Below, in pieces: positions 1 through 64,000 of a stretch of 64,000 nucleotides of DNA. Position 1 is the stretch's first letter. Every line of letters starts with the position of its first letter. Made by a program: the position numbers and the translations under genes. A model generated the notes under the pieces. That model saw only the letters and a list, made by a program, of their open reading frames with translations. It was not told the origin of the DNA and ran no database searches. Origin of the DNA: an uncultured archaeon (GTDB lineage: Archaea; Asgardarchaeota; Heimdallarchaeia; Heimdallarchaeales; Heimdallarchaeaceae); assembly GCA_964549075.1 (NCBI GenBank), contig CAZJUB010000010.1, positions 1,575 through 65,574 of the forward strand, read 5' to 3'.

Positions 1-94
1 TTAATGCAAGAAATACAAAAAGCATAGCTAGACCTACTACTATTGAACCTAAGAAATCAAGTAATATTATCTTTGATAAATCTACTCTGTTCAT
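1..94 (-). CDS. 5' end of a membrane protein gene running off the window edge (partial)
   Basis: The reverse strand has ATG at 94-92 followed by MNRVDLSKIILLDFLGSIVVGLAMLFVFLAL, open to position 1. The sequence is a hydrophobic helix. It is absent from the ORF track because no stop lies in the window. Confidence 0.25.
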   Translation of the reverse strand, partial: MNRVDLSKIILLDFLGSIVVGLAMLFVFLAL

Positions 95-241
95 AGCTAG
101 ACAACTATTATGCGATTTCTCTAATTTACTTTATTATTCAACAAAAAAAAAGAGCAGTAATTTCCTGTATTCGTGTAGAGAAAAAAGAACACTTTAAAAG
201 CAGAAAAAAAGGAAATTTAGGTATTATTTGCTCCAATAACT

Positions 242-1702
242 TTAATCATCATCAAGATCAATTGTTTTTTGATGTAAAACATGTCTTTCCCAATCAAGAG
301 TTATATGTCCATCAATATGCTTCGTGAAAGGAACATCCATTCTCCCATAAGGTGTAGGTGCATAGAATTCCATTACTTCAGGATCATTATTCTTAGGAAT
401 CAAAGGAATAGTTATTTTATCTACCCAATTTTCATCTAATATGTAGAGTAATCCATTTCTATTTTGAACTTGAACAGTAATTGTCTTTTTATAGGTTTCA
501 TATCTTCCAGCGAGTGAACGTAAGTGTTTTCTTCTCTTAAAGAAAGGCATTTCCTCATCGGGGTTTTTCCCAAATATCAAAGCAAAAGCTACAAACATTA
601 GATGCAAAGGTATCCAATTGACATTTTGAAGTAAGGCAAAAGTCAGTTTGAGTTCAGGGATAAAACCTACCATACCACCAGAAACACCAGAATTTCCTCC
701 ATGAGTAATAATTCTCTGTCCAAAGAAATCATGATAGATCTTCCATCCATACCCGTAAGTAGCTGTTAAGTCTGGATAATAATAGAAGTATTTTGCTTGA
801 ATGTTTTGATTATGAGGTTTCCACATTTCTTGTATAAGTTCTTCTCCAAGTATTCTAACTCCTTTGTATTCTCCACCATTAAGGTTACATTGCAGATAAT
901 TTGTCATCTCTCTAACACTTGAGATAATACCTCCTGCTCCAGCAATAAAGGGACCAGAAAGCAAATCTTTTGCATCTCTGAAAATAACGTCTTTATTTAA
1001 ACCATAATCGAATCCTCTTGAAACATCATTATCTTCTTCAGCTGTTTTGTTAGAAAAAGTACTTCTATTCATATTTAGGGGAGATAGAATATTCTTCTCA
1101 ATATATTCTTCATACTTAATACTACTTACTTTTTCAATAATTTGTCCTAATAAAACAAAACCTGCATTCCAGTAGTAATATTTTGTACCAGGGGGGCTTA
1201 ATATTTCTGATTTTGCATCATTTATATGGAAATAAAAATCATCCCAAGTTCCCATTGGAAATTCAGGAGGAGTTGTTTTTACCAACTTTTGATTTTTTTG
1301 TGAAAAATAAAATGTGTTTAAGGCTGGAACTCCTGACGAGTGACTCATAAGATGTTTGATTAGTATAGGATTATCTTCGAAACCTAATTCAAAAGGAATA
1401 TATTCTGAAACAGGATCATTAATATCCAATTTTCCTTGTTCATGAAGCTGCAAGATACCTAAGCATGTAAAAGATTTAGTTATTGAAGAGATACCATAAA
1501 GAGTATCAGGTGTTGTTGGTTTTACATTCTTACCGCTTTCTCTTAAGCCAAATGACCTTTCATATATGATATTATCATCTTGTGTTATGATAACTGAAAT
1601 TCCTGGAACTTTTAGATCTCGCATAACTTTTACAATTTCTCTTTCAAATCTATTTTTGAAATTTTCCAACTTAAATTCAGGAATACTCATTTTATTCATC
1701 AA
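242..1702 (-). CDS. Beta-lactamase-fold serine hydrolase (class C beta-lactamase / D-aminopeptidase-like), cytoplasmic
   Basis: SxxK motif S-I-T-K in YGISSITKSF, Y-x-N in YYWNAG, and an H/K-T/S-G-like THGG. A beta-rich C-terminal extension of about 110 aa is present. There is no signal peptide. Confidence 0.8.
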   Translation of the reverse strand: MMNKMSIPEFKLENFKNRFEREIVKVMRDLKVPGISVIITQDDNIIYERSFGLRESGKNVKPTTPDTLYGISSITKSFTCLGILQLHEQGKLDINDPVSEYIPFELGFEDNPILIKHLMSHSSGVPALNTFYFSQKNQKLVKTTPPEFPMGTWDDFYFHINDAKSEILSPPGTKYYYWNAGFVLLGQIIEKVSSIKYEEYIEKNILSPLNMNRSTFSNKTAEEDNDVSRGFDYGLNKDVIFRDAKDLLSGPFIAGAGGIISSVREMTNYLQCNLNGGEYKGVRILGEELIQEMWKPHNQNIQAKYFYYYPDLTATYGYGWKIYHDFFGQRIITHGGNSGVSGGMVGFIPELKLTFALLQNVNWIPLHLMFVAFALIFGKNPDEEMPFFKRRKHLRSLAGRYETYKKTITVQVQNRNGLLYILDENWVDKITIPLIPKNNDPEVMEFYAPTPYGRMDVPFTKHIDGHITLDWERHVLHQKTIDLDDD

Positions 1703-1760
1703 CCCAATAACATATATTATGTTTAGTTTTTAATGTTTTTGCTAAACATATACTTTTTTT

Positions 1761-1782
1761 CCCGAAATACTTAAATATTTCC
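1761..1782 (+). promoter_or_regulatory. BRE/TATA-like promoter element upstream of the substrate-binding protein gene
   Basis: cccgaaatacttaaatatttcc contains CGAAA (BRE-like) plus a TTAAATA TATA-like box and the inverted repeat GAAATA-n6-TATTTC. A near-identical element recurs at 3707-3730. Confidence 0.45.
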
Positions 1783-1850
1783 GAGGTTTGATTATCATAG
1801 TCTTTGGTCAAGTATCAAAGGCAAGGAAAAAAATAAAGGATTGATAAAAT

Positions 1851-3599
1851 TTGAATAAAAAATTATTAATCGTTACAGCTGTTTTTTGTGCTGTTATTAT
1901 GTCTACATCTCCAATTATGTCAGTTGTAGCGCAAGACTACTTTGTTGGCGGAACTGTGACAGTTGCTAGTGGTACAGATCCATTAACACTTAATCCGTTA
2001 ACATATGGTTCAATCTATGAAGGATATATTATTGGATTTGTATATGACTCTCTAGTCTACCTTGATACAGACAACGAACCAGTACCTATTTTAGCTGCAT
2101 CTTGGGAACATAGTGTAGATAACACTGTTTGGAACTTCACCATCAGATCTGATGCTGTTTGGCACGACGGTATTCCATTAACAGTAGATGATATTGAATA
2201 CACATGGAATCTTAAATTAGCTGATGCTGGTATTCCACGTAGAAGCTGGTTGTTCGATGATTTAATCAGTATTACTAAATTCCCAGCAGAGGATAAGATA
2301 CAAGCAGAATTTGATTTTGAACCAAAAGATGCTGATATACTTCTGGATTTTGCAACTGAAACAATCTTACCTAAACACATTTGGGAAGATGTTGCTGACA
2401 TCTATTCATTCAATAATGAAGCACCAATTGGTAGTGGTCCATTCGTATTTGAAGAATGGGAAACTGGACAATATATCAAACTGACCAGAAATCCAAATTA
2501 CTACCTTGATGGTCCATGGATTGAAGAATTGATAGTTCAACTAATACCTTCTACTGAATCTCAGTACTATGCTTTAAGTACTGGAGATATAGAGATGATG
2601 GGCGGTCCACCACCAGAATTAGAAGCTTTAGCAGAAGTTGATCCAAATATTGCAATACATCATTATCTAGATGATTATGTCATGTACTTAGGTATGAATC
2701 AACGAAGATATCCAAATAACGTAGTAGAATTCAGACAAGCTGTCTTAACTGCTATTAACAGGTCAGAAATTGTTGAAATTGCTCGTTACGGACGCGGTAT
2801 GGAAGCTCCTGCTTCTATGAGCTTACCATATGGACCATATTATAATCCGGACATTCCAACATATGATTATGATCCAGCTGCTGCTAATGCAATGCTAGAT
2901 AGTCTAGGTTGGGTTGATACCGACATGGATGACGTAAGAGAGACAGATAATGGAACAGTACTTGAATTTGATCTGCTAGTTTCAGCAGAAGCTCAAGAAT
3001 CTGTTGATTCTGCAAAACTAATCCAAAATTATATGGCTGCTATTGGTGTAGATGTCACTCTTGTACCGATGATCTTCGATTTAATATGGACTCTCGTTGG
3101 TGGTCCTGGTGGAACATATCCAGACAAATATGACTTTGATTGGGCATTTTTAGGTTGGGTCGGCTTTTGGTCGGACTTCTATCCAAATTGGGCCCATTGG
3201 ATGTTCAATGCTGATGATTGGTGGGGATCTGATGAAGTTAACATCCCTGGTTGGTCAGGAACCGCAAGAGATGAAGTAACTCAACTTACTGAAGACATTC
3301 TGTATTCAGTTAATGAAACGGAAATCAAGGAGAAACTCGATGAAGTACAATTGATAGTTGCTACAGATCTACCATATATACCAATTAATATTCTTGGTGG
3401 TACAGCTCTATATAGAACTGATAAATTCACAGGATATATCACAGGTCCAAGTACAGGTCCAGATAATTGGCAAACATGGTTGAATCTCCATCTGATTGAG
3501 CCAGAAGAAACACAAGGATCTCCTGCTTTTACAGTAATAATAGCAGTTATCACTGTATTGTCAGCTGTCGGAGCCAAAAAATTACGAAAACACAAATAA
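1851..3599 (+). CDS. ABC transporter substrate-binding protein, family 5 (peptide/nickel, OppA/DppA-like), C-terminally membrane anchored
   Basis: N-terminal signal/TM segment. Family-5 SBP-like blocks are present (WHDGIPLTVDDIEYTW, GSGPFVFEEWETGQYIKLTRNPNYY). It ends in a C-terminal hydrophobic helix plus the basic tail KKLRKHK. It lies upstream of two permeases and two ATPases. Confidence 0.85.
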   Translation: MNKKLLIVTAVFCAVIMSTSPIMSVVAQDYFVGGTVTVASGTDPLTLNPLTYGSIYEGYIIGFVYDSLVYLDTDNEPVPILAASWEHSVDNTVWNFTIRSDAVWHDGIPLTVDDIEYTWNLKLADAGIPRRSWLFDDLISITKFPAEDKIQAEFDFEPKDADILLDFATETILPKHIWEDVADIYSFNNEAPIGSGPFVFEEWETGQYIKLTRNPNYYLDGPWIEELIVQLIPSTESQYYALSTGDIEMMGGPPPELEALAEVDPNIAIHHYLDDYVMYLGMNQRRYPNNVVEFRQAVLTAINRSEIVEIARYGRGMEAPASMSLPYGPYYNPDIPTYDYDPAAANAMLDSLGWVDTDMDDVRETDNGTVLEFDLLVSAEAQESVDSAKLIQNYMAAIGVDVTLVPMIFDLIWTLVGGPGGTYPDKYDFDWAFLGWVGFWSDFYPNWAHWMFNADDWWGSDEVNIPGWSGTARDEVTQLTEDILYSVNETEIKEKLDEVQLIVATDLPYIPINILGGTALYRTDKFTGYITGPSTGPDNWQTWLNLHLIEPEETQGSPAFTVIIAVITVLSAVGAKKLRKHK

Positions 3600-3610
3600 T
3601 AAATATAGAA

Positions 3611-3650
3611 CTAAGGGTTTTACCTTAGATTCTTTCTATTTTTCTTTTTA
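3611..3650 (+). terminator. Hairpin plus T-rich tract after the SBP gene
   Basis: ctaagg-gtttta-ccttag stem-loop followed by attctttctatttttcttttt. Confidence 0.45.
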
Positions 3651-3706
3651 AAAACAATTAAGATTAATGTTTAATTATAAAACGCTTTTCTAAACATTAA
3701 GTATAT

Positions 3707-3730
3707 CCCGAAATATTTAAAAATATTTCA
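3707..3730 (+). promoter_or_regulatory. Second copy of the BRE/TATA-like element, upstream of permease 1
   Basis: cccgaaatatttaaaaatatttca. It is also preceded by ctaaacat, as in the 1745-1782 copy. Confidence 0.45.
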
Positions 3731-3763
3731 AATATAGAAAAAATAACTATTGGAGAGTTTATA

Positions 3764-5320
3764 ATGTATTTACGAGAAGGTGAGACACCGAAAGGGTTCT
3801 TTAATCAACCAAAAAATTACTTGTACTTTATTGGAGTAGGATTTTTACCTTTACTTTTAACAATTGGTGCAGTTATTGCTGGCGCTATTGCATCACTAGC
3901 AACACCTAGTGAAATTTCTTCATTTTTTGAATTGGATGTTCTAAGATATTTTGGTCAAACGAATCTTCGATTTCGAGATATGATTAAAAATTTTGTAATA
4001 AAAGATGTAATAGTCTATGGAGGGACAGCATCATTACCAGTATGGATGGCACTTTGTTGTGCAGTTGCAACGATAGTATTTTCTTCTATTTATATAATAG
4101 TGCTTAAGAAAGACAAAATGTTAGCAAATCGTAGATTACTCAAAGTTGCGTCTGGTATGTTTTGGCTTCTTAATATTATCTTGATTTTAGGCGAGTTGCT
4201 CAAAATTTCCATACCAGATTATAAAACTACTGGAAATCCTGATTATCTTGTAAAAACGATATTAGAAGTCATCTGTGTAGCTTCAATAGGACTTCTTTTC
4301 TGGGTATATTATATCTGGAGACATATTAACTGGAAGATAGCGAGATACATTGTTAAGAAATTACTATTTGCATTTGTAGCTTATTTCGTAGCAATAGTTC
4401 TAGTGTTTATCATTTATAGAGTCATGCCTGGTGATCCAACATTTATTTTTGCTACGCAGAGAGATGTTGATCCAGGTGTAACGCAAGCGTTGATTGAAAG
4501 GTGGGGATTAAATCTACCATTATGGAACCAATTTTGGATTTATGTTGGGAATATCTTCCATGGAGATTTAGGTTATTCTTACCTTCATATGAAATATGTT
4601 AATTTGATAATTGCTGATTATGTCCCATGGTCACTACTTCTTCTTGGAACAGCTTTTGTACTTAACTCCGTAATTGGTATAATTCTCGGAGCAATTGTAG
4701 CTTGGAGAAGAGGTTCAAAATTAGATTCAGCTTTTGTGTTAACTTATAATGTCTATAATGCTATTCCACTGTTCTTTGTAGGAATGATATTTATCGCAGT
4801 TTTTGGATATATGGCTCAAGATAGAGGATGGTTAATATACTTTCCAATATTCGGTTCTTACTCAGCTAAAGGATCAGCGGTAGGTTTGATGCACGTATTA
4901 GATGTTCTATGGCACATGTTTTTACCATTATTGACATTAATGTTATATGGTGTTTTAGGGTGGTCTTGGTTTATGAGAGGGAATTTAATTAATGTAAAAA
5001 CAGAAGATTACATCCAGACAGCTAAAGCGAAAGGATTAAATGATAACCAAGTTCTTTTCAAACATGGTTTTAGAAATGCTTCTTTACCTGTTATTACGTC
5101 AATTGGTATGAGTTTCGGAGGATTAATAGGAGGAGCTGTTCTAGTAGAGACTGTTTTTGGGTACAAAGGAATGGGGACACTCATTTTTAACGCGATATTA
5201 AACAAAGATTACCAACTATTAATGGGTACTTTCATAATTATTGCAGGAATTACACTTTTAGGTCTTCTTATTGCAGAAATAACATACGGATTTGTTGACC
5301 CAAGGATTAAAACAGATTAG
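3764..5320 (+). CDS. ABC transporter permease (OppB/DppB-like) with an N-terminal polytopic extension of about 190 aa
   Basis: The canonical core starts near IARYIVKKLLFAFVAY..RVMPGDP. The EAA-type loop is TAKAKGLNDNQVLFKHGFRNASLPVIT. The N-terminal part is several extra hydrophobic helices. Confidence 0.85.
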   Translation: MYLREGETPKGFFNQPKNYLYFIGVGFLPLLLTIGAVIAGAIASLATPSEISSFFELDVLRYFGQTNLRFRDMIKNFVIKDVIVYGGTASLPVWMALCCAVATIVFSSIYIIVLKKDKMLANRRLLKVASGMFWLLNIILILGELLKISIPDYKTTGNPDYLVKTILEVICVASIGLLFWVYYIWRHINWKIARYIVKKLLFAFVAYFVAIVLVFIIYRVMPGDPTFIFATQRDVDPGVTQALIERWGLNLPLWNQFWIYVGNIFHGDLGYSYLHMKYVNLIIADYVPWSLLLLGTAFVLNSVIGIILGAIVAWRRGSKLDSAFVLTYNVYNAIPLFFVGMIFIAVFGYMAQDRGWLIYFPIFGSYSAKGSAVGLMHVLDVLWHMFLPLLTLMLYGVLGWSWFMRGNLINVKTEDYIQTAKAKGLNDNQVLFKHGFRNASLPVITSIGMSFGGLIGGAVLVETVFGYKGMGTLIFNAILNKDYQLLMGTFIIIAGITLLGLLIAEITYGFVDPRIKTD

Positions 5321-5328
5321 GTGACAAA

Positions 5329-7815
5329 ATGCAGACAAAAGAAACAAAAAGAATTAGAAACATACTGATATATTGGGTACTATCGTCAGTTCTATTTATA
5401 ATAGACGCAGCCTTAAAAGCACTTCCAGCTTATAATAGTCCAACAAAAAATAGATTAATACCTCATCTTCAAGGAGTTATAGAGTTACCAATTTTAGTAA
5501 ATCAAAATTACCTTATTTGGGGAATTGTAAATTTTGTAGGTTTAGCTTCAATTATTCTTTTGATAATAATTATCTTAAGACCAGAGAAAAGTAAGGATGT
5601 TTTCTTTATAGGTTTGGTACCATTAATTATTTCAATAATTGCTCTAAGTTATGGTATAGCATCATTTTGGGGTGTTGTTGCACTTATCTTCAATTTTATG
5701 ATAGCTTGGAATTGTTTGAGTTTGACAGGAAGAATCAAGCAATTTACTAGTTATATCAATAGAACGATTTTCAAAAATAAAAAAATTGTAACCGGAATAA
5801 TATGGACTATCTCCACAGCTTCATTAATCCTCGATGCTGTTCTACGAGCATTTCCTGAAAGTCAAACAGAAGGTGTTTATCAAATTGTAAGAGGAGTAAT
5901 AGAATGTATCGGAGCAGGATTTGTTTTACTTACAATTTTATTAATTAACAAAAAGGTACCTAATAAAATAAAAATGTATGTTGGTTTGGGTCCACTTGCG
6001 GCTACTTTTCTTGGATTTCTGATAGGTTATCCAATTTCTATGACTTCAATATGGATGTGGATTTCTATTGTGTTCAGTGTATTAACAATGGCTCAATTTG
6101 TCAAGTTATATGGAAAAATCAAAGACATTCCAACATTCAATCGAAAAATGAATGGGATATTTTGGCTTTTCGCAGCAATTATGGGATTAATTAATGCAAT
6201 TAATATTGCTTTCCCACTCTATAACTTACATACTAAAACTGTAGATTTAGGATGGGGAATCATTGAAACACTACTAGCAGTTTCAATACTAATTCCGTTA
6301 CCGATTTACATTTACGATTCAATGATTACAGAGGGTAAAAGAACTAACATTATGAAAAAGATGATTAATGCTATTTCCATAAGATTCCAAAATACAAAAA
6401 TCAAAGTTTTGTTTTCAATATTTCTAGTCCTTACAACAGGAGTTGCTCTTGGATGGGACTTAGCACGAGATTATCTTTACTACAGGTGGTCTCAATTTTC
6501 GTATTATGAACTATACAGCAATTATGTTATACCTATAGTGTTTAATGGATTAAGTGCTTTCATAATATTAATTCTGTTTTATAGATTATTAATAAAAGAT
6601 AAAAGTACTAAAATTGACAAGATTACTGCTACTCTACCTTTAGCTCTTTCAATTGTTAATCTCTTTCTATATACTAATTTAAAGCCTCTATCTCTATATA
6701 TTTCGTGGGTACCAGTTTTCTTAGTAAGTTTATTCATCTTTATTTTTAGTTTAAGAGGTCAAGAATCTAGGACCAGCCGTTGGGTAATGAGGATAACAGG
6801 TATAGTACCTGCAATTTTAGCTATAACTAGCTTTATCTTTTCCTTAGTAGCAGAAGGGACAGATATTTGGTCGTGGTTATCACTTATTTCTGGTATTTTT
6901 GCGACAATTTTTGCTATTCTTGTTACAGGAAATGCTAATAATCAAGAAAGAAGAGTTATCAAGTTTGGAAAGACATGGAATGTTTTCAAAAAGAATTGGA
7001 TGGGTATTACAGGTCTTATCCTTTTAACAGTGATAGTTATTTTAGCTATAGGAGGATCAAGATTAACTAAATGGGATCCTGATAAATATTATGTACAAGA
7101 TCGTCTTCAAGCCCCATCTACTACTCACATCCTAGGTACGAACCGTTATGGTCAAGACGTATTCACTGTATTACTAGATAGTCTTGGTATCTCACTTCTT
7201 ATTGGTATTATTGCAGGTAGTCTAACTGTGATAGTAGGAACTACGATAGGTGTTGCGAGTGCATACATTGGGGGTTGGGTTGATAACATAATTATGCGTA
7301 TAACTGATGTTATTTTAGTGATGCCAGCACTCCCATTGATGTTAGTGTTAGCTTCTTTACCATTTCTATTTGGTAAAGTACATTGGTCTGTAATAGCAGT
7401 GGTTTATATTGTGGTATTCTGGCCAGTATCTGCTAGACTAATTAGAGGTCAAGCTCTATCAGTTAAAGAAAGAGCATTTGTTATAAGTGCTAAATCTTCA
7501 GGAGCAGGATCAGGTTATATAATATTCAGGCACATTTTACCTAATGTATTTCCATTAATGCTTACTATGATTATAACTTCGATGAGACAAGCAATATTAT
7601 ATGAATCATTCTTATCCTATTTAGGTCTTGGAGATCCATTAAATTGGACTCTTGGTCAGATGCTTTATATTGCTCAAAATCAAGCAGCTTTTGCATCTGG
7701 AGCTTGGTGGATGTTCTTCCCTCCAGGTATAGCAATAGGTTTGATAACATTGAGTTTTGCATTTATTGGAATGGCATTGGATGAAATTGTAAATCCACGT
7801 TTGAGGAAAAGGTGA
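5329..7815 (+). CDS. ABC transporter permease (OppC/DppC-like) with an N-terminal polytopic extension of about 550 aa
   Basis: The canonical core starts near FKKNWMGITGLILL..HILGTNRYGQDVF. The EAA-type loop is SAKSSGAGSGYIIFRHILPNVFPL. The preceding ~550 aa are repeated multi-helix modules. Confidence 0.85.
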   Translation: MQTKETKRIRNILIYWVLSSVLFIIDAALKALPAYNSPTKNRLIPHLQGVIELPILVNQNYLIWGIVNFVGLASIILLIIIILRPEKSKDVFFIGLVPLIISIIALSYGIASFWGVVALIFNFMIAWNCLSLTGRIKQFTSYINRTIFKNKKIVTGIIWTISTASLILDAVLRAFPESQTEGVYQIVRGVIECIGAGFVLLTILLINKKVPNKIKMYVGLGPLAATFLGFLIGYPISMTSIWMWISIVFSVLTMAQFVKLYGKIKDIPTFNRKMNGIFWLFAAIMGLINAINIAFPLYNLHTKTVDLGWGIIETLLAVSILIPLPIYIYDSMITEGKRTNIMKKMINAISIRFQNTKIKVLFSIFLVLTTGVALGWDLARDYLYYRWSQFSYYELYSNYVIPIVFNGLSAFIILILFYRLLIKDKSTKIDKITATLPLALSIVNLFLYTNLKPLSLYISWVPVFLVSLFIFIFSLRGQESRTSRWVMRITGIVPAILAITSFIFSLVAEGTDIWSWLSLISGIFATIFAILVTGNANNQERRVIKFGKTWNVFKKNWMGITGLILLTVIVILAIGGSRLTKWDPDKYYVQDRLQAPSTTHILGTNRYGQDVFTVLLDSLGISLLIGIIAGSLTVIVGTTIGVASAYIGGWVDNIIMRITDVILVMPALPLMLVLASLPFLFGKVHWSVIAVVYIVVFWPVSARLIRGQALSVKERAFVISAKSSGAGSGYIIFRHILPNVFPLMLTMIITSMRQAILYESFLSYLGLGDPLNWTLGQMLYIAQNQAAFASGAWWMFFPPGIAIGLITLSFAFIGMALDEIVNPRLRKR

Positions 7816-7819
7816 TAAA

Positions 7820-8929
7820 ATGGAACTATTAGACGTAAAGAATCTGAAAACATACTTCTATACTCAACAAGGTTCAGTAAAAGCTGTTGATGATATTAGT
7901 TTTCAATTGCAAAAAGGTGAAGTACTTGGTCTAGCTGGTGAATCTGGTTGTGGAAAAACAACCACTTGTCTTTCTATCATGCGTATGATAGAATCTCCTG
8001 GCAGGATCTTATCTGGAGAAATAAATTATGAATACACTGATTCTGTTATAAAATCCTTTGATGGAGCTTATGATAGATATCTGTATAACATAGTAAAACC
8101 TGCTAGAGAACATAAAAAGGAATCTACTATATTTGATGAAGCTTTTATTGATAACATTCTCATAAAACGAGGAATAAAAGACAGATCCAATAATTTGTTA
8201 GATTTAACCGAAGCAGAAATGAGGAGAATTAGAGGTAAACACATTGCTATGGTATTCCAAGGAGCTATGAATGCATTAAATCCTGTTCATAGAGTAGGAA
8301 ATCAGATAAAAGAAGCTATTACTGTCCATGATCCGGATATTGAATACCGAGAACTTTGGGAAAGAGTGTATAAAATTCTTGAAACAGTTGGAATAGATCC
8401 TGAAAGAGCACGAGACTATCCTCATCAATTGAGTGGAGGGATGAAACAGAGAGCATTGATAGCAATGGCACTTGTAAATAATCCTCAAATTATCATAGCA
8501 GATGAACCTGTAACAGCACTAGATGTAATAGTTCAAGCACAAGTTCTTAAAGCTACAAAAGAGTTACAGAGTCAATTTAATCTTTCTATGATAATGATCA
8601 CTCATGATCTATCTGTAATTGCGGAAGTTTGTGAAACACTTGCTATAATGTATGCGGGGAAGATGGTAGAATATGGAAAATTGAGAGATGTATACAAAGA
8701 ACCTTTACATCCTTATACAGAAGCATTGATTAGTGCATTTCCAAAACTCACGGGTCCAAAAACAGAATTATATGACATAGGAGGACGTCCTCCTGACTTA
8801 AGAAATCCACCATCAGGATGTCGTTTTCATCCGAGATGCCCCAAAGCTATGCCTATTTGCAGTAAAGAAGAACCTAAAATCACAAAAATTAGAGATGGTT
8901 ATGTTGTGTGTCACTTATATCAGGATTAG
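7820..8929 (+). CDS. ABC transporter ATP-binding protein (OppD/DppD-like)
   Basis: Walker A GESGCGKT, signature LSGGMKQR, Walker B IIIADEP, and the C-terminal oligopeptide-transporter motif CRFHPRCP. There is extra sequence between Walker A and the Q-loop. Confidence 0.9.
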   Translation: MELLDVKNLKTYFYTQQGSVKAVDDISFQLQKGEVLGLAGESGCGKTTTCLSIMRMIESPGRILSGEINYEYTDSVIKSFDGAYDRYLYNIVKPAREHKKESTIFDEAFIDNILIKRGIKDRSNNLLDLTEAEMRRIRGKHIAMVFQGAMNALNPVHRVGNQIKEAITVHDPDIEYRELWERVYKILETVGIDPERARDYPHQLSGGMKQRALIAMALVNNPQIIIADEPVTALDVIVQAQVLKATKELQSQFNLSMIMITHDLSVIAEVCETLAIMYAGKMVEYGKLRDVYKEPLHPYTEALISAFPKLTGPKTELYDIGGRPPDLRNPPSGCRFHPRCPKAMPICSKEEPKITKIRDGYVVCHLYQD

Positions 8930-8940
8930 GAGAGTAAAAA

Positions 8941-10107
8941 ATGTCTGAGAGAGATGTAGTAGTAGAAGCAAAAAATTTGATAAAATTATTTCCTGTTAAA
9001 AGTGGAATTGTTAGATCTGTTGCACGTAAAAGTACAACTATCCCAATAAAAGAAACTCAAGGAAAAACCACATATAAAACATTGAAGGGAGATTTTGTTC
9101 ATGCAGTCGATGGAGTTTCATTTAAGATTTACAAAGGAGAGACTTTTGGTCTTGTAGGCGAGAGTGGATGTGGAAAATCAACTACAGGATTATTACTTCT
9201 TCAACTTCTAGATAGAACCGGTGGAGGTATTTTCTTCAAAGATGTTGAAACTTCAGAGTATACACGAGCACATCTATGGATGAACACTATCATCAATTTC
9301 AGTAAATTTCTAATAGGAAGGTCAAGTTGGAATGATGTTAGGAAAACTTTTCAGCATTATTCTTCTCAAGTAAGATTATTCAGAAAGAATATTCAGATTA
9401 TTTTCCAGAATCCATACGAATCATTAAGTCCTCGATTTAATGTTCTTGACACAGTTGCAGAACCGTTAAGGTTAATGCATATAGTCGAAGATGAAAGGGA
9501 AATAGAGGAGTTAGTCATTAAGGAATTAGAGGAAGTTGGTTTAACACCAGGAACAGAATTTCTAGACAGATATCCGCACGAATTAAGCGGTGGTCAAAGA
9601 CAAAGAGTAGGAGTAGCTAGAGCTTTTATATTAGATCCAGAATTTGTTGTAGCTGATGAACCAGTATCAATGCTTGATGTTTCCATTCGAGTTGGGGTTC
9701 TGAAAATAATGCAAGCTCTAACTAGGAGTAGAGGAACAGGATTTCTCTTCATAACTCATGATCTCGCTCTAGCTAGACATATGTGTGATAGAATAGCTGT
9801 TATGTACTTGGGACGAATCGTTGAACAAGGACCTACAGAAGAACTAGTTCATAGACCATTGCATCCTTATACAAAAGCTTTGATCAAAGCAGTGCCAAAG
9901 GCAGATCCAGATGCAAGAAGAACTGAAGATTTACCAATTAAAGGAGAAGTACCTAGTGGAATAAATATTCCGCCAGGATGCAGATTCCAATCTAGATGCC
10001 CATATTCAACAGAAAAATGTAAGGAAATAGATCCGAAATTGGAACTAGTAAAAACCGATCATCTAGTTGCATGTATAAGAGTGAAAGAGATAAATGATCT
10101 AAAATGA
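8941..10107 (+). CDS. ABC transporter ATP-binding protein (OppF/DppF-like)
   Basis: Walker A GESGCGKST, signature LSGGQRQR, Walker B FVVADEP, and C-terminal CRFQSRCP. Confidence 0.9.
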   Translation: MSERDVVVEAKNLIKLFPVKSGIVRSVARKSTTIPIKETQGKTTYKTLKGDFVHAVDGVSFKIYKGETFGLVGESGCGKSTTGLLLLQLLDRTGGGIFFKDVETSEYTRAHLWMNTIINFSKFLIGRSSWNDVRKTFQHYSSQVRLFRKNIQIIFQNPYESLSPRFNVLDTVAEPLRLMHIVEDEREIEELVIKELEEVGLTPGTEFLDRYPHELSGGQRQRVGVARAFILDPEFVVADEPVSMLDVSIRVGVLKIMQALTRSRGTGFLFITHDLALARHMCDRIAVMYLGRIVEQGPTEELVHRPLHPYTKALIKAVPKADPDARRTEDLPIKGEVPSGINIPPGCRFQSRCPYSTEKCKEIDPKLELVKTDHLVACIRVKEINDLK

Positions 10108-12281
10108 GCTTAGTATTAAAAGAAAAACTAGAAAACCTGATGAGTAAAGGTGATTATAGGAAGGCTTATGAGTTAATAGAGAAAACTCAAAGCCAAAATA
10201 CTTTTTCTGAAGAGGATCAGCTTATTTTAAATTGCAAAAAATGTCGTGTATTAAGATACCTAGGAGATTTTGAAGAATTAATTAAAATATCTCAACAAGT
10301 TCAATCCAAAGCAAAAATTCTCAAAAAAAACGCAATTCAATTAGATGCATTATTACTGGAAATCTTTGCACATTATAGATTGAATAAGGTTGAATATGTT
10401 TTAGATTTAATTGATAAAGCAGATAGTCTCTTACTCAAACTCAAAAAAGGAGATATTTCTTCACTCATGACTCGACTATTGAATTACAAAGTTTATGCAA
10501 ACATAACTAATGGAGATTTTGACAAAGCACATGTTTATGCACAAGAGAACTTCATATTATGCAAAGAACTGAATAATAAAGAATTATTAGCAACTGCTTA
10601 CTATATCAACGGATGGATGTACATGCATAAAGGCGATATGCGTAAATCTGCAGAAAATTATAAAATGAGTCTTGATATAAGAGAAGAACTTAATAATAAT
10701 CCTTATGACTTATCGCATTCTCTTTTCGGATTAGGTTATGTTTACAGAAATTTGGGAGAATTTGACGCTGCTTTCTCCTGCTTAAGCAGATGTAAGGAAA
10801 TTAGAGAGAAGATAGGTAATAAACAAGATATTGTATGGACTTCTCTTAACCTTGGAGATGTTTTTTATGCGAAAAATAATGCAAGAAAAGCTCAAGAATA
10901 CTATGAAGATTCATTGCTATTAAGTCAAAAAATGAACTACATTTATGGTATTTTATTTTCTCTAAGAAGACTTAGTTCAGTTTATGAAAATCTCAAAGAA
11001 CCACAACTTGTTAGGGATACGTTGGAGAAAGCTCTTTATTATTCAAAGCAACTTGAAGATGTTGATTCAGAAGTCTATAGTCTTTTTGATTTGATAAAAT
11101 ATTGTATAGAAAATAAAATTGAAATAGATAAGCTAGAGAATTTCCTATCTCGTTTGCGAATAATTAATGAGACCTATAACAATAAAATCTTCGATACGAT
11201 CTATAGGTTATCTCAAGCACTTTTACTTAAATCGGAAAGAGGTAAACATAACAAAGATAAAGCTAGGAATTTATTTAAAGAGATATCCGAGGAAGATATT
11301 ATAATTTTTGAATTTACAAAGATTGCTATGCACAATTACAGCGTTCTTCTAGCAGAAGAATTGAAAAGATATCTTGATGAAGGGACTATTTCAAGTCAAT
11401 TAACTGATTTATCTGAGAGAATGGAATCTAGTACTCTACATCGATCTTATACACAAGTCGCAGAAAATTTCTTAGATTTAAGCCAAGTCGCACTAGAAGA
11501 TATAAATATTAGTAAAGCACGGGAGTTATTAAGAAATGCTCAATATCTCTGTGATTTCTTAAATCTTTACAATAAAGGTTCTACTCCTTTTAGGATAATT
11601 TACACTCTATACATTAAAGAGAGAAATCTTAATGAATTAAGTAAAATTCTGAAAATAACTAAAGGAGCTCTAAGCACTCAGTTAAAATTATTAATTGATT
11701 TAGATATTGTAAGAATCTCAAGAGAGGAGCAGGTAAGATCAGCTACAATGCTCAAGAAATATTATACACTTGGCACCAAAGGTCTTGAACTTCTCAAACC
11801 TTTAAGGATTCAACTTTGTGATAGTTTAAGTGTAGAAAACAGCGATCCTGATATTTTGATTGATAGTTTAATGAAACCAAGGCTTCTATTAAAGATTATT
11901 AGAGATACTACAAATCTTACTGATAATTTCCAAGATTTCTTGGAAGAACAAGTTTTTCTAAAACCTACAGGTAAAAAACAAATAGAAAACAATGCATCTA
12001 TGCTGAAGGATGTTAAGAAAATACTTGGAGTAACAACTGATGTGAGTGTAGATCAATTTCTTTTAACTGAAAAACAATACAAAATTTATAAAAAGTATTG
12101 GAAAGAATTTTCAGAGAAAATTCAGAAAGAAGTCATTGTGGAAGATATTAATTCTCCGAAATATCACTCAATAGAAAAACCAATTTACGTTGCAAATATT
12201 ACACTTCCTCTAAACGATTTAATGGCTCTTGAGAGATATCAGTTAAAAAAACAAAAGTTGAATGAAAAAAATAAAGACTAA
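10104..12281 (+). CDS. TPR-repeat protein with a C-terminal winged helix-turn-helix domain
   Basis: The N-terminal ~400 aa are TPR-like (repeated A/Y/G-spaced helices, e.g. ATAYYINGWMYMHKGDMRKSAENYKMSL and LFGLGYVYRNLGEFDAAFSCL). The wHTH is near NLNELSKILKITKGALSTQLKLLIDLDIVRI...ATMLKKYYTL. The ATG overlaps the oppF-like TGA (ATGA). Confidence 0.7.
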   Translation: MSLVLKEKLENLMSKGDYRKAYELIEKTQSQNTFSEEDQLILNCKKCRVLRYLGDFEELIKISQQVQSKAKILKKNAIQLDALLLEIFAHYRLNKVEYVLDLIDKADSLLLKLKKGDISSLMTRLLNYKVYANITNGDFDKAHVYAQENFILCKELNNKELLATAYYINGWMYMHKGDMRKSAENYKMSLDIREELNNNPYDLSHSLFGLGYVYRNLGEFDAAFSCLSRCKEIREKIGNKQDIVWTSLNLGDVFYAKNNARKAQEYYEDSLLLSQKMNYIYGILFSLRRLSSVYENLKEPQLVRDTLEKALYYSKQLEDVDSEVYSLFDLIKYCIENKIEIDKLENFLSRLRIINETYNNKIFDTIYRLSQALLLKSERGKHNKDKARNLFKEISEEDIIIFEFTKIAMHNYSVLLAEELKRYLDEGTISSQLTDLSERMESSTLHRSYTQVAENFLDLSQVALEDINISKARELLRNAQYLCDFLNLYNKGSTPFRIIYTLYIKERNLNELSKILKITKGALSTQLKLLIDLDIVRISREEQVRSATMLKKYYTLGTKGLELLKPLRIQLCDSLSVENSDPDILIDSLMKPRLLLKIIRDTTNLTDNFQDFLEEQVFLKPTGKKQIENNASMLKDVKKILGVTTDVSVDQFLLTEKQYKIYKKYWKEFSEKIQKEVIVEDINSPKYHSIEKPIYVANITLPLNDLMALERYQLKKQKLNEKNKD

Positions 12282-12292
12282 AAAATCAGATT

Positions 12293-13339
12293 TCATTTAT
12301 TTCTTAAGGATCTTCTAAAAGCTAGAACTGCTTCTAAAACAACGAAAAATAATGCTGAATAACTTAGGAAGACGTAAAGTATAACACGATCAGCATAACC
12401 TCCATATTGATCGCTACTTAAATGATAATAAACAATTGCATCACCGATTTGGTAAAATGGAGCTAAATAATCATACAACTTATTATATTCATATTTACCT
12501 TGGTTTTCAATACCGAACTGATTAATTACAATTTCTGTGCTATAATTTCTTAAAGTATTCATAACAGCTTCTTTTGAGAAATCTGTTATATTAATAGCTG
12601 TCCATGCAAACACTCTTCCTCCATCTTGTTTCGCTGGAGAGTGCATATCTGTTCCTGAAATCATTCCAACGGTATTATTATGACTTTTAACAAAATTATA
12701 GGATCCCTCATCGAAATCTAGTCCATTCATGACTTCAAAATAGTCCACCCCCCAGCTCTATAAAAGCTCGTTAGAAGGGACATTTTCTTCTGAAGTTCTT
12801 CTTGTATATCCAGGATGATTAAATGTGACTGTGCCATTTTGTCTATGTACTTCATCTATTGCTTGTCGTATTTCATCGTTGTTAGGATTCCATGGGATCT
12901 CAAGAGTCCAATTTTTTATACCTATAAAATTCAAATGAACACGATTTGTTGTCCATTCCATCCCTTGAATTACAATACACCTATTAGCATATTCATTGGC
13001 GAGTAATTGAATTTCCTCCGAATTTTTTAGAGTATTATGGTCAGAGATAACTACTACTTTAAATCCTAAAGCTAAATGCCATTCAATATTTTGTCGAACA
13101 GTAAGTTTACCATCACTATATTTTGTATGAGAATGTTGATCCAATAATAAATCATATTTTACATCTGTTTGGGGAACATAAGGAGTTGAATCTTTCCAAC
13201 TATCGTCTGAATAGATGTATCTTGGAGGACCATACACTTTTAACAGCACACTTCCAGCAGCTATCAGTGCTACTATGAATAAGTAAATTGCTAAGTGAAA
13301 AGAAAACCTTCTCAGACTCCTAAATATGTCCATTATCAA
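12293..13339 (-). pseudogene. Membrane-anchored PHP-domain phosphoesterase interrupted by one in-frame TAG (pseudogene, sequencing error or recoded gene)
   Basis: ORFs 12758-13339 and 12293-12748 are in the same frame. The minus-strand reading is ...SNELL-TAG-SWGVDYFEVMNG..., with the TAG at 12760-12758. PHP motifs DQHSHTKYSDG, SDHN, FNHPG and GTDMHSP span the stop. There are N- and C-terminal TM helices. Confidence 0.65.
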
Positions 13340-13407
13340 AAGCTACTTACAAATGTTAAAAAACATTAAGATTAAACAAAAAAATAGAAAAAAGTTAAGA
13401 AAACAGG

Positions 13408-14577
13408 TTATTTTCTTATTCTTCTTTTTTTATGTAATATTGTGGCAAAACTTATAGCTACGAAAATTGCAGAGACTCCAATATAACTACTCGCACTTGT
13501 TGAAGTTGGAGTAATTAGTATTGAAGGATCCAGAACTGCTCTTACAGCTTTTGAAGCGTTAAGTAAACCATATCCAAAATAAATATCCTTACCAGGATCA
13601 CCTAAATCGGTTGCTGATTTATACAAAATATTCTTTATGTCATCAACTGTTAAAGAATTGTTTAGACTTTTCATTAAAGCAATAACAGCAGCTACTTGCG
13701 GACAAGCAAACGAAGTCCCCCAGCCAGTATAATACGTATCAGGAGGTGCACAACTTCGAATATCTACAGCATTTTCATCGCCAACTGGAGCAACAAGATC
13801 TGTCCATTCTCCATAATTACTGTAATCAGCTTTATTTTTAATAACGTTGGTAGCTCCAACATCTATAACTTCCTCATAAGCTCCAGGAAATGACATATAC
13901 TCTTGACCACCAGTTGGTAACCAAGTATTCCCTGTAACGGAAACTACAGGAACATTTTGGCTAATTGCATATACAATATCATCATAATAGTCTGTGCTGT
14001 TAGGGTAGTATTGAAGACTCAAACTTATTACAGCAGCACCATTATCTACAGCATATCTAATAGCTTTACCAAAATCCTCCATAGTAACCCCATTATAGTT
14101 ATCTGCGAGTAAGACCCTAATGTTCATTACTGTTACATTTGGTGCTACACCGACTACTCCTTGACCATCTTTAGGAGCAGCAATTATTCCAGCAATAAAA
14201 GTAGCATGCCAATGTGTTGGATCATCAGGTGTTGGAAAAGGTTCACTATCATTAGATACAAAGTCCCAGCCATATCGATCATCTACATATCCGTTTCCGT
14301 CATCATCTATCGAATTATTGTAAATTTCATCAGTGTTAATCCATTCTGTAGTATTAAGGTCAGGATGGTTAAAATCTATCCCTGAATCTATAACTGCAAC
14401 AGTTATATCTTTAGTTCCTTGAGTAATTTCCCAAGCATCTGCAGAATCTATCTGGGTGTGATGAAAAGAACCCTCGTAATTTACTGCAATAACAGTACTA
14501 GTTTTAAAGAAGTTTACTCCAAACAAAATACCAAAAATAATTAACGTTGATATTAAATACTTCTTATTATTTTTCAT
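13408..14577 (-). CDS. Subtilisin-like serine protease (peptidase S8), secreted and C-terminally anchored
   Basis: Catalytic triad contexts VAVIDSGID, HATFIAG and GTSFACPQVA. N-terminal signal/TM segment. C-terminal helix plus the tail KKRRIRK. Confidence 0.85.
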   Translation of the reverse strand: MKNNKKYLISTLIIFGILFGVNFFKTSTVIAVNYEGSFHHTQIDSADAWEITQGTKDITVAVIDSGIDFNHPDLNTTEWINTDEIYNNSIDDDGNGYVDDRYGWDFVSNDSEPFPTPDDPTHWHATFIAGIIAAPKDGQGVVGVAPNVTVMNIRVLLADNYNGVTMEDFGKAIRYAVDNGAAVISLSLQYYPNSTDYYDDIVYAISQNVPVVSVTGNTWLPTGGQEYMSFPGAYEEVIDVGATNVIKNKADYSNYGEWTDLVAPVGDENAVDIRSCAPPDTYYTGWGTSFACPQVAAVIALMKSLNNSLTVDDIKNILYKSATDLGDPGKDIYFGYGLLNASKAVRAVLDPSILITPTSTSASSYIGVSAIFVAISFATILHKKRRIRK

Positions 14578-14722
14578 GATTATAAGACTTCATAGTAGTA
14601 CAAAAAGCTTATGCATACAAATAGTAAAAACCTATTCATTTTGATATCCTTAGCGTTTTTTTAAAGAATTTTAAAATTTCAGTTTTTGTTCAAACTCAAC
14701 TATTATTAAATACATCAAGAGA

Positions 14723-15550
14723 TTGCATCACAAGATGATTAGTGAACAAATAAATAATCTTAACCAGTACTTTAAAGATAAAAAAGTGGTTATAGCATTT
14801 TCAGGAGGTATCGATAGTACAGTACTCCTTGAATTTGCTTTGCAATCTGCAAAAGAAGTACTAGCTGTCACCGTTAAATCTAGTCTTGTACCTATGGATG
14901 AGATGGATTTTGCGGTTCGATATCTTCAATCAAGAGATATTCCATATAGATTACTTCAAGTTAATCCGTTGGATCATCCTAATGTTGCAAAAAATGATAT
15001 TAAAAGATGTTATTATTGCAAAAGATTGATTTTTGAATCAATTATTGATGAGACAAAGGAATTTAAACCCGATATCATTGTAGAAGGTTCTAATATTTCT
15101 GACTTATCCGATTATCGACCTGGTATGGAAGCTGTTAAAGAATTATCTATAAAGAGCCCATTTCTAGAATTGAATATTTCAAAGAAGGAAATAAGAGGTC
15201 TATCCAAAATTATGAGTTTGGAAATTTCTGAAAAACCTGCTACAACATGTCTTGCTACAAGAATTCCTTATGGTCAAGAAATAACAGAAGAGAGGTTAAA
15301 GAAAATCGAATTAGCAGAAAGTATCATCAAAGAGATATTACCAATATCTGTTTTACGAGTAAGGGACCACAAAGAGATTGCCAGAATTGAAGTACTTGAG
15401 GAAGATATGATGAAAATTATGAAATCTGATCATCGGAACTTAATTAGAGAAAAACTAAAACAGTTGGATTTTTCATATATTACCTTAGATTTGGGTGGAT
15501 ATAAGCAAGGTTCAATGAATATTAACATAGAAGGTGTAAAAGATGACTGA
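14723..15550 (+). CDS. larE: PP-loop ATP-utilizing sulfur transferase LarE (NPN cofactor biosynthesis)
   Basis: PP-loop AFSGGIDST, a CYYCK cysteine motif, a size of about 270 aa, and a position upstream of larC and larB. The true start may be the ATG at 14735. Confidence 0.75.
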   Translation: MHHKMISEQINNLNQYFKDKKVVIAFSGGIDSTVLLEFALQSAKEVLAVTVKSSLVPMDEMDFAVRYLQSRDIPYRLLQVNPLDHPNVAKNDIKRCYYCKRLIFESIIDETKEFKPDIIVEGSNISDLSDYRPGMEAVKELSIKSPFLELNISKKEIRGLSKIMSLEISEKPATTCLATRIPYGQEITEERLKKIELAESIIKEILPISVLRVRDHKEIARIEVLEEDMMKIMKSDHRNLIREKLKQLDFSYITLDLGGYKQGSMNINIEGVKDD

Positions 15551-16778
15551 AGTTATAATATTAGATCCACGAAATGCTGGAAGTTCTGGAGATATGTTTC
15601 TTTCTCTTTTCATAGATTTATTTGATGACAAAAATACAATTGAAATCTTAGTAGAAAAAATTAATGAAGTATTTAAATCACAAATGACTGTACAACCACT
15701 AAAAATTAATAAAAACGGGATTCATTCAACTGAATTAGTAATTGATATTAAAAATGATATAGAGAAAAAACATGCATCTGATCTTTTGAGTTATTTTAAA
15801 TTAATTCTCTCAAAACTTGAGATATCAGACAAAGCAGCTCAGCTAGCAGAAAAAACTCTAATCACATTATTTGAAGCAGAAGCTAAGGTCCATGGTGAAG
15901 AAATTGAAAAACTACATTTACATGAAACTGCTAGCTTAGATACAATTTTAGATATTTTAGGGACTGTATTATTGATAGATAGAAACAATGCAATAGATAA
16001 ACAATTTCTAGGATTACCAGTAAATGTAGGAAGTGGATTTGTTACCTTTTCACATGGTAAAATGGCAGTTCCACCACCAGCAGTAAACGAGATTTTAAGA
16101 TCAAAGAATTATCCATTTTTCAGTGATGAAATAAAAGGAGAGATGTTAACTCCAACTGGAGCAGCGATTTTAACAAATTTAGTTTCAAAAACAATTCATT
16201 CATTACCTCCAATCGAGGTAAAGAAGATTGCTTATGGAGCTGGAAGCAAAGATCTAGGAAATAGACCAAATGTAATCAGAGCTATGCAAGGACAAGTAAG
16301 GGAAGAAAGTTCAAAGAACTATTTAACGATGCTTGAAACACATCTAGATGATGTTACAGGAGAAGTATTAGGAGGGATGATGAAAAAACTCTTTGAATAC
16401 CAAGCTCTTGATGTGTCTTATTATCCTATATTCATGAAAAAGAATCGTCCAGCATATGTACTTAGAGTCATTTGTGAAGAAGATAACTCTTCAAAACTTG
16501 CTCAATTAATAATGAAAGATTTAGGAACATTAGGAGTAAGAGAGAGTAGATTTGCAAGATATGAACTAGAAAGAAGAATCATCACTAAAGAATTTTTCAT
16601 TGAAAAACAGAAGTTTACATGCAAATTTAAAGAGAGACTCTTCAAAGGAGAAGTAATAGGAGTAAAACCAGAGTTTAAAGATTTACTTACTATACATGAA
16701 GAGACTAAAATACCTCTAGCTGAATTAGAAAATAGACTTATTAATTTTTATCACATGGGAGATGAATTTTGTGAATAG
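15543..16778 (+). CDS. larC: Nickel insertion protein LarC (DUF111 family)
   Basis: N-terminal DPRNAGSSGDMFLS motif typical of DUF111/LarC. About 410 aa. Overlaps larE by 8 nt. Confidence 0.8.
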   Translation: MTEVIILDPRNAGSSGDMFLSLFIDLFDDKNTIEILVEKINEVFKSQMTVQPLKINKNGIHSTELVIDIKNDIEKKHASDLLSYFKLILSKLEISDKAAQLAEKTLITLFEAEAKVHGEEIEKLHLHETASLDTILDILGTVLLIDRNNAIDKQFLGLPVNVGSGFVTFSHGKMAVPPPAVNEILRSKNYPFFSDEIKGEMLTPTGAAILTNLVSKTIHSLPPIEVKKIAYGAGSKDLGNRPNVIRAMQGQVREESSKNYLTMLETHLDDVTGEVLGGMMKKLFEYQALDVSYYPIFMKKNRPAYVLRVICEEDNSSKLAQLIMKDLGTLGVRESRFARYELERRIITKEFFIEKQKFTCKFKERLFKGEVIGVKPEFKDLLTIHEETKIPLAELENRLINFYHMGDEFCE

Positions 16779-17547
16779 AAAAGAGATTCTAAGTAAACTA
16801 GTTAATAATGAAATTTCAATAGAAGAAGCTGATAGAACCTTATCTTCTACTCAAATTGAAGAGGTTAGTGATATTGCTAATTATGATATTTTTCGAGAGA
16901 GAAGAACAGGCATTCCTGAGATAATTTATGCTGAAAATAAGAGCTCTGAGATGGTAGTTGAAATTGCAAAAAAAGTACTCATAAAAAAACAAATAATACT
17001 GATATCTAGAACTAACGCTGAGCATATTGAAGCTATAAAATCTTTAGAAGGAGACTTTGAAATTGAGTATGGTTATAACAATCATTTCTGTCGAATTAGA
17101 AGAAACGGTTTTTCTATTGAAAAAGATGGTGGAAAAATAGGGATAATTACTGCAGGTACCTCTGACATTCCCGTCGCAAAGGAAGCTAAAGCTATAGCTG
17201 AAATGATGGGGTGTGAAGTATATCTTATCAACGATGTTGGGGTAGCTGGTATTCATAGACTCTTTCAACCTTTAAAGGAACTATTAGAAAAAGAAGTCGA
17301 TGTTCTTATTGTTGCTGCAGGTATGGAAGGAGCTTTACCTACAGTTGTTGCAGGTTTAGTTGATATTCCTGTAATAGGTTTACCAATTTCCACTGGTTAT
17401 GGTTATGGAGGTAAAGGTCAAACTGCATTAATGAGTATGTTACAAACTTGTTCATTGGGTTTAGCAGTTGTAAATATAGATGCAGGAATTAGTGCAGGAG
17501 CAATAGCTGCTAAAATTGCGAATAGAAGATGCAAACAAAAAGATTAA
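16762..17547 (+). CDS. larB: LarB, PurE-like carboxylase/hydrolase making pyridinium-3,5-biscarboxylic acid mononucleotide
   Basis: AIR-carboxylase-like core GIITAGTSDIPVAKEA...VIVAAGMEGALPTVVAG. Overlaps larC by 17 nt. Confidence 0.8.
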   Translation: MNFVNRKEILSKLVNNEISIEEADRTLSSTQIEEVSDIANYDIFRERRTGIPEIIYAENKSSEMVVEIAKKVLIKKQIILISRTNAEHIEAIKSLEGDFEIEYGYNNHFCRIRRNGFSIEKDGGKIGIITAGTSDIPVAKEAKAIAEMMGCEVYLINDVGVAGIHRLFQPLKELLEKEVDVLIVAAGMEGALPTVVAGLVDIPVIGLPISTGYGYGGKGQTALMSMLQTCSLGLAVVNIDAGISAGAIAAKIANRRCKQKD

Positions 17548-17560
17548 ATGATTAATAGAT

Positions 17561-18364
17561 GTGAAAACACTGATGAATGTCGTCATTACTGGAGGATCCC
17601 AAGGAATTGGTTTTGCTTTAGCTAAAGAATTTCTTAATCAAGGAGATAAGGTTGTAATTACATCTCGAAGTAATGAGAAGATTACTGAGAGTAAGAAAAT
17701 ACTCGAAAAAAGTTTTCCAAAAAGCAAAATACTAGGAGTTGAGTGTGATGTTACAAAATCCTCTGACTTAGAAAAATTAGCTGAAGTAGCATTAGAAGCA
17801 TTTGGAAGTATAGATATCTGGATTAATAATGCTGGAACTAGTGGATTTAGCTATCGACCATTAGATAATTGGGATAATGAAACTCTCAAACAGGTTATTG
17901 AAACAAACTTACTTGGAACTTTATATGGTTGCAAAGTGGCAATTAAAGTTATGAAAAATCAAAAACATGGAAAGATTTTCAATTTAGCTGGAATGGGATC
18001 AAAGGGTAGACCTTCACCAAATTTAACTGCTTATGGAGCTTCTAAAGCAGCTATACCTCAAATCACTAAATCTCTCACAAAAGAACTTAAAGACACAGGA
18101 GTAATTATTAATCATATAAGTCCTGGAATAGTTTTAACCGAATTGATAACTACTGATGTCCCAAAACAAGCAATCTCCGTATTTAACATTCTAGCAACTA
18201 GACCTGAAAAAGTAGCCAAATTTCTTGTTAAAAAGATGAGAGCTTCAAAAAGAAGCAATTCTAAAATAAACTACCTCACAAGAAGAAAAGCTTTCTGGAG
18301 ATTCATGACTGCAGTTTTAAGAAAAGGAAAATACTTTGATGAGGAAGGAAATTTCAAAGGATAA
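17561..18364 (+). CDS. Short-chain dehydrogenase/reductase (SDR)
   Basis: TGGSQGIG cofactor motif, NNAG, and catalytic YGASKAA. The likely true start is the ATG at 17573 (MNVVITGG). Confidence 0.85.
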   Translation: MKTLMNVVITGGSQGIGFALAKEFLNQGDKVVITSRSNEKITESKKILEKSFPKSKILGVECDVTKSSDLEKLAEVALEAFGSIDIWINNAGTSGFSYRPLDNWDNETLKQVIETNLLGTLYGCKVAIKVMKNQKHGKIFNLAGMGSKGRPSPNLTAYGASKAAIPQITKSLTKELKDTGVIINHISPGIVLTELITTDVPKQAISVFNILATRPEKVAKFLVKKMRASKRSNSKINYLTRRKAFWRFMTAVLRKGKYFDEEGNFKG

Positions 18365-18375
18365 AATGAGATTAT

Positions 18376-20013
18376 TTAATGCCTTTTTTTATTTGATTTG
18401 ATTCTCTTAAATAAATTTTTTAATCTTTTAAAGAATCTTTTGAAGCTAATTTTTATATATCTGAAAAATTCTTTGAAATCCTCTTTTAATCCCTTATAAC
18501 TCTCTTTTTTGAAAACAGCTCTGTAAAAATCTGAAGGTATTAAAGGAGATAATAAGAAAATTAGACCAAGCAGGAATACAGGATGTAAGAAACGAATAGT
18601 AATCATGATTAACCAATTTATACCGTATATAAAGCCGATTAAAATCACAATCCATATAAAGGAAACTATTGTCCAGAAAATTTTATTAAACAGAGGTTCA
18701 GATGATTCTAATACTGGTTTGACTTTGGAGGGATTTTTAGTTTGAATCTTTCGCATTTCTTGTATATTATTTTCGATAAAAAAAACCGAGGACAATACTA
18801 AAAATGGATTGAGGAAAGGATCATAATATTTGAAAATTCCCCTAGAAATAAAAGTATGGACAATTAAAAGAAGCCAAGTTATATAGTAAATAAAGACACT
18901 ATCATTATGCCCTATTTTTTTAGCATTAAAATGACCAACAAACAAACCTAATCCATAAAAAAGAAGAAAAGGTATCATAGGAATATTTATCCATATATAG
19001 AATGTAGCTAATCTCTGTGAACCAAGATAAAGGATAGTATTTGCAAATGTTACTCCGTGTTTTAAAGCTGCAGCACTGTTATCAACATACCAAAGAGACC
19101 TTCCAGCAGCAAATATCCGACCAATATAAAGATGAGGTGTAATCAATATCCAGGGTATTGAAAAAATAAGAAAAGATACAAGAAAAGGTCTTAAGAATTC
19201 TTTAAATGCTTTCCTGAGATCATAAGTTTTCCAGATATACGAAAACAACGGAATAAGAAAGAATAATGGAATTTGTTTTGTTAACCATGCTATTGTAAGA
19301 GAATAAGCTGATAATTTATATCGCTTTTTTAGAAATAAAAATAAAGTGAGTAAAGTAAAGAAGGTCATTTGAGGTGTATTTAGGTAATAAGAATCAATAT
19401 ATAGCAGGTTCATTGGCATAAAAACGCAAGCAAAAGCACCTAATATTCCGAATAGATGCTTCTTCACTTTTGTTTTTTTAAATAGTGGAAAATTAAGTAT
19501 TATCAAATAGATCATAACAGCTGAAAGTGCTTCAAAATTTATTGCTGTCCATTTGATTGCATTGTTTACAAGTAACTCTCTTGAAGCCAAGGGATTAAAT
19601 AAACTAACTAAAAGATATGTGAAGTATAATCCATAGATGAACATCGGTCCATAAAGATAATAATCAAGTGGACCTTCATATCTTTTATACGGATTCCACC
19701 AATCAATGAATGCATCTAAATAGGCGGTATAATAATAACTAGCATCTCCATAAATCTCGAAGTACCAAATTCTTGATTCTGTTATGTCGGAAGGATTAGT
19801 AAAGGTATAATTAAAGTGGTGACTTTCAAAAGGTTGTCCAATGTAACCATGAATCCAATTTGCTATTTTTGAAGTAGAGTAAATAGCTATAGCTAGTATT
19901 GAGAGAGAAATAAGGATTGTTAGAAGAGTATCAATGTTGAAGAATTTACTAACTCTACTGAAAAATCCAAAAGAAGGTTCTATAGTCTCTCTTAAATCTG
20001 TCATTAAATTCAA
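18376..20013 (-). CDS. Polytopic membrane protein, possible GT-C-fold glycosyltransferase (DUF2029/PMT_2-like)
   Basis: More than 10 hydrophobic helices. The first loop is rich in D/Y (GDASYYYTAYLDAFIDWWNPY...YLYGPMF), resembling GT-C first-loop motifs. The C-terminus is Lys-rich. Confidence 0.4.
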   Translation of the reverse strand: MNLMTDLRETIEPSFGFFSRVSKFFNIDTLLTILISLSILAIAIYSTSKIANWIHGYIGQPFESHHFNYTFTNPSDITESRIWYFEIYGDASYYYTAYLDAFIDWWNPYKRYEGPLDYYLYGPMFIYGLYFTYLLVSLFNPLASRELLVNNAIKWTAINFEALSAVMIYLIILNFPLFKKTKVKKHLFGILGAFACVFMPMNLLYIDSYYLNTPQMTFFTLLTLFLFLKKRYKLSAYSLTIAWLTKQIPLFFLIPLFSYIWKTYDLRKAFKEFLRPFLVSFLIFSIPWILITPHLYIGRIFAAGRSLWYVDNSAAALKHGVTFANTILYLGSQRLATFYIWINIPMIPFLLFYGLGLFVGHFNAKKIGHNDSVFIYYITWLLLIVHTFISRGIFKYYDPFLNPFLVLSSVFFIENNIQEMRKIQTKNPSKVKPVLESSEPLFNKIFWTIVSFIWIVILIGFIYGINWLIMITIRFLHPVFLLGLIFLLSPLIPSDFYRAVFKKESYKGLKEDFKEFFRYIKISFKRFFKRLKNLFKRIKSNKKRH

Positions 20014-20069
20014 TATAAGAAAAAATGTTAGAGTATTAAAGCTTACTGAAGAATTTCAGCAGTTTTACT

Positions 20070-20648
20070 TCATAGTTTGAATGATTTCTCTCCTGCTCTT
20101 ATTTGTATTTTTAAGATATTTTCAAAAGGTGTTAAAGGACATGTCCACTGGTCATTATAAGCACAATAGGGATTATAAGCTTGGTTAAAATCTAAGACAT
20201 ATTTGCTTTTCCCAATCTTTTCTAGCTCCACATATCTGCCTGCTCCATATGTTTCCTCTCCACTTGTTAGATCTTTAAAAGGTACAAAGAAATAATCAGA
20301 ATTTGGTTGTAGATAAGCTGTAAGCCTCAATAATTCTCCTTCAACTTCAAACTCAACATAACCAAATCGAAGGTATTTCTGCAAAACACCAGTAGAAGTT
20401 CTAATATCCACTTCTTGTTTTTGGGAATATTCTCTCAATTCTACTTCAAACTTCAGTCTTTCATTTATTTCAAAATAGCTAAGACCTTGAAATTTCTCTT
20501 GCTGTTCTTTAGTTAAAGGCGAATGATGAGAATTTCTAAAGTAATTGTCTTTTTGTGTTCTTTGATTTTCAATAGATTCTTGATAAGTCATTTCCAACTT
20601 TTTAAAATCGTTAGAATATTTATCTATTTCTGCTTTCCAAATTTGCAA
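20070..20648 (-). CDS. DUF1684 family protein
   Basis: Matches to the DUF1684 pattern as I recall it: HHSPLT..F.GL.YFE, FKDLTSGEETYGAGRY, and NPYCAYND.WTCPLTP..N.L...I.AGEK. Confidence 0.7.
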   Translation of the reverse strand: MQIWKAEIDKYSNDFKKLEMTYQESIENQRTQKDNYFRNSHHSPLTKEQQEKFQGLSYFEINERLKFEVELREYSQKQEVDIRTSTGVLQKYLRFGYVEFEVEGELLRLTAYLQPNSDYFFVPFKDLTSGEETYGAGRYVELEKIGKSKYVLDFNQAYNPYCAYNDQWTCPLTPFENILKIQIRAGEKSFKL

Positions 20649-20691
20649 TATACAAAATCTTATTAGTTTCTTGACTTGATTCGAAATCGGG

Positions 20692-21582
20692 ATGAATGGG
20701 CAGAAATCAAATCAGACAAAAGATGGCGTTATCGAAGAAAACAGCTTTGAATGGGTCCTAGATGAACTCCCATTTGGAGTATCTGTTCAAACAATAAATA
20801 GGCAGATTCTTTATGAAAATGAAGCTGTAAAGGACTTGGTTGGATCATATGTTTACAGGCATTGCTTCAACAGATGGCATTATCTTCCTGGAAAAGGGAA
20901 TGAACCATGCCCTGATTGTCCTGCTACAATTGGTTTTCAAGATGGTAAGTCACACAAGGTTTTCAGAAAAACACAGAATAGTAATGGTGAAGATTTATTC
21001 ATCGAAATCCAATTTCTACCTATATTCAATGAAGATAATGAAATCACTAAATTTATTGAAATAATAAACAATGTCACATTGTTAGATAAAGCGAAAGTTT
21101 TAGCAATGACGCCAATTGAAGACATAGCAAATGCAGTTCAATTTTCTTTTGTAAAATTTGGTGAAACAGGAGGAGAAATCATTGCAACCGATAATCTAGA
21201 TTTTGCAAAATCTGAGAACTTAGAAGACATTATAGTTAAAATAACAGTCTATATCTTCAGTGGAGTAATACAAGGTTTTGAGAGCCAAGAAGGTCTTTTT
21301 GGTCCATTTCCAGTTTTAGATAAAACTGAATATCTTATGGAAGCTTACTTATTTAGAATCAAAGATGATAACACTAAAGATCCAAGATTGCAAGGGATGC
21401 AACCTTGTATGATTTTATTCTTTTTTCCTAGAGAGTATTATTTTCTTTTCGAGAGAAGGAATGAATTATCAGATTTTATATCTAAGAAAATTGCTGAATG
21501 GAGTAAACTTCAAAATATTACTGATTCAGTTCATAAAGAATTTGTGACACAAATACGAGAATTGCTTCAAAAATTAATTTAA
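20692..21582 (+). CDS. Hypothetical protein with a PAS-like N-terminal domain and a Cys/His cluster
   Basis: FEWVLDELPFGVSVQTINRQILYENEAVKDLVG is PAS-like and is followed by HCFNRWHYLPGKGNEPCPDCP. The C-terminal half is unassigned. Confidence 0.35.
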   Translation: MNGQKSNQTKDGVIEENSFEWVLDELPFGVSVQTINRQILYENEAVKDLVGSYVYRHCFNRWHYLPGKGNEPCPDCPATIGFQDGKSHKVFRKTQNSNGEDLFIEIQFLPIFNEDNEITKFIEIINNVTLLDKAKVLAMTPIEDIANAVQFSFVKFGETGGEIIATDNLDFAKSENLEDIIVKITVYIFSGVIQGFESQEGLFGPFPVLDKTEYLMEAYLFRIKDDNTKDPRLQGMQPCMILFFFPREYYFLFERRNELSDFISKKIAEWSKLQNITDSVHKEFVTQIRELLQKLI

Positions 21583-21630
21583 AAATAAAAAGAGAACGAA
21601 TATAGTGTAAAACTCTTTTACACTGTTATA

Positions 21631-22047
21631 TTAGTATGAATTACGTTTTCTATTAAATCTACGATGACTTTCGTGTTCTGCTAAGGAGATATTGTTTTCA
21701 GAATTGATATCTTCTAGCTTTTCTTCAGAATCTTCAATTATTCCTTGTCTTCCTAAAGATAATCTAATATTTTTTTTGTACAAAATAGTTTTAGCTTTCA
21801 GAAATTGATATGTCTCATCTGGTTGTAATTTTTCTATTTGTTCATTCCAAGCTGAGAAATATAGAACACCAGTATCATCTCCAATTAGAACATCCATTAC
21901 TTTATGCTCTTCACCAGAATTTCTGTTTGTAACTGTTCTTTCTTCTCCTTTTTCCAGTACTTTTGCTACTAGATTAATATCTCGGACATTAGGTTCGATT
22001 TCACTAACTTTCAAATAACTTACTTCTTCTTCACTCAATTTGGTCAC
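21631..22047 (-). CDS. Single-OB-fold ssDNA-binding protein (NABP/SOSS-B-like SSB)
   Basis: The OB-fold pattern INLVAKVLEKGEERTV...HKVMDVLIGDDTGVLYFSAWNEQIEKLQPDETY..LKAKT..YKKNIRLSLG parallels human SSB1-type and archaeal short SSBs. Confidence 0.65.
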   Translation of the reverse strand: MTKLSEEEVSYLKVSEIEPNVRDINLVAKVLEKGEERTVTNRNSGEEHKVMDVLIGDDTGVLYFSAWNEQIEKLQPDETYQFLKAKTILYKKNIRLSLGRQGIIEDSEEKLEDINSENNISLAEHESHRRFNRKRNSY

Positions 22048-22244
22048 TTCAGTTGAGTAATTCTTTGCTTCAAAACGACTTCAATTATTGCAAGAAAGCA
22101 TTTAAGCTGAACTTGAAAATAGCTGAACTTCCATTTTGTATGCTAACTTACTCCTCTATTTTGCATATAAAAAGGATATGTTTTGACAGAAAAGCTAAAA
22201 GAGACTGAAGCTAACAATTAAAAAGTGTAAAATTATGTTAAATC

Positions 22245-23177
22245 ATGAGATATGGGTACTATGTTCGTACTGAATTAAATTATCCTGAAATAAGAGATTT
22301 AACTCAAAGAGTTGAGGGAATGGGATTTGAATCTGCTCATGTAAACGATCATCTCATTGGATTTGATGAAAAACAAGATAAAAAGGAGCCTTATTTAGAA
22401 GCTCTAATGCTAATGAGTGCTTTAGCTACAGAAACAAAGAAGATTAAATTAGGTCATATTGTTCTTTGCAACTCTTTTCGAAATCCTGCGCATTTAGCGA
22501 AAATGATCAGTACTTTAGATAATATTTCAAATGGAAGAGTACTTCTTTGGTTAGGTGCAGGCTGGTATGAGGAAGAGTATAAAGCATATTCTTATCCTTT
22601 TCCGAGTCCTCAACAAAGAGTAGAGGAATTAGAGGAATCATTGATAATTTACAAGAAAATGTTTACTGAAGAAATAACTAATTTTGAAGGCAAATTCTGG
22701 AAATTAGAAAAAAATAGAAATTATCCAAAACCAGTACAAAAACCACATCCTCAAATCGTCTTAGGAACTTCAGGAAAAAGAATGACAGAGATAGCTTGTA
22801 GAGAAGCAGATGGTATAAACCTTCCTTACATTAAACCTAATGAATTAGAAGGAAAAATCAGCATCATAAGAAGTCATCTTAAAAAATATAAAAGAGATCC
22901 AAGTAAATTTGAAATCTCGTATTTTGGTGCAATTAATCTCGTAAAAGATCAAGAGGAGATAGATAAGCTTGTTCAAATAGCAATAGATAGAGCTCCAGAA
23001 GATAAAAAACCCACAAAAGAAGAAGTCTTAGATAATAGCTTCATCGGTTTTCCAGAAGATATAAAAGAGAAGATAAACTCACTAGAAAACAAAGGTATTG
23101 ATAAAATCGTAATCGCTATTAGGAAATCTGAAAACATTGAAGATCCATTAAAGCTATTTGTAGATAAAGTGATGTAG
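22245..23177 (+). CDS. Luciferase-like monooxygenase (LLM) class flavin/F420-dependent oxidoreductase
   Basis: LLM-type TIM-barrel pattern: GFESAHVNDHL, LGHIVLCNSFRNPAHLAKMISTLDNISNGRVLLWLGAGW and PHPQIVLGTSG. Confidence 0.75.
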   Translation: MRYGYYVRTELNYPEIRDLTQRVEGMGFESAHVNDHLIGFDEKQDKKEPYLEALMLMSALATETKKIKLGHIVLCNSFRNPAHLAKMISTLDNISNGRVLLWLGAGWYEEEYKAYSYPFPSPQQRVEELEESLIIYKKMFTEEITNFEGKFWKLEKNRNYPKPVQKPHPQIVLGTSGKRMTEIACREADGINLPYIKPNELEGKISIIRSHLKKYKRDPSKFEISYFGAINLVKDQEEIDKLVQIAIDRAPEDKKPTKEEVLDNSFIGFPEDIKEKINSLENKGIDKIVIAIRKSENIEDPLKLFVDKVM

Positions 23178-23182
23178 GTGAT

Positions 23183-23428
23183 ATGATGTATTCAAGTATA
23201 TTTCAAAGATTGAGAAATTTAATTATTGAAGTTGTAGATGTAAAAAGATATCTTATTACTATTAACACATACTTTGAAGAAGATCTGGATTTAACCAAAG
23301 ATGATTTAAGCAAACTTCGTAAAATGATAGAAAATGAATTTGATATGTCTCTTCCTGATAATATCTTTAAAGAATTTAATACTGTTGGAGAGATAGTTGG
23401 ATTGATAGAAGCTGAACTAGGAAGATAA
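23183..23428 (+). CDS. Acyl-carrier-protein-like small protein lacking the canonical DSL serine
   Basis: At 81 aa, FEEDLDLTKDDLSKLRKMIENEFDMSLPDNIFKEFNTVGEIVGLIE aligns to the ACP helix II-IV pattern. The D-S-L position reads T-K-D. It starts 5 nt after the LLM gene stop. Confidence 0.45.
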   Translation: MMYSSIFQRLRNLIIEVVDVKRYLITINTYFEEDLDLTKDDLSKLRKMIENEFDMSLPDNIFKEFNTVGEIVGLIEAELGR

Positions 23429-23440
23429 AGAAAAGAAGAA

Positions 23441-24724
23441 CTAGAGGATTTTTTCTCCTTCTTCTAAACTTAACATTGTAAATCCACTAATCATTTTGGG
23501 ATAGAAATCAGTAGCTTTTTGAGGCATTCTCTCTCCATTCTTAGCAACTTTGAGAACTTGTTCAGCACTTGTTGGATTAAGTAGAAATGCAACCTGATAA
23601 GTACCTTTATCGACTTCCTCTACAGCTTCATTCCACCATCGTTCATAGAAGATATCATCATTTATACGTAAATCCCCTAATTCCATTATACCGCTGAAGA
23701 TCATATCTCTAAGTATAACAACATCTAAAGCTTTGAAATCATCACTTACATCGCCAACATAACGATTTATTGATGATGGATCTTTCAGAATTAGAGAAAC
23801 AGCTCGTCCATCTTGATAAAAAACAAAAGCGTGTTTATCCCTATTGTTTTCCAAAAATTTTGGAATGTCAGTCTTGAGAACTTCATCCATATCAAAGAAT
23901 ATTTTTAGTTCATTCAATTTAGCGTCTGAAACTTTTACTTTAGTTAAACAACGATGTGTAGCAAGAATAACAAGACCTTCGTCCTCAATAGGGACAAGGT
24001 AGGTCATTCTAAATTCAGGAGCATCGTCCGGAGTCCAAGAACCTGCAGCTTGTCTCCTCATATCTCTATATGTAACCGCTGTCTCATACCTGTGATGACC
24101 GTCTGCAACAACTAATTGTTCATCTTGAAAAACATCTTGTACGATTTTAATTTGAGCTTTATCAGATATTTTCCAAATACGATTTATCACCCCTAGATCA
24201 TCTTTTGCATTTATTAATGGAGGTTCTTTACTGATTTCATCAAAAAGATTTATTGTTTTCTTTTCTGGATCTGAATAAAGTATAAAACCAGTTTCAAGAG
24301 TATGTCTGGTTGTCTTAAGCATGTTTAGTCTGTCAATCTTTGGACCTCTGTGTGTTTTTTCATGAGGTAAGACTATTTTTTCTTCGAAAGGATGTAACCG
24401 TAAAGCACCTATGAAACCTTTTCTTATATACTTCTTTCCAAAAAGTTCATATTCTTGATAATAAACATAAATTCCTGGAACTTCATCTTTCTCAAGAATA
24501 CCCTCTTGCAACCATTTAACTAATCGTTGTCTTGAAATTTCGTAGCGATTTTCTTCAATTGGAAGTGTTAATCTGCAATAGTTATATTCGGATTCTGCAT
24601 AATATTTCTTTTGCATATCCGCGTCTATCTTGTCATAAGGCTGAACTATTAATTTCTCAATGTCTCCAGCTTTTTCTGTATATCTTATAGCTTTAAATGG
24701 TCTGACATCTACCATTGTAATCAA
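23441..24724 (-). CDS. DUF1015 family protein
   Basis: N-terminal VRPFKAIRYT and central VADGHHRYETA are hallmark DUF1015 blocks. Confidence 0.75.
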   Translation of the reverse strand: MITMVDVRPFKAIRYTEKAGDIEKLIVQPYDKIDADMQKKYYAESEYNYCRLTLPIEENRYEISRQRLVKWLQEGILEKDEVPGIYVYYQEYELFGKKYIRKGFIGALRLHPFEEKIVLPHEKTHRGPKIDRLNMLKTTRHTLETGFILYSDPEKKTINLFDEISKEPPLINAKDDLGVINRIWKISDKAQIKIVQDVFQDEQLVVADGHHRYETAVTYRDMRRQAAGSWTPDDAPEFRMTYLVPIEDEGLVILATHRCLTKVKVSDAKLNELKIFFDMDEVLKTDIPKFLENNRDKHAFVFYQDGRAVSLILKDPSSINRYVGDVSDDFKALDVVILRDMIFSGIMELGDLRINDDIFYERWWNEAVEEVDKGTYQVAFLLNPTSAEQVLKVAKNGERMPQKATDFYPKMISGFTMLSLEEGEKIL

Positions 24725-24909
24725 ATTAGCACTACGAAGAGTCTATTTTAATTTTTTTGTTAGAAGATGATAGATCTCGCAAAAAACTCAAATTATTTAG
24801 TAAAAAATGATATACCATTTTAAAAGACATATCGTTTTTATGATATATCGGTAGTAAGATTTAACAAATTCAACTACTTGTACTATAAAAAGAATAGTAG
24901 GAGATTAAA

Positions 24910-26367
24910 TTGTTTGGAAATCAAAAAAAAGGTAAACCTCAACATTGTGGAAAAAAAATGCAAAGATTGTATATTAGAAAAGGTACAGCAGAAAGGAGAT
25001 GGATTGCAGTTGGGTATTATTGTAATGTATGTAGAAAAATGATAAAAGATTCCGATTTAGCACTATATAGACGTTCAGAAGATCTTATGACTAGACCAGA
25101 ATTAGTACCTTTCTTATCAAATCCACAAAAAATTATTTTAGATATTGGAGAAAAGTTAACTAAAGTAGGTTTCGGTGGAGAAAGAGAACCAAGGTTAATT
25201 CTAGATTCACTTTTATATTATGATAAAAACAACAAATCCTTTATTCAAAATTCTGATTACATTGAGACATCCAAGACAGTAAAATCACAGAAAACCCTAT
25301 TTTGTGATGATATTAGTCCCAGTCTAAAACTTGATGTAGTAGACCTTTTTCTTACACGTGTTTTTGAGATTTTAGGAGTCAATCCTAAGGATAAATCAAT
25401 CATGATAATTGAAAAAAACTACAAAAACAATTATGTAGAAGCCTTATATGGTAAAAAAAAGGAAATTAACGAAACAACACTTCCTGAAGATATTAAAGAG
25501 AAGTTAAAAGAAAAAAGAAAAGTTGAATATCTTAATTATGATAAATATGTAAAATTTCCCAGAAGAGAATTAAGTTCTCTTCTTTTTGATAATTTTGAAG
25601 CTTCTCAGATCTATTTTTCGAATGGAGAGTTACTATCTTTATACGCGAATGATATGATCACTGGATTGGTGGTAAACATTGGAACAAGTTCTACTAGAAT
25701 TATTCCTGTATTTCAAGGATTCATTATAACTCATGCAATTAATGTAAGAGATATTGGTACAGCACAAGTCTTTGAGAAAATTTTAGAATACTTAGATGTT
25801 CAAAATAATTTTAAAAATGTATCCCAGCACACCAAATATTTAATTCAAAAACGGTTGCGTTTATCTTCAGAGGAATTTTGTTATATATCTTTGGATCCAA
25901 CATCTGAGGAAACTAAATGGTATGAAAATGAGAAATTGAAAAAATATATTCATCTTTTTGAGAATGAATATGTAGAAATGGATCAAATCAGATATTTAGC
26001 AACAGAGATTTTGTTTGAGAAAGAAGAATTAAGTATTACAAAGAAGAAAGGAACACTAACAGATGCAATTATTGAAACTATTCAAAAATGTGATGTAGAT
26101 TTAACTAAATCACTGTATAGCAATATTCTAGTGACGGGAGGAGGTTCGTTTTATGAGGGATTAGCAGAGAGACTTCTTTTTGAATTAAAAGAGAAAGTGC
26201 AAAATCGTGTGGAAGTTAGTGTTAATACCAAACCTAATCGATTGATTTCTTCTTGGATAGGTGGATCAATTCTTTCTATTTTACCGGATTTTGAAAATAG
26301 TAACCTTTGGGTAACTAGAGAGGAATATAACGAAAAAGGTGTTTCAGCTATAGATAGATGTATTTAA
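24910..26367 (+). CDS. Actin-family protein (divergent actin/Arp-like) with a Cys/His-containing N-terminal extension
   Basis: Actin-fold motifs: ILDIGEKLTKVGFGGEREPR (phosphate 1), GLVVNIGTSSTRIIPVFQGF (phosphate 2), ILVTGGGSFYEGLAERL (adenosine) and SWIGGSILS...WVTREEYNEKG (actin C-terminus). The start is TTG with GGAG 7 nt upstream. The N-terminus carries H12, C13, C38 and C41. Confidence 0.85.
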   Translation: MFGNQKKGKPQHCGKKMQRLYIRKGTAERRWIAVGYYCNVCRKMIKDSDLALYRRSEDLMTRPELVPFLSNPQKIILDIGEKLTKVGFGGEREPRLILDSLLYYDKNNKSFIQNSDYIETSKTVKSQKTLFCDDISPSLKLDVVDLFLTRVFEILGVNPKDKSIMIIEKNYKNNYVEALYGKKKEINETTLPEDIKEKLKEKRKVEYLNYDKYVKFPRRELSSLLFDNFEASQIYFSNGELLSLYANDMITGLVVNIGTSSTRIIPVFQGFIITHAINVRDIGTAQVFEKILEYLDVQNNFKNVSQHTKYLIQKRLRLSSEEFCYISLDPTSEETKWYENEKLKKYIHLFENEYVEMDQIRYLATEILFEKEELSITKKKGTLTDAIIETIQKCDVDLTKSLYSNILVTGGGSFYEGLAERLLFELKEKVQNRVEVSVNTKPNRLISSWIGGSILSILPDFENSNLWVTREEYNEKGVSAIDRCI

Positions 26368-26374
26368 GTTTGGT

Positions 26375-27430
26375 TTATTTCAAACCCCAAATTTCTCTCG
26401 TTTTTTGTTCCAATTCTTCAATTCCTTTCATAGAAGGTTTCTTCTTACCTTCTTCTATCTCATGAATTTGTTTTAGTACATAGTTGTTTAATGGAGTTTC
26501 TATTCCAAGTTTTTCTCCTTGTTCAACTATGTACCCTGTAAGAAAATCTCCTTCTGATTTCCTTCCACTTTCAATTGATTGTAAACTTGATGATCTGAGA
26601 TGCTTGTATTTTCTTCCAATTATTTTGACAATTGTATCTTTAAAGAATAATCTAGGGCAAAAGAAAGCATTTAACATCCTTTTATTTATAGTTAAAGAAT
26701 GCAAACTCAAACCATTCATTTTTTGAAGCTTTATTTTTTTTGCATCAGCAATTTTCACTCCTTCAGTAAGAACTGTTAAGAAAGCAATTCTAGTCATTTT
26801 TCTTTTCAGCATATCACCTAGAGTTATTCCACCTATGATTCCAAAAGAAGTAACGGCTATATTTATCAAAAGTTTCGACATTTTTTCATTAATAATATTA
26901 TCAGACCAGAATGCAGGTACAATATTTGATAGTTTTTCTATTACTAAATCATCATCTTTGCCTTTCTTACCATTTAATCTACCATAATATATCTCTCCTT
27001 GAGATGTTTTCTTAGATTCAGCTGGTCCTTTTTTAGAAGCTCCAAAGCTTACAACACAACCAACTAGGTTTTTCTTATCATACATTTCAATTAATTTCTC
27101 TTCATACATTCCATTTGTCACAGTAACAATAGTAAAATCTTTACCAAGTTTTGGTTTTATTCGCTCAAGAGCGTCTTCTATATGAGTCAGCTTTGTGACC
27201 ATAAATATAAAATCCAAATCTTTAGGGAGATCTTCAATTTTAAGAACTGGAGTGAGATTTTTCTTTACAATGTAATTCCCACTAACTCCTGTTACTTTCA
27301 AACCTCTTGATTGAACTATGTTTAGTACTTCTTGATGTTTACATACAACATAAAGAGGGAAATCATTCAAAGCTAAATCTGCAGCAACAATAGTACCTAT
27401 TGCACCTAAACCTACTAAAGCAGCTTTCAT
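26375..27430 (-). CDS. 2-dehydropantoate 2-reductase (ketopantoate reductase, ApbA/PanE) family protein
   Basis: N-terminal Rossmann motif MKAALVGLGAIGT plus an ApbA-like middle and C-terminal domain. The specific substrate is not assignable. Confidence 0.6.
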   Translation of the reverse strand: MKAALVGLGAIGTIVAADLALNDFPLYVVCKHQEVLNIVQSRGLKVTGVSGNYIVKKNLTPVLKIEDLPKDLDFIFMVTKLTHIEDALERIKPKLGKDFTIVTVTNGMYEEKLIEMYDKKNLVGCVVSFGASKKGPAESKKTSQGEIYYGRLNGKKGKDDDLVIEKLSNIVPAFWSDNIINEKMSKLLINIAVTSFGIIGGITLGDMLKRKMTRIAFLTVLTEGVKIADAKKIKLQKMNGLSLHSLTINKRMLNAFFCPRLFFKDTIVKIIGRKYKHLRSSSLQSIESGRKSEGDFLTGYIVEQGEKLGIETPLNNYVLKQIHEIEEGKKKPSMKGIEELEQKTREIWGLK

Positions 27431-27488
27431 AAAATAAAAGAAAATAAGTTTTATTAAAATCTTTCAGTAAAAAACAGAAAAAAGAAGC

Positions 27489-28421
27489 TTAAGCTTCTTT
27501 TAGTGCTTCTATCACTCTTTCTGCAGCTTGAATACTTGCTCTGTAATTTCCTTCAGCTGTTTGAGCGCCTATATGTGGACTGATAATTACATGTTCATGC
27601 CTTAAAAGTGGATTTGTTTCATCTGGGGGTTCCTTTTCAAAAACATCTGTACAATAATAACCTAATTGACCAGATACTAAAGCATCATAAGCAGCTTGTT
27701 CATCGACTAATCCTCCACGAGCGCAATTAATCAGAACAGTTCCTTTTTTCATTTCGCTTATCTTTTTTGCATCAATAATGTTTTTTGTTTCATCAGTCAA
27801 AGGTACATGGAGACTAATGTAATCAGAATTTGCAACAACTTCATCCAGAGATGTCTTCATATCAACAACAGGATTCTCAGGAACATAAGCATCATAACCT
27901 ATAACATTCATTCCTAAAGCTTTACATTTAACTGCTAAAGCTGTCCCTATCCTTCCTGTCCCTATCAAACCAAGTGTTTTACCATCAATTTCCTTTGAAA
28001 ATAATTCTTTCTTTGCAGTTTTGAATGTAGAAGGATTAGCTTTAATTTGACAGGTACCTTTAACAACATCTCTAGTTGAGGCTAAAATCATTGTTAATGC
28101 GAGTTCAGCGACTGAATTTGTGGTAGCGGCTGGAGTATTGACTACTTTTATCCCTCTTTGCATTGTCGTTTCAAGATCTATATTATCTAAACCAACACCA
28201 GCTCTACCGATAACCTTGAGATTTACAGCTTTTTCCAATAGTAAACCTCGAACTTTAGTTGCTGATCTTACTATCATTGCATCATAGTCTCCAATGATTT
28301 GAGGTAACTCTTCCTTTGGAATGTCCCAAGCAACGTTTACTTCTAGACCTGCATCTTCTAATACTTCAACTGCTTTCTCATTTAATTTATCAGTTAGTAT
28401 AACCTTTGCCATTGTTCTCAC
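27489..28421 (-). CDS. D-isomer-specific 2-hydroxyacid dehydrogenase (short D-3-phosphoglycerate dehydrogenase-like)
   Basis: NAD motif GLIGTGRIG and catalytic region CARGGLVDE...SPHIGAQT. There is no ACT domain. It abuts the aminotransferase gene with a 0-nt gap. Confidence 0.8.
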   Translation of the reverse strand: MRTMAKVILTDKLNEKAVEVLEDAGLEVNVAWDIPKEELPQIIGDYDAMIVRSATKVRGLLLEKAVNLKVIGRAGVGLDNIDLETTMQRGIKVVNTPAATTNSVAELALTMILASTRDVVKGTCQIKANPSTFKTAKKELFSKEIDGKTLGLIGTGRIGTALAVKCKALGMNVIGYDAYVPENPVVDMKTSLDEVVANSDYISLHVPLTDETKNIIDAKKISEMKKGTVLINCARGGLVDEQAAYDALVSGQLGYYCTDVFEKEPPDETNPLLRHEHVIISPHIGAQTAEGNYRASIQAAERVIEALKEA

Positions 28422-29498
28422 CTATAACTCCCAAATTTCTTCAATTGCTCCAAGGAGCTCTTTCAACTCTTCTAAAGTATGATCACCCATATGACCAATT
28501 CTGAAGGTTAAACCTTTCAATTTACCATAGCCATCTGCGATGACAAACCCTTTTTCAGCTAAACCTTTATTCAATTCTCCCACATTTTTCTCCAATTTAT
28601 TTTCAACAGTTGTAACAGTTACAGACCTGTAACCATCTTCAGCAAACAAACCAAAACCATGTTTTAGTGCCCATTCATGAGTATAATTGGCCATAGCTTT
28701 ATGTCTATTATAAATGCCTTCAGCTCCTTCCTCTAACATCTCTTTGAGCTTATAATCGAAGGCATATAGTAACGAAATGTTTGGTGTAGAAGGTGTCTGT
28801 TTCTTTTTGAAATAATATTCTAAAATATGTTCGAGGCTGACATAAGTTCCCTTATTAGGGACTACTTTAGCTCTGTCATAAGCAGCTTGAGATATAATAG
28901 CTACAGCAAGACCTGGTGGTAATGCAAAACATTTTTGGGAGGATGCAAAAACTAAATCAGTTCCCCATTCGTCTGGTAATAGCACATCTCCACCCATAGA
29001 AGATACAGCGTCAACAGTTAAGAGAGTTTCAGGATAATTTTTCAAGAGATTACCGATAGCTTCAAGGTTTGCTCTTACACCAGTACTTGTCTCATTATAA
29101 CAAACTGTTACTACATCATATTCAGATTCTTCAAGTTTTTCTTTAATCAGTTCTGGTTTGATAGCTTTACCCCACTCTACTTCTAGTTTATCTGTTTGGA
29201 TTCCGCTATCAACAAGAGTGTCGTACATTCTTGAAGAGAAAGAGCCATTTACACATGCAAGAGCTTTCTTACCTGGTCTGATAAGATTTCTAGCTATAAC
29301 ATCCATGAAGATAGTACCAGAAGCAGTATGTACCATGATATGTTGCTCAGTTTTGAAATACTTGCGTAATTGTGTTAATACACTATCATATAATTCTGTA
29401 AAATCATTACTTCGATGACCAATAAGGGGTTTTGCTTGTTGTTTTAGAACATCTTCTTTAACCTCAGTTGGTCCTGGTATCCATAATCTTTTGTGCAT
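28422..29498 (-). CDS. Class V aminotransferase (serine-glyoxylate / archaeal phosphoserine aminotransferase type)
   Basis: WIPGPTEV N-terminus, VDAVSS, and PLP-lysine context SSQKCFALPPGL. Confidence 0.8.
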   Translation of the reverse strand: MHKRLWIPGPTEVKEDVLKQQAKPLIGHRSNDFTELYDSVLTQLRKYFKTEQHIMVHTASGTIFMDVIARNLIRPGKKALACVNGSFSSRMYDTLVDSGIQTDKLEVEWGKAIKPELIKEKLEESEYDVVTVCYNETSTGVRANLEAIGNLLKNYPETLLTVDAVSSMGGDVLLPDEWGTDLVFASSQKCFALPPGLAVAIISQAAYDRAKVVPNKGTYVSLEHILEYYFKKKQTPSTPNISLLYAFDYKLKEMLEEGAEGIYNRHKAMANYTHEWALKHGFGLFAEDGYRSVTVTTVENKLEKNVGELNKGLAEKGFVIADGYGKLKGLTFRIGHMGDHTLEELKELLGAIEEIWEL

Positions 29499-29574
29499 AT
29501 TTTATCACCTTAAGTATTAATCGGTATTAGTTTATTAGATAAAAAAAGGTTATTGTCTAATGCTAATATTCAGT

Positions 29575-30087
29575 TCAAGTAATTTTGTTCAAGAGTTGCT
29601 CGATATGACCCCTGTCTATTTTTTCCGGTATCTTCAATCCACTTGAACGATTTTCTAACCAGATTTTTACTGCTGTATAGATAAGTGAACTAAACATTAG
29701 AGAGGCAGTAAATATAACACTAAATACCCAAGTTCCATGAGAATCTCCTCCGAACATCAAAGTATAAATTGTTACAGGAATTATGAGAATACAGATAGAA
29801 GCTAATGGAATACCAATAAAAAGATAGAGAAGTTCATTCCATATGAACAGGAAAATCTCGCTTTTATTCTCATTGAAAAACGAGATGTAAATCACCATAA
29901 AGAGTACGATACCTGCAATAGCAAGAAAAACGCTTCCTAAGACTAATAACCAAGGATTACTATAGAAAGAATAAAGAACAAACATTAAGGATCCAACAAC
30001 TACAGACAATAAACCTAAGATTATTCCTTCCTTGAAAACATCTTCTTCTCTGAATATGGATCCAAATGCCATTGAATAAACGTTCAA
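29575..30087 (-). CDS. Hypothetical polytopic membrane protein
   Basis: Four to five hydrophobic helices. No recognisable motif. Confidence 0.5.
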   Translation of the reverse strand: MNVYSMAFGSIFREEDVFKEGIILGLLSVVVGSLMFVLYSFYSNPWLLVLGSVFLAIAGIVLFMVIYISFFNENKSEIFLFIWNELLYLFIGIPLASICILIIPVTIYTLMFGGDSHGTWVFSVIFTASLMFSSLIYTAVKIWLENRSSGLKIPEKIDRGHIEQLLNKIT

Positions 30088-30273
30088 TTTTTTATCTATA
30101 AGTGTTATTCAAATACAAATTTCCTATCAAAAAGCACATTATTTTTGTCATAAAATTTATTTGTCATAAAAAAAGCATTAAAAACACATAATTTGCAAAT
30201 TTGAGAACCTAGAAACGATTTTTATATAATGAAAGATATGGTAAGGTTTTTTTAGTCAATTTTAGATTAGTGT

Positions 30274-31983
30274 GTGATGGCTATTCAAGATAGAGATAAG
30301 CAGAAGTCAGAAATCGAGAAGACTGTACAAAAATTCTCGGAATTATTGCCTTCTGTTAAACCAACAGCTGAACCAGCTAAAAGAGCATTAGTCATAATAG
30401 ATGGAACAGCTAAATCTAAGGCAGCAGTTCTTGTGGCAGGAGAACTGAATAGGCACTTTGGTACAAAAATAGATGTAATTTGTTTCTATACAGAACAAGT
30501 TCCTTCTTCAAGTGTGATTTCTAAAGAGAGTTATGAGGACTCCTTAGCCTTTGCCTATGAACATCTTAAAAGCAAGGATTTTGAGATAAAAGGAGAAGTT
30601 GTTGAAAATATAGAAAATCTGAAAACGATTTTAGATAACGTAATTCAGATTATAAAATATGATATAATAATAGTACCTTCGTCTTTCATAGGATTAAAAG
30701 AAACAAGAGTAGAAATTGATGAAGAAGAAGATACAGAGGCTAGTATAACAGTCCTGGGAAATGTATTTGACTATCTTTTAGAAGACATCAAAAACATTCC
30801 AATTCTACTTATAGAAAGCGAAAAAATAAATCTAGATGTTCTTTGGAAAAATGTAGGAATTGTATTCAGTAATACCAATCAACTTAGTTATTTATTTGAA
30901 AAAGCTATGAAATATACCCTAAAAAAATCTGAGATTCATCTCTTGATTAACATCGATCCAATTTTCCATGATGATAAAACACTCGATGATTTAGAGATAT
31001 TAGTTAAGAAAAGTAAAGAAGATTTAGAAGTATTTGAGAAAGCAAATTCTCAAGTGTTTCAGGAAGCATCAAGATTTGTTGATACTCATTTCCTATCCAC
31101 AGATAAATTTGAAAATTTCAAGAAAGAACTATATACATTTGGAAAAGATGTGGGTATTTTAATTCTTTACATGCCTTCAAAATATTCTAGCCTGTATGGA
31201 TTCTTTACCGAACTTCTGGAAGACAGCGAAATTACTTTTCCACTCCTGATAGCTAAAGGAAAAGTTGAACCTAAAAAAGAGGAAATAGAGCAACTTAAAG
31301 AAGAACTTCTAGAGGAAACTCCTGTAGAGAAAGTTGAAGAATCTAAGGAAAAGGAAGAAAAAGAAGAAGAAATAGAAGAAAAGATAGTAATAGATGATAC
31401 ATTAAAAGAATCAATCAAAGAAGAAATCAAAAAAGATATTTTAGGAATAAAAGAAGAACCAGAAAAAGAGTATAAAGACAAACTAGATCAGAAAATAGAA
31501 GAAAAAGAGAAGGATGTAGTTAGTAAAATCAAAGACAAAGTAGAAGAAAAGGACACAGAAATCCATGAAATAATTACTGGGAAAATTGAAGAAAAAGAGG
31601 AGGCTGAACAAGAGATGTCAGAAATTGATGAAATAAAAGAAGAAGTCAAAGAAGAGGTCATTGAAGAGATTAAAAAAGAAGTTGTTAAAGAGGTTAAGGG
31701 AGAACCAAAACGTGAGGTTAAAAAAGAGGTTACAAAAGAACTCAAGAAGGAAGAAAGTATTGAGGAATTAAAAGATTCTATCATAGAGGAGATTAAAGAA
31801 GAAATCAAAGAAGAAATCAAATATGAACTTAAGAAAGACCTCAAAGAACCTAGAAAGGAATTAAAAGAAAAGGTCATTGAAGAAATCAAAGAAGAATCTG
31901 AAGAAGCAGAAGAAGCAGAAGAAGTCGAAGAAGAGATAGATGAAGAACAAGAGGAAATCAAAACAAGGAGAGATTTTGAATAA
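30274..31983 (+). CDS. Tandem USP-like (adenine-nucleotide alpha-hydrolase-like) protein with a long E/K-rich C-terminal tail
   Basis: Two USP-like units (ALVIIDGTAKSKAAVLVAGE...IIIVPSS and VGIVFSNTN...ILILYMPSK...PLLIAKG) are followed by about 235 aa of EEIKEEIK-type low complexity. Confidence 0.5.
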   Translation: MMAIQDRDKQKSEIEKTVQKFSELLPSVKPTAEPAKRALVIIDGTAKSKAAVLVAGELNRHFGTKIDVICFYTEQVPSSSVISKESYEDSLAFAYEHLKSKDFEIKGEVVENIENLKTILDNVIQIIKYDIIIVPSSFIGLKETRVEIDEEEDTEASITVLGNVFDYLLEDIKNIPILLIESEKINLDVLWKNVGIVFSNTNQLSYLFEKAMKYTLKKSEIHLLINIDPIFHDDKTLDDLEILVKKSKEDLEVFEKANSQVFQEASRFVDTHFLSTDKFENFKKELYTFGKDVGILILYMPSKYSSLYGFFTELLEDSEITFPLLIAKGKVEPKKEEIEQLKEELLEETPVEKVEESKEKEEKEEEIEEKIVIDDTLKESIKEEIKKDILGIKEEPEKEYKDKLDQKIEEKEKDVVSKIKDKVEEKDTEIHEIITGKIEEKEEAEQEMSEIDEIKEEVKEEVIEEIKKEVVKEVKGEPKREVKKEVTKELKKEESIEELKDSIIEEIKEEIKEEIKYELKKDLKEPRKELKEKVIEEIKEESEEAEEAEEVEEEIDEEQEEIKTRRDFE

Positions 31984-32075
31984 TCAAAGATTGTGATTGT
32001 GATTTTAAGTCTCAAATTGAAGTATCAAAAAATAATAAAATTAAAAATTTGATTCCAAATTAAAATGGTGATAAA

Positions 32076-33611
32076 TTGGTAAGTGTGTTAGATAATTACG
32101 GATGGATTGCAACAATCTTTATTGTAATTATTGTACTTGCCACTATCTTATTACTGATGAAGGAGGGTATAGATGCAACAAAAATTACTGTTACTGGTGC
32201 TGTTGTAGTTGCTTTGATTTACTTGTTTTTTATGGATTGGCAATTAGGATTTGCAGAAAATCTAAGTTTTGAACATGTTCCTAATAACTTCTTAGAGGCA
32301 TTATCACAAACTATAAATGTTGAAGCAATATTGATTATTTTTTCAGTGAGTATTATTGTAGCAATAACAAAAGGTGCAGGATTCTTCGATTTTATTTCAC
32401 TTTCTATAGTCAAATTAACAAAAGGAGATCCAAGAAAGCTAATGATTGCTTTAGGTGGTCTTACTTTCTTTGTTTCAATGTTTTTTGATAATCTTTCAGC
32501 GATTATTTTACTAGGATCACTCACAGTTGTTATATGTAGGCAATTAGAACTTAATATAAGACCTTTTGTATTATTTGTTGGTATAAACACAATAATTGGA
32601 GGATTACCAACACCAGTCTCTTCACTTCCAAATATTATTTTCTATAATTTGCTTAAACCAGGAACATTAGCTAAAAACGGAAATTTTGTCGATATAAATT
32701 TTATCTCATTTATGGGATATATGCTTCCTATCTCTATATTTTTCTTTGGTGTTGCTTTAGCATTCTTCTTCTTTATTTATAGAAAAGATATTCTTATTGA
32801 AGTATCAGATGAGAAGAAAGAACAATTGAGCAGAATCAATCCTTGGTCTGGAGTCGAAGACCGAAAAAATATCTGGAAATCTATAATACTTCTAGGAACT
32901 CTTTTTACTGGTTTTCTCTTAACTAGTATCCAGGTTGAGGCAACACAAATAAGCATAGGTTTGAAAGGTGTTACTAGCTTAACCTTAGCTGATCATTTGA
33001 ATCCAGGATACAACTCTAATGTAGTTTCAATATTTCAATTCCCTGATGTAGCTTTTGTTGCCCTTATTGTAGCAGTTTTTGGTATCTTTCTCTTCAAAAA
33101 GGAACTAAAACACTTTCTTGAAGAAGGAGTAGAATGGGAGATGATTGTATTTTTCATAGCTCTATTCATACTGATGGGAGTACTAACAGCTTCAGGAGCT
33201 TTGTCACCATTAACAAAAATCATGAGCAATTTCCTTCAAGCAGAAACTGAAACGGGATTAATACCAATAGGGGGGCAAATATTAGTAGCGCTGATAATTG
33301 GAGTGGTTGGACTTCCAATCACTGGATTCCTTAACGGATCATCAGCAGCTTTGATTTTCTCTTATATTTTCCAGACACTTCCTAGAGGAATTTTACCTGG
33401 TTTATGGATAGGATTTGTGTTAGGAGGAAACATTGGGGGGGCTCTTTCACCTTTAGGTTCTATAACTATCTTAATGGCTTTAGAAATTTTAAACAGAGAA
33501 GGAGACAAAATGTCGTTCCTTCAATATATAATAAGAATGCTCCCTTTAACACTTCTGTTTGGTGTTTTAAGCGTGCTTTATTCTATGTTTTTAATTGGAG
33601 TAGGACTATAA
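32076..33611 (+). CDS. ArsB/NhaD-superfamily ion transporter (citrate-transporter-like permease), copy 1
   Basis: Polytopic. Contains conserved MFFDNLSAIILLGSLTVVIC, GGLPTPVSS and EWEMIVFFIALFILMGVL. It is a paralog of the next gene. Confidence 0.7.
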   Translation: MVSVLDNYGWIATIFIVIIVLATILLLMKEGIDATKITVTGAVVVALIYLFFMDWQLGFAENLSFEHVPNNFLEALSQTINVEAILIIFSVSIIVAITKGAGFFDFISLSIVKLTKGDPRKLMIALGGLTFFVSMFFDNLSAIILLGSLTVVICRQLELNIRPFVLFVGINTIIGGLPTPVSSLPNIIFYNLLKPGTLAKNGNFVDINFISFMGYMLPISIFFFGVALAFFFFIYRKDILIEVSDEKKEQLSRINPWSGVEDRKNIWKSIILLGTLFTGFLLTSIQVEATQISIGLKGVTSLTLADHLNPGYNSNVVSIFQFPDVAFVALIVAVFGIFLFKKELKHFLEEGVEWEMIVFFIALFILMGVLTASGALSPLTKIMSNFLQAETETGLIPIGGQILVALIIGVVGLPITGFLNGSSAALIFSYIFQTLPRGILPGLWIGFVLGGNIGGALSPLGSITILMALEILNREGDKMSFLQYIIRMLPLTLLFGVLSVLYSMFLIGVGL

Positions 33612-33647
33612 AAATTGGAAAAATAATAGAAGGGTGATATTTGAAAA

Positions 33648-35003
33648 TTGAGCACTGAACTTCTGGGTCAAATTTTGATAGTTCTTATCGTTCTAGTAAC
33701 TATTATACTTTTTATTTTTGAGAAATTTGAGAAAATAAAGATTGCTCTTACAAGTTCAATTTTTTCATTACTTATATTCTATTTCTTAATATTTCGCAAC
33801 AGTGAAGAATATTTAGGAAAAACGTTTTTTGGCGCAACTTTTGAATTCATTAATATTGAAGCGATATTGATCATATTCTCAATAAGTATAATAGTATCGT
33901 TAACCAAAAGAGTAGGCTTTTTTGACCTTATTTCTTTATACCTTGTCAAACTCACAAAAGGAGATCCAAAAAAATTATTTATGGTTTTAGGAGGGATAAC
34001 ATTTTTTATTTCAATGTTCTTTGATAATCTTTCTGCGATCATTTTACTAGGTTCATTGACAGTAGTAATTTGTAAACAGATCGAAGTAAATCCTGTTCCT
34101 TTTATCTTGTTCGTAGGTGTAAATACAGTAATTGGAGGTCTACCTACTCCTGTTTCATCGATTCCAAACATAATCTACGCTAGCGACTTTCAAAAGATAA
34201 ACTTCATCAAATTCATGATGTTGATTTTACCTCTAGCAATTTTCTTCTTTGGGATTGCAACAGCTTATTTCTTTTTGGTTTTTAAGAAAGATCTCTTGAA
34301 AAAAGTGTCAAAAGAGAAAAAAGAACAGATTGAGAGAATCAATCCTTGGTCAGGTATAAAGAATAAACAAGATATCTTGAAGTCAATAGGTTTACTAGTT
34401 TTTCTTTTCGGTGGATTTCTTCTTACAAGTTGGGATAAATTTACAGTCGATGTAGCATTTTTCGCGTTGATATCAGCTGTTATAGGCTTATTTCTCTTCA
34501 GAACACAATTTAGAGAGATGATAGAAGAAGGGATAGAGTGGGAGATGATTGTATTTTTCATAGCTCTGTTTATACTGATGGGAGTATTGCAAGCTTCAGG
34601 GGCTTTAAATCCTATAACTTCACTTCTAAGAAGTATTCTCGGAGAGAACGCTGAACCAGTTAGACAAATTATTGTTGTAGCAATAATAGGATCAATAGGT
34701 TTTATAATCATGGGAGTGATAAATGTGATACCAGCAGCAGTAGTTTTCTCATCAATTTATCATTCGTTAAGCATAACTTCAATAGGACTATGGTTCTCGT
34801 TCTTACTTACAGGAAATATTGCAGGAGCATTTATACCAATAAGCTCAGCAACAATATTAATGGCTATAGAGATATTAAAAACAGAAAAATATAAGGTAGA
34901 TTTCAAGAAATACATGAAAAACATACTTCCGCTAATCCTAATATTACAAGTACTAGCAATGGCGTTTAGCTTAATCTTGGTATATTTTCCACCGAAAATA
35001 TAA
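33648..35003 (+). CDS. ArsB/NhaD-superfamily ion transporter, copy 2 (tandem paralog)
   Basis: Shares long identical blocks with copy 1: MFFDNLSAIILLGSLTVVIC, INPWSG and EWEMIVFFIALFILMGVL. Confidence 0.7.
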   Translation: MSTELLGQILIVLIVLVTIILFIFEKFEKIKIALTSSIFSLLIFYFLIFRNSEEYLGKTFFGATFEFINIEAILIIFSISIIVSLTKRVGFFDLISLYLVKLTKGDPKKLFMVLGGITFFISMFFDNLSAIILLGSLTVVICKQIEVNPVPFILFVGVNTVIGGLPTPVSSIPNIIYASDFQKINFIKFMMLILPLAIFFFGIATAYFFLVFKKDLLKKVSKEKKEQIERINPWSGIKNKQDILKSIGLLVFLFGGFLLTSWDKFTVDVAFFALISAVIGLFLFRTQFREMIEEGIEWEMIVFFIALFILMGVLQASGALNPITSLLRSILGENAEPVRQIIVVAIIGSIGFIIMGVINVIPAAVVFSSIYHSLSITSIGLWFSFLLTGNIAGAFIPISSATILMAIEILKTEKYKVDFKKYMKNILPLILILQVLAMAFSLILVYFPPKI

Positions 35004-35196
35004 TTCGAATTTTCATTTCACATATTTTTAGAAATTAATGCATAATCTTTTAGAAATATTAAGAAGAAGAGTTATAAAACATTTCTGAGAAAGTAGATTG
35101 TTATGATCGAGTAAGAACCTACTTTCGAGGAATTGATAGAACAGCTGAAAGATGAAGATTGAAAGAAAAACAAAAAACTAGAAATAAAGAAGAATA

Positions 35197-36252
35197 TTAA
35201 TTCTTCTCCATCCAAGTACGACCATCCCAGTGAGTTGAACCAGGTTTTGTCGCAATTCCATCTGGTTTCTTTCCAGCTTTTAATTCTTCTTCTGTTAACC
35301 AATACATTGAGGGGTGTTCCACATTATATAGAACATTATACGCTTGTGGCATATGTTCAACTATCACATGTTGACTGATATCGCCTTCGTATATCTCCCC
35401 ATCATGTTCCATACCTATTGGACTCTCCAATTCTACTTCCACTTTTTTAGCGTACTTATACTCTGCACCTTTCAAGTTTAAATGCTCCCCTTTGAAGATT
35501 TTTTGTATTCCTAGAAGAGTAGCAAATTTGGTCATGTCTCTTGAGATAAACACATCAAAGAAATCGTTTTGAGGATGAGCGTTTACACATGATAACATTC
35601 CCCCACCAAGAGATTTTCCTATACCTATTGCTATTAGCATTAATCTGAAATCCATCGGTTCTCCATCATCTAGAACAATCGTTCCTTTTCTCTGTTTAAC
35701 TGTAGCTAATTTCTTTAAAGCTAGAAAAGTATATCTAGATGGTCCTTTGATCCAATTCATCTCCCCATCCAAGTTTGCTAGATTGACTAAAGAAGAGATA
35801 CCAAAATCAAAACTGTTCCCAAAGAAGACTTCAAATTTGGTATCAGGATACTTTACATGACCTATTGAGGAAGGTGAAACAGCTGTTTTCTCTATTAATG
35901 TTCTAGCTGCATTTTCTGGATCCCAAGGTATTCCCATGAATGTACATAAGTCGTTACCTGTCCCAAAAGGTAAGACTCCAAAAGTTATATTCTTTCTCTG
36001 TTGTTCTGAAGAACTCATAATACCGTTGATAGCTTCGTTTACTACTCCATCCCCTGAAGCAACAATGATTCTATTAAATCCATCTTTAATTGCTTGTTTA
36101 GTTAAGTCTTGACCTTGAGCTCTTGCTGTTGTAAAAACAACATCATAATCTATACCACTTTCTTTGATAACTGGCTCAGCTTTTTCCCATCTTTTTGGGC
36201 ATAAACCTACACCTGCATTAGGATTTACAATAAACTTCCATTTTAAAGACAT
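35197..36252 (-). CDS. Diacylglycerol-kinase-family lipid kinase (YegS/BmrU-like)
   Basis: DAGK catalytic-domain motifs NPNAG, VASGDGVVNEAINGI and LPFGTGND. Confidence 0.8.
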   Translation of the reverse strand: MSLKWKFIVNPNAGVGLCPKRWEKAEPVIKESGIDYDVVFTTARAQGQDLTKQAIKDGFNRIIVASGDGVVNEAINGIMSSSEQQRKNITFGVLPFGTGNDLCTFMGIPWDPENAARTLIEKTAVSPSSIGHVKYPDTKFEVFFGNSFDFGISSLVNLANLDGEMNWIKGPSRYTFLALKKLATVKQRKGTIVLDDGEPMDFRLMLIAIGIGKSLGGGMLSCVNAHPQNDFFDVFISRDMTKFATLLGIQKIFKGEHLNLKGAEYKYAKKVEVELESPIGMEHDGEIYEGDISQHVIVEHMPQAYNVLYNVEHPSMYWLTEEELKAGKKPDGIATKPGSTHWDGRTWMEKN

Positions 36253-36364
36253 GAGAGTTAGTTTTCTGCAACTTACTTATAAAGATTGTAGTATTTTATG
36301 ACAAGATAATATTATATTGGCAGATAATATATATTCTCACATGTTTGAGCAGTAGAACAGAAAA

Positions 36365-38671
36365 TTGTTTGTTTGTTCTTGTTCTAGGCTTTTATATAAG
36401 GAGCGAGAAAGTATTGCTATGTTATGGGTATCTAGAACTACTAAAAGCATGGTCAAAGGTTTACTTCTCTCATTATTAGTTTCAACTTCTGTTATTGCTA
36501 CCCTGATTTATCCTTTTTATCTTTCTAATCGTAATAATCTGTGGAAAGAAGCTGGCAATTATGATTGGGTAACAGGAGTAATTGATCGTTCACCTCAACC
36601 AGGACCAGCGTTGGCTCATAATATCGAATTAGAGACTGAAACTCCTTTTGGCACCTATATTCCTAAAACTCTGAATTATATCCCCTCTATTATACCTACC
36701 CCTATAGCTCCAGATTTATCAAATGTCGGATGGGATATGGAGGTATTTGCTTGGTTTTCTCAAGAAGCTAGAGATACTTTAGCAGAACAAGGATATTTAG
36801 TAACAGAAGGAACAAGGTCCATATATGAAACTTATAAACCTTCAAGCCCTGCCGAAGCTAATGCCAAATATATTACAACTGATCTCGCTCTTCATACATA
36901 TCATCGATTGTTTTCTATGGCTATGAAATTTACAGAAGGCGTTTATCTAGTTAATGATTTTGCGACGATGGTTGTTGCTCTAAGAAATCATCAAATAGAA
37001 TTAAGTCACTTAATAGTTCCGAGCAATGTTATGAATGCTCTAAGAAAGAATATAGCTTATCTGTCAACTATTTTAGTTCTTCTTAATGATACTTACTCCA
37101 TACCAATTGAAGTTCAAGGCATGGTAGAAGATGAACTTGATAACATCGATAATGGTGTGCTTGCACCTTCAGCTATCTTTGGTTATTCAGAGGACTATTC
37201 CCAATATAAGGTAAGAGGGCATTATTCGCTCAATGAAATTCTCTCTAACTATTTCCAAGCAATGATGTATGCTGGTCGTATGGGTTTTCTTTTCCAATAC
37301 GAGTTCTTATCTCTTGCAGCGAGAAGAGAGCAAACTAGAATGGCTCTTTTGTTAGTTTCTTCCTTTAACGAAACTGTTGGTGATCAACAGATTTGGAATT
37401 ATTGGGAAAGAATCTATGGTACTACTTCATTCTTTGTTGGTAAAAGCAATGATCTTACTGCTTTAGATTACTATAAACTCTATAAGCACTATGGCTATCC
37501 AGAGTTAAATGATATTGCAGAAGAAGAGCTCATAAATAAAGTGATGAGTGATTTAAGAGAAGCACATTATCCACGAATAATAACTATGTTAGTAGACAGT
37601 TCAGATCTTTCAGGAATACCGAGAGGTTTCAGGTTATTTGGTCAAGCTTTTATCCCTGATTCCTACATGTTTCAAGAATTAGTTGCTGATAAAGTTCAGG
37701 GAAGATTGATGCCTAAAGCTCTAGATATTATGTCAGTTTTTGGTAGTGAGAGAGCTGTTTATCTTCTTCAAAATGAGAGCGTATATGACAATTATGATGA
37801 ACAAATAATTAAATTAAGAAATGAATATGGAGATTTAACAGATTACGATTGGTGCCAATCTTTATATTGGTTGCAATTGTATTCTATTCTTCCCTTACTG
37901 CAATCAAATTACACAGATTATCCGGGTTATATGCAAAATGAATCTTGGCTTGATAAATCACTTACAACTGCTTTAGGTTCTTGGGCTGAATTACGTCACG
38001 ATTCCATCTTATATGCAGCTCAATCATACACAGCTTTGAGTGCGCATAACGGTGTTGGATATGTGGAACCTTATCCAGAACTTTATGCAAGATTATCTAG
38101 TCTGATAAGTTTAATGAGAGATGGTCTTGCAGCAAGGAATTTACTGATTTCAGATTTTGAAGAAAGACTACTTGAAACTATTACAATTTGTGACAGACTC
38201 ACTGTTATTAGTATTAAAGAACTTGAAAATGAAGCTTTCACTCAAAATGATATAGACTTTCTTGAAGATGTTGGGTATGATCTGTGTCTTTTAGTGAGTT
38301 TTAGCGACACTATTTACCAGCAATGGGTAGATGCTAGATATAATAGAGATGCATTGATAGCTGATGTTCACACAGACCCAAATACAGGAACTGTTTTAGA
38401 AGTCGGAACAGGTAATTCAAATTTTATTTATGCAATTGTTCAAAATCATCTAGGAGAACTTCGCGTTGTTAAAGGAGGTATTTACTCTTATTACGAATTT
38501 GTTCAACCATACCAGAGTAGATTATCCGATGAGGAATGGCATGAAATGCTTGATACAACCAATCCTAGTATGCCAGATTGGATACTCAATAGCATTCCTT
38601 TTCTCGATAATGACGTAGTTTTCGCACAAGTTAGAAGCATATTTTTCCTAAAGGATGCAAAAAAGATTTAA
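36365..38671 (+). CDS. DUF3160 domain protein, N-terminally membrane anchored
   Basis: Blocks ITTDLALHTYHRLF, YSQYKVRGHYS and SWAELRHDSILYAAQSY match my recollection of DUF3160. The likely true start is the ATG at 36419 (MLWVSRTT...), followed by a TM helix. Confidence 0.6.
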   Translation: MFVCSCSRLLYKERESIAMLWVSRTTKSMVKGLLLSLLVSTSVIATLIYPFYLSNRNNLWKEAGNYDWVTGVIDRSPQPGPALAHNIELETETPFGTYIPKTLNYIPSIIPTPIAPDLSNVGWDMEVFAWFSQEARDTLAEQGYLVTEGTRSIYETYKPSSPAEANAKYITTDLALHTYHRLFSMAMKFTEGVYLVNDFATMVVALRNHQIELSHLIVPSNVMNALRKNIAYLSTILVLLNDTYSIPIEVQGMVEDELDNIDNGVLAPSAIFGYSEDYSQYKVRGHYSLNEILSNYFQAMMYAGRMGFLFQYEFLSLAARREQTRMALLLVSSFNETVGDQQIWNYWERIYGTTSFFVGKSNDLTALDYYKLYKHYGYPELNDIAEEELINKVMSDLREAHYPRIITMLVDSSDLSGIPRGFRLFGQAFIPDSYMFQELVADKVQGRLMPKALDIMSVFGSERAVYLLQNESVYDNYDEQIIKLRNEYGDLTDYDWCQSLYWLQLYSILPLLQSNYTDYPGYMQNESWLDKSLTTALGSWAELRHDSILYAAQSYTALSAHNGVGYVEPYPELYARLSSLISLMRDGLAARNLLISDFEERLLETITICDRLTVISIKELENEAFTQNDIDFLEDVGYDLCLLVSFSDTIYQQWVDARYNRDALIADVHTDPNTGTVLEVGTGNSNFIYAIVQNHLGELRVVKGGIYSYYEFVQPYQSRLSDEEWHEMLDTTNPSMPDWILNSIPFLDNDVVFAQVRSIFFLKDAKKI

Positions 38672-38705
38672 AATCTCTCCTCCTTTTATTGTTTGACTCT
38701 CTAAA

Positions 38706-39215
38706 TTGGTTATTAAAATGCTTCTTAGAAAACAGAGGATAAAATCCGAGAAAATTCTTGAACATCCAACAACTTTGAAGTTATTTCTCTATTTGAAGGC
38801 AAAAGAACCAAATAAAATTGGTGTTAGAGAAGCACAGAAAGCTCTTGAAGTAAAAAGCTCCAGCACAATAGCGTGGCATCTGGAGAAATTAGTAGAAGCA
38901 GAATATATTGAACATAAAGCAAATAACAAATATGTGTTAACACAAAAAGGTCTTGATAAGCAAGATTTTAAAGTCCCAGTTTTAATTCCTACTCAAACGA
39001 TCAAAGGATTAATGATTCCAAGAATTATTTTTCTGCTCAGTTTCCTAATCGCTTCTGTAATAACAGTTGTGATTTTACAATTCTTTGCCTATATAATTGC
39101 ATTATATGTGGGGATTGGAAGTCTAATATTAGCAATTATTTTAGTAATAAGAGAGTATATTGAATTGAGAAAACAATTCAGGTTTTACAAATTTATTTCA
39201 GAGGAAAAATTGTAA
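38706..39215 (+). CDS. Membrane-tethered winged-helix DNA-binding protein
   Basis: An N-terminal wHTH (LKLFLYLKAKEPNKIGVREAQKALEVKSSSTIAWHLEKLVEAEYIE) is followed by two TM helices. The alternative ATG is at 38718. Confidence 0.6.
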   Translation: MVIKMLLRKQRIKSEKILEHPTTLKLFLYLKAKEPNKIGVREAQKALEVKSSSTIAWHLEKLVEAEYIEHKANNKYVLTQKGLDKQDFKVPVLIPTQTIKGLMIPRIIFLLSFLIASVITVVILQFFAYIIALYVGIGSLILAIILVIREYIELRKQFRFYKFISEEKL

Positions 39216-39296
39216 CACCAAAAATTACTCGTTTTTGAGTAGCCTTTAAGAGTAATAATATAAATGTAAATTCACTTATTTATTATAGAGGTTAGT

Positions 39297-40748
39297 ATGA
39301 ATAAGTGGACTATTTTCGCTAGTTGGATAACTATGTTCATTCTTAGTTTAACACCGTTATTTCTTAACAAAGAGAGTCTTTACACTGTAAGAGATACTTA
39401 CACAAATATCTTATATTTTATACTAGCTTCATTTTGTATCCTGATTAGTATTATGGGATTTATCTATAGTCAGGATTTGGGAAAAAGAAATTTTGCTATA
39501 GTAGCTGGAATCTCCTCTCTTATGTTACTTATTTATCAAATATTCGAGTATATCTATAAAGGAGCAGAAGGACCTGCTGCAATAAATTGGTGGTTTGGTT
39601 TTTGGATAGCTGCTTATTTTCCTTTTATTGTTTTGTCTGTTAAACGAATAATTGAAGAATATCGTTTTATCACCAGAGCTAGTTTCACAATAGGTATGGG
39701 GATAACTAGCTTAGTAGCAGTTGTTTCTGTTCCTGTTTTCGTATATTTTCTCAATAGTTCAACTTTATCTATGGCTGAACTTATTTCATTTTCAATTATA
39801 CTTGTTCTTGATATGATTAGTTTTATTATGTTCAATATCTTGCTTGTTCTTTACTTTAGAATCAAATATGGATATCATTGGTTGTTTATGGCTATAGGTT
39901 TTGCAATTCTCATTTTTAGAGACTTAGCTGGAGTTTATTATTTCATGTTTGAAGATATTTATCCACAAATCACAATTACGGTTCTCAATCTCTTTTTCTT
40001 TAGTACTATGATAACAGCTCTCCTTACCTTTTTTGACAAAAGTTTTTCTATGAAACCAATTAAAGATATTGAAGCAGAGAGCGATTTCTATAAATCAAGA
40101 TATGAAGAATTAGACTTCCTTTCTAAAGATCTTATCACTGTAACAGAACTCTGGTTTCATGATTTAAAAAATGACATTAATGTTCTTGAAAATTCCTTTC
40201 TTCTCTTTGAAGAAAATCATAAGACTGAATTTTTGGATATAATTAAAAAGAGATTAGAACTTATGGGTGAGAGACAAGAAAGATTTCAATCTCCTGTAGG
40301 TATACTCGATTCTTTAAAAATCCAACCAATTGATGTAACAATCATTAAAGGTCTCGAAAAGGCTTTTAGTTCGATTAAGATTAATATCCCAAATAAACCT
40401 CTTTATGTAAAATCTAACAAATTACTCTTTCCAATAATCTTGAATGTTGTCCAAAATGCATTCCAACATGGAGGAGGAGAGGATATCAAAGTCAACATCG
40501 AAATTAAAGATGAAAAAGATTCAGTTTTAATTCAAATTAAAGATAATGGTAAAGGAATTTCAGATGAAAACAAAAAGAAAATCTTTGATAAAGATTACAA
40601 ATCTTCTGACACAAACTCTTCTGGAATAGGATTATATTTAGTAAAACTAGCTTCTCATAAATTTGGTGCAACAATTAATGTTGAAGATAATGAACCAAAA
40701 GGAACAATCTTTTCACTAAGATTTCAAAAAATGAAAAATGTTGTTTAA
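39297..40748 (+). CDS. Membrane sensor histidine kinase
   Basis: About 7-8 N-terminal TM helices. H-box ELWFHDLKND, N-box VVQNAFQHG, G1 DNGKGI and G2 SSGIGLYLV. Confidence 0.8.
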   Translation: MNKWTIFASWITMFILSLTPLFLNKESLYTVRDTYTNILYFILASFCILISIMGFIYSQDLGKRNFAIVAGISSLMLLIYQIFEYIYKGAEGPAAINWWFGFWIAAYFPFIVLSVKRIIEEYRFITRASFTIGMGITSLVAVVSVPVFVYFLNSSTLSMAELISFSIILVLDMISFIMFNILLVLYFRIKYGYHWLFMAIGFAILIFRDLAGVYYFMFEDIYPQITITVLNLFFFSTMITALLTFFDKSFSMKPIKDIEAESDFYKSRYEELDFLSKDLITVTELWFHDLKNDINVLENSFLLFEENHKTEFLDIIKKRLELMGERQERFQSPVGILDSLKIQPIDVTIIKGLEKAFSSIKINIPNKPLYVKSNKLLFPIILNVVQNAFQHGGGEDIKVNIEIKDEKDSVLIQIKDNGKGISDENKKKIFDKDYKSSDTNSSGIGLYLVKLASHKFGATINVEDNEPKGTIFSLRFQKMKNVV

Positions 40749-40749
40749 A

Positions 40750-41010
40750 TTAATCTTCTGGCCATCTTCGTTTTTCTAGTTCAGTCTCACACTTTCTGCA
40801 AACAGTTTTCTTTACAGAGTTAAAACCAAATTCATCTATTCCATTTTCAGCTTTCAACGCTTGGGTACAAATATAATCATAATTACATTTAGGACAGTGA
40901 AAATAAAAAGAAGATTTCTTTATATTAGGAGAAAGCATTTGACGGGGACAAGTGGCAGATTTAATTGCTTTTGAACAATCACATACAAGATGGTTACCTA
41001 CAATAGTCAC
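40750..41010 (-). CDS. Small Cys-rich (zinc-ribbon-like) protein, family A
   Basis: HLVCDCSKAIKSATCP...FHCPKCNYDYIC...CRKC...RWP. There is a clear paralog at 55124-55462. Confidence 0.6.
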   Translation of the reverse strand: MTIVGNHLVCDCSKAIKSATCPRQMLSPNIKKSSFYFHCPKCNYDYICTQALKAENGIDEFGFNSVKKTVCRKCETELEKRRWPED

Positions 41011-41080
41011 AACTCACTAAACATATACAATAATTTAAAATTTTATGTGTGTAAGAAAAAAGAAGAAAAAGTTGTATCTT

Positions 41081-41551
41081 TTAAGGGATACTAATAGCTA
41101 TTGGAGGAATTTCCATAGTAAGGAAATTCAATGGAATTCCTATATAAATTGGAGTTGCTATTGCTTCAACAGAGAAGTCTATAGAGCCTCCTCCTGAAAT
41201 AGTAACTACATCATCTGTTTCAATGAATAAAGTGAACTCTATCGTTTGATTTTCTCCAAGAGGAATTGTCACACTTTGAGAATCATAGACAGTAGTATTA
41301 CCATTTTTGAATACACTAATATCCAATCTTACAGATTTTGGCATATACCCCAATTTTGGAGTTACTACAACAGCTGATACAACTGCGGATTCGTTATTAC
41401 TTGCTAAGACATAGTTGATATCTGTTACATCAAAAGAATCTGGATTATCTGTAAATCCTTTATAGCTTAGATAGACATCTACACCTATGACTGCACCACC
41501 TGCCAGAACGACAAATAGTATTGTTAAAAATATGGCTGTACCTTTTCCCAT
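41081..41551 (-). CDS. N-terminally anchored beta-rich protein (possibly LEA_2/Ig-like)
   Basis: An N-terminal TM helix is followed by alternating beta-strand-like segments. A T-rich terminator lies downstream. No motif-level assignment. Confidence 0.4.
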   Translation of the reverse strand: MGKGTAIFLTILFVVLAGGAVIGVDVYLSYKGFTDNPDSFDVTDINYVLASNNESAVVSAVVVTPKLGYMPKSVRLDISVFKNGNTTVYDSQSVTIPLGENQTIEFTLFIETDDVVTISGGGSIDFSVEAIATPIYIGIPLNFLTMEIPPIAISIP

Positions 41552-41657
41552 AATTGTTTAATAGATATTCCAACATTATAAAGGTATTTTTTTTACTAAT
41601 CAATAATCAAGGTTTTCTGTGAAATTTTAAATAGAACTAATAATAAACTAGAAAGAT

Positions 41658-42509
41658 ATGAAACACAAATTTGGAATCATGACCGATTCCGGTGCGGATT
41701 TTACTCTGGATTATCAAAAAGAACATGATCTAATACTCATTCCAACTAGGATAATTGTTGATGGGGTAGAGTATATTGATAGAGAGAATATTTTCAGAGA
41801 TGACATTATACATAAAATGAAGGATGAGAAAGCTAAAACTTCTACATCTGTAGCTCCCCCGCAAGATTTTATTGATGTTATGAATCAAGCTTTAGAAGAC
41901 TACGAGCAAATTTTATTCATTTCTATAAGTTCAAAGATGTCTGCAACTTTACAAAATTTCCTGCTAACTGCCAAACGACTAAAATCTGATAAGTTTTTTG
42001 CAATTGATACAGAATCTGTTTCTTGGGGTATGTCTTTTCTAATCGATCATGCGATAATAAGAAGAGAACAAGGAGTTACCATTGAAGAATTAGTTAAAGA
42101 ACTCAACATCATGAAAAAGAATATTGATCTATACTTTATGGTAGATACATTAGAATATCTGAGAAGAGGTGGGAGGATTGGAGCTGCTAAAAATCTCCTA
42201 GGAAAATTAATTGGAGCTAAACCTATATTGACAGTAAAAGAAGGAGAAATTGCACCAGCTGAAACAGTAAAGAGTTTCAAAGAAGGATTAGAATTCTTTT
42301 ATCATAAATTTAAAGAAAAATCAAAAAGTTACAAAAAATATTCAATTGCTGTAATTTATGGAGTTGAAACACCAGAATTCAAAGAATTTGCTGCACAAAT
42401 AAAGCATGAATTCAAACCAGAAAAATTCTATTATGCACCAATTGGAGCCAATATCATTAGTCACGCGGGACCTGAGCTTTTTGGTATGGGAATTATCAAA
42501 CTTCCCTAA
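41658..42509 (+). CDS. DegV family (fatty-acid-binding) protein, copy 1
   Basis: N-terminal GIMTDSGADF...LIPTRIIVDGVEYID and the RGGRIG motif typical of DegV. Confidence 0.8.
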   Translation: MKHKFGIMTDSGADFTLDYQKEHDLILIPTRIIVDGVEYIDRENIFRDDIIHKMKDEKAKTSTSVAPPQDFIDVMNQALEDYEQILFISISSKMSATLQNFLLTAKRLKSDKFFAIDTESVSWGMSFLIDHAIIRREQGVTIEELVKELNIMKKNIDLYFMVDTLEYLRRGGRIGAAKNLLGKLIGAKPILTVKEGEIAPAETVKSFKEGLEFFYHKFKEKSKSYKKYSIAVIYGVETPEFKEFAAQIKHEFKPEKFYYAPIGANIISHAGPELFGMGIIKLP

Positions 42510-42562
42510 GAAAAGTTTTGGTCATACGAACTTTTTAAAAAACATTATTTTTTTGTTTTCAT

Positions 42563-43117
42563 ATGCAAGACAAAGATCATAATGATAAAATTTCAATAGT
42601 GTATAATAACTCTAAATCAGACAAGATTCAAGATCTTGTTGTTGAACTATTAGAAGTAAATAGAGATATTGAAAGAGATCAACCTTATAGTTGGAGCTTA
42701 AAACACATTATCTCCTGTTCTCAAATCTGTAAAATCCTTGCATCAGTGAGAGGAATTAACAGAGAGACTGCTGCTATTTCTGGAGCTATTCATGATCTTG
42801 CTATAATAAAGACTGGAAAATTCGACAATCATGGTCCTCTAGGAGCTCCTATGGTAGAAGAATTTTTATCTAATTATAACCAGAAATTTGGAGAAAAACA
42901 CGGTTTTCTTTCACAGGAAGAAATAGATCAAATAGTACAAGCTACAAGGAATCATACTTTAAAGAAAATCTTTAGTGAAAATGCTTTTGATGAATTAATT
43001 AAAGATGCAGATTCTTTGGATAGATTTTTGCATGGCAAGAAAACTTTCGATTTTTATTATGAACGAAGTAAAGAAGCTCTCAAAGATATGGATTTGAACA
43101 TAGATAATATTTTATAG
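42563..43117 (+). CDS. HD-domain phosphohydrolase
   Basis: H...HD pattern (LKHIISCSQ...GAIHDLAI) and a later NHT/D residue. Confidence 0.6.
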   Translation: MQDKDHNDKISIVYNNSKSDKIQDLVVELLEVNRDIERDQPYSWSLKHIISCSQICKILASVRGINRETAAISGAIHDLAIIKTGKFDNHGPLGAPMVEEFLSNYNQKFGEKHGFLSQEEIDQIVQATRNHTLKKIFSENAFDELIKDADSLDRFLHGKKTFDFYYERSKEALKDMDLNIDNIL

Positions 43118-43263
43118 GTAAATAACTTGACAAGTTTTTTAATTAACCAACGAGTTTCTTGCTCTAATCAATAAATTTTGCATTTTAGTGCTCTGAGTGG
43201 AGCAATTGGCAGTGGTATAAGGATTTTAATTGAAAACAGAAAAAAAGACTAAATTTTTCTTTC

Positions 43264-44082
43264 TTAACTATTTTTTTCTAATAGATTTGTAGAGACTTTA
43301 GTTTGCTTATCCAGACCTACCTCTTCAAAGATAAGTTCTTCAGTTTCAGTTCCTACACTAATACCTTTATCCTTCAAAAGTGTCCAGATTATAAACAGAT
43401 ATGGAGTACCGGAATTAAACTCAATAAGACTGTTAAAAACTAGTACAGTAAGTAAATTTTCAGCTGGCCTGATTCCTGCAGTAAGAAGAGAGATCTCCAT
43501 TCCAAAATGTACGACAACTCCTACTAGAACAACAAATCCTATTTGCTTCCAAGTGACTGATTTAAATGGTTTCCAAATATATTTGAAAAGAATAAGTACG
43601 GCAAAACCTCCTATAGCCATTCCTATTTGCAACCACCTTCCACCTTCCATAAATCTGGTAATTTGAACTGTAGTATCAGATAAAGGTAAAACCTTTGGAA
43701 AGAATGCAATAACGAACCAACCGATGTATAAAAAGAGTGTCCAATACATCTTTTTTCGCCAATGTTTTGCACTGAACATTACTGCAACATAACTAAATTC
43801 TACCATCCCATAAGTAAAAGAAAAATAAATTAAGAAGAGAAGAGGTCCCCAAGTTGGTCCTAAATTTGTAAAGAAATCTGGGAGAGAGTAAATCTGTCTT
43901 GTTCCTTTGATAGTATACCAAAAAACATAATCAAACAGGAACACAACAACGGTTCCAAAAAGACCAATGAGCCATTGAAGGATGTATTTCTTCTTTATCA
44001 GAAAAGCCATCCATAAGAAACAGAAGATTATGTCTAAAATTATAAATTCAGCACCAAATGTTCTAGTGACTTCATGAACCAT
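43264..44082 (-). CDS. Hypothetical polytopic membrane protein
   Basis: About 7 hydrophobic helices. No recognisable motif. Confidence 0.5.
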   Translation of the reverse strand: MVHEVTRTFGAEFIILDIIFCFLWMAFLIKKKYILQWLIGLFGTVVVFLFDYVFWYTIKGTRQIYSLPDFFTNLGPTWGPLLFLIYFSFTYGMVEFSYVAVMFSAKHWRKKMYWTLFLYIGWFVIAFFPKVLPLSDTTVQITRFMEGGRWLQIGMAIGGFAVLILFKYIWKPFKSVTWKQIGFVVLVGVVVHFGMEISLLTAGIRPAENLLTVLVFNSLIEFNSGTPYLFIIWTLLKDKGISVGTETEELIFEEVGLDKQTKVSTNLLEKNS

Positions 44083-44123
44083 GAATTTGGAGTTTAGAAG
44101 TATTTCTTAAAGCTTTTGCGAAT

Positions 44124-44930
44124 CTAAAGGAAGTTTTGTATAATGAAATCTGCCCAAGAACTAGGAAGAAATTCTAATAATCTCCTTTGTCTATTATTCT
44201 TTACTCTGTACCTTTTTCGAGGTTTTCTTTTATGTATAGCTCTGAAAACCTTGTTAGCAACATACTTTGGATCAGCATAATTTTCTTTTTCAAGAACATC
44301 CCAAACTCTAGACATTTCTTTCTCAAATTCAGAATTTTCAAGATATTTTTGGTAACTTTTCACTGTCTTTTGAGGCAAGCTTGTATTAATAGCACCAGGC
44401 TGAATAGCTACCACCTTCATCCCTAAAAACATTAACTCCCTCCTAAGAGAATCAGTGAATGCTTCTACTGCATATTTTGTCATAGTATATGGGCCATTGA
44501 AGGGAAAAGCGATTCTCCCAACTTCTGAGCTCATATTTACAATTCTCCCTTTTCGTTTTTTAAGAAGAGAGAAGAAAGCTTTAGTAACTCTCACATACCC
44601 TAAGACGTTGACATCAAATATTTTCTTCATATCTGAAGGACTAACTTCGACTAAAGGTCCCCCAAAGAATAAACCAGCATTGTTTACAAGACAATCAATA
44701 CCATCAAATAATTCATTAACTTCTTTTACAGCTGTTTCTATACTTCGTTGATCTGTCACATCCATAAAAAGAGTATGAATTTTCTCATTGGAATCATATT
44801 TACCTAGACCTTCTTTATCATAATCAGTAGCAATAACAATATCTCCTTTTTTGATGAGATATTCAGTAATGGATTGACCAATTCCCTGAGCTGCACCAGT
44901 CACTAAAACAACTTTTGAATTAACTTTCAT
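44124..44930 (-). CDS. Short-chain dehydrogenase/reductase (SDR)
   Basis: TGAAQGIG, NNAG, and catalytic YTMTKYA. Confidence 0.85.
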   Translation of the reverse strand: MKVNSKVVLVTGAAQGIGQSITEYLIKKGDIVIATDYDKEGLGKYDSNEKIHTLFMDVTDQRSIETAVKEVNELFDGIDCLVNNAGLFFGGPLVEVSPSDMKKIFDVNVLGYVRVTKAFFSLLKKRKGRIVNMSSEVGRIAFPFNGPYTMTKYAVEAFTDSLRRELMFLGMKVVAIQPGAINTSLPQKTVKSYQKYLENSEFEKEMSRVWDVLEKENYADPKYVANKVFRAIHKRKPRKRYRVKNNRQRRLLEFLPSSWADFIIQNFL

Positions 44931-44986
44931 CTAAATCAATGAAATTATTGGTTTTAGACTCAATTATAAAATTAATGTGCTTTTTT

Positions 44987-46963
44987 TCAAATTCTCATCC
45001 AGACTTTCATAGAAGATTTTCCTTTATTTCCCCATAAATAGTAAGGACGAGCTACAAGTTGCTGATTTTTACTATTATATATGATAAGAAATATTGAATT
45101 ATTATCTTTTTTCAGTTCAACTTCCTTATTTAGGTTTATTTTTTGGTCGGATAGATCTAAATTTGGATTGTCTACACTCTCAAAACAATATACAAGTGGT
45201 CCCCTTGAAAACGCACATTTAGTGTTGTTTGACTTAATCTTTTTAGGAGATTTATGGATCTTTATCTCAAGAGGAAAATTTATTTCTATTACATTCTTTG
45301 TAAACCATTCTTCTTGAATTATAACATAATAAGCGTTGTAAACCTGCATATCTGAAGCAGTTTTTAGATTCGAAATATTAAAGTTAATATTGTCTAATTT
45401 TTTATTATTAACCGTGATTTCTGGGTTCTTTGTCCATCCAGGAATACGAATATTTAAGGTAAAATCTGATTTCTTCTTGGTTTCAAAGAAAATACGTATT
45501 TTTCCTTCCCAAGGTAATTTACTTTCTAATTTAATATCAATCGAATTATCTTCTTTTTCATCTAAGCATATTCTAGAATTATTTCCTATATATTGATGGA
45601 CCCAAAGATTATCCTTATCAGTACTATAGATATATTTAGCCATATGTGCTAATGTTCGAGAGATATTAGATGGACAACAAGCTGTTTTATACCAATCTTG
45701 TCTTTCAACAAATTCACCAGCTTCCAACGGATTCCTATAAAAGTATGATTTTCCATCTGAAGACATACCTACAAGTACAGCATTATATAATTGCCACTCA
45801 GTTAGATCAGCATATTTAGCATCTCCGAGAGTCAGTAGCATCTCCCAATTCCAAAATACAGAACTAATTGCTGCACAAGTCTCATTATATGCAGATTTAT
45901 TGTCAAGTTCATAATCTCTCCCAAATCCTTCAGTAAGTGGTAAAGAGCCTATTCCACCAGTTACATACATTTTCTTCTTTACCATTGCATCCCAAGAACT
46001 TTGAAGGGCTTTTAACAACTGTTTATCACCCGTTTCTTGAAGAATCATAGTTGCAGCTGTTACAAGATACCCCCATCTCACACAATGACCTACTGGTTTT
46101 CTTTGTCTTCTTAATGGTTTATTTTGCTGAAGATATTTTCCAGTGAATGCTGATAAATAAAATCTAAATAATTGTTTTTTCGAACCAAATTTAGGCCACT
46201 CACTCATTAAAGACTCATCATCTACTCGCAAACCATAAAATGCTTCTTTTTGCTTAATTACTTCCTCATTTCTTTTACTATGTGAATAATTTTCTTTGAA
46301 AATCTGATATCCAAAAAACACGAATTTACCTCTTGTATCTATGAATCTTTTAGCAAGTTCAAGATATTTTTCTTCCCCAGAAAATCTATACAACTTAATC
46401 AAGGCAATCTCAATTTCAGGATGACCAGGAGTATTCTTAGGTGAAGGATTTTGAAATTCTTTTACTAATAAATCAGCTATTTTTTTTCCTAGATTTAGAT
46501 ATTTTTCTTCTTTAGTAAGTTTGTATGCAATTATTGATGCTTCAATTAAATGGCCAAGTATATACAATTCATGCTCGATTTGAAGATTAATCCATCTATT
46601 ATTAGGAAAATGAATTTGATTATAGGTGAAAATATACCCATCTTGTTCTTGAGCTGATATTATTAAATCTAAATAACATGTTAATAATTTGAGTAATTTA
46701 TCATCTTTTTTTGATTGTAGGATTGTAGCAGCAGCTTCTGCCCATTTATGAGAATCTGAGTCAACATAAAAATACCCTCTACGAGACTTGTTGATTTCTC
46801 CACTAACAATTCTGAAATTATCTATTGTACCAGTTTCTTCAAGCATGTTCCATTGATGAAAAATAGCTGAATCTGAGTTTACTTGTATTCTCTCTAACCA
46901 GAAACTATCCTGAATGTTTATTTGTTCAAAAGGAATTTCTTTGGAAACTTTATAAGAATTCAC
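44987..46963 (-). CDS. Glycoside hydrolase family 127 (DUF1680, beta-L-arabinofuranosidase-like)
   Basis: Blocks DSDSHKWAEAAA, AQEQDGYIFTY, EHELYILGHLIEA, GHPEIEIALIKLY, NETCAA and the Cys cluster ACCPSNISR. Confidence 0.8.
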   Translation of the reverse strand: MNSYKVSKEIPFEQINIQDSFWLERIQVNSDSAIFHQWNMLEETGTIDNFRIVSGEINKSRRGYFYVDSDSHKWAEAAATILQSKKDDKLLKLLTCYLDLIISAQEQDGYIFTYNQIHFPNNRWINLQIEHELYILGHLIEASIIAYKLTKEEKYLNLGKKIADLLVKEFQNPSPKNTPGHPEIEIALIKLYRFSGEEKYLELAKRFIDTRGKFVFFGYQIFKENYSHSKRNEEVIKQKEAFYGLRVDDESLMSEWPKFGSKKQLFRFYLSAFTGKYLQQNKPLRRQRKPVGHCVRWGYLVTAATMILQETGDKQLLKALQSSWDAMVKKKMYVTGGIGSLPLTEGFGRDYELDNKSAYNETCAAISSVFWNWEMLLTLGDAKYADLTEWQLYNAVLVGMSSDGKSYFYRNPLEAGEFVERQDWYKTACCPSNISRTLAHMAKYIYSTDKDNLWVHQYIGNNSRICLDEKEDNSIDIKLESKLPWEGKIRIFFETKKKSDFTLNIRIPGWTKNPEITVNNKKLDNINFNISNLKTASDMQVYNAYYVIIQEEWFTKNVIEINFPLEIKIHKSPKKIKSNNTKCAFSRGPLVYCFESVDNPNLDLSDQKINLNKEVELKKDNNSIFLIIYNSKNQQLVARPYYLWGNKGKSSMKVWMRI

Positions 46964-47018
46964 AAAATGGTAAAATAATATCCCTATAAGAAATTTACGT
47001 GAAGAAGATAGAATTTTC

Positions 47019-48122
47019 TTATTTCCTCTTCATGAACCGTGGATCAATTTCGTCTCTTTTAGAAGCATCCTGATAATTTTCTTTTGCTTGTTCTTTAGCT
47101 TCTTCTAAAGTTTCATCAGAATGACACAACCATCTGAGATGTGTACTAGCAGGTTTTCCGCAGAAAGGGCAGAACATATCATCAAGAACCTCTAGTAACT
47201 TATTATGTGCAGCAAGGTTTCTTCTATGTTTTCCTCGTTCTTCTATAATAGGCTTAGTTAAAATTTCAGCTTGTTTTTTCTTTCCTACTTCAACTGCTTT
47301 CTTTACTGTACTAATTTCATCTTTTGGTATTTCGATACTAAAACCTTCTTTTGAATCTCCTACGATTTCAACTGGAATACCTTCTGTTAGAATTGCTTCT
47401 TGCTCTTCGTGAGGTATTTTCTTAATCTGGGAAACAAATTTGCTAGCTTCATCTTTACCCATATCCTGTTCAACAATTTTGACATAAGTACTTCTCTGTA
47501 ATTCCAGATCTGGAATTGTGGATAAACGAGATAAAACTCTTTCTGGGATTCTTTCATCTACAGGTTTAGCTAATTCTTCTCTTATTATATCTGGAGATAC
47601 TGAAGCTGCCTCTAACCATAATCGTAATGTATTTGCTTTAACAAAAGTTCTTTGACAAATTTCATCTATTTTTTCTTCTGTTGGAATAAGAGAAAGATCT
47701 CTTGATTTCTTTCTTTGAATACTATTAATGATATTTGCTAGACTTTTTGGTGTTTGAACTATTCCTTCACTTCTAAAAATTTCCATAACTCCTCGACCCT
47801 TTTCAATCATGTAAAGGTCTTTTCTATGGATGTTTTCAATCAATGATTCGATTCTTTGACGAGATTCTGTAACTTCCTTTACAATTGCAAAGATTTTTTT
47901 CATCTTAGCAAACTGAGCAGCTCTCCAACGGCGTTCCCCTGCGATAATCTGATAAGTTTCGTCACCAGTCTTTTTTACTAATATTGGATTTAAGAGATCA
48001 TACTCCTTTATAGATGCAGCCAACTCTTCAATTTCTTCTTTATCGAATGATTCTCTTGGCTGAAATGGACTTGGAGAAATTTTCTCTACAGGAATTTCAA
48101 CAATTTGCACACTAATCACCAC
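47019..48122 (-). CDS. ParB/Srx-domain protein with a C-terminal Cys/His motif
   Basis: ParB N-terminal boxes ISPSPFQPRESF, LLNPILV and IIAGERRWRAA (the GxxRxxA CTP-binding-type motif). The C-terminus has CPFCGKP...WLCH. The start is GTG. Confidence 0.7.
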   Translation of the reverse strand: MVISVQIVEIPVEKISPSPFQPRESFDKEEIEELAASIKEYDLLNPILVKKTGDETYQIIAGERRWRAAQFAKMKKIFAIVKEVTESRQRIESLIENIHRKDLYMIEKGRGVMEIFRSEGIVQTPKSLANIINSIQRKKSRDLSLIPTEEKIDEICQRTFVKANTLRLWLEAASVSPDIIREELAKPVDERIPERVLSRLSTIPDLELQRSTYVKIVEQDMGKDEASKFVSQIKKIPHEEQEAILTEGIPVEIVGDSKEGFSIEIPKDEISTVKKAVEVGKKKQAEILTKPIIEERGKHRRNLAAHNKLLEVLDDMFCPFCGKPASTHLRWLCHSDETLEEAKEQAKENYQDASKRDEIDPRFMKRK

Positions 48123-48345
48123 TTTCTTTAATCAACTCAAATGCAATATCCTTCCAAGGATATTGTTCAATAACCCAATTATCTCCCTGAGTGTTTACAC
48201 ACAATAATTTTGTTTTTTCTCCGTTTCCAGATTTAACTACAGACTTCATCTGGTTTATTGCTTCAAGACGTGTAGTGAATATCCACTTCTCTTCTCCAGC
48301 GTCTAAAACATAAAATTGATTCTCCTCTAACTTCAACATTTTCAC
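48112..48345 (-). CDS. Small hypothetical protein overlapping the ParB-like gene start
   Basis: 77 aa. Its stop overlaps the downstream GTG start (GTGGTGATTAG). No motif. Confidence 0.4.
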   Translation of the reverse strand: MKMLKLEENQFYVLDAGEEKWIFTTRLEAINQMKSVVKSGNGEKTKLLCVNTQGDNWVIEQYPWKDIAFELIKESGD

Positions 48346-48620
48346 CTTTATATGTCTCTAAAGCAGTTCTAAAGCGATTTAGCATATATATTTTCATGAA
48401 TCACTTAAAAAGTGATTGTATTACTATGAACAAATGCTATTTTGAACTTTTTTGTCGGGAATATTTTAAATTCTAGGAATTTTCAAAGATAATATAATTC
48501 ACAAATCAAAAGTGATCAATTTTCATTTCTTCAGAATAATTTCAAATTATAAAGAATCAAATAGATTTCTTGAGTGAACATTAACTAAAAAATTATTAAG
48601 TTCATCTCAAAATAGCAACT

Positions 48621-49493
48621 GTGACTACCGATTATTCAATTGTTATAGATTCTCCCTCCGACTTCCCAAGAATACTGCAAAGCAAACATGAGATATTCAT
48701 TGTACCTTCGAGAGTACATATAGGGGATAAGACCTACAAAGATAGAGTAGGAATTACACGAAAAACACTTTTTTATGAACTTGATCGCGCAAAAAAAGAT
48801 ATTTGGACTACAGAAGCTCCAGTATCAGATTTCATTGAAGCTTTTGATCAAGCGAAAGAAGTCTCTGATCACATTCTCTATCTTGGAATCAGTCATAAAC
48901 TGAGTAAGTCCTTTCAAAATGCTACAATAGCTGCTCGAAAATATAGAGGTCGTATTACTCTTATTGACACTTTGTCTATTTCTCATGGAGTAACATTGAT
49001 GGTTCAACATGCTTTACTAAGAAGAGAACAAGGAATTGAATTAGTTCCACTTGTTCATGAAATAAATGAGATGATCACAAACACTCGTTTATATGTCTTA
49101 GTAGAGAATCTCAAATATTTGTACAAAGGAGGAAGAATAGGAAGAGCTCAACAAACAATAGGCACTCTACTAAACATAAATCCTCTCTTACATCTTGTTG
49201 ATGGGGAACTAGATGCATTGATGAGTATTAGAGGAACAAAAGCTAGTTTTGAAGCAATAACTGAAAAAATATCAGAGCATGCAAAGGAGTTTAAAAATTT
49301 CGCATTAGCAGGATCATATGGAAAAGAAAGTGAAGTATTTGAGGAACTGTCGACTTCCATCAAAGTGAAATTAAATCCTTTATTTTACTGTTATGATGAG
49401 ATAGGTCCAGCAGTTTTAACCAATGTTGGTCCAATTGTAGAAGCTCTCTTCATATCCAAAATTCCAGATAAAGCAGTTGAAGCTTATAAGTAA
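48621..49493 (+). CDS. DegV family (fatty-acid-binding) protein, copy 2
   Basis: VIDSPSDF...IVPSRVHIGDKTYKD and KGGRIG. It is a paralog of 41658-42509. Confidence 0.8.
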   Translation: MTTDYSIVIDSPSDFPRILQSKHEIFIVPSRVHIGDKTYKDRVGITRKTLFYELDRAKKDIWTTEAPVSDFIEAFDQAKEVSDHILYLGISHKLSKSFQNATIAARKYRGRITLIDTLSISHGVTLMVQHALLRREQGIELVPLVHEINEMITNTRLYVLVENLKYLYKGGRIGRAQQTIGTLLNINPLLHLVDGELDALMSIRGTKASFEAITEKISEHAKEFKNFALAGSYGKESEVFEELSTSIKVKLNPLFYCYDEIGPAVLTNVGPIVEALFISKIPDKAVEAYK

Positions 49494-49500
49494 GTTCATT

Positions 49501-50331
49501 CTATTCCTTTACAGCTTTAATTGAGAATATCATCGGAACACTGTACTTATTATTTTTAAATTTCCATACTCCTCTCTCAACTTCTTCTAGAAAAGGAAAT
49601 TGAGGAAAAAGTGTATAAGGATATTCTTTTACTGATACTATTTTTAAGCCTTCATTAATTAGAGCAGTTATAATGTCTCCAAAAGTGTGTTGCCATTCAA
49701 AAGTATCTACGTTTTTGATTTCAACATCTTGTTCAGTATAAGTGTACTCAGATTTAAAATGGATGGGATCTTTTCCTTGGAAATATGGATATTTGTATAC
49801 AAGTTCAGATTCATGTTCATCATCAAAAATCCACATAAATGGATGAAATTCAGCTATAAAGAAAGTTCCTCCCTTCTTAAGATATTTAGAAACTATTTTT
49901 GCCCATCCTTCTAAATCAGGTAACCAAACTAAAACACCATAGGAAGTAAATATAATATCAAATTCTTCATCAAGAATTTTAGGTAGATCATAGATATTTG
50001 CACAAAGGAATTCAGCAGGTAATCTCAATTTCTTATTAATTGAATTAGCTAAATTTATTGCAACATCTGAGTAGTCTACTCCTACCACTTTTGAAGCTCC
50101 TAATCTAGCCCAAGAAAGTGTATCCATCCCAAATTGACATTGTAAATGAAGAAGGGACTTTCCTTTTACATTATTAAGCTCTTTTAACTCAATTTCATGA
50201 AGACTGTTCTTTCCTTTCATAAAACTCTCAAGGTCATAATCTGATGATTTTGCATGAATTGCTGTTGTTTCATTCCACCTTTTGAGATTCTTCTGCATAT
50301 ATTCATCCATATTTATCAAAAATCTTACCAA
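49501..50331 (-). CDS. Class I SAM-dependent methyltransferase
   Basis: Motif I region LLHLQCQFGMDT..GA.KVVGVDYS and a post-I/II pattern. Confidence 0.7.
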   Translation of the reverse strand: MVRFLINMDEYMQKNLKRWNETTAIHAKSSDYDLESFMKGKNSLHEIELKELNNVKGKSLLHLQCQFGMDTLSWARLGASKVVGVDYSDVAINLANSINKKLRLPAEFLCANIYDLPKILDEEFDIIFTSYGVLVWLPDLEGWAKIVSKYLKKGGTFFIAEFHPFMWIFDDEHESELVYKYPYFQGKDPIHFKSEYTYTEQDVEIKNVDTFEWQHTFGDIITALINEGLKIVSVKEYPYTLFPQFPFLEEVERGVWKFKNNKYSVPMIFSIKAVKE

Positions 50332-50360
50332 AATTGAACTTAAAATTCTATCTTTTAATT

Positions 50361-50405
50361 AGAAAAAGGAAAAAGGAAAAAGGAAAAAAGAAGAGAAAAA
50401 GGAGC
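50361..50405 (-). terminator. Oligo-pyrimidine (CCTTTTT)n tract downstream of the coiled-coil gene
   Basis: The plus strand reads agaaaaaggaaaaaggaaaaaggaaaaaagaagagaaaaaggag. On the minus strand this is a T-rich run directly after the stop at 50408. Confidence 0.4.
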
Positions 50406-50407
50406 TT

Positions 50408-51205
50408 TTATTCTTTTGGAAGTTTAACTTCACGTGTAGCAGGATTAAAATCTATTACACCTAATTCTTCTAGAACATTAAGAGAGGATTTCACTAAAAC
50501 AGCGGTTGTATTTGTTAAATCAGCAAGATCATCTATTGTAGTACTTTCTGGATGAGCATCTACTATAGCTAAGTAAATTTTCCCTTGTTCTGTAGATTTC
50601 AAAATTCTCTTGATGCTATCATTTTGTGCCATAATAGGTTCTTCTTTAGACTTAAATTCTGTATATTCTTTCTCTACAGCTCCAAGTTTTTGTTTTAGCT
50701 CTTTCTCAAGAGTCTTTACTTGATCGTATTGAGTTTGAAGTGCTTCATAATCTGCTTTTATTTTAGCCATTTGATTTAATGAATCTTTGAGTTCTTTCTC
50801 TGCTTTCTTCAAATTGCCATCTTTCTCTTTAATAAGGACGTCTTTCTCCTTAACTTGTTCACGATATTTCTCTAGTAATTCGTCTTTCTCAGCTAATTTC
50901 TCAAGTTCTTCTTCCATTTGTTCTTTAAGACTGCTGAGCTCACCTATCGTTTGTTGAAGCAAATCATCTTGTTCTTCAAGTTTTTCTTCAAAATTTGTTT
51001 TAAGGGATTTTACTTCGAGATTGGTACTTTTTACAAGATTATCAAAATCTTTAGAAGTATTTTCTAATTTCTCTACTCTCATATCTTTCTGTTTCTTTTC
51101 ATCATTTATGAATTTCTCAAGTGTATTTATTTTACTCTCAATATTCTTAATATCTTGAGTAAGCTCTTCGTTGCTTTTTTTCTTAACCATAAGGGACACC
51201 AACAA
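50408..51205 (-). CDS. Coiled-coil protein with a C-terminal winged-helix domain
   Basis: About 190 aa of heptad-like E/K/L sequence are followed by IYLAIVDAHPESTTIDDLADLTNTTAVLVKSSLNVLEELGVIDF. Confidence 0.55.
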   Translation of the reverse strand: MLVSLMVKKKSNEELTQDIKNIESKINTLEKFINDEKKQKDMRVEKLENTSKDFDNLVKSTNLEVKSLKTNFEEKLEEQDDLLQQTIGELSSLKEQMEEELEKLAEKDELLEKYREQVKEKDVLIKEKDGNLKKAEKELKDSLNQMAKIKADYEALQTQYDQVKTLEKELKQKLGAVEKEYTEFKSKEEPIMAQNDSIKRILKSTEQGKIYLAIVDAHPESTTIDDLADLTNTTAVLVKSSLNVLEELGVIDFNPATREVKLPKE

Positions 51206-51261
51206 TTATAATATATAAGTGTAAGAAAAATTGAATTTTAAGATTATCTATTGTGAAAAGA

Positions 51262-52050
51262 TTAATTGTCTCTTACTTTTCTTCCAACGGGTGCAAGATA
51301 TACTGTAAACTCATCTTCTCCATTGACACCTAATACTTCGTCTGCTATCTCCTGGTTATACGCAGCAATTGCACAGGTACCAAGATTTAGAGCCTCACAG
51401 GCTAGATATAGATTCTGACATATATGACCTGCTTCAATAGCGATAACTTTGAAAGAAGGAATTGAATATCTCCATTCCATTCTATATGGAATAGTAACAA
51501 AGAAGAAAATCACAGCTCCTTTGAGTATGAAAGGTTGAGAAACCAACTCCTTCAGCTCATTTTTATCAACTTCCTTTTTAGCTTTTATGAGTAAAAGCTT
51601 GTGTCCTATTGCTATATAGCGATAAATCCCTGGTTCTAATTTTTCAACATTATTAACCAAGATATAAATCTCATATGGATGTCTAGCTCCTCCCGAAGGA
51701 ACTGTTCGTTTAGTGCCAGCACCATGGTGTTTAGTAACCTCATGAACACCATCACTAGCCCATAAGAGATATGATAGTTCCTCAAAAGATATAGGTTCTG
51801 AAGTATATGCACGATGACTTCTTCTGTCTAAAAGAGATTGAAAGAGGGTATGATCTTTTCCAATTGTAAAATCTTCTACCTTAATCAAATCGATCAGTTC
51901 TGCGTCTTTAGGATACGGTTTTTGAAGAGGAGGATTTGCTACTTTTTTCTGTTGATCTGTTTGAAATCCATCAGGAAAAACTTCAAGATCATCATCAAAG
52001 ACTCTAAGAAGTCTTCTATACTTAAGAATTAAATCTCTATTCAATGACAT
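51262..52050 (-). CDS. SagB-type dehydrogenase domain protein (nitroreductase superfamily)
   Basis: RRSHRAYTSEPISFEELSYLLWA, VPSGGARHPYEIY and GIYRY..GHKL match the SagB/ThcOx-type pattern. Confidence 0.7.
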   Translation of the reverse strand: MSLNRDLILKYRRLLRVFDDDLEVFPDGFQTDQQKKVANPPLQKPYPKDAELIDLIKVEDFTIGKDHTLFQSLLDRRSHRAYTSEPISFEELSYLLWASDGVHEVTKHHGAGTKRTVPSGGARHPYEIYILVNNVEKLEPGIYRYIAIGHKLLLIKAKKEVDKNELKELVSQPFILKGAVIFFFVTIPYRMEWRYSIPSFKVIAIEAGHICQNLYLACEALNLGTCAIAAYNQEIADEVLGVNGEDEFTVYLAPVGRKVRDN

Positions 52051-52169
52051 AAGATAAAATTAGTGTTTAGTGCATTTAAGTATAATCCATAAAAAAAAGA
52101 AAAAAAAGAAAAAAATAGAAAGGAGAGCTATCGTAAAGAAAGAAAGGAGGTAGTAACTTCGCGGGTAAT

Positions 52170-52427
52170 CTAAAATCCTACTACCTTTGCTTTTAATTCC
52201 AAAGCTTTATTCCTTTCTTTTATAAGGTCTTTCTTGATTAAATAATCTTGATATATTTTATTTGCAGGACATTTATTTTCATAATGTTGACATTCGAAGA
52301 TTGTTTCTGCAATCTGATCAATCATTTTGAAAATTTCTTCTTCTTTCTCAAACTCATATTTATGTAATTCAGCAAGATTCTTGAAAGATCTTCTGAAGAT
52401 ACTTTTATATTCTGTTTTCAGTGCCAT
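52170..52427 (-). CDS. Small helical protein, family S (copy S1)
   Basis: 85 aa. It is a paralog of 52536-52799 (shared SFK.L.E...YEF..EE..F....Q.AE). A T-rich tract follows on the minus strand. Confidence 0.5.
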   Translation of the reverse strand: MALKTEYKSIFRRSFKNLAELHKYEFEKEEEIFKMIDQIAETIFECQHYENKCPANKIYQDYLIKKDLIKERNKALELKAKVVGF

Positions 52428-52535
52428 TTTACTACCACCTCTAAGTTATTTTATAGTCTATATTTATTATATAATGCTCACAACTTGTTAACACAACTTG
52501 TGTCATTCATACTAAAAGAAGAATAAGATGAGGGA

Positions 52536-52799
52536 TTAAAGTAAAGAACCTTTATGCAGAATTAGAGTGGTTAAATGTTTAGTTCTCTCTTGCGAGATTT
52601 TTTTTTGGAGGAGATGCTGTTCATAAATTTGATGATCAGCTGAATACTCGTTGTCTAGGTTATAATTCAACATGTTTTCTGCAACTTGTGTTAGGAGTTG
52701 AAACAAGTTCTCTTCTTCAACAAACTCATACTCATATATTTCTTTTAGAGCTTTGAAACTTCTGATTATCTCATTTTTCTGTTCGACTCTTAATACCAT
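52536..52799 (-). CDS. Small helical protein, family S (copy S2)
   Basis: 87 aa. It is a paralog of S1 and is divergent from wHTH paralog P1. Confidence 0.5.
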   Translation of the reverse strand: MVLRVEQKNEIIRSFKALKEIYEYEFVEEENLFQLLTQVAENMLNYNLDNEYSADHQIYEQHLLQKKISQERTKHLTTLILHKGSLL

Positions 52800-52970
52800 T
52801 TTATTTCACCGAGTTTATTTTGTGTTGGAGAGACCATTCTCAGTCTCTGAGAAGACTTTCCCACAAAAATATATAAAGTTTTCTTATTGTGTGAGAATTG
52901 CAAGTCAGATGTTCAGAATATCTTCTTTGTTCAACAGAAAACTATTTAAACATCTAAAGGATAAATTTAA

Positions 52971-53816
52971 ATGGTGAAGGAAAAAATGAGCGTACCAGAG
53001 CCTCACGACGTAATTACTTACGAGCAAAAAGCTGTCGAAATTGTTAAGGAGAGGGAAAAAGTTGAAATGTTTTATGATCAAGGATACTGGCCTATTCTGG
53101 TAATTTTGAGAGAGGGACCTCTTACTGTCAGAGACATGACTGAGAAATCCAATAATCTTATTGAAAAGAAACTTAACCCTGTACTTGATAAAGAACTTAG
53201 AGATTATAAAGTAACTAAAGAAGAACTTGAGGAAGAACTCAAGAAAGTTTCCACTTTTTCTCCTGAAGAGAAAAAAATGTTAAAGGAAAAAGAAACTTTT
53301 TCTGATTCTGACATTAAAATAATAAAAAATAGGATAAAAGAGTACAGGTTAAGTAAAGAACAAAAATCAGAAAAAACTATCTACAGATATGTTAAAGATT
53401 TAACTCAAGCTGGACTTATAGTCCCAGCTGGGCAGAGAGTTATAACAGGAAAAACTGCAACTGAAACTCTTTATTCAAGAAAAGCAAGAATTTTCATTAT
53501 CAGACAACATCCAGATGATACTTGGCATTGTGATGAATGTAAATCAACACTTTCCAAGGTTAGTAAAATGCTTGCACTATCAATGGGAATTAAAGAACCA
53601 AAAGTAGAAAATCTCGCGAAATTGATGTCCAATATTGATATGTATCATGAAGATGAACAGATAAGATTGTTTGAACAATATGATGATGAGATAAAGGAAA
53701 TGATTAAAGATTGTTCTTTTACAGAAACAAATCGTGTTCTTGAAACCTTCAAAACCATTTATTTGATATTGAAAGTTGATGAATTTAAGGATGAAATAAA
53801 GAAATGCTTTGAATAA
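52971..53816 (+). CDS. Lineage-specific winged-helix protein, paralog P1 (with K/E-rich insert)
   Basis: ILVILREGPLTVRDM, TIYRYVKDLTQAGLIVPAGQRVITGKTATETLYSRKARIF, and C-terminal EFKDEIKKCFE. Confidence 0.65.
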   Translation: MVKEKMSVPEPHDVITYEQKAVEIVKEREKVEMFYDQGYWPILVILREGPLTVRDMTEKSNNLIEKKLNPVLDKELRDYKVTKEELEEELKKVSTFSPEEKKMLKEKETFSDSDIKIIKNRIKEYRLSKEQKSEKTIYRYVKDLTQAGLIVPAGQRVITGKTATETLYSRKARIFIIRQHPDDTWHCDECKSTLSKVSKMLALSMGIKEPKVENLAKLMSNIDMYHEDEQIRLFEQYDDEIKEMIKDCSFTETNRVLETFKTIYLILKVDEFKDEIKKCFE

Positions 53817-53885
53817 GCAGTTTTATTCATTCTTTACTGTTTTTTGAGATAAGTTTTAAGATAAGGTTTACTTTATCTCAGTAAT

Positions 53886-54310
53886 ATGGGAATCACAGAC
53901 GTTCTGGATGATGGATTCGTACAGGATGATGTCATAAAAATAATGGATCCTAGAATTATAAAGTCCTTGAGAAAGACAAGTATAAATTCATTCTTAATAT
54001 TTTGAAAGAAAAGCCAATGACAGCAAGGGAAAGAGTATGAAAATACAATAATAGTATTGAAATTGAGTAGAGAAAAACAATGAATAACAAACTAGATATA
54101 TCAGAGGAGCTTTGGCAAAAATCTTTTAAGCTTATGCAAAAGAAATGTATTGCTGAACGCACCCCTTACAGATATCTCAAAGTATTAACATCAATAAAAT
54201 TATTAGCAAAAGTAGGTAGAAGATCAATATAAGGAAGAAGAGCAACTGAAGTACTTTACGCAAGAAGTGCGAAAACTATCCTTGTTGGTCAAGAGTCTAT
54301 TGAAATGTAA
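53886..54310 (+). pseudogene. Decayed, 3'-truncated copy of the winged-helix paralog family
   Basis: Reads MGITDVLDDGFVQDDVIKIMDPRIIK, then a frameshift, then VLEKDKYKFILNILKEKPMTARERV*KYNN...E*...RTPYRYLKVLTSIKLLAKVGRRSI*GRRATEVLYARSAKTILVGQESIEM*. It is colinear with P2 (54387-55070). Confidence 0.7.
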
Positions 54311-54386
54311 GAAAGAGTTTAGAAAGGCAATATTTTCCTCTTTTTTAGAAAAGTTTTAAGATAGATTTTTCTGTACTCGTTTTATA

Positions 54387-55070
54387 ATGGAATTTAGAGA
54401 TTTTCTAGATGCTAATTTTAAGAAAGAAGTTATACGAATCATTCGTGACCCTAAACTTATCGAATACTTTGAAGATGAGAATTTCTCTATTATCCTTAAC
54501 CTGTTAAGACAAAAACCAATGACTGTTAAGGAATTAACTAAAAAATATAACGAGTATGTTACAGAGAAAGGTACCAAAGAGAGATTACCTCAACAGCGTA
54601 TTATAGAAAATCTTCGCACAGATAAAACAATGTATAGGTACATTAAATCACTAACGAAATCCAAACTTATTGCTCCAGCTGGTCAACGTATGGTAATAGG
54701 TAAGACTCAAACAGAGGTACTTTATGACAGAACTGCTAAGATTTTTTATGTAAGTCAAGAGTCTCTGGATTGGTGGTTAGGGGAGGAAGGTGTAAGGACG
54801 GTAACTACTGTAGCAGGTATAGTAGGCTTATTACAAAAAAAGACTAATCCTTCAGTTGAGTGCCTTACACAGTTAATTCATCAATTATTGCAAGAAAATG
54901 AAGAAGTGTTATTTAATCTATTTACTGAAAAACAAGATGAAGTTACAAAACTTATTTATGCAATAGAAGGTAGAGAAACAGACCGAGCCATCTATATTAC
55001 GAGCATTCTTCTTGCTATATTAAATAGTGATGAATATAAGAAAGAACTAGAGAAATGTCTCGGGGATTAA
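54387..55070 (+). CDS. Lineage-specific winged-helix protein, paralog P2
   Basis: ILNLLRQKPMTVKELTKKYNEY, TMYRYIKSLTKSKLIAPAGQRMVIGKTQTEVLYDRTAKIF, and C-terminal DEYKKELEKCLGD. Confidence 0.65.
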   Translation: MEFRDFLDANFKKEVIRIIRDPKLIEYFEDENFSIILNLLRQKPMTVKELTKKYNEYVTEKGTKERLPQQRIIENLRTDKTMYRYIKSLTKSKLIAPAGQRMVIGKTQTEVLYDRTAKIFYVSQESLDWWLGEEGVRTVTTVAGIVGLLQKKTNPSVECLTQLIHQLLQENEEVLFNLFTEKQDEVTKLIYAIEGRETDRAIYITSILLAILNSDEYKKELEKCLGD

Positions 55071-55123
55071 TAAAATGCTGTTTTTCGCGAGGTAAGTATT
55101 TATACTAGTTTTTTCTAGCCTTT

Positions 55124-55462
55124 TTGATGACAGAAATAGCTTATCATTTACTTTGTGATTGTAAAAAAGCAGTGAATGCCTATTCCTGTCCAGTAGGTTT
55201 GCTCAAACCTACTACTAAATTCAATTATGATTATTATCATTGCCCACATTGCAATTTTGATTATATATGTGATCATTCTATAAAGATAGAATTTGAGTAT
55301 GATGAGAAAGGTCTCCCTGAACAAAATCAGATCGTATGTGGCCGATGTGGTTCACGATTAGAAGCTTACATGTGGCCCAAACCACCAGAAGAGTTAGAAG
55401 AAGGAGCATATGGTACAAAGTATGTAAGTATTTACAGACGCAATTACCGATACTCGATATAA
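55124..55462 (+). CDS. Small Cys-rich (zinc-ribbon-like) protein, family A, second copy
   Basis: HLLCDCKKAVNAYSCP...YHCPHCNFDYIC...CGRCGSRLEAYMWP is colinear with 40750-41010. Confidence 0.6.
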   Translation: MMTEIAYHLLCDCKKAVNAYSCPVGLLKPTTKFNYDYYHCPHCNFDYICDHSIKIEFEYDEKGLPEQNQIVCGRCGSRLEAYMWPKPPEELEEGAYGTKYVSIYRRNYRYSI

Positions 55463-55500
55463 GTGAAAACAGAGCTCAAAGAAGAATTTCAACCGATTCA

Positions 55501-55818
55501 TCAATTTATATAAGAATAACTGGATGTACTTTTATCTGATTTTCTTTTGGAAGAGTTAGTGTAACTATATTCTTCCGTTATGTCCTTAAGCGTTCGATTT
55601 ATAATAGAATTAGGATTAAAGAACTTTAAATCAAAAGTCGCTGAACATTTGGAACATTCACATGTAACAATATCAAAATGGTAACCTTCCTCAATAATAG
55701 GCATTTTATGTTTTGAAAAACAACCACTACTTTCTTTACATTCTACACAATACATTTTTCTTATGAAGATTTCAACATCCGCTGATTTTTCTACGGGTAT
55801 TATAAATTCATACACCAT
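55501..55818 (-). CDS. Small Cys-rich protein, family B
   Basis: The pattern CVECKESSGC...TCECSKCS suggests a zinc ribbon. It lies downstream of P4-P3 on the same strand. Confidence 0.45.
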   Translation of the reverse strand: MVYEFIIPVEKSADVEIFIRKMYCVECKESSGCFSKHKMPIIEEGYHFDIVTCECSKCSATFDLKFFNPNSIINRTLKDITEEYSYTNSSKRKSDKSTSSYSYIN

Positions 55819-55997
55819 CTATTATCATCTTTGCTGGTTTTCCAACAGACACCCTTATGAAATATTTATCAAAATAGATATAGATATCTTTCCATAGTTG
55901 CATCAGACTATCTGTTTTTATTCTGGTTTTTTAATAATTAATTTAACTGATTAACATATACTGTATAATCTTTGTGATACATGTAATAACAGTTTAT

Positions 55998-56630
55998 TTA
56001 AGGAAAGCATGTTTTTAGATTCATGTCATATTGTTCTGATTCTAAAAGAATCATTACTAAAGAAAAAAGGTTGATAACTTCTCTAACTTCTTCTTGACTA
56101 CTACCTGTAAAGATAGCTCTTAAAGAATCACTGTAGTTAGTAACATAGCCCTTTAGTTTTTCTGTAGGAATTGAATAAATATGTATGAGTAATTTTTTAA
56201 AATTAGGAGTATCAACAGGTGATTCTCCAGTGTAAAAGGCAAGTAATTGTCTTATAGTGTTCAATAATTCCTTACCGTTTTCTGTATCCCAAAAACCTTC
56301 TGACATCATTGTCATAGGGATCATTAAAAGCGCTTTACGTGAGTATAACTGAGTAGCTGCTGTACTACCGCGAATTAATCTTTGACCTGCTTTAATCACC
56401 AAGTCTACATCCTGGAGGGATTTAATATAATTGTATATTGTAATTTCTGATTTTGGTTTAGAAACATGTTTGTTGTACTCAAAAGTAATTTCCTTTATTG
56501 GCATCGGACCTTTTCGAAGAAGATCTAATAATATTGCAAATTTTGGATCATTATATGCCTTTAATTGTTTCTTATCCTCTACAATCATCAAAGGTTCAGG
56601 TTCTTGGATAATATAATCTTCGCGACTCAT
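55998..56630 (-). CDS. Lineage-specific winged-helix protein, paralog P3
   Basis: ILLDLLRKGPMPIKEITFEYNKH, TIYNYIKSLQDVDLVIKAGQRLIRGSTAATQLYSRKA, and C-terminal EQYDMNLKTCFP. It starts 7 nt after the P4 stop. Confidence 0.65.
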   Translation of the reverse strand: MSREDYIIQEPEPLMIVEDKKQLKAYNDPKFAILLDLLRKGPMPIKEITFEYNKHVSKPKSEITIYNYIKSLQDVDLVIKAGQRLIRGSTAATQLYSRKALLMIPMTMMSEGFWDTENGKELLNTIRQLLAFYTGESPVDTPNFKKLLIHIYSIPTEKLKGYVTNYSDSLRAIFTGSSQEEVREVINLFSLVMILLESEQYDMNLKTCFP

Positions 56631-56637
56631 TAAACCA

Positions 56638-57372
56638 TCAATCCTTATTTGTACGTGAGGGGAAACATTTCCTTAGTTCTTCAGCATATTTTTCTTGAGA
56701 TAGCACCATTATTAACACATTAAGAACTTCTGTAGTTCTTGAAAGTTGACTAAAACTTAAAGGTGAAACAATTTCATCTATCTGGTCTGAGTACTTAATA
56801 AAAAGATTACTAACCTCATTTCTGAAATTAGCAAATATTCTATGAAATAAAGCAATTAGATTTTCTTCAGTTAAACCTTCAGATAAAGTGAAAATAGTTA
56901 GAAGTTTTTTAGTTTTTGCTAAAATAGATTTACTTTCATCAGAATCCCAGTATTTTTCAGTCATTACAGAAGAGTAGTAAAGTTTAGCTCTTCGACTATA
57001 AAGTACTTCAGTTGCAGTTTTCCCACTTAAGATCCTCTGACCAGCTTTAAGTATCAAATCTTTTTTTACCAAATCCATCAAATAATTATAAATACTAGTC
57101 TGTTTTTTAGGAGAATCAGCGATCTTATTATATTCATCAACAAGTTCTTTAATCGTCATTGGACCTTTGTTTAGAGCTTCAAAAATGGGACTATACCTTG
57201 AGTCACTGAGTAAACGAAAAGAGTCTTCATCCTCAATGATGAAAATCTGTTGTTGTTCCTCAATAATAAAATCTTTGTAATCCATTAATTCACGTCTAAG
57301 CTCAGTGCTCAAATAAATTTCGCCCACACCAATATAAATATTTTTGAAAAGCCGTTTATTTTTATTGAGCAA
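56638..57372 (-). CDS. Lineage-specific winged-helix protein, paralog P4
   Basis: IFEALNKGPMTIKELVDEYNK, SIYNYLMDLVKKDLILKAGQRILSGKTATEVLYSRRAKLY, and C-terminal EKYAEELRKCFP. The likely true start is the ATG at 57285 (MDYKDF...). Confidence 0.65.
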   Translation of the reverse strand: MLNKNKRLFKNIYIGVGEIYLSTELRRELMDYKDFIIEEQQQIFIIEDEDSFRLLSDSRYSPIFEALNKGPMTIKELVDEYNKIADSPKKQTSIYNYLMDLVKKDLILKAGQRILSGKTATEVLYSRRAKLYYSSVMTEKYWDSDESKSILAKTKKLLTIFTLSEGLTEENLIALFHRIFANFRNEVSNLFIKYSDQIDEIVSPLSFSQLSRTTEVLNVLIMVLSQEKYAEELRKCFPSRTNKD

Positions 57373-57426
57373 TAATCAACTGTTGTGCGAAAACTTTATA
57401 TAATTCTTGAGAGATATTCTCAATAG

Positions 57427-57729
57427 ATGAGAATATTAGGATTTGATTCGATGGGAACAAATCAAGAGAACATGAAAAAAAACCCATTTCACATAATCTA
57501 TGAATTATCAAAGAAGCTAAAAGATATTGATGAACTGACAGACGAGAAATTATTGATAATCTTTGATGAAATGGCAGAGGAGTTTGCAAGCGGAAGTTAT
57601 GGGTATCAATACTTACCAGACTTTCTTATAGGATATAGTGAAGCGCAACAAGAGAAAAAACCGGTTAAAAAACGAAAAATTTCAGGAAGCATAGTTCTGG
57701 ACGGAAACTATTGCTTCCTTTCACGATAA
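57427..57729 (+). CDS. Small hypothetical protein, possible distant member of family S (S4)
   Basis: ELTDEKLLIIFDEMAEEFA resembles EFEKEEEIFKMIDQIAETIF of S1. It is divergent from P4. The start is uncertain (an internal MKKNPFH is possible). Confidence 0.35.
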   Translation: MRILGFDSMGTNQENMKKNPFHIIYELSKKLKDIDELTDEKLLIIFDEMAEEFASGSYGYQYLPDFLIGYSEAQQEKKPVKKRKISGSIVLDGNYCFLSR

Positions 57730-57790
57730 AAAGAAGTTAAGAAGCATGCTGATTTGAAGCTCACCTTTTCAAACTTCTTCTTTCTTCTTT

Positions 57791-58453
57791 TTAACAACCA
57801 CATTTCTGTAGTTCTTCCTTAAAATTATCACTATTCATAATCAAAATTACTTTTCCTAATAAATCAAAAATCTTATCTACATCCTTGAAAGAATAACCTG
57901 ATATAAGATCATTAATTGTATCATCATTCTTCTCAAAAAACGCAGCTAGTTCATTATTAGTAGTATTAGCAGTCTTACTCATTAGTTTTGCAAGATTTTC
58001 AGAGTTTATGTTCTTACAAGTATATAATGTAAGCAACTCTTTTAAAGTCTCAATCATTTTTTGATTATCCGTATCTGGTTTGTAACCTTGATCATCAGTC
58101 CAATAATCTTCTTTAAGTGCTAGATTCCAAAAAATCTTAGCTGTGCGACCGTAGAGAGTCTCAGTCGCAGATTGACCAGTAGTTATTATTTTACCTACTT
58201 CAGCTACTAGATTATATTTAGCAAGTTCCTTGAGATATCTATAAATTGTCATTTCAGATTTCGGTTCAGAAGCAAGCTCATTATATTTTTCAACAAGTTC
58301 TTTAATAGTCATTGGACCTTCTCGTAGAATTATTATAATTGGTTCATAATTCTTATCAAATAATTTCTCTACTGTTTCCTCATCTCTGATAACCATTACA
58401 CCCAGTTGTTCTCTAGTTATTACTCTCTGTTGCTTTGAACTCATTTTATTCAC
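57791..58453 (-). CDS. Lineage-specific winged-helix protein, paralog P5
   Basis: IIIILREGPMTIKELVEKYNEL, TIYRYLKELAKYNLVAEVGKIITTGQSATETLYGRTAKIF, and C-terminal DNFKEELQKCGC. Confidence 0.65.
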   Translation of the reverse strand: MNKMSSKQQRVITREQLGVMVIRDEETVEKLFDKNYEPIIIILREGPMTIKELVEKYNELASEPKSEMTIYRYLKELAKYNLVAEVGKIITTGQSATETLYGRTAKIFWNLALKEDYWTDDQGYKPDTDNQKMIETLKELLTLYTCKNINSENLAKLMSKTANTTNNELAAFFEKNDDTINDLISGYSFKDVDKIFDLLGKVILIMNSDNFKEELQKCGC

Positions 58454-58614
58454 TTTTTCTATTCACATAAAGTATGTTTTACATATTAATAAGCGTTTTT
58501 ATACGAGAAGATATTGCAATTTTCATTTGATGATGGCAACATTTTCTTATAACGAAAGGTTTATTAACATTAAATGAAATACTATTCTTAAGCAATAAGA
58601 ATGGTGAAACAAAA

Positions 58615-58854
58615 ATGGCAACAGCAACAGTATCAAAAACAATAGAAATCTCAGATTTAAAATGTTGTAAGGAAGAATCAATATATGAACGCCTTCAGAG
58701 ATTAACTGTAAGCGCAAATAATCATTATAAAGTAGAAACCAACAGTATTTCAACTCAAACACCTCAACTGAAATCAGTTGATACACTATTTAAAATTCAC
58801 AAAGATAAAGCAATTAGAACAGCTCTACTCCACAGAGGATCCCTTAACTATTAG
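58615..58854 (+). CDS. Small hypothetical protein (S3), divergent from P5
   Basis: 79 aa. A T-rich tract at 58855-58887 follows the stop. The C-terminal LLHRGSL resembles LILHKGSL of S2. It is preferred over the overlapping minus-strand ORF. Confidence 0.35.
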   Translation: MATATVSKTIEISDLKCCKEESIYERLQRLTVSANNHYKVETNSISTQTPQLKSVDTLFKIHKDKAIRTALLHRGSLNY

Positions 58855-59028
58855 ATTTTTCCTCTTTTTTCCTCTTTATTTTATTTATGAAAGGCTTAGA
58901 ATTTTAGTCTTAGAATGCAAATAAGTTGTTGATTTATTCAAGAAACAATTTCCACTCTACTTTAAATTTCGTTTTTTCAAAATTCAGAAGCACATCACTT
59001 TTAAAGAGATAACAATTGCTTTGGATTA

Positions 59029-59472
59029 ATGAATTGGAAGAGATTTGTTCGCAAATATTCCGTTAGATTCGGAATGTATGTTTTAATTACTGCGGTTCTA
59101 ATGACTGCAAGTGTTCTAATATATAATAGCAAATTAACACCATATATTTATTCAAATGACAGTTGGGACCAGATTGAGCCATTTGTTCCTACTACAAACA
59201 TATCCTATAATATTCTTTTTGACCAACACTCCCACACCTATTATAGTGATGGTATTTTAAGTGTTGAACAAAACATCAGATGGCACATTGCCATGGGATT
59301 TAATGCTGGTGCGATTACAGATCATAACAACTTGAAAAGTTCAGAGGAGATTGCGGAGTTAACTCCAAAATATCAAGATCAGATTTCAATTATTCAAGGT
59401 ATGGAATGAACCACACAGAGAATTCACTTGAATTTCTTAGGTATCTCTACCTGGGATTTACCTATACCGTAA
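59029..59472 (+). pseudogene. Truncated paralog of the PHP phosphoesterase with a TGA at a conserved Trp codon
   Basis: It is colinear with 12758-13339, with roughly half the residues identical by eye, including DQHSHT.YSDG and DHN. QGME-TGA-TTQRIHLNFLGI aligns to QGMEWTTNRVHLNFIGI. The frame ends at 59472 and the C-terminal half is absent. Confidence 0.7.
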
Positions 59473-59589
59473 TCAGCTGTAGTATGAAATCTTGATCAAT
59501 CTTGCCAACAAGAAATTTTGGGATAATTTTTGAAAGGAAAATTGAGCAACGACAAAAAAGAGTAAAAAATGAAAAGAATGATAACAAAA

Positions 59590-60597
59590 TTAGTCGATAA
59601 AAAGAAATGCTTCTTTCCCTTCTTTTCCCACAATTTCAAAACCATTCTTCAGATACAGGATTTTTGCAATATCATTGTTAGAGGTAACAGCTAACGAAAC
59701 TGTTTCACATTTATCTTCTTCGTAATATTTGATAATAGTATTTCTAAAAAGTACTTTACCTAAACCCAATCCTCTGTAATCTGGATGAACAACTAGGTCA
59801 ACAATTACACCTTTTCTATCTATAGGTGCCATATTAAGAATGTACCCAACAAGTTCTCCTTTTGAATTTTCAACAAGCATAGAGGTTTTATTGCTCAATC
59901 TTCCGTAATATCCTGAAATTAGTTTCATCATAAGAGAGATATTGTAACTGGAAAAATGTTTAGACAACAGAACCACATTATCAGTGAAATCTACTTTAGA
60001 ATAGACTACATTCATAAGACGAGCTATTTTATCTGTTGAAACCTCGTAAAGTGCTTTTAATTTGAACACTTGAGATCTTCTCCCTTTTTTCAATTTGAAA
60101 GATCTGTTAAAATCTAAAGAGTCGTATTTCTCTTTTAATAAGTGGGTTTTTCCTAAATCATACCATTTCTGGACATAATGTTCTTTAGTAAGGAGTAGAC
60201 TCATCCTTTTGTGAACCATAACTTCGTCAGGAAGTTTATCTATGTCTATATTAATAAAACTCATATCACTCATATTAAAAGCGTAAATTGCTTCTATAAA
60301 TTCCATTTTGCAGAAATTTATTAACTTATAAAAAACATTCAGCTCCTGAAGGTCAATATCTGGTAAAAATGCAATATGAATTAACTCGAGTATATTAGGC
60401 GCGACTTCATCTTTTACTCCAACAATTGTACCTAAAATCTTATCATCCTCATTTTCATCGATGAATTTCAGCAGATACATAACAGGAATATTAACAAATC
60501 GATCGTTAATTTCCTCTGGGGTCGTGTCAAATAAATCTCCGAGAAAATTAGCAATATTTTCAAAGTTTTCTTCAATTACCCACTTCATCACTATCAA
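59590..60597 (-). CDS. GNAT-family N-acetyltransferase (C-terminal GNAT domain, N-terminal degenerate second domain)
   Basis: Motif A VVDLVVHPDYRGLGLGKVLF and a downstream ...KILYLKNGFE. Confidence 0.7.
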   Translation of the reverse strand: MIVMKWVIEENFENIANFLGDLFDTTPEEINDRFVNIPVMYLLKFIDENEDDKILGTIVGVKDEVAPNILELIHIAFLPDIDLQELNVFYKLINFCKMEFIEAIYAFNMSDMSFINIDIDKLPDEVMVHKRMSLLLTKEHYVQKWYDLGKTHLLKEKYDSLDFNRSFKLKKGRRSQVFKLKALYEVSTDKIARLMNVVYSKVDFTDNVVLLSKHFSSYNISLMMKLISGYYGRLSNKTSMLVENSKGELVGYILNMAPIDRKGVIVDLVVHPDYRGLGLGKVLFRNTIIKYYEEDKCETVSLAVTSNNDIAKILYLKNGFEIVGKEGKEAFLFID

Positions 60598-60642
60598 CTT
60601 TTCATATTAGAGTTATAACATTTTCCGTAATTTCTTTGAAAA

Positions 60643-61440
60643 CTAGCTCTCTCCTACCTTATTTATCAGAAGTTTAAACCATTTAGGCATAATATAACCT
60701 AAATATCCTAAAATTATACCTATTAAAGCAAATACCCAACCTAAATAATAAAATGGAGTGTAACCTTTTGAAAAAGCACTTACATTAGAGATAAGAACTG
60801 TATCGCCTGCAAAAGAAAGGAATAATAAGGGAATAAAAATGCCATAGAGACCGATCAAAATGAAACCAACTTTATGAAAATGCTCAGTACTTAATCTTGA
60901 TTCCCTAAATGAAAATACAGAAATTAAACCATAGGAAATTAAAGATAGCAAAGATAAAGATATCACTATTAACTGAACTGATTTTTGTCGAATTAATCCA
61001 AAGCTCTGATCAATATAGATCCAGGTATAGATTTGAGGGAGAAGAAGACCAATTATAGTGCCATTTACCAAAACAAAAGAGAATGTAAAATCAATTCCTT
61101 TATTAAAATAGATGCTATCCACAAAAATTACAGCAAAGCAATTTGATATTGCTATAAAGATATAACTAAGAAGAGTGGTTAAATCAGTAATACTCAAATC
61201 TAGATAGTCTATGGGAGAAAAATACCCGACCCATCGTCCAATCGCAGTCGTCATACTAGCAAGAGTGAAACTAAGGAAAGTCAAACCGAGATAAAGGCCA
61301 GGTTTTTTCTTTCGTTCGAAATATTTCTTGAATACAAATAGTGTCAGAAAAACAAGAATACTAGCAACTAAAGTTTCAAGTATAATTGCACCCATTGGTA
61401 TTTTATTAGACCACCACTCCATTAAATCACCAGAAGGCAT
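60643..61440 (-). CDS. Seven-helix integral membrane protein of unknown function
   Basis: I count seven hydrophobic segments by eye. The start overlaps the upstream gene by 14 nt, or lies 4 nt downstream if Met7 is used. Confidence 0.55.
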   Translation of the reverse strand: MPSGDLMEWWSNKIPMGAIILETLVASILVFLTLFVFKKYFERKKKPGLYLGLTFLSFTLASMTTAIGRWVGYFSPIDYLDLSITDLTTLLSYIFIAISNCFAVIFVDSIYFNKGIDFTFSFVLVNGTIIGLLLPQIYTWIYIDQSFGLIRQKSVQLIVISLSLLSLISYGLISVFSFRESRLSTEHFHKVGFILIGLYGIFIPLLFLSFAGDTVLISNVSAFSKGYTPFYYLGWVFALIGIILGYLGYIMPKWFKLLINKVGES

Positions 61441-61873
61441 CAGAAATTATTTTGGTTGCTTTTCTCTGAGCTATCTCTTTATCTCCATTTTGCATCATAA
61501 GCTCTATGGAATCCTCTATCTCTTTGATTTCTTTACTACTTAGAAGATTATAATCTGATATCTCAGGATATTTTGTGCTGATATCTTTGAGAATTTTTGC
61601 AGTAATTTCATGCATAATATTTCGTTCAACTTCTTTTGTAGCTCTTCTGAGTAATGCTACAGCAAAATTATCTGTTAATTCAATAAAAACTTCAAATTTC
61701 TTTGTATCAACAAATTTTGGAACTCCTACATCGATTTCTTCCATAGCAGATTGAATAGCTGTCATTATTCCGCTAAAGAGCGCTTTATCAGTAAAACTAC
61801 TATGTTCATCTCCTTTATCAACAACAACTATTGGTAATCCAGTTCTAGAAATGACATAGACAGCTTGAATCAT
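61427..61873 (-). CDS. Small longin/roadblock-superfamily-like protein
   Basis: IQAVYVISRTGLPIVVV (beta hairpin), then LFSGIMTAIQSAMEEI (helix), then FVDTKKFEVFIELTDNFAVALL (strands), then helices. The beta-beta-alpha-beta-beta-beta-alpha order is judged by eye only. Confidence 0.35.
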   Translation of the reverse strand: MIQAVYVISRTGLPIVVVDKGDEHSSFTDKALFSGIMTAIQSAMEEIDVGVPKFVDTKKFEVFIELTDNFAVALLRRATKEVERNIMHEITAKILKDISTKYPEISDYNLLSSKEIKEIEDSIELMMQNGDKEIAQRKATKIISDAFW

Positions 61874-61934
61874 TGATACCTAAAAAACATGCTCAAATTT
61901 AAATGTGACGCATATCTATTTAAAGAAATCATGT

Positions 61935-62159
61935 TTAGAGATTATAACCTTTATATAAAGCTCGAAAAACCTCTTCTTTTGATCCACCATGTTTGTTGAT
62001 TATATCGATTATAATAGCAGCAATGAGTTGAATCTCTTCTGCAGTAAAATCACGTTCATCTAATTCTTCTTGTAATTTACGTAAAGCTGTAAACTTGTTT
62101 GCACCAAAATCAATTCTTCCTTCATATCTATCTTTAATTTCATCCATAAGATAACTCAT
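61935..62159 (-). CDS. Small hypothetical helical protein
   Basis: 74 aa. It is first in the minus-strand gene string. No motif. Confidence 0.4.
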   Translation of the reverse strand: MSYLMDEIKDRYEGRIDFGANKFTALRKLQEELDERDFTAEEIQLIAAIIIDIINKHGGSKEEVFRALYKGYNL

Positions 62160-62347
62160 TGTAACCCTCTTAAAAGATATAATCGATATTTATAAATTTT
62201 CAGTAATGAATTCCTCTTTTTTGTGATAGTTTAAAATCGAAGAAAAACAATTTCTCAGTTAGGTTTGGAATTAATAGAATTATTATAATATATAATCAGA
62301 AAACATTAAGATGTTGTTCATAAAACCTTACTCTTACCTATTTTAGT

Positions 62348-62926
62348 TTGGTGACTTATGTGCTATTAAAATTAAAAAAAAGGAAACAAATCTCCTTCTT
62401 TGCTGTTGGTATTTTCATTCTGCTCATATTCTCAGCTAGTCCTATAGCTGGAGATGATGGGGATGACGGGGATAGTTCTAAAAACATAGGATATATTGCT
62501 ATAAGTCTTTTTGTTTTAGGCATGATCAATGTTGTTTTCTTATATGCGTATAGGATAACTAGAAGATTTCTTAGTGAAGAAGGTCTTGCTGGAAAAACTC
62601 GGGATTTCACCAGAGAAGCTTATATTGTAACAAGAAAACCACTAAATTGGGTACATTATTTATTAACATTTTCTGCAACTACAATAATCATTCTTCATGG
62701 GTTTAGATTGATGAATAAAGAAGAGGAAGTAGGCATATTTGGTTGGATTGCTACGGCAATATTCCTTTTTTACATTTTAACTGGGATTATCATTAAACTC
62801 AGAATTAAACCTTTCTGGAATCATAAAAACATAAGATATCTATTAAATTTTCTTCATAGAAACCTAATTATCTTCATTATAGTAATTTTTATTCATATAG
62901 TTCATATTCTTGCTTCAGACGAGTAA
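62348..62926 (+). CDS. Hypothetical membrane protein with conserved-looking intramembrane histidines
   Basis: Five hydrophobic helices with His in helices (VHYLL...ILHGF and FIHIVHIL). The acidic loop is GDDGDDGDS. Confidence 0.45.
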   Translation: MVTYVLLKLKKRKQISFFAVGIFILLIFSASPIAGDDGDDGDSSKNIGYIAISLFVLGMINVVFLYAYRITRRFLSEEGLAGKTRDFTREAYIVTRKPLNWVHYLLTFSATTIIILHGFRLMNKEEEVGIFGWIATAIFLFYILTGIIIKLRIKPFWNHKNIRYLLNFLHRNLIIFIIVIFIHIVHILASDE

Positions 62927-63013
62927 AAACACATTTTTCTCAAAGATTTAATTAATTAAACAAAACGCTTATCTAATGTAAAATTTATAAGCTTGAAATT
63001 ATTTACCTAAGAC

Positions 63014-63472
63014 ATGTCAGAATCGACATCAACAACAACAACAACAACAACTAAAAAGACTCCGGCAAAAAAAGCAACAACAGCTCCACCTTCACCATCG
63101 AAGGATAAATGGAGATTTGCTGGATATTGGAATGCTTTAATAGGTGCCTTTATACTAATAGTACAAGGATTTTTACTATTTTTCAATGGTCTTGCTGGAG
63201 GGATAGGATTCCTAGCAGGCTCAAACATCTTTGTTACTTTTGGTTCTAATTGGGGAATATGGCTTGCAGCAGCTCTTCAAATGGCTCTCGGTATTTTTAT
63301 ATTAATATTGATTTGGGCAACAATTCAAAAATTACTAAATATTGGAGTCTTAGTAAAAGATACCATGTGGTTAGGGATTATTCTCTTACTAATTGGTATA
63401 ATAACCTTAGGTCTTGGAGGAGCTCTTGTATTAGTTGGAGGTATATTTTACCTCTTAAGCATACCAAAGTAA
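63014..63472 (+). CDS. Hypothetical membrane protein with a poly-Thr N-terminus
   Basis: MSESTSTTTTTTTKK... is followed by four hydrophobic helices, and an oligo-T tract follows the stop. Confidence 0.5.
   Translation: MSESTSTTTTTTTKKTPAKKATTAPPSPSKDKWRFAGYWNALIGAFILIVQGFLLFFNGLAGGIGFLAGSNIFVTFGSNWGIWLAAALQMALGIFILILIWATIQKLLNIGVLVKDTMWLGIILLLIGIITLGLGGALVLVGGIFYLLSIPK
63029..63052 (+). repeat. (ACA)n trinucleotide microsatellite inside the coding N-terminus
   Basis: tcaacaacaacaacaacaacaact encodes the Thr run. Confidence 0.8.
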
Positions 63473-63513
63473 TTCCTTTTCTTTTTTCTTTTTTCTTTTT
63501 TTTTTCTTTTTGA
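63473..63513 (+). terminator. Oligo-T archaeal-type terminator
   Basis: ttccttttcttttttcttttttcttttttttttctttttg lies directly after the stop at 63472. Confidence 0.5.
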
Positions 63514-63629
63514 ATGGTGTTTAACAATTTCTCATTCTTTTACACTTTGTTTTTTTAACGCATAAGATTTAAATAACAGATTCAGCTTAAAAGATGAATA
63601 AGTAATCAATTTACGAAGGCGATTTAAAA

Positions 63630-64000
63630 ATGAGAAATAAACATATATTAATGATTACTCTTTCTCTGCTTCTTCTTGTACAACCATTTATCTCAAAAGA
63701 TGTTACTTTAGCGCAAGTTATGCGTTTTGAAAATACCACTGCTATTGCTTCTTCAGAAATAACTGCAGTTAAACAAGATATTGGCTTAAGTGGAGAAGAA
63801 TACATTAAGACGAATTTTGTACATAATCCTGGTTTTGAGTATACTGATACATATGGGGGACCAGGAGATAGTAATTATTATAATTCCCCTATACAATATT
63901 CTGATGAAGTTTATACAGCTAATACACATTCTGGGACTTACGCTTGTAGAATCTTTGGTCAAGGAAATGCACAGCAAATGTCTTACGCTTACGCTTATAG
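63630..64000 (+). CDS. 5' part of a secreted protein gene running off the window end (partial)
   Basis: ATG at 63630. MRNKHILMITLSLLLLVQPFISKDVTLAQ is signal-peptide-like and the frame is open to position 64000. It is absent from the ORF track because no stop lies in the window. Confidence 0.5.
   Translation, partial: MRNKHILMITLSLLLLVQPFISKDVTLAQVMRFENTTAIASSEITAVKQDIGLSGEEYIKTNFVHNPGFEYTDTYGGPGDSNYYNSPIQYSDEVYTANTHSGTYACRIFGQGNAQQMSYAYAY

What the first reader, a model, noticed from the sequence alone, without database searches (positions are those of the whole stretch)
3764..7815. Both Opp/Dpp-type permeases carry large N-terminal polytopic extensions built from a shared repeated module
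Canonical OppB/OppC cores start at about aa 190 of the 518-aa protein and about aa 550 of the 828-aa protein. The extra ~550 aa of the second permease contain at least two full repeats and one partial repeat of a multi-helix module. Compare IYWVLSSVLFIIDAALKALPAYN...GVIELP...KSKDVFFIGLVPLII...SFWGVVALIFNFMIAWNCLSLTGRIKQFTSYINR with IIWTISTASLILDAVLRAFPESQ...GVIECI...PNKIKMYVGLGPLAA...SIWMWISIVFSVLTMAQFVKLYGKIKDIPTFNRK, and the third unit FWLFAAIMGLINAINIAFPLYN...GIIETL. The first permease extension contains a related unit (FWLLNIILILGELLKISIPDY...TILEVI). I am not aware that large homologous membrane add-ons on both permeases are usual for peptide importers. They could form an extra membrane domain for sensing, scaffolding or substrate handling.
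Basis: partly seen in the sequence, partly recalled or inferred. Interest (0 to 1): 0.65.

Follow-up and report, generated by a model that had tools for sequence, protein, structure and literature searches.

The report
Repeated membrane add-on on peptide importer
In an uncultured Heimdall (Asgard) archaeon, both membrane subunits of an otherwise ordinary peptide-uptake ABC transporter carry extra N-terminal membrane domains built from one rare four-helix module; the domains are real and conserved, but what they do is unknown.

Summary
The OppB-like gene (3764-5320) and OppC-like gene (5329-7815) have canonical cores starting at aa 193 and aa 548.

- **OppC extension:** it holds three full copies, not two and a half, of a ~125-aa four-helix membrane module (profile-profile E 2e-12 to 5e-9). 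In this lineage a ~150-aa, four-helix insertion splits the third copy.
- **OppB extension:** it is one module in circularly permuted order (c-d-a-b; E 8e-9 once re-permuted).
- **Really coding:** the extensions are kept in at least 8 independent assemblies, show dN/dS 0.16-0.27 (cores 0.03-0.08), obey the positive-inside rule (38 vs 6 K/R) and have SD-like motifs at the annotated starts.
- **Rarity:** a profile search of 1.84 billion representative proteins found the module only in this operon family. It occurs with 1 or 3 copies on OppC, and once inserted into the OppF ATPase. Close syntenic operons have none.
- **No known relatives:** no Pfam, PDB-sequence or significant fold match.

Function was not tested. 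My best guess is a TMD0-like accessory scaffold outside the transport pathway. It is a new variant of a known transporter, of moderate interest.

The parts
3752..3755 (+). SD-like GGAG, 8 nt upstream of the OppB ATG (3764)
   Evidence: read directly from the sequence
3764..5320 (+). OppB-like permease gene, 518 aa: a 192-aa, 4-TM extension plus the canonical 6-TM core
3800..4108 (+). OppB extension, c-d half of the module (aa 13-115), with a ~43-aa insertion in the outer c-d loop
   Evidence: hhalign against the 29-module profile: E 1e-5 for this half alone, 4e-5 within the whole extension. HMM hits fall in the same register in 6 orthologues.
4145..4315 (+). OppB extension, a-b half of the module (aa 128-184; FWLLN...PDY...TILEV)
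   Evidence: hhalign E 5e-6. HMM i-E 3.4e-7 with Z=1. 18.4 bits against the U2 HMM.
4340..5317 (+). OppB canonical core (aa 193-518)
   Evidence: Pfam PF19300 + PF00528; NCBIfam Opp4B aligns over aa 194-516
5320..5324 (+). SD-like GGTGA overlapping the OppB stop codon, 4 nt upstream of the OppC ATG (5329)
5329..7815 (+). OppC-like permease gene, 828 aa: a 548-aa, 16-TM extension plus the canonical 6-TM core
5347..5772 (+). Module copy U1 (aa 7-148), 4 TM helices; its outer a-b loop is ~19 aa longer than in U2
5773..6147 (+). Module copy U2 (aa 149-273). It holds the most conserved stretch of the extension, PISMTSIWMW (aa 235-244), at the outer c-d loop.
6148..6333 (+). Module copy U3, a-b half (aa 274-335)
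   Evidence: HMM positions 3-61, i-E 2e-13
6334..6780 (+). Lineage-specific insertion (aa 336-484), 4 predicted TM helices, splitting U3. Absent from the 677-680-aa orthologues and from the P0127 outgroup. Only weakly module-like.
   Evidence: hhalign E 0.002, 12.5% probability. HMM i-E 4e-4 to 4e-3. dN/dS 0.35 against L005; dS saturated against L004.
6781..6972 (+). Module copy U3, c-d half (aa 485-548), followed by the conserved NxNNQ.RR..KFGKTW tail that leads into core TM1
   Evidence: HMM positions 62-125, i-E 8e-15. The same tail opens the canonical L014 OppC.
6973..7812 (+). OppC canonical core (aa 549-828)
   Evidence: Pfam PF12911 + PF00528; NCBIfam Opp4C aligns over aa 549-824
1851..3599 (+). 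Family-5 solute-binding protein with a C-terminal TM anchor (first gene of the operon)
7820..8929 (+). OppD-type ATPase (ABC_tran + oligo_HPY)
8941..10107 (+). OppF-type ATPase. It has soluble insertions at two hot spots; the first is the site where the L015 orthologue carries a membrane module.

Best explanation
**What it is (shown).** This is a canonical Opp/Dpp-type ABC peptide importer (binding protein, two permeases, two ATPases) from a Heimdallarchaeote. Both permeases have gained N-terminal accessory membrane domains.

- The building block is a lineage-restricted ~125-aa module of four transmembrane helices (a, b, c, d). It starts and ends on the cytoplasmic side.
- OppC carries three tandem copies. 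In this sub-lineage a further four-helix insertion sits inside the third copy, giving 16 extra helices.
- OppB carries one copy in the shifted order c-d-a-b, giving 4 extra helices. This is what copying an out-of-register segment of the OppC array would produce.
- The extensions are translated and under purifying selection. They evolve 4-5 times faster than the cores.
- The module has been duplicated, moved between subunits of the same operon, and gained or lost among closely related operons.

**How it most likely works (inferred).** The modules probably form a peripheral accessory bundle beside the 12-helix translocation core. By analogy with the TMD0 domains of TAP, TAPL and ABCC transporters, this would be a scaffold or interaction platform that stabilises the complex or docks a partner, and would not be part of the substrate pathway. 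Peptide transport itself would run through the unmodified core.
For: **Shown.**
- Core boundaries.
- Repeat statistics.
- Permuted OppB module: E 8e-9 against control E > 0.19.
- ORFs intact in at least 8 assemblies at dS > 1. pN is 0.25-0.29 against pS 0.58-0.71, and dN/dS is 0.16-0.27 for the extensions against 0.03-0.08 for the cores.
- Positive-inside rule: 38 K/R in cytoplasmic loops against 6 in outer loops for OppC, and 13 against 6 for OppB. This topology delivers core TM1 in its normal orientation.
- SD-like motifs lie at both annotated starts, and the OppB-OppC gap is only 8 nt.
- AF2 models a single module as a four-helix bundle (pLDDT 81.7, pTM 0.71).
- The module is restricted to this operon family in 1.84e9 representative proteins.
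- Syntenic operons carry 0, 1 or 3 modules.
- The L015 OppF insertion is a ~45%-identical paralogue of its own OppC module 3 (SW 249 against 47 +/- 7).
- Modules 1-3 are positionally orthologous between L015 and the window clade.

**Supporting the accessory-scaffold inference.**
- The residues invariant in all copies are only W, G and P at helix ends. No polar intramembrane residue is common to all copies.
- Related operons with identical synteny work with canonical-length permeases (L014: B 330 aa, C 315 aa). The add-on is therefore dispensable for the basic transporter.
- The module can be supplied by OppC, OppB or OppF. This fits a part of the assembled complex better than an extension of one subunit's transport helices.
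- The extensions evolve faster than the cores.
- TMD0 domains are four-helix N-terminal add-ons that act as autonomous interaction hubs and are not needed for transport (PMC3437018, PMC6199259).
Against: - No experiment or complex model bears on function.
- The full-length AF2 model was unusable (pLDDT 39), so the packing of the modules against the core or against each other is unknown.
- No partner protein is evident. The gene neighbourhood is the same with and without modules, and every binding protein has the same TM anchor.
- A conserved Asp in helix a of U1 and U2 (D26, D169) and the nearly invariant outer motif PISMTSIWMW could point to a specific ligand or ion site rather than plain scaffolding.
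- The TMD0 comparison is an analogy only. No sequence or fold relationship was found.
- dS is near saturation, so the dN/dS values are approximate.
Confidence: 0.5

Rival explanations
1. The extensions are not made. The true starts are internal, and the upstream 0.6 kb and 1.6 kb are mis-called or decaying sequence.
For: No transcript or protein data exist for these uncultured organisms. Internal Met codons lie near the core starts (for example M558 of OppC).
Against: - The frames stay open over 576 and 1644 nt in at least 8 independent assemblies at dS > 1.
- pN is well below pS, with dN/dS 0.16-0.27.
- The N-termini are conserved.
- SD-like motifs sit at the annotated ATGs, and the OppB-OppC gap is 8 nt.
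- Positive-inside bias is strong, 38 against 6 K/R.
- The same seven positions are invariant across repeats.
Confidence: 0.03
2. The modules are a functional sensing or transport element, for example an ion- or ligand-binding domain that gates or couples the importer, or that handles substrate on the outer face.
For: - Asp is invariant within helix a of U1 and U2 (D26, D169), and R188 is invariant at the start of helix b2.
- The best-conserved stretch of the whole extension is the outward-facing loop motif PISMTSIWMW.
- Purifying selection acts on the extensions.
Against: - The Asp is not kept in U3 or in the OppB copy.
- No polar intramembrane residue is common to all copies.
- There is no similarity to any transporter, channel or sensor family.
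- Copy number varies from 0 to 3 (plus an insertion) among close relatives that share the same operon content.
Confidence: 0.2
3. The add-on is tolerated ballast. An easily duplicated hydrophobic cassette spread within the operon by slippage or recombination, and it is kept only because its loss or disruption would disturb membrane insertion. It has no role of its own.
For: - Distribution is patchy. The sister lineage L019, and L012 and L014, lack it.
- Copy number varies.
- It has been copied into an ATPase loop.
- It evolves faster than the cores.
- The family is extremely narrow.
Against: - dN/dS of 0.16-0.27 over 548 + 192 codons is more constraint than insertion compatibility alone would need.
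- Modules 1-3 have stayed positionally orthologous between lineages whose cores are only ~63% identical.
- Specific loop motifs are nearly invariant.
Confidence: 0.2
4. The extension arose by fusion of a formerly independent small membrane-protein gene to the permease. On this view it is a fused accessory subunit.
For: A single-module form exists (OppC of 489-490 aa in L016, L020 and L021). The AF2 model suggests that one module folds on its own.
Against: - No stand-alone homologue exists among 1.84e9 representatives.
- None is present in six-frame translations of the window and five related loci.
- Module-free syntenic operons have no extra gene between OppB and OppC.
Confidence: 0.07

Closest known systems
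Opp/Dpp (peptide/nickel, PepT family) type I ABC importers, e.g. OppABCDF and DppABCDF
   Same: The operon holds a family-5 binding protein, two BPD_transp_1 permeases (OppB type with BPD_transp_1_N, OppC type with OppC_N) and two ATPases with the oligo_HPY C-terminal region. The cores align end to end with the NCBIfam Opp4B and Opp4C models.
   Different: Canonical OppB and OppC are ~300-330 aa with 6 TM helices each. Here they are 518 and 828 aa with 10 and 22 predicted helices. No curated equivalog cut-off is reached (220 bits against 450 and 350), so substrate specificity is not assigned.
TMD0 domains of eukaryotic ABC transporters (TAP1/TAP2, TAPL/ABCB9, ABCC1, SUR)
   Same: Both are N-terminal accessory bundles of about four transmembrane helices added to a complete transport core. 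TAP also carries one on each half of a heterodimer. They are autonomous, dispensable for transport, and serve as interaction or targeting hubs (PMC3437018, PMC6199259).
   Different: TMD0 belongs to exporters with a different TMD fold, and it is never tandemly repeated. No sequence or fold similarity was detected. The resemblance is an analogy; function is untested here.
MalF of the maltose importer, a type I importer with extra N-terminal helices (own knowledge)
   Same: It is a type I ABC importer permease with helices added N-terminally to the conserved core (8 TM in MalF against 6 in MalG).
   Different: MalF adds 2-3 non-repeated helices on one subunit only. Here 4 and 16 helices, built from a repeated module, are added to both subunits, and once to an ATPase.
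Opp/Dpp permeases with large extracytoplasmic insertions after TM1 (P0058, 542 aa; L009 OppC, 537 aa)
   Same: They are over-length Opp-family permeases from metagenomes or Asgard MAGs.
   Different: Their extra sequence is a soluble, outward-facing domain between TM1 and TM2, unrelated to the module.

Membership tests
Opp/Dpp-type ABC importer (TC 3.A.1.5-like) | Cluster-C / family-5 solute-binding protein encoded with the transporter | tested here: met
   PF00496 SBP_bac_5, E 3e-73, gene 1851-3599
Opp/Dpp-type ABC importer (TC 3.A.1.5-like) | Two distinct permeases with the BPD_transp_1 core: OppB type (BPD_transp_1_N) and OppC type (OppC_N) | tested here: met
   PF00528 E 1e-37 and 3e-24, with PF19300 and PF12911. 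Opp4B and Opp4C align full length at E 5e-65 each, but below the equivalog cut-offs.
Opp/Dpp-type ABC importer (TC 3.A.1.5-like) | Two ATPases carrying the oligo_HPY C-terminal extension | tested here: met
   PF00005 + PF08352 in both 7820-8929 and 8941-10107
Opp/Dpp-type ABC importer (TC 3.A.1.5-like) | Peptide (rather than nickel, opine or other) substrate | not testable with these tools
   No equivalog threshold is met. The only hint towards peptides is the conserved neighbouring Pab87-like beta-lactamase-fold peptidase gene.
Any described protein domain family, for the 4-TM module | Significant match to a Pfam or NCBIfam model, or to a solved structure's sequence | tested here: not met
   Best Pfam E-value is 0.03-0.05, for unrelated DUFs. 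NCBIfam matches cover only the cores. The profile against PDB gives a best E of 0.58.
TMD0 of ABCB/ABCC transporters | Homology (sequence or fold) to a TMD0 domain | tested here: not met
   No TAP, TAPL or ABCC chain appears in the PDB profile search. The listed Foldseek matches (top 50 of 215 at E <= 10) include none of them; the best E is 0.4 and the hits are generic four-helix bundles.
TMD0 of ABCB/ABCC transporters | Dispensable for transport; binds a partner or targets the complex | not testable with these tools
   The only evidence is indirect: syntenic operons with canonical-length permeases exist.
Tandem-repeat membrane domain (internal duplication) | Statistically supported similarity between units, collinear and in the same topology | tested here: met
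   hhalign E 2e-12 to 5e-9. Seven invariant positions. Each unit runs from cytoplasm to cytoplasm by the positive-inside rule.

The most novel reading that the evidence does not exclude
The modules are a self-amplifying membrane cassette, born within one Heimdallarchaeal opp operon. It can be grafted onto any subunit: the OppC N-terminus, the OppB N-terminus in permuted register, and an OppF ATPase loop. In this reading the copies from different subunits assemble into one large accessory membrane domain of 20 extra helices. That domain would act as a prokaryotic counterpart of eukaryotic TMD0 interaction hubs, coupling peptide import to another membrane machine or to membrane organisation in an Asgard archaeon.
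Probability: 0.15. Interest if true: 0.7.

Novelty: new variant of a known kind. Interest (0 to 1): 0.45.

Why it matters
The transporter itself is ordinary. What is unusual is that the history of a new membrane domain can be read from sequence.

- The four-helix module is seen nowhere else among about 15 billion predicted proteins.
- It has been triplicated in tandem, interrupted by an insertion, and copied in shifted register onto the partner permease.
- In a sister lineage it has been inserted into the nucleotide-binding subunit. Some close relatives have none.

This makes a compact natural series (0, 1, 3, 3 plus insertion) for studying how polytopic membrane domains arise, duplicate and tolerate circular permutation. 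If the modules prove to be an interaction platform, it would be the first TMD0-like accessory domain I know of on a type I ABC importer, and it would be found in the archaeal group closest to eukaryotes.

The practical impact is limited. The family is tiny, it comes from uncultured organisms, and no function is established.

Tried and rejected
- **Self-BLAST of the extension.** It returned only the identity hit, so I replaced it with segment-wise Smith-Waterman against shuffles.
- **Word-indexed homologue search with the OppB extension alone.** It found nothing, although orthologues exist. This is a sensitivity failure of the index, not evidence of absence. The full-length query recovered them.
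- **AF2 of full-length OppC with 6 sequences.** pLDDT was 39, even for the core, so the model was not used.
- **Foldseek of the module model against PDB.** No match reached E < 0.4. The hits are generic four-helix bundles, so no fold assignment was made.
- **Pfam at E <= 10, NCBIfam and a PDB profile search on the extensions.** Only noise.
- **Two JGI metagenome scans, with the extension alignment and with the P0127 extension.** No loci found.
- **Is the 149-aa insertion a fourth module?** Support is weak (hhalign E 0.002 at 12.5% probability; HMM i-E 4e-4 to 4e-3). Left open.
- **Are the a-b and c-d hairpins themselves duplicates?** No support (E 0.1).
- **Is the module derived from the permease cores?** No (E 0.19-0.6).
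- **Is the 82-aa N-terminal extension of the L012 OppB (P0014) a module relic?** Not significant (SW z 1.7; 7.4 bits to helix d).
- **P0130 (267 aa).** It scored E 3.8e-4, but it is a non-membrane tandem repeat that matches only 24 profile positions. Judged spurious.
- **DNA-level repeats in 3764-7815.** Only short chance matches, so the duplications are old.
- **Binding-protein TM anchor as a correlate of the extension.** Rejected, because all operons have the anchor.
- **OppD insertion as a correlate.** Rejected, because L012 has it without modules.


Full report
**1. What is at the locus**

Window 1851-10107 (+) is a five-gene operon:
- a family-5 solute-binding protein (1851-3599, PF00496), with a C-terminal membrane anchor;
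- an OppB-type permease (3764-5320, 518 aa);
- an OppC-type permease (5329-7815, 828 aa);
- two ATPases with the oligo_HPY tail (7820-8929 and 8941-10107).

A 725-aa TPR + HTH protein follows at 10104-12281. A Pab87-like beta-lactamase-fold peptidase (242-1702) lies upstream on the other strand.

Pfam and NCBIfam place the canonical cores at OppB aa 193-516 and OppC aa 548-827. Related contigs are labelled Candidatus Heimdallarchaeota, and the window also encodes an actin homologue. The Asgard guess was right.

**2. The repeat is real, and more regular than described**

Segment-wise Smith-Waterman scores against 300 shuffles give z = 14.7 for OppC aa 1-148 against 149-272. Comparisons with aa 273-350, aa 450-548 and OppB aa 120-195 give z of about 3.4-4.9. 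Comparisons with the two hydrophobic cores give z < 1.6 and serve as a natural control.

Orthologues of two lengths exist, 828-837 aa and 677-680 aa. The short ones lack exactly aa 336-484 of the window protein.

Profile-profile comparison over eight orthologues gives:
- U1-U2: E 2.4e-12
- U1-U3: E 4.7e-9
- U2-U3: E 1.6e-10, where U3 is the two halves joined

OppC therefore carries three full copies of a ~125-aa four-helix module. In the window's sub-lineage the third copy is split by a 149-aa insertion with four more predicted helices.

Fourteen aligned units share seven invariant positions: W11, P28, G71, P74, G85, W94 and G114. The insertion is only weakly module-like (E 0.002, 12.5% probability), so I leave its origin open.

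**3. The OppB extension is the same module in permuted order**

A module HMM hits all six OppB orthologues in one consistent pattern: helix c near aa 15-45, helix d near aa 81-120, and helices a-b near aa 127-190.

I then built a richer profile from 29 modules. Against it:
- the a-b half scores E 5e-6;
- the c-d half scores E 1e-5, with a ~43-aa insertion in the outer loop;
- the extension re-joined in a-b-c-d order aligns full length at E 8.1e-9 (95.8% probability);
- the cores score E 0.19-0.34.

The order c-d-a-b is what an out-of-register excerpt of a tandem array (c_n d_n a_n+1 b_n+1) would give. It also preserves the cytoplasm-to-cytoplasm topology.

**4. The extensions are made**

- Both frames are intact in at least eight independent assemblies (window/L001/L002, P0001, L003, L004, L005, L007, L008, plus P0004).
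- Synonymous divergence is above 1. pN is 0.25-0.29 against pS 0.58-0.71.
- dN/dS is 0.16-0.27 for the extensions and 0.03-0.08 for the cores. dS is near saturation, so these ratios are approximate.
- The predicted helices obey the positive-inside rule: 38 K/R on the cytoplasmic side against 6 outside for OppC, and 13 against 6 for OppB. The even helix counts deliver core TM1 in its normal orientation.
- GGAG lies 8 nt upstream of the OppB ATG. GGTGA lies 4 nt upstream of the OppC ATG, which follows the OppB stop codon after 8 nt.
- The tail that opens a canonical OppC (NPNNLKRRLRKWG..., L014) is retained directly after module 3 (NANNQERRVIKFGK...). The modules were therefore added upstream of a complete permease.
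- There is no DNA-level repeat, so the duplications are old.

**5. Distribution**

The extension query found only five proteins among 5.8e9 clusters. Among the 120 best OppB homologues, only six (515-530 aa) carry the extension. The next-closest, at 53-67% identity and also from Heimdall MAGs, are 323-412 aa.

An exhaustive HMMER search with the module profile against 1.84e9 representatives returned four real clusters and one spurious hit:
- a 679-aa orthologue;
- P0127, an OppC of 716 aa with three modules;
- P0128, an OppC of 490 aa with one module;
- P0129, an OppF ATPase of 572 aa.

No stand-alone gene was found. Two JGI metagenome scans also found nothing.

All of these sit in operons with the same synteny:

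| Locus | OppB (aa) | OppC (aa) | OppF (aa) | Modules |
|---|---|---|---|---|
| L014 | 330 | 315 | 421 | none |
| L012 | 412 | 308 | 346 | none |
| L019 | 330 | truncated; canonical start | not on contig | none seen |
| L016, L020 | 330 | 489-490 | 341, 355 | one on OppC |
| L015 | 330 | 716 | 572 | three on OppC, one in OppF |
| window clade | 515-530 | 677-837 | 369-407 | three on OppC, one on OppB |

Modules 1, 2 and 3 of P0127 match U1, U2 and U3 respectively, and the single module of P0128 matches U3. The triplication therefore predates the split of these lineages.

In NJ trees the module-bearing operons are interspersed with module-free ones. That implies either repeated loss or exchange between operons. 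Support for the deep branches is modest, and I do not resolve which.

**6. The module moves between subunits**

In L015, about 215 residues are inserted in OppF between the first two beta-strands of the nucleotide-binding domain. The first ~120 of them form a module that is ~45% identical to module 3 of the same operon's OppC, including the YQG.I..LQ linker (SW 249 against 47 +/- 7).

An assembly chimera would be nearly identical, not 45% identical, so this is a genuine old intra-operon copy. Whether that ATPase is functional is unknown, because the helix count of the insertion's second half is unclear.

**7. What the module is**

There is no Pfam or NCBIfam family and no PDB sequence match. 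AF2 on the 14-unit alignment gives a confident four-helix up-down bundle (pLDDT 81.7, pTM 0.71). Foldseek finds only generic four-helix bundles, with a best E of 0.4. The full-length model was unusable (pLDDT 39), so the arrangement of modules around the core is not known.

**8. Mechanism**

*Shown:* a canonical importer core plus translated, selected and modular accessory membrane domains.

*Inferred:* the modules form a peripheral accessory bundle, not part of the translocation pathway. The reasons are:
- the residues common to all copies are only interfacial Trp and helix-end Gly/Pro, with no shared polar intramembrane residue;
- orthologous operons function with canonical-length permeases;
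- the module can be supplied by OppC, OppB or OppF;
- it tolerates circular permutation and evolves 4-5 times faster than the core.

The closest functional analogy is TMD0 of TAP1/TAP2 and TAPL. These are N-terminal four-helix add-ons that act as autonomous interaction or targeting hubs and are dispensable for transport (PMC3437018, PMC6199259). No homology was detected, so this is 'works like', not 'is a'.

Points against a purely passive role are the invariant Asp in helix a of U1 and U2, and the nearly invariant outer-loop motif PISMTSIWMW.

I put about 0.9 on the anatomy and about 0.4 on the scaffold role. The main rivals are a sensing or ligand-handling domain (0.2) and tolerated ballast (0.2). 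The internal-start artefact is essentially excluded (0.03).

**9. Verdict**

Novelty: a new variant of a known kind, namely an Opp importer with a previously undescribed, lineage-restricted, repeated accessory membrane domain.

Interest is moderate (0.45). It is a neat case of membrane-domain birth, amplification and shuffling in an Asgard archaeon, but the family is very narrow and no function is established.

Noticed in passing
window 12293-13339 (-), stop codon at 12758-12760: The PHP-domain membrane protein downstream of the operon has an in-frame TAG (ELL*SWGVD). The otherwise identical Logan contig L001 has TAT (Tyr) there, and the L007 orthologue has Met. This looks like a single-base nonsense polymorphism or an assembly error in the window's source, not recoding.
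   Followed up: partly
window 8941-10107 (OppF), aa ~27-52 and ~105-145; L015 5479-7197; L014 10011-11276; L008 9158-10381: OppF has two insertion hot spots relative to the 341-aa L016 form. The first lies between NBD strands beta1 and beta2: 26 aa in the window, ~80 aa in L014, ~215 aa including a membrane module in L015. The second follows 'ETSEYTR': ~40 aa with a hydrophobic stretch (LWMNTIINFSKFLIG) in the window clade, and a poly-Lys run in L008.
   Followed up: partly
window 24910-26367 (+): A 485-aa protein with a full-length Pfam Actin match (E 2e-58), consistent with an Asgard origin. It has a ~70-aa N-terminal region outside the actin domain.
   Followed up: no
window 242-1702 (-) and 10104-12281 (+); L012, L014, L016, L020: A Pab87-like beta-lactamase-fold peptidase (PF00144 + PF13969) upstream and a ~725-aa TPR + ArsR-type HTH protein downstream are syntenic with this opp operon in every Heimdall contig examined. 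This suggests a conserved peptide uptake, degradation and regulation unit.
   Followed up: partly
L012 7001-8239 (P0014, OppB of 412 aa): This module-free operon has an 82-aa N-terminal addition on OppB with one hydrophobic stretch (GFYPRISPLWYILL...). It faintly resembles helix d of the module (7.4 bits, E 2.6e-4 for one comparison) but is not significant overall. It may be a relic, or a mis-called start.
   Followed up: partly
L009 5116-6729 (Promethearchaeota OppC, 537 aa); P0058 (OppB, 542 aa): Other over-length Opp permeases carry a large soluble, outward-facing insertion between TM1 and TM2 rather than extra helices. This is a different and unrelated way of enlarging these permeases.
   Followed up: no
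window 32076-33611 and 33648-35003 (+); 36365-38671 (+); 44987-46963 (-): Two adjacent CitMHS-family transporter genes, a DUF3160 protein of 768 aa, and a GH127 beta-L-arabinofuranosidase-like gene lie elsewhere in the window. None was examined further.
   Followed up: no

What the first reader, a model, noticed from the sequence alone, without database searches (positions are those of the whole stretch)
24910..26367. Divergent eukaryote-like actin-family protein with an N-terminal Cys/His extension
All actin-fold nucleotide-binding motifs are recognisable, and the C-terminus (SWIGGSILS...LWVTREEYNEKG) is strikingly like eukaryotic actin (SVWIGGSILASL...MWISKQEYDE.G). The protein is nonetheless divergent. 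It has a K/E-rich insertion (YGKKKEINETTLPEDIKEKLKEKRKVEYLNYDKY). It also has a ~65-aa N-terminal extension with H12-C13...C38-x2-C41, a possible zinc knuckle. Only three Cys and one His are available, so metal binding is uncertain. Actin-related proteins are known Asgard signature proteins. I do not know of one fused to a zinc-binding module, which would suggest nucleic-acid or partner tethering.
Basis: partly seen in the sequence, partly recalled or inferred. Interest (0 to 1): 0.7.

Follow-up and report, generated by a model that had tools for sequence, protein, structure and literature searches.

The report
Zinc-ribbon-fused actin-related protein, Heimdallarchaeia
This gene encodes a divergent actin-like protein of Heimdall-group Asgard archaea that has lost actin's usual ATP-handling residues, carries a very conserved N-terminal zinc-ribbon module, and always sits behind a conserved set of palindromic DNA boxes, so it may be a DNA-tethered or self-regulated actin relative rather than a cytoskeletal filament protein.

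Summary
ORF 24910-26367 (+, TTG start, 485 aa) is an actin-family protein (Pfam Actin E=2e-58; AF2 pLDDT 85.7; Foldseek TM 0.83-0.87 to actins). It has a 72-aa N-terminal extension and a 41-aa insertion. About 25 full-length orthologs exist, in about 18 Heimdallarchaeota species genomes. The extension (residues 9-46) is the best-conserved part of the protein: H12, C13, C38 and C41 are invariant wherever the N-terminus is called, and the peptide is encoded upstream of Met17 in 18/18 loci. Profile searches tie it to unannotated small archaeal zinc-ribbon proteins (CxxC...CxxC). Where the first Cys is Pro, the residue before the second Cys is always His or Cys, so a Cys3His site is likely. "All nucleotide motifs recognisable" is overstated: S14, G15, Q137, D154, D157, G158, H161, K213 and K336 equivalents are replaced, and the D-loop and hydrophobic plug are lost. 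It is an Arp-like, probably non-hydrolysing protein, not a lokiactin. New here: 12-bp palindromes (ATGATATACCAT type) lie upstream of every ortholog. They also lie upstream of a second family in which the same zinc ribbon replaces the ECF sigma-factor domain of bacterial homologs. DNA binding or autoregulation by the ribbon is my preferred but unproven inference.

The parts
24807..24818 (.). Box 1, the 12-bp near-palindrome ATGATATACCAT
   Evidence: Nearly invariant in 21 orthologous loci: A21 T16 G21 A21 T21 A21 T21 A21 C18 C21 A18 T20. An exact ATGATATAYC occurs only here and at 24840 in the 64-kb window.
24824..24835 (.). Box 2, AAGACATATCGT, a degenerate copy that is AnGATATAYCnT in orthologs
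   Evidence: It starts 17 nt after the start of box 1 here and in L032, and 18 nt after it in most other loci.
24840..24851 (.). Box 3, ATGATATATCGG (palindromic core GATATATC)
   Evidence: It starts 16 nt after the start of box 2 in 19 of 21 loci.
24860..24869 (+). Conserved TTTAACAAAT, a possible TATA-like promoter element (inferred)
   Evidence: T/A positions are invariant in the alignment of four upstream regions. There are no TSS data.
24900..24903 (+). GGAG, a Shine-Dalgarno-like motif 6 nt before the start codon
   Evidence: Sequence.
24910..26367 (+). Complete gene for the Zn-ribbon-fused actin-related protein (485 aa, TTG start, TAA stop)
24934..25047 (+). Zinc-ribbon module, residues 9-46. 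Putative ligands: H12 (24943-24945), C13 (24946-24948), C38 (25021-25023), C41 (25030-25032). It includes the basic hairpin YIRKGTxxRRW.
   Evidence: This is the most conserved segment of the family: majority fraction 0.77, against 0.36-0.71 in all other segments. The AF2 secondary structure has zinc-ribbon topology. It is homologous to standalone CxxC..CxxC proteins. The pI of residues 8-46 is 10.3, against 5.5 for the core.
25048..25125 (+). Helix (residues 47-60) and linker (61-72) joining the ribbon to the actin fold
   Evidence: AF2 helix 47-60. Sequence conservation is low.
25126..26364 (+). Actin-fold core, residues 73-485
   Evidence: Pfam Actin covers residues 73-483. Foldseek against actins gives E 2e-30 and TM 0.83-0.87.
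25426..25548 (+). Family-specific 41-residue charged insertion (residues 173-213) in subdomain 1, between the equivalents of actin N111 and P112
   Evidence: Alignment to actin and lokiactin. Conserved G181, L191, P192, L199. AF2 predicts helices 176-179, 183-187 and 193-201.

Best explanation
SHOWN. The gene encodes a member of a Heimdallarchaeia-restricted clade of actin-related proteins, here called the Zn-ribbon Arp. It has an actin fold that is 24% identical to rabbit actin and 32% identical to lokiactin. The barbed-end half (subdomains 1 and 3) is better kept than the pointed-end half (subdomains 2 and 4). The D-loop and hydrophobic plug are replaced. A 41-residue insertion sits in the 109-115 loop. 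The phosphate-binding and catalytic residues are degenerate. A basic N-terminal zinc ribbon with an H-C...CxxC ligand set is the most conserved part of the protein. The gene is monocistronic. In every ortholog it is preceded by two to five 12-bp palindromic boxes of the form ATG(A/G)TATA(C/T)CAT. INFERRED. (i) The ribbon binds one Zn through H12, C13, C38 and C41. (ii) The protein neither hydrolyses ATP nor builds F-actin-like filaments, and acts as a structural or regulatory Arp. (iii) The zinc ribbon is a DNA-binding module, or one that binds the transcription machinery, and it recognises the palindromic boxes. This would tether the actin-fold domain to its own promoter, giving autoregulation and possibly a small regulon. 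The actin-fold domain would serve as the partner-binding or sensing part, for example for lokiactin or actin-binding proteins through its retained barbed-end groove.
For: Family and fold. Orthologs and taxonomy: 24 full-length proteins at 40-82% identity, found in about 18 GTDB species genomes, 16 of them titled Heimdallarchaeota (one Promethearchaeati, one Thorarchaeota). Translation of the ribbon: the peptide is encoded in 18/18 loci with synonymous variation. The ribbon is the most conserved segment. Zn ligands: H12, C13, C38 and C41 are invariant. Standalone homologs have CxxC...CxxC. When the first Cys is Pro, the -1 position is His (5 sequences) or Cys (3 sequences). M17 is also conserved in the 4-Cys proteins, so it is a core residue and not a ligand. 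Loss of actin functions: residue table and interface comparison. The slower-evolving relative P0160 also lacks G13, G15, G156 and G158. Clade: the family plus P0160 is monophyletic in 97-98% of NJ bootstraps and lies outside the lokiactin group. Boxes: they are present upstream of 21/21 Arp loci and essentially nowhere else in those loci or in the 64-kb window. In L015/L019 they stay with the Arp gene although the neighbours differ. Link between ribbon and boxes: the same box sequence, in three different arrangements, lies upstream of the main family (spacing 18/16 nt), of P0160 (boxes at 173, 239 and 271 in L080) and of the Zn-ribbon-X genes (spacing about 32/53/32 in L007 and L079). Domain-slot argument: domain X of P0127 (residues 64-446) aligns with residues 196-565 of a bacterial ECF sigma factor (36% identity, E=9e-71). 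The ribbon therefore occupies the place of the sigma-factor domains. Other X homologs are fused to Cass2/GyrI-like effector-binding domains.
Against: There is no direct evidence for Zn or DNA binding. No model coordinates were available, so the ligand geometry and the docking of the ribbon on the core could not be checked. Foldseek and profile searches with the ribbon gave no significant match to any characterised zinc ribbon or DNA-binding domain. The loci of the more distant standalone ribbon proteins lack the boxes. The ribbon of Zn-ribbon-X is 81% identical to that of P0160, so the boxes and the 5' coding end may simply have been copied together. In that case the co-occurrence is not independent evidence. 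A separate transcription factor could bind the boxes. Loss of ATPase activity is inferred from sequence only, and some Arps bind nucleotide with variant loops. No further box-bearing genes were found, so there is no sign of a regulon.
Confidence: 0.45

Rival explanations
1. A cytoskeletal-accessory Arp. The zinc ribbon is only a structural or protein-protein interaction module, for example docking on the actin core or recruiting a partner. The protein caps, nucleates or otherwise regulates lokiactin filaments through its conserved barbed-end half. The palindromic boxes are the operator of an unrelated transcription factor.
For: The barbed-end groove residues are partly kept (Y143, A144, G168, I341, I345, L346, F352). 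Subdomains 1 and 3 are 30-42% identical to actin or lokiactin, against 9-22% for subdomains 2 and 4, as in Arp2/3-type proteins. Zinc ribbons often mediate protein contacts (general knowledge). Standalone ribbon loci have no boxes. The ribbon and boxes may have been co-inherited as one 5' segment.
Against: This does not explain why the box sequence is kept in three different arrangements upstream of every gene that carries this ribbon type. It also does not explain why the ribbon replaces a sigma-factor domain in the X family. The ribbon is strongly basic (pI 9.1-10.5 across orthologs).
Confidence: 0.33
2. A fused ParM/ParR-like DNA-positioning system. The actin-fold domain polymerises. The ribbon acts as the built-in adaptor that binds the iterated boxes upstream of the gene, which would play the role of parC. 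Together they move or anchor a chromosomal locus.
For: Iterated boxes lie directly upstream of an actin-like gene. A basic putative nucleic-acid-binding domain is fused to the protein.
Against: The phosphate loops and catalytic residues are degenerate and vary within the family. The longitudinal and lateral contact elements are lost. The gene sits in a conserved chromosomal housekeeping neighbourhood and not on a mobile element. The same boxes precede the non-actin Zn-ribbon-X gene.
Confidence: 0.07
3. An ordinary filament-forming actin (a lokiactin paralog) with an irrelevant or mis-annotated N-terminal extension, translation really starting at Met17.
For: Gene callers started two orthologs at Met17 (P0022, P0023). 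L011 and L022 have no canonical start codon upstream of Met17.
Against: The upstream peptide is conserved in 18/18 loci, including L011 and L022. The ribbon is the most conserved segment. Starting at Met17 would cut a predicted beta-structure in half. Identity to actin is only 24% and the polymerisation elements are lost.
Confidence: 0.03

Closest known systems
Lokiactin (the conserved Asgard actin, 'asgardactin 01') and eukaryotic actin
   Same: It shares the actin fold (Foldseek TM 0.83-0.87). It keeps D11, G13, K18, G156, E214, the GG of the adenosine loop, the WIGGSIL motif and the C-terminal helix. By raw similarity lokiactins are its nearest non-family relatives at about 30% identity, and the relative P0160 is 44% identical over the C-terminal 270 residues.
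   Different: It is 24% identical to actin and 32% to lokiactin, whereas lokiactin and actin are 58% identical to each other. The D-loop, the hydrophobic plug and the catalytic residues Q137, H161 and D154 are replaced. It has a 41-residue insertion and an N-terminal zinc ribbon. Heimdallarchaeaceae also have a normal 378-aa actin (P0034), so this protein is an extra paralog.
Asgard actin-related proteins (ARPs) as a class: PMC9834061, Fig. 5d, places three non-lokiactin homologs of Ca. L. ossiferum among ARPs; PMC8850707 describes five 'asgardactin' clades
   Same: It is a divergent actin paralog in an Asgard genome, annotated only as 'actin family protein'.
   Different: I found no published clade described with a zinc-ribbon fusion, an SD1 insertion or a conserved operator. 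Whether this clade is one of asgardactins 02-05 could not be checked.
Eukaryotic nuclear Arps (Arp4, Arp5, Arp8 of INO80/SWR1/NuA4)
   Same: It resembles them in being a non-polymerising actin-fold protein with insertions and an N-terminal extension. The Arp8 N-terminal extension contacts DNA (general knowledge, not tested here). Chromatin-associated Arps are the functional analogy if the ribbon binds DNA.
   Different: No orthology is shown: the NJ placement among ARPs is unresolved. No HSA-helix partner was identified. The DNA-tethering element here is a zinc ribbon and not a disordered basic extension.
Small standalone archaeal zinc-ribbon proteins, unannotated (P0094, P0106, P0111, P0117, P0122 and others), and the Zn-ribbon-X proteins (P0127, P0130, P0091)
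   Same: They share the signature (C/P)xx(C)..M.R.YIR...(K/R)W.P.GYYCxxC. Zn-ribbon-X has the same PRHCGKAM knuckle and the same upstream boxes.
   Different: They are standalone proteins of 37-218 aa, or are fused to a non-actin domain. Most have four Cys. None is covered by a Pfam family above threshold.
ParM/ParR/parC type II partition systems
   Same: An actin-fold protein is encoded immediately downstream of iterated DNA boxes.
   Different: The ATPase site is degenerate, the context is chromosomal, and the adaptor would be fused rather than separate.

Membership tests
Actin family (Pfam PF00022, actin/Arp) | Profile score above the curated threshold | tested here: met
   198.3 bits against a cut-off of 27, E=2.1e-58, residues 73-483.
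Actin family (Pfam PF00022, actin/Arp) | Four-subdomain actin fold | tested here: met
   AF2 pLDDT 85.7 and pTM 0.83. Foldseek against actins gives E 2e-30, TM (target-normalised) 0.83-0.87, over about 415 aligned columns.
Conventional actin / lokiactin (filament-forming) | Canonical nucleotide-binding and catalytic residues (S14, G15, Q137, D154, D157, G158, H161, K213, K336) | tested here: not met
   All nine are replaced, and several vary within the family. P0160 also lacks G13, G15, G156 and G158.
Conventional actin / lokiactin (filament-forming) | Conserved D-loop and hydrophobic plug (longitudinal and lateral filament contacts) | tested here: not met
   The D-loop is replaced and shortened. 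The plug FQPSFIGMESAGI becomes FEKEELTKKKGTL. The 41-aa insertion sits at residues 109-115.
Conventional actin / lokiactin (filament-forming) | Placement inside the lokiactin or actin clade | tested here: not met
   The seven lokiactins are monophyletic at 100% and exclude it. The family plus P0160 forms its own clade at 97-98%. Deeper branching is unstable.
Eukaryotic Arp subfamilies (Arp1-Arp10) | Orthology to one named Arp subfamily | tested here: inconclusive
   An NJ tree with few named Arps shows no supported affiliation. Scores against PDB actin and Arp1 are about equal. A maximum-likelihood tree with full Arp sampling is needed.
Crenactin / MreB / ParM-type prokaryotic actins | NCBIfam or Pfam profile match at threshold | tested here: not met
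   Crenactin scores 12.6 against a cut-off of 630. MreB scores 10.9 against 293. MamK scores 14.2 against 400. Pfam MreB_Mbl scores 15.7 against 27.
Zinc ribbon fold | Two knuckles flanking a beta-hairpin, plus a third strand | tested here: met
   AF2 strands 11-12, 15-16, 18-24, 30-37 and 44-46, with H12/C13 and C38/C41 in the turns. This rests on secondary structure only, because no coordinates were available.
Zinc ribbon fold | Four conserved metal ligands | tested here: met
   H12, C13, C38 and C41 are invariant. The homologs are CxxC..CxxC, and Pro at the first position covaries with His or Cys at the -1 position.
Zinc ribbon fold | Actual metal binding | not testable with these tools
   This needs metal analysis of purified protein, or a structure.
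Zinc ribbon fold | Significant similarity to a curated zinc-ribbon family or a solved structure | tested here: not met
   Pfam gives only DUF6487 at E=0.055. The PDB profile search gave nothing significant (best hit E=0.062). Foldseek best hits are E=1 in the PDB (MqsA, serine integrase, RPA12) and E=0.3 in BFVD.
ParMRC-like partition system | Iterated DNA boxes next to the actin-like gene | tested here: met
   Three boxes with 18(17)/16 spacing in 19 of 21 loci.
ParMRC-like partition system | Intact polymerising ATPase and a location on a mobile element | tested here: not met
   The active site is degenerate. The chromosomal synteny with metabolic genes is conserved.

The most novel reading that the evidence does not exclude
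The zinc ribbon is a sequence-specific DNA-binding domain that recognises the ATG(A/G)TATA(C/T)CAT palindromes. The protein would then be a chromatin- or promoter-bound actin-fold protein in Heimdallarchaeia. That would make it a prokaryotic functional counterpart of nuclear Arps, or an actin-fold transcription regulator that couples gene expression to the state of the actin system. It would have arisen by fusing a lokiactin-derived pseudo-ATPase to a DNA-binding ribbon.
Probability: 0.22. Interest if true: 0.85.

Novelty: new variant of a known kind. Interest (0 to 1): 0.62.

Why it matters
Actin-related proteins that work on DNA or chromatin rather than in filaments are regarded as a eukaryotic invention. 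Asgard ARPs are known only as tree leaves, with no function assigned. This clade offers a concrete, testable case. It has a defined domain architecture (zinc ribbon + degenerate actin fold + insertion), a defined candidate DNA target 60-100 bp upstream of the gene, and a sister architecture (ribbon + X) whose bacterial homologs are sigma-factor fusions. If the ribbon binds the boxes, it would show that actin-fold proteins were recruited to DNA-linked roles before eukaryogenesis. If it does not, the protein is still a lineage-specific, ATPase-dead Arp that can be tested as a lokiactin regulator. The work also defines an unannotated family of zinc-ribbon mini-proteins and shows that gene callers can truncate this module at Met17.

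Tried and rejected
1. Foldseek of the isolated N-terminal model against the PDB and BFVD gave no significant hit. The best PDB hit had E=1 and the best BFVD hit E=0.3. Only non-significant zinc-ribbon proteins appeared near the top: MqsA, serine integrase, RPA12.
2. A profile of the N-terminus against PDB sequences gave only chance-level hits.
3. Pfam scans of the N-terminus and of ten standalone ribbon proteins found nothing at threshold.
4. A viral-contig scan with the ribbon profile found no relative. Alignment A3 was too diverse for a scan.
5. A word-indexed search with A3 added nothing new.
6. A metagenome scan for box1+box2 gave 45 hits, of which only L047 is an Arp locus. The rest are tandem repeats or chance matches in unrelated DNA, so no regulon was found.
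7. Rfam found no RNA family in the window.
8. Deep phylogenetic placement by NJ is unstable. The attachment point changes when P0160 is added, so I make no claim about which eukaryotic Arp, if any, is sister.
9. Literature searches for a zinc-ribbon/actin fusion and for the NCBI accessions of the orthologs found nothing. Liu et al. 2021 (asCOGs) is not held.
10. M17 as a metal ligand is rejected, because Met is equally conserved in the four-Cys homologs.
11. C484 and C394 as ligands are rejected, because they correspond to actin C374 and C285.
12. The boxes as a general promoter motif are rejected, because exact copies occur only at this locus in 64 kb and only upstream of the gene in every fetched locus.
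Full report
**1. What is in the sequence**

ORF 24910-26367 (+) is 485 codons long. It starts at TTG and ends at TAA. An in-frame TAG lies at 24898-24900. The only canonical start codon between that stop and ATG 24958 (Met17) is the TTG at 24910. GGAG lies at 24900-24903, 6 nt upstream of the TTG. The public gene call for the same contig is the identical 485-aa protein (P0001). The window has 31.8% G+C.

The gene lies between oppositely oriented neighbours. A DUF1015 gene is upstream on the minus strand. An ApbA/PanE-like reductase, a 2-hydroxyacid dehydrogenase and a class-V aminotransferase are downstream on the minus strand. The gene is therefore monocistronic. Genes further out are metabolic: LarE/LarC/LarB-like, SDR, subtilase and CitMHS transporters. 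Rfam finds nothing in the window.

**2. The actin part**

- Pfam Actin scores 198 bits (E=2e-58) over residues 73-483.
- Prokaryotic actin models (crenactin, MreB, MamK) score far below their cut-offs.
- The best solved relatives are 'HC1 actin' (3e-45), actins (about 1e-39) and Arp1 (5e-39). Only residues 215-483 align strongly.
- An AF2 model built on 24 orthologs is confident (pLDDT 85.7, pTM 0.83). It superposes on actins with a target-normalised TM of 0.83-0.87.

| Comparison | Identity |
|---|---|
| Window protein vs rabbit actin | 24% |
| Window protein vs lokiactin | 32% |
| Lokiactin vs rabbit actin | 58% |
| Subdomain 1, vs actin / lokiactin | 30% / 35% |
| Subdomain 3, vs actin / lokiactin | 28% / 42% |
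| Subdomain 2, vs actin / lokiactin | 9% / 12% |
| Subdomain 4, vs actin / lokiactin | 17% / 22% |

- The D-loop is replaced.
- The hydrophobic plug becomes charged (FEKEELTKKKGTL).
- A 41-residue conserved insertion (residues 173-213) sits between the equivalents of N111 and P112.
- Part of the barbed-end groove is kept (Y143, A144, G168, I341, I345, L346, F352).

The nucleotide site is only partly kept.

- **Conserved:** D11, G13, K18, G156, R210, E214, G301, G302, Y306.
- **Replaced:** S14 to variable; G15 to S/K/C/Y/N; Q137 to G, followed by an invariant E; D154 to N/G/S/H; D157 to A/S/T; G158 to variable; H161 to invariant R; K213 to S; K336 to L.

The pattern is that of an Arp-like protein that has probably lost ATP hydrolysis and F-actin-type polymerisation. 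That conclusion is inferred from sequence.

**3. The family**

A search of 5.8 billion proteins found 24 full-length relatives of 471-493 aa at 40-82% identity. The next tier is 378-aa Asgard actins at about 30% identity. The named members are 'actin family protein' from Candidatus Heimdallarchaeota or Heimdallarchaeaceae MAGs. A scan of GTDB species representatives found the gene in about 18 genomes. Sixteen are titled Heimdallarchaeota, one Promethearchaeati and one Thorarchaeota.

Gene order is conserved even at 41-44% protein identity: Ssb-like OB-fold, luciferase-like, an 80-aa ACP-like protein, DUF1015, this gene, ApbA, 2-Hacid_dh, Aminotran_5.

In NJ trees the family is monophyletic at 100%. 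It joins a slower-evolving relative, P0160, in 97-98% of bootstraps. P0160 is 500 aa, 34% identical over its full length, and has the same ribbon. Its C-terminal 270 residues are 44% identical to a Heimdall lokiactin. The seven lokiactins form their own 100% clade. Deeper placement is unstable, and I do not assign the clade to any eukaryotic Arp class.

**4. The N-terminal extension**

In the 22 sequences with a called N-terminus, P10, H12, C13, K15, M17, Y21, I22, R23, K24, G25, T26, R29, W31, G35, C38 and C41 are invariant. The consensus is KPKHCGKxMxRLYIRKGTxKRKWIxVGYYCxxC.

Residues 9-46 are the most conserved segment of the whole protein. The majority fraction is 0.77, against 0.36-0.71 in all other segments. 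Mean identity to the window protein is 69%, against 20-59% elsewhere.

In all 18 genome loci that include the 5' end, the peptide is encoded in frame upstream of the Met17 codon. Codon usage varies synonymously (CAT/CAC, TGT/TGC). Most loci have an ATG 12-16 codons upstream. The window, P0002 and P0005 use TTG or GTG. Two orthologs that gene callers started at Met17 (P0022, P0023) still encode KSKPKHCG upstream but have no canonical start codon there (L011, L022).

AF2 predicts strands 11-12, 15-16, 18-24, 30-37 and 44-46, followed by helix 47-60. That is a zinc-ribbon topology, with H12/C13 in the first knuckle and C38/C41 in the second. The module is basic (pI 9.1-10.5 across orthologs), while the actin core has pI 5.5.

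**5. Where the ribbon comes from**

I ran a profile of the extension against 1.84 billion representative proteins. Besides the family, it found small proteins of 37-218 aa with the same signature. Aligned, most have a classical CxxC first knuckle (CTKC, CIKC, CENC, CPIC, CTDC and others).

In the window protein, P10 aligns with the first Cys and C13 with the second. Every sequence with Pro at the first position has His or Cys immediately before the second Cys:

- PxHC in the Arp family, P0091, P0101, P0105 and P0116.
- PxCC in P0092, P0099 and P0125.

In the four-Cys proteins that position is variable. This covariation is good evidence that H12 is the fourth ligand. M17 is conserved in the four-Cys proteins too, so it is a core residue and not a ligand.

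None of these proteins matches a Pfam family at threshold. Neither the PDB profile search nor Foldseek gives a significant match. Two standalone members (P0094, P0122) lie in ORFan-rich regions with a histone, a DnaA-like ATPase and an exonuclease, which look like mobile elements.

**6. A conserved cis element (not in the original finding)**

Upstream of the gene in the window lie three boxes: ATGATATACCAT (24807-24818), AAGACATATCGT (24824-24835) and ATGATATATCGG (24840-24851). The same three boxes, with start-to-start spacing of 18 (17 here) and 16 nt, occur in 19 of 21 orthologous loci. Box 1 is almost invariant, although the proteins are only about 40% identical.

The consensus ATG(A/G)TATA(C/T)CAT is a 12-bp palindrome. 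Exact ATGATATAYC occurs only at these two places in the 64-kb window, and one-mismatch matches elsewhere are at chance level. In every fetched locus the boxes occur only upstream of this gene.

In L015 and L019 the neighbouring genes are different (a membrane phosphatase-like protein upstream, pgk downstream). The boxes are still there, in a different arrangement, so they belong to the Arp gene and not to DUF1015.

**7. A second family with the same ribbon and the same boxes**

P0091, P0127 and P0130 carry MPAKxLPRHCGKAMxRLYIRKGT...GYYCxxC fused to a domain of about 380 aa with no Pfam or PDB match, which I call X. Their genes are preceded by two to four boxes of the type ATGGTATACCAT, ATGATATTCCAT or ATGGTATATCAT. 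L007 and L079 share a spacing of about 32/53/32. The gene for P0160 has three such boxes (L080 at 173, 239 and 271). So the box sequence is kept in three different arrangements in front of every gene with this ribbon type.

Homologs of X occur in four other forms:

- alone in bacteria;
- duplicated;
- fused behind Cass2/GyrI-like effector-binding domains;
- fused behind ECF sigma factors.

P0127 residues 64-446 align with residues 196-565 of an Aminicenantes 'RNA polymerase sigma factor' (36% identity, E=9e-71). The ribbon therefore occupies the slot of a promoter-recognising domain.

One caveat applies. The P0127 ribbon is 81% identical to that of P0160. The ribbon-coding 5' end and the boxes may have moved together, which weakens the independence of this evidence.

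**8. Interpretation**

- **Shown:** a Heimdallarchaeia-specific Arp-like clade with a translated and highly constrained Cys3His-type zinc ribbon, a degenerate ATPase site, lost filament-contact elements, a family-specific insertion, and a conserved palindromic operator-like element.
- **Inferred, preferred:** the ribbon binds Zn. The protein is a non-hydrolysing, non-filamentous Arp. The ribbon binds the boxes (autoregulation or tethering), and the actin fold acts as the partner-binding or sensing module.
- **Main rival:** the ribbon is a protein-interaction or structural module of a lokiactin regulator, and another factor binds the boxes.
- **Less likely:** a ParM/ParR/parC-like reading is unlikely because of the degenerate active site and the chromosomal context. 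An ordinary actin starting at Met17 is contradicted by the conservation data.

**9. Novelty**

Asgard ARPs are known as a class (PMC9834061; PMC8850707 describes five asgardactin clades). The orthologs are deposited as 'actin family protein'. I found no description of the zinc-ribbon fusion, the degenerate active site, the insertion or the boxes in the searchable literature. Subscription-journal papers and supplements could not be searched. I rate it a new variant of a known kind.

**10. Limits**

- No model coordinates or PAE were available, so ligand geometry and ribbon-core docking are untested.
- The trees are NJ with few named Arps.
- The regulon search was limited to fetched loci and one metagenome scan, which returned mostly chance hits.
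- All functional statements are inferences from sequence.

Noticed in passing
window 24807-24851; also L001-L026, L032, L033 and L047 upstream of the Arp gene: Three 12-bp palindromic boxes, ATG(A/G)TATA(C/T)CAT, with start-to-start spacing 18(17)/16 nt, are conserved upstream of every ortholog. They are absent elsewhere in the loci and the window. They stay with the gene when the neighbours change (L015, L019).
   Followed up: yes
L007 219-1550, L031 2601-3944, L079 2673-3989: A second protein family (P0091, P0127, P0130) has the same PRHCGKAM...CxxC zinc ribbon fused to an unannotated domain of about 380 aa. The bacterial homologs of that domain are fused behind ECF sigma factors or Cass2/GyrI-like domains. 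A GyrI-like gene follows in the archaeal loci. The same palindromic boxes lie upstream. The gene caller truncated P0091 at the Met17-equivalent.
   Followed up: partly
L080 350-1852 (P0160): A slower-evolving Zn-ribbon Arp of 500 aa. It is 34% identical to the window protein, and its C-terminal 270 residues are 44% identical to Heimdall lokiactin. It has an even larger subdomain-1 insertion and three ATGGTATA(C/T)(C/T)AT boxes upstream. It suggests that the clade derives from a lokiactin-like ancestor.
   Followed up: partly
L004-L006 and L028-L029 (P0094, P0122): Standalone four-Cys relatives of the ribbon sit in ORFan-rich regions next to an archaeal histone, DUF6573, a DnaA-like ATPase, an exonuclease and D5-like regulators. 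One of these regions is on a 163-kb contig. They look like a large archaeal mobile element or virus.
   Followed up: partly
L011 2249-2303 and L022 2653-2707: Two orthologs keep the KSKPKHCG peptide in frame but have no ATG, GTG or TTG between the upstream stop and the Met17-equivalent. Either they use a non-canonical start codon or they are real N-terminal truncations that remove H12 and C13.
   Followed up: no
window 21631-29498 and L001-L003: The gene order is strongly conserved around the Arp gene at only about 41-44% protein identity: Ssb-like OB-fold, luciferase-like oxidoreductase, an 80-aa PP-binding-like protein, DUF1015, Arp, ApbA/PanE, 2-hydroxyacid dehydrogenase, class-V aminotransferase.
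   Followed up: partly
window 14723-17547: A LarE-like (QueC/PP-loop), LarC (Ni_insertion) and LarB-like (AIRC) gene cluster, which suggests synthesis of the nickel-pincer cofactor.
   Followed up: no
proteins P0036-P0049, not in the window: A separate clade of 370-375-aa Asgard actin-like proteins, annotated 'actin, cytoplasmic 2' or 'actin family protein' in Promethearchaeota and Heimdallarchaeota, is monophyletic at 100% in the NJ tree. The subset included in the residue alignment also has R at the H161 position, S at G158 and F at G15. It is another ATPase-variant ARP group.
   Followed up: no
window 24742-24768: The conserved stretch CTATTTTAATTTTTTTGTTAGAAGATG lies just upstream of the DUF1015 start on the other strand, and many of its positions are invariant in the four aligned upstream regions (window, L032, L008, L002). 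It is probably the promoter or leader of DUF1015.
   Followed up: no

What the first reader, a model, noticed from the sequence alone, without database searches (positions are those of the whole stretch)
52170..58854. Paralog island: five intact and one decayed copy of an uncharacterised winged-helix protein, each partnered with small ORFs
About 6.7 kb holds P1-P5 (52971-53816, 54387-55070, 55998-56630, 56638-57372, 57791-58453) and a pseudogene (53886-54310). All share the same blocks: IL..LR.GPMT[IV]KEL; T[IM]Y[RN]Y[IL]K.L; AGQR...G.TATE.LY.R.AK; and a C-terminal [EDN].[YF]K.EL.KC with an invariant near-terminal Cys. No enzymatic domain is visible. The neighbourhood pattern repeats. Three copies sit divergently from a small ORF (S2/P1, S4/P4, S3/P5). 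Two transcription units end in small Cys-rich ORFs (P2 then 55124; P4-P3 then 55501). A locally amplified and decaying DNA-binding family paired with tiny partner proteins looks more like an accessory or conflict-type locus, or a regulator/anti-regulator module family, than like housekeeping regulators. I cannot assign a function.
Basis: partly seen in the sequence, partly recalled or inferred. Interest (0 to 1): 0.75.

Follow-up and report, generated by a model that had tools for sequence, protein, structure and literature searches.

The report
Asgard regulator gene array with operator
This 6.7-kb stretch of a Heimdallarchaeial genome is an old, conserved cluster of five related DNA-binding regulators (plus one dead copy) that most likely switch off neighbouring tiny-protein genes by binding one shared 17-base palindrome, a regulator-and-binding-site pair found across Asgard archaea; it is not a fast-evolving conflict island.

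Summary
Five intact paralogs, one decayed copy and six small ORFs lie at the stated coordinates.

The proteins are not orphans. Sequence (E=1.9e-6) and predicted fold (Foldseek E=1e-9, near full length) both place them with PH1932 (PDB 1ULY/2CWE), an ArsR-type winged-helix factor with a C-terminal helical domain. The family has about 400 clusters at 50% identity, and every named source is Asgard apart from two contigs labelled Bathyarchaeia.

The island is ancient. Each of P1-P5 has 1:1 orthologues (54-76% identity) in syntenic loci of other Heimdallarchaeia, with the same flanking genes. The small ORFs are conserved proteins: S1, S2 and S3 form one family, and C1 is 88-91% identical.

The new result is a 17-bp palindrome, TTCTYA-N5-TRAGAA. 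It occurs four times in the window (0.17 expected), always in the island's divergent intergenic regions. Three copies lie 14-17 nt downstream of the S2, S3 and S4 TATA boxes. In Loki-, Thor-, Hermod- and Odinarchaeota it sits upstream of the single-copy family gene and, in five loci, in front of a 45-aa peptide gene.

Best reading: autoregulated repressors controlling small-protein genes. The signal and the small proteins' function remain unknown. Defence, phage and toxin-antitoxin searches were negative.

The parts
52170..52427 (-). S1, an 85-aa small protein of the S family
   Evidence: Orthologues are 67-69% identical. It is a paralog of S2 (hhalign probability 97.8%). Codon-position differences are 0.19/0.12/0.30.
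52432..52502 (-). S1 promoter: tandem palindrome CACAAGTTGTG-tta-ACAAGTTGTG (52479-52502), TATA (52461-52471) and SD AGGTGGT (52432-52440)
   Evidence: Conserved in about 15 aligned loci. Near labelled genes this palindrome occurs only upstream of S1-type genes. Coordinates.
52536..52799 (-). S2, an 87-aa small protein of the S family
   Evidence: Orthologues are 75-77% identical. S-family HMM E=3e-42.
52837..52853 (.). Operator O1, TTCTCAgtctcTGAGAA, 16 nt downstream of the S2-facing TATA
   Evidence: The arms are conserved and the 5-nt spacer varies across 18 aligned loci. Strict pattern: 4 matches against 0.17 expected in the window.
52870..52884 (-). BRE/TATA-like element for S2 (AGAAAAC-TTTATATA, read on the minus strand)
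   Evidence: Conserved block in the footprint alignment. Coordinates.
52881..52897 (.). Operator O2, TTCTTAttgtgTGAGAA, overlapping the S2 BRE; centre 44 bp from the centre of O1
   Evidence: partly conserved among loci.
52914..52951 (+). Everted repeat AGAAtatcTTCT (52914-52929) followed by the P1 BRE/TATA ACAGAAAAC-TATTTAAAC (52934-52951); P1 is probably leaderless
   Evidence: Conserved blocks. Coordinates. The TATA lies about 20 nt before ATG 52971.
52971..53816 (+). P1, a 281-aa PH1932-like wHTH regulator with an insertion of about 60 aa in the HTH region
   Evidence: orthologues 76% identical; own clade.
53886..54310 (+). Decayed P2-clade copy (pseudogene) inside the window-specific insertion 53911-54331
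   Evidence: Three-frame translation. blastx best hits are P2-clade members, and it is 37% identical to the window's own P2. Absent from L083, L084, L001 and L002. It carries a duplicated promoter segment at 53846-53879.
54347..54372 (+). P2 promoter region: AGAAAAG-TTTTAAGATA-gaTTTTTCT (AGAA/TTCT-type arms flanking a TATA-like box)
   Evidence: Read directly from the sequence. A 31-bp segment covering it is duplicated (87% identity) upstream of the pseudogene. Not tested for conservation across loci.
54387..55070 (+). P2, a 227-aa PH1932-like wHTH regulator
   Evidence: orthologues 67-72% identical; own clade.
55091..55120 (+). C1's own promoter: GGTAAGTATTTATAC...TTCTAGCC
   Evidence: Conserved in 12 loci, ending about 5-20 nt before the start codon. 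Coordinates.
55127..55462 (+). C1, a Cys-rich protein of about 111 aa here (107 aa in relatives), probably zinc-binding, with 8 invariant Cys/His
   Evidence: 88-91% identical to orthologues. Invariant H8, C11, C13, C22, C40, C43, C49, C72, C75. Codon-position differences 0.07/0.05/0.40. The family is restricted to Heimdallarchaeia-type genomes. It follows the P2-type gene in many loci.
55501..55818 (-). C2, a 105-aa Cys-rich protein
   Evidence: 56% identical to the L001 orthologue. HMM hits in L003, L007, L015 and L051. Its linkage to P3 is looser than the C1-P2 linkage.
55998..56630 (-). P3, a 210-aa PH1932-like wHTH regulator, 7 bp downstream of P4
   Evidence: 62-69% identical; own clade.
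56638..57285 (-). P4, a PH1932-like wHTH regulator (215 aa from ATG 57285; called as 244 aa from TTG 57372)
   Evidence: 70-74% identical. Start revised from orthologue lengths and the conserved BRE/TATA at 57331-57346.
57387..57433 (+). S4 promoter: BRE/TATA GCGAAAAC-TTTATATA (57387-57402), 14 nt, then the operator TTCTCAatagaTGAGAA (57417-57433), which spans the predicted transcription start and ATG 57427
   Evidence: The inverted repeat is present with different spacers in L001, L002, L006 and L007 and in L083 (read).
57427..57729 (+). S4, a small protein of 100 aa (or 92 aa from Met 57451)
   Evidence: 67-68% identical to orthologues. Codon-position differences 0.22/0.14/0.46. No detectable similarity to S1-S3.
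57791..58453 (-). P5, a 220-aa PH1932-like wHTH regulator
   Evidence: AF2 model pLDDT 89. Foldseek top hits 1ULY/2CWE, E=1e-9. Orthologues 52-63% identical. Absent from L002.
58552..58610 (+). S3 promoter: BRE/TATA ACGAAAGG-TTTATTAA (58552-58567), 17 nt, operator TTCTTAagcaaTAAGAA (58585-58601), then SD GGTGAAAC (58603-58610)
   Evidence: Conserved in 6 loci..
58615..58854 (+). S3, a 79-aa divergent member of the S family
   Evidence: 40% identical to the L001 orthologue. The S3 HMM hits 8 loci at E<=2e-17 and cross-hits S2-type proteins. It aligns with S1/S2 and shares the C-terminal LLH.GS motif. There is no codon-position signal in the single pair tested.

Best explanation
The island is a conserved chromosomal regulatory locus of Heimdallarchaeia.

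P1-P5 are paralogous two-domain transcription factors of the PH1932 type: an N-terminal ArsR-like winged helix-turn-helix followed by a C-terminal helical domain. They most likely bind as dimers to a 17-bp palindrome, TTCTYA-N5-TRAGAA. The adjacent pairs P1/P2 and P4/P3 may form heterodimers.

In this island the palindrome lies 14-17 nt downstream of the TATA boxes of the divergently transcribed small-protein genes S2, S3 and S4, so it spans their predicted transcription start sites. A bound factor there should block RNA polymerase recruitment and repress the gene. A second site (O2) and an everted repeat lie between the S2 and P1 promoters and probably give autoregulation. In Asgard lineages with a single family gene, the same palindrome lies upstream of that gene.

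The outputs of the circuit are small proteins of unknown function: the S family and S4 here, and a 45-aa peptide in Loki-, Thor- and Hermodarchaeota. S1 and C1 have their own promoters with different conserved elements. They are syntenically linked to the island but are not under this operator.

Shown here: homology and fold, synteny and orthology, conservation of the small proteins, and conservation, enrichment and position of the palindrome. Inferred: that P1-P5 are the proteins that bind it, that the effect is repression, and that heterodimers form. Unknown: the signal sensed. The C-terminal domain with its nearly invariant penultimate Cys is the obvious candidate sensor.
For: Fold and homology:
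- The profile of P1-P5 hits PH1932 (1ULY/2CWE) at E=1.9e-6 across profile positions 17-195 of 214.
- The AF2 model of P5 (pLDDT 89) has 1ULY/2CWE as its only strong Foldseek hits (E=1e-9, 206 columns). The next hits are DNA-binding repressors: PadR, YodB, SmtB/CzrA and RosR.
- Some relatives carry a precomputed PF01022 hit or are named ArsR family by JGI.

Operator:
- The strict pattern has 4 matches in 64 kb against 0.17 expected, all in the three divergent intergenic regions. Allowing one mismatch adds only one further site.
- Across 926 kb of non-redundant loci there are 62 matches. Of these, 49 lie within -150 to +65 of family or S-gene starts, windows that make up 4.7% of the sequence.
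- In alignments of 18, 6 and 5 orthologous intergenic regions the arms are conserved while the 5-nt spacer varies freely.
- The layout TATA, 14-17 nt, then the inverted repeat recurs at S2, S3 and S4 and at the 45-aa peptide gene in five Loki, Thor and Hermod loci.
- In single-copy lineages the inverted repeat lies 44-71 bp upstream of the family gene.
- The presumed recognition helix (..TIY[RN]Y.K.L, helix 67-79 of the model) and the wing (AGQR..GKTATE) are the most conserved protein segments family-wide. This matches the family-wide conservation of the half-site.

Dimer inference:
- 32 of 143 representative clusters are fused doublets of two near-full copies.
- Tandem pairs arose repeatedly and form paired clades.

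Age and stability:
- 1:1 orthologues, conserved flanking genes and coding-type substitution patterns.
Against: No experiment links these proteins to the palindrome. The assignment rests on co-occurrence and co-conservation.

I derived the pattern from the window before testing it there, so the window statistic is partly circular. The cross-locus test is independent, but the loci were all chosen because they contain a family gene.

Transcription start sites are predicted from TATA spacing, not measured.

The P5, P4 and C1 promoters lack the strict operator, so autoregulation of every paralog is not supported.

All five paralogs have similar recognition helices, so which one binds which site cannot be resolved. 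S1's different palindrome shows that at least one other specificity acts in the locus.

Sites upstream of BRE/TATA (O2 and the everted repeat relative to P1) could mediate activation rather than repression.
Confidence: 0.68

Rival explanations
1. Conflict or accessory island: the wHTH proteins and small ORFs are defence, toxin-antitoxin or anti-defence modules that are being amplified and lost quickly.
For: - Content varies between genomes: L002 lacks P5 and S3, L001 has a 4-gene insertion, and the window has a pseudogene.
- The small proteins have no known function.
- One JGI auto-annotation calls an S1 orthologue 'YafQ toxin'.
- S3 and P5 evolve faster than the rest.
Against: - No PADLOC, PHROGs or viral-fold hit is significant.
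- The YafQ label is not reproduced by Pfam or by a PDB profile search.
- The locus has the same flanking genes and the same order in genomes that differ by 20-40% at the protein level.
- Each paralog is an old orthologous clade.
- P1-P4, S1, S2, S4 and especially C1 show purifying selection similar to the flanking nitroreductase.
- GC content is the same as in the surroundings.
- No integrase, transposase or repeat boundary was seen.
- The family gene is a single autoregulated gene in most other Asgard lineages.
Confidence: 0.07
2. The palindrome is not the binding site of P1-P5. It is an RNA hairpin in the 5' ends of the small-gene transcripts, or the site of some other factor. On this reading the wHTH paralogs have other targets, or a non-transcriptional role as winged-helix scaffold proteins.
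For: - Binding is untested.
- The inverted repeat could fold as a 6-bp stem with a 5-nt loop.
- For S3 it lies between the TATA and the SD, so it may be transcribed.
- Weak sequence hits of the C-terminal half to COMMD8 (E=0.025) and of the wH domain to MCM_C and Cdc6_C show that the fold is not exclusive to transcription factors.
Against: - The arm sequence itself, not just the pairing, is conserved from Heimdall- to Loki-, Thor-, Hermod- and Odinarchaeota, and no compensatory changes were seen. That is the signature of protein-DNA recognition.
- The site tracks the family gene in every lineage examined.
- All strong structural neighbours are sequence-specific repressors.
- O2 and the sites upstream of single-copy family genes abut or precede TATA-like boxes, so they are unlikely to be transcribed.
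Confidence: 0.12
3. Regulator/anti-regulator circuit: the P proteins bind the operator as in the best explanation, but the small S proteins (and the 45-aa peptide elsewhere) are themselves partners that bind the C-terminal domain of the P proteins and release them from DNA. This would give a feedback switch rather than a simple sensor-repressor.
For: - The only operator-controlled genes found are tiny proteins, in every lineage examined.
- In Heimdallarchaeia the S gene copies roughly track the P gene copies, giving the module structure S S | P P and S | P.
- No metabolic or transport target gene is linked.
Against: - There is no interaction evidence; AlphaFold-Multimer was not available.
- S4 and the 45-aa peptide are not detectably homologous to S1-S3, so a common binding mode is not implied.
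- Only about 8 kb around each family gene was scanned, so distant regulon members would have been missed.
Confidence: 0.13

Closest known systems
PH1932 of Pyrococcus horikoshii (PDB 1ULY, 2CWE; Itou et al. 2008, Proteins 70:1631, reference as listed in PMC4486848)
   Same: Two-domain architecture: an N-terminal ArsR-type wHTH and a C-terminal helical domain, about 190-230 aa. The profile match is near full length (E=1.9e-6). It is the only strong Foldseek match (E=1e-9, 206 columns, about 20% identity). It is archaeal.
   Different: - PH1932 comes from Thermococcales, whereas this family is essentially confined to Asgard archaea.
- TM-scores are only 0.53/0.61, which suggests a different domain orientation or a divergent C-terminal domain.
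- The last ~20 profile positions, including the conserved Cys, are not covered by the sequence alignment.
- I found no regulon or operator for PH1932 in the searchable literature.
- Multi-paralog arrays, fused doublets and small-protein partners are features of the Asgard family.
ArsR/SmtB metalloregulators (Pfam HTH_5, PF01022; e.g. SmtB 1SMT, CzrA 1R1U)
   Same: Same wHTH topology (Foldseek probability ~1.0 over about 80-120 residues). They are dimeric repressors that bind palindromic operators overlapping promoters and usually autoregulate (established knowledge of the family).
   Different: - The window proteins score 12-13 bits against a gathering cut-off of 22.
- There is no Cys in the helix-3 region and no conserved His/Asp/Glu alpha-5 cluster among the invariant columns.
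- They carry an extra ~110-aa C-terminal helical domain.
Two-domain PadR regulators (B. subtilis PadR-operator complex, 5X11)
   Same: A wHTH followed by a C-terminal helical dimerisation domain. Third-best structural class (E=3e-3, about 190 aligned columns). They are ligand-released repressors (established knowledge).
   Different: TM-scores are low (0.29/0.36). The Pfam PadR score is 12.7 bits against a cut-off of 27. There is no sequence-level relationship.
Archaeal repressors that act by occluding the transcription start site or TATA/BRE (e.g. MDR1, Phr, TrmB/TrmBL1; general knowledge of archaeal transcription)
   Same: A palindromic site placed between the TATA box and the start site, or overlapping BRE/TATA. 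This geometry is known to block RNA polymerase or TBP/TFB recruitment.
   Different: These are different protein families. The geometry here is predicted from sequence spacing only.

Membership tests
PH1932-like ArsR-type wHTH transcription factors (SCOP family 'PH1932', listed in PMC6316755 Table 1) | N-terminal winged helix-turn-helix with ArsR-like topology | tested here: met
   The AF2 model of P5 has helices 37-45, 50-60 and 67-79 followed by a beta-hairpin wing at 83-103. Foldseek matches the wHTH of 1ULY, SmtB, CzrA and YodB with probability ~1.0.
PH1932-like ArsR-type wHTH transcription factors (SCOP family 'PH1932', listed in PMC6316755 Table 1) | C-terminal all-helical domain after the wing, giving a near-full-length match to PH1932 | tested here: met
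   HMM alignment covers profile positions 17-195 of 214 against PH1932 residues 3-170 of 192, E=1.9e-6. Foldseek: 206 aligned columns, E=1.2e-9, TM 0.53/0.61. The moderate TM-scores mean that the relative domain placement may differ.
PH1932-like ArsR-type wHTH transcription factors (SCOP family 'PH1932', listed in PMC6316755 Table 1) | Homodimer formation and sequence-specific DNA binding | not testable with these tools
   Only indirect evidence: conserved palindromic sites next to the genes and fused doublets. No multimer prediction or binding assay was available.
ArsR/SmtB family (Pfam HTH_5, PF01022) | Score above the Pfam gathering threshold for HTH_5 | tested here: not met
   P1, P2 and P5 score 12.4-13.4 bits against a cut-off of 22. 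P3 and P4 have no hit. Some relatives do carry a precomputed PF01022 hit.
ArsR/SmtB family (Pfam HTH_5, PF01022) | Metal-sensing ligand sets (alpha-3 CxC / alpha-3N, or the alpha-5 Asp/His/Glu cluster) | tested here: not met
   The invariant and nearly invariant columns of A1 and A2 contain no Cys or His in the HTH region. The only conserved Cys is 2-4 residues from the C-terminus.
Toxin-antitoxin or anti-phage defence systems (PADLOC-DB; RelE/YafQ) | Significant match of any island protein to a defence or toxin model | tested here: not met
   PADLOC best E=0.001, covering only the wHTH of CasR/Csa3. PHROGs has nothing below 1e-3. The S family against Pfam and PDB gives no RelE/YafQ hit.
Toxin-antitoxin or anti-phage defence systems (PADLOC-DB; RelE/YafQ) | Patchy, mobile, strain-variable distribution | tested here: not met
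   Order and flanks are conserved in L001, L002, L006, L083 and L084, with 1:1 orthologous clades. Only minor indels were found.
Zinc-ribbon proteins (for C1 and C2) | Two CxxC knuckles on a beta-ribbon | tested here: inconclusive
   C1 has invariant C40xxC43 and C72xxC75 plus H8, C11, C13, C22 and C49. Only weak hits to Elf1, Lar and TFIIB ribbons, E about 0.01-0.1. The AF2 model is poor (pLDDT 59, with a beta-rich core at 68-83). Foldseek gives nothing below E=0.16.

The most novel reading that the evidence does not exclude
A transcription factor and operator pair (PH1932-like wHTH with TTCTCA-N5-TGAGAA) is conserved across the Asgard archaea sampled here, and its only linked targets are genes for tiny proteins: the S family and S4 in Heimdallarchaeia, and a 45-aa basic peptide plus a second micro-ORF next to a candidate structured RNA in Loki-, Thor- and Hermodarchaeota. 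On this reading the small proteins are the real effectors or anti-regulators of a so far unrecognised Asgard-specific switch. Heimdallarchaeia would have expanded it into a five-regulator, four-small-protein network with heterodimeric factors.
Probability: 0.2. Interest if true: 0.7.

Novelty: new variant of a known kind. Interest (0 to 1): 0.5.

Why it matters
Very little is known about gene regulation in Asgard archaea, the closest prokaryotic relatives of eukaryotes. Almost no transcription factor there has an assigned binding site.

This analysis gives a concrete, testable pairing. It links one protein family (about 400 clusters, essentially Asgard-only), one 17-bp palindrome, and a defined set of target promoters that can be tested by EMSA or DAP-seq with recombinant protein, without needing a culture.

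The analysis also shows that several unannotated micro-genes (45-110 aa) are real, conserved and regulated. The repeated appearance of tandem pairs and fused doublets offers a natural series for studying how homodimeric regulators become heterodimers.

It does not point to a new kind of molecular machine. The regulators belong to a known fold class and probably use a conventional repression mechanism.

Tried and rejected
1. Curated family libraries. Pfam and NCBIfam scans of all island proteins gave nothing above cut-off.
2. Defence and phage libraries. PADLOC and PHROGs gave no significant hits. Foldseek against viral structures found only partial wHTH similarity, E>=4e-3.
3. The 'YafQ toxin' label on an S1 orthologue was not reproducible by Pfam scans of 29 S-family members or by a PDB profile search, so I rejected it.
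4. S4 as a member of the S family: hhalign probability is <=1.5% and the HMMs do not cross-hit, so it is not supported. S3 as a member is accepted on the HMM cross-hits, hhalign (52%) and the shared C-terminal motif.
5. C1 structure. The AF2 model has pLDDT 59, and Foldseek gave only non-significant zinc-knuckle and Yippee-like matches. Nothing can be concluded beyond 'probably zinc-binding'.
6. The loose pattern TTCTY-N3-9-RAGAA is not significantly enriched in the window (22 matches against 13.7 expected). Only the strict 17-bp form is.
7. Rfam on the conserved RNA-like region next to the Loki-type 45-aa gene gave no match. Pfam on the peptide gave none either.
8. Eukaryote-like readings of the fold (ESCRT-II, Cdc6/MCM winged helices, COMMD) rest only on marginal sequence hits. 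None appears among the top structural matches, so I rejected them.
9. CaaX-type prenylation of the C-terminal Cys. The Cys lies 2-4 residues from the end in most members and 10 in P4, so the position does not fit C-a-a-X. Rejected.
10. Literature searches for PH1932, 1ULY/2CWE and Asgard ArsR or winged-helix factors found no description of this family, its operator or its partners.

Full report

Yes. ORF listing confirms P1 (52971-53816, +), P2 (54387-55070, +), P3 (55998-56630, -), P4 (56638-57372, -) and P5 (57791-58453, -). It also confirms the small ORFs at 52170-52427, 52536-52799, 55124-55462, 55501-55818, 57427-57729 and 58615-58854.

The five proteins align over their whole length. Pairwise BLASTP E-values are 1e-20 to 1e-45 at 25-36% identity, so the paralogy is far beyond chance.

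Three-frame translation of 53860-54360 shows a broken copy that keeps ILNILKEKPMTARE and TPYRYLKVL...GRRATEVLYARSAKTI, has stops and a frameshift, and lacks the C-terminal domain. Base composition of the island (about 30-32% GC) does not differ from the rest of the window.

**2. What the proteins are**

No Pfam or NCBIfam model reaches its cut-off. There are only weak HTH_5 (ArsR), PadR and MCM_C/Cdc6_C winged-helix hints.

A profile of P1-P5 searched against all PDB sequences finds PH1932 of Pyrococcus horikoshii (1ULY/2CWE) at E=1.9e-6, aligned over profile positions 17-195 of 214. An AlphaFold2 model of P5, built on a 43-sequence alignment, is confident (pLDDT 89, pTM 0.76). It shows a winged helix-turn-helix followed by a five-helix C-terminal domain. 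Foldseek against the PDB returns 1ULY and 2CWE as the only strong hits (E about 1e-9, 206 columns). These are followed at E>=3e-3 by PadR, YodB, SmtB/CzrA, RosR and similar repressors.

[quoted passage not shown] 2008, cited in PMC4486848). It is treated as its own wHTH family in a census of Pyrococcus transcription factors (PMC6316755, Table 1). I found no regulon or operator for it.

So the family is a divergent relative of a structurally known, functionally uncharacterised archaeal regulator class.

**3. Distribution**

A word-indexed search of 5.8 billion proteins gave 118 hits. Every one that carries a name comes from Asgard archaea (Heimdall-, Prometh-, Thorarchaeota, Kariarchaeaceae), and some are called ArsR family by JGI or carry a PF01022 hit. 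The exhaustive HMMER search of 1.84 billion cluster representatives gave 405 clusters at E<=1e-3 and 311 at E<=1e-10.

Of 143 retrieved representatives, 32 are 405-523 aa proteins made of two near-full copies, that is, fused doublets. They keep the ..CF.. motif at the true C-terminus.

A scan of one genome per species (GTDB) returned 80 loci. All are from Asgard lineages (Heimdall, Prometh/Loki, Thor, Hermod, Odin, Kari, Hod) except two contigs of one MAG labelled Bathyarchaeia.

**4. The island is old and syntenic, not recently amplified**

Related Heimdallarchaeial contigs carry the same genes in the same order between the same nitroreductase and GNAT acetyltransferase genes (L001, L002, L006, and the ~91-92% identical L083/L084).

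Each window paralog has a 1:1 orthologue:

| Paralog | Identity to orthologues |
|---|---|
| P1 | 76% |
| P2 | 67-72% |
| P3 | 62-69% |
| P4 | 70-74% |
| P5 | 54% |

Paralogs are only 25-36% identical to one another. In a neighbour-joining tree each of P1-P5 forms its own Heimdallarchaeial clade (P1 with P2, and P3, P4 and P5 together), and the single-copy Loki, Thor and Hermod genes form a separate clade.

Content does vary somewhat. L002 lacks P5 and S3. L001 has four extra genes between C1 and C2. The window alone has the pseudogene.

The pseudogene lies in a 420-bp insertion (53911-54331) flanked by a duplicated ~79-bp copy of the P2 promoter region. It belongs to the P2 clade but is only 37% identical to the resident P2, so it is not a fresh duplicate of the resident P2.

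**5. The small ORFs are genes**

All have orthologues:

| Small ORF | Identity to orthologues |
|---|---|
| S1 | 67-69% |
| S2 | 75-77% |
| S4 | 67-68% |
| C1 | 88-91% |
| C2 | 56% |
| S3 | 40% |

Substitutions are concentrated at third codon positions for C1 (0.07/0.05/0.40), S1, S2, S4 and C2. S3 shows no such signal in the one pair available.

S1 and S2 are paralogs (hhalign probability 97.8%). S3 joins them, on the basis of HMM cross-hits, a 52% hhalign probability and a shared C-terminal LLH.GS[FL] motif. S4 is unrelated by sequence.

Both the S family (32 database hits) and the C1 family (27 hits, in 107-aa and 86-aa subfamilies) are confined to Heimdallarchaeia-type genomes and are unannotated. 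One 'YafQ toxin' auto-annotation could not be reproduced.

C1 has eight invariant Cys/His and is probably zinc-binding. Its model was too poor for fold assignment.

**6. Conserved architecture**

HMM mapping of all loci shows two modules:

- Module A: `S< S< | P1> P2> C1>`, found in at least 15 distinct MAGs.
- Module B: `S3< | P5> S4< | P4> P3> C2>`, found in four further genomes.

The window has both, back to back. In Loki-, Thor-, Hermod- and Odinarchaeota the family gene is nearly always single and has no S or C homologue nearby (53 of 83 sources have one copy). Tandem pairs without S or C arose independently in several lineages.

**7. The cis-element (the main new result)**

Aligning the S2-P1 intergenic region from 18 loci reveals two oppositely oriented BRE/TATA-like elements. 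An inverted repeat, TTCTCA-N5-TGAGAA, lies 16 nt downstream of the S2-facing TATA. Its arms are conserved while its 5-nt spacer differs between loci.

The same 17-bp repeat lies 17 nt downstream of the S3 TATA and is followed by a GGTGA Shine-Dalgarno. It also lies 14 nt downstream of the S4 TATA, where it spans the predicted leaderless start. It is conserved in 6 and 5 loci respectively.

The strict pattern TTCTYA-N5-TRAGAA has four matches in the 64-kb window against 0.17 expected (0 of 100 shuffles reach 4). All four fall in the three divergent intergenic regions, at 52837, 52881, 57417 and 58585. Allowing one mismatch adds only one further site. A looser pattern is not enriched.

Because I derived the pattern from the window, the independent test is the other loci. 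There are 62 matches in 926 kb, and 49 of them lie within -150 to +65 of a family or S-gene start. Those windows make up 4.7% of the sequence.

In the single-copy lineages the repeat lies 44-71 bp upstream of the family gene, abutting an AT-rich box. A second, degenerate site that keeps the TGAGAA arm lies about 44 bp further on. That spacing equals the O1-O2 centre distance in the window.

In five Loki, Hermod and Thor loci a further copy, in the same TATA-N16-repeat-SD layout, precedes a conserved 45-aa basic peptide gene (MSKRKINFARIGVGERAALG...RRGSKW). That gene is followed by a second micro-ORF and a conserved segment with a long-range stem. Neither matches Pfam or Rfam.

**8. Other promoters in the island**

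- S1 has its own promoter with a different conserved element, CACAAGTTGTG-N3-ACAAGTTGTG (52479-52502), just upstream of a TATA and SD. Near labelled genes this element occurs only upstream of S1-type genes.
- C1 has a conserved GGTAAATATATATAG...TTCTAGCC element ending about 5-20 nt before its start. It is therefore probably a separate, leaderless transcript rather than the last gene of a P2 operon.
- P4's called N-terminal extension covers a conserved BRE/TATA (57331-57346). The likely start is ATG 57285.
- The P5, P4 and C1 promoters lack the strict operator.

**9. Mechanism proposed**

The palindrome, the dimer-type fold class, the co-conservation of the recognition helix and wing with the half-site, and the site's position over predicted start sites all point the same way. 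They indicate dimeric repressors that occlude RNA polymerase recruitment at S2, S3 and S4 and autoregulate through the shared intergenic regions. This geometry is well known for archaeal repressors (general knowledge).

Fused doublets and recurrent tandem pairs suggest that the adjacent pairs P1/P2 and P4/P3 (7-bp spacing) act as heterodimers.

None of these steps has been shown experimentally. The sensed signal is unknown; the C-terminal helical domain and its nearly invariant penultimate Cys are candidates. The function of the S, C1 and C2 proteins is also unknown.

**10. Comparison with the known, and verdict**

The proteins qualify as PH1932-like by fold and domain architecture. They fail the ArsR/SmtB tests (Pfam threshold, metal ligands) and the defence and toxin-antitoxin tests.

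The 'regulator plus small partner' idea is supported at the level of cis-regulation. The 'amplified, decaying, conflict-type' reading is not supported.

I rate this a new variant of a known kind. It is a conventional class of regulator, but with a previously undescribed operator conserved across Asgard lineages, a lineage-specific five-paralog array, and micro-protein targets. Interest is moderate: it makes Asgard transcriptional regulation directly testable, but it does not overturn expectations.

Noticed in passing
L027:10100-10700 (also L017, L028, L031, L040): In Loki-, Hermod- and Thorarchaeota a second copy of the operator precedes a conserved 45-aa basic peptide gene (MSKRKINFARIGVGERAALGCSNPHPTPNFSRAYKVMTSRRGSKW). 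A second micro-ORF of about 27 aa follows. After that comes a conserved region of about 170 nt with a GATGATG box and a long-range stem (GGGTCTTCCGG...CCGGAAGACCC), which looks like a structured RNA. There is no Rfam or Pfam match.
   Followed up: partly
window:40750-41010 (-): An 86-aa paralog of C1 (HMM E=4e-23, 42% identity, same Cys pattern but lacking the C-terminal tail) lies 14 kb from the island. The 86-aa form is a separate subfamily in the database search.
   Followed up: partly
window:52479-52502: The S1 promoter carries a tandem palindrome (CACAAGTTGTG-tta-ACAAGTTGTG) that is conserved in about 15 loci and differs from the TTCTCA operator. This implies a second DNA-binding specificity acting inside the island.
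   Followed up: partly
window:59029-59533: A 126-aa ORF (59029-59409) is only the N-terminal fragment of a PHP-domain protein (Pfam E=4e-8). It lies largely within a window-specific ~470-bp insertion (59061-59533) absent from L083. L001 and L002 instead carry a 505-aa FAD-dependent oxidase at this position. The right-hand junction of the island is therefore a small indel hotspot.
   Followed up: partly
window:50408-51205 (-): A conserved neighbour (72-75% identical in L001 and L002) is a 265-aa protein with a long coiled coil (weak PspA/IM30 hit, E=9e-5, below cut-off) and a C-terminal winged-helix segment (weak HTH_69 and MarR_2 hits). It is a different wHTH protein, just outside the island.
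   Followed up: no
representative proteins P0120, P0121, P0123 etc.: About 22% of representative clusters of the family are single polypeptides containing two near-full copies (405-523 aa). Their taxonomic origin was not determined.
   Followed up: partly
L050 and L052 (DATKZI010000004.1, DATKZI010000020.1): Two family members lie on contigs of a MAG labelled Bathyarchaeia, the only non-Asgard label among the 80 loci. This could be misbinning, mislabelling or horizontal transfer.
   Followed up: no
L001:12168-15209: L001 has a four-gene insertion inside the island, between C1 and P3: a 189-aa ORF, a 367-aa HTH_24/MarR-like protein, C2, and a 274-aa 2-oxoacid dehydrogenase acyltransferase-like ORF. 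The space between modules A and B therefore tolerates insertions.
   Followed up: no
L017, L027, L028, L031, L040 around the family gene: In the Loki, Hermod and Thor loci the single family gene has conserved neighbours: an upstream 551-557-aa N6-adenine methyltransferase-like gene and a convergent secreted beta-lactamase/serine-hydrolase-like gene of 414-436 aa. In three of the loci (L027, L028, L031) a ~402-aa gene follows the micro-ORF/RNA region.
   Followed up: no
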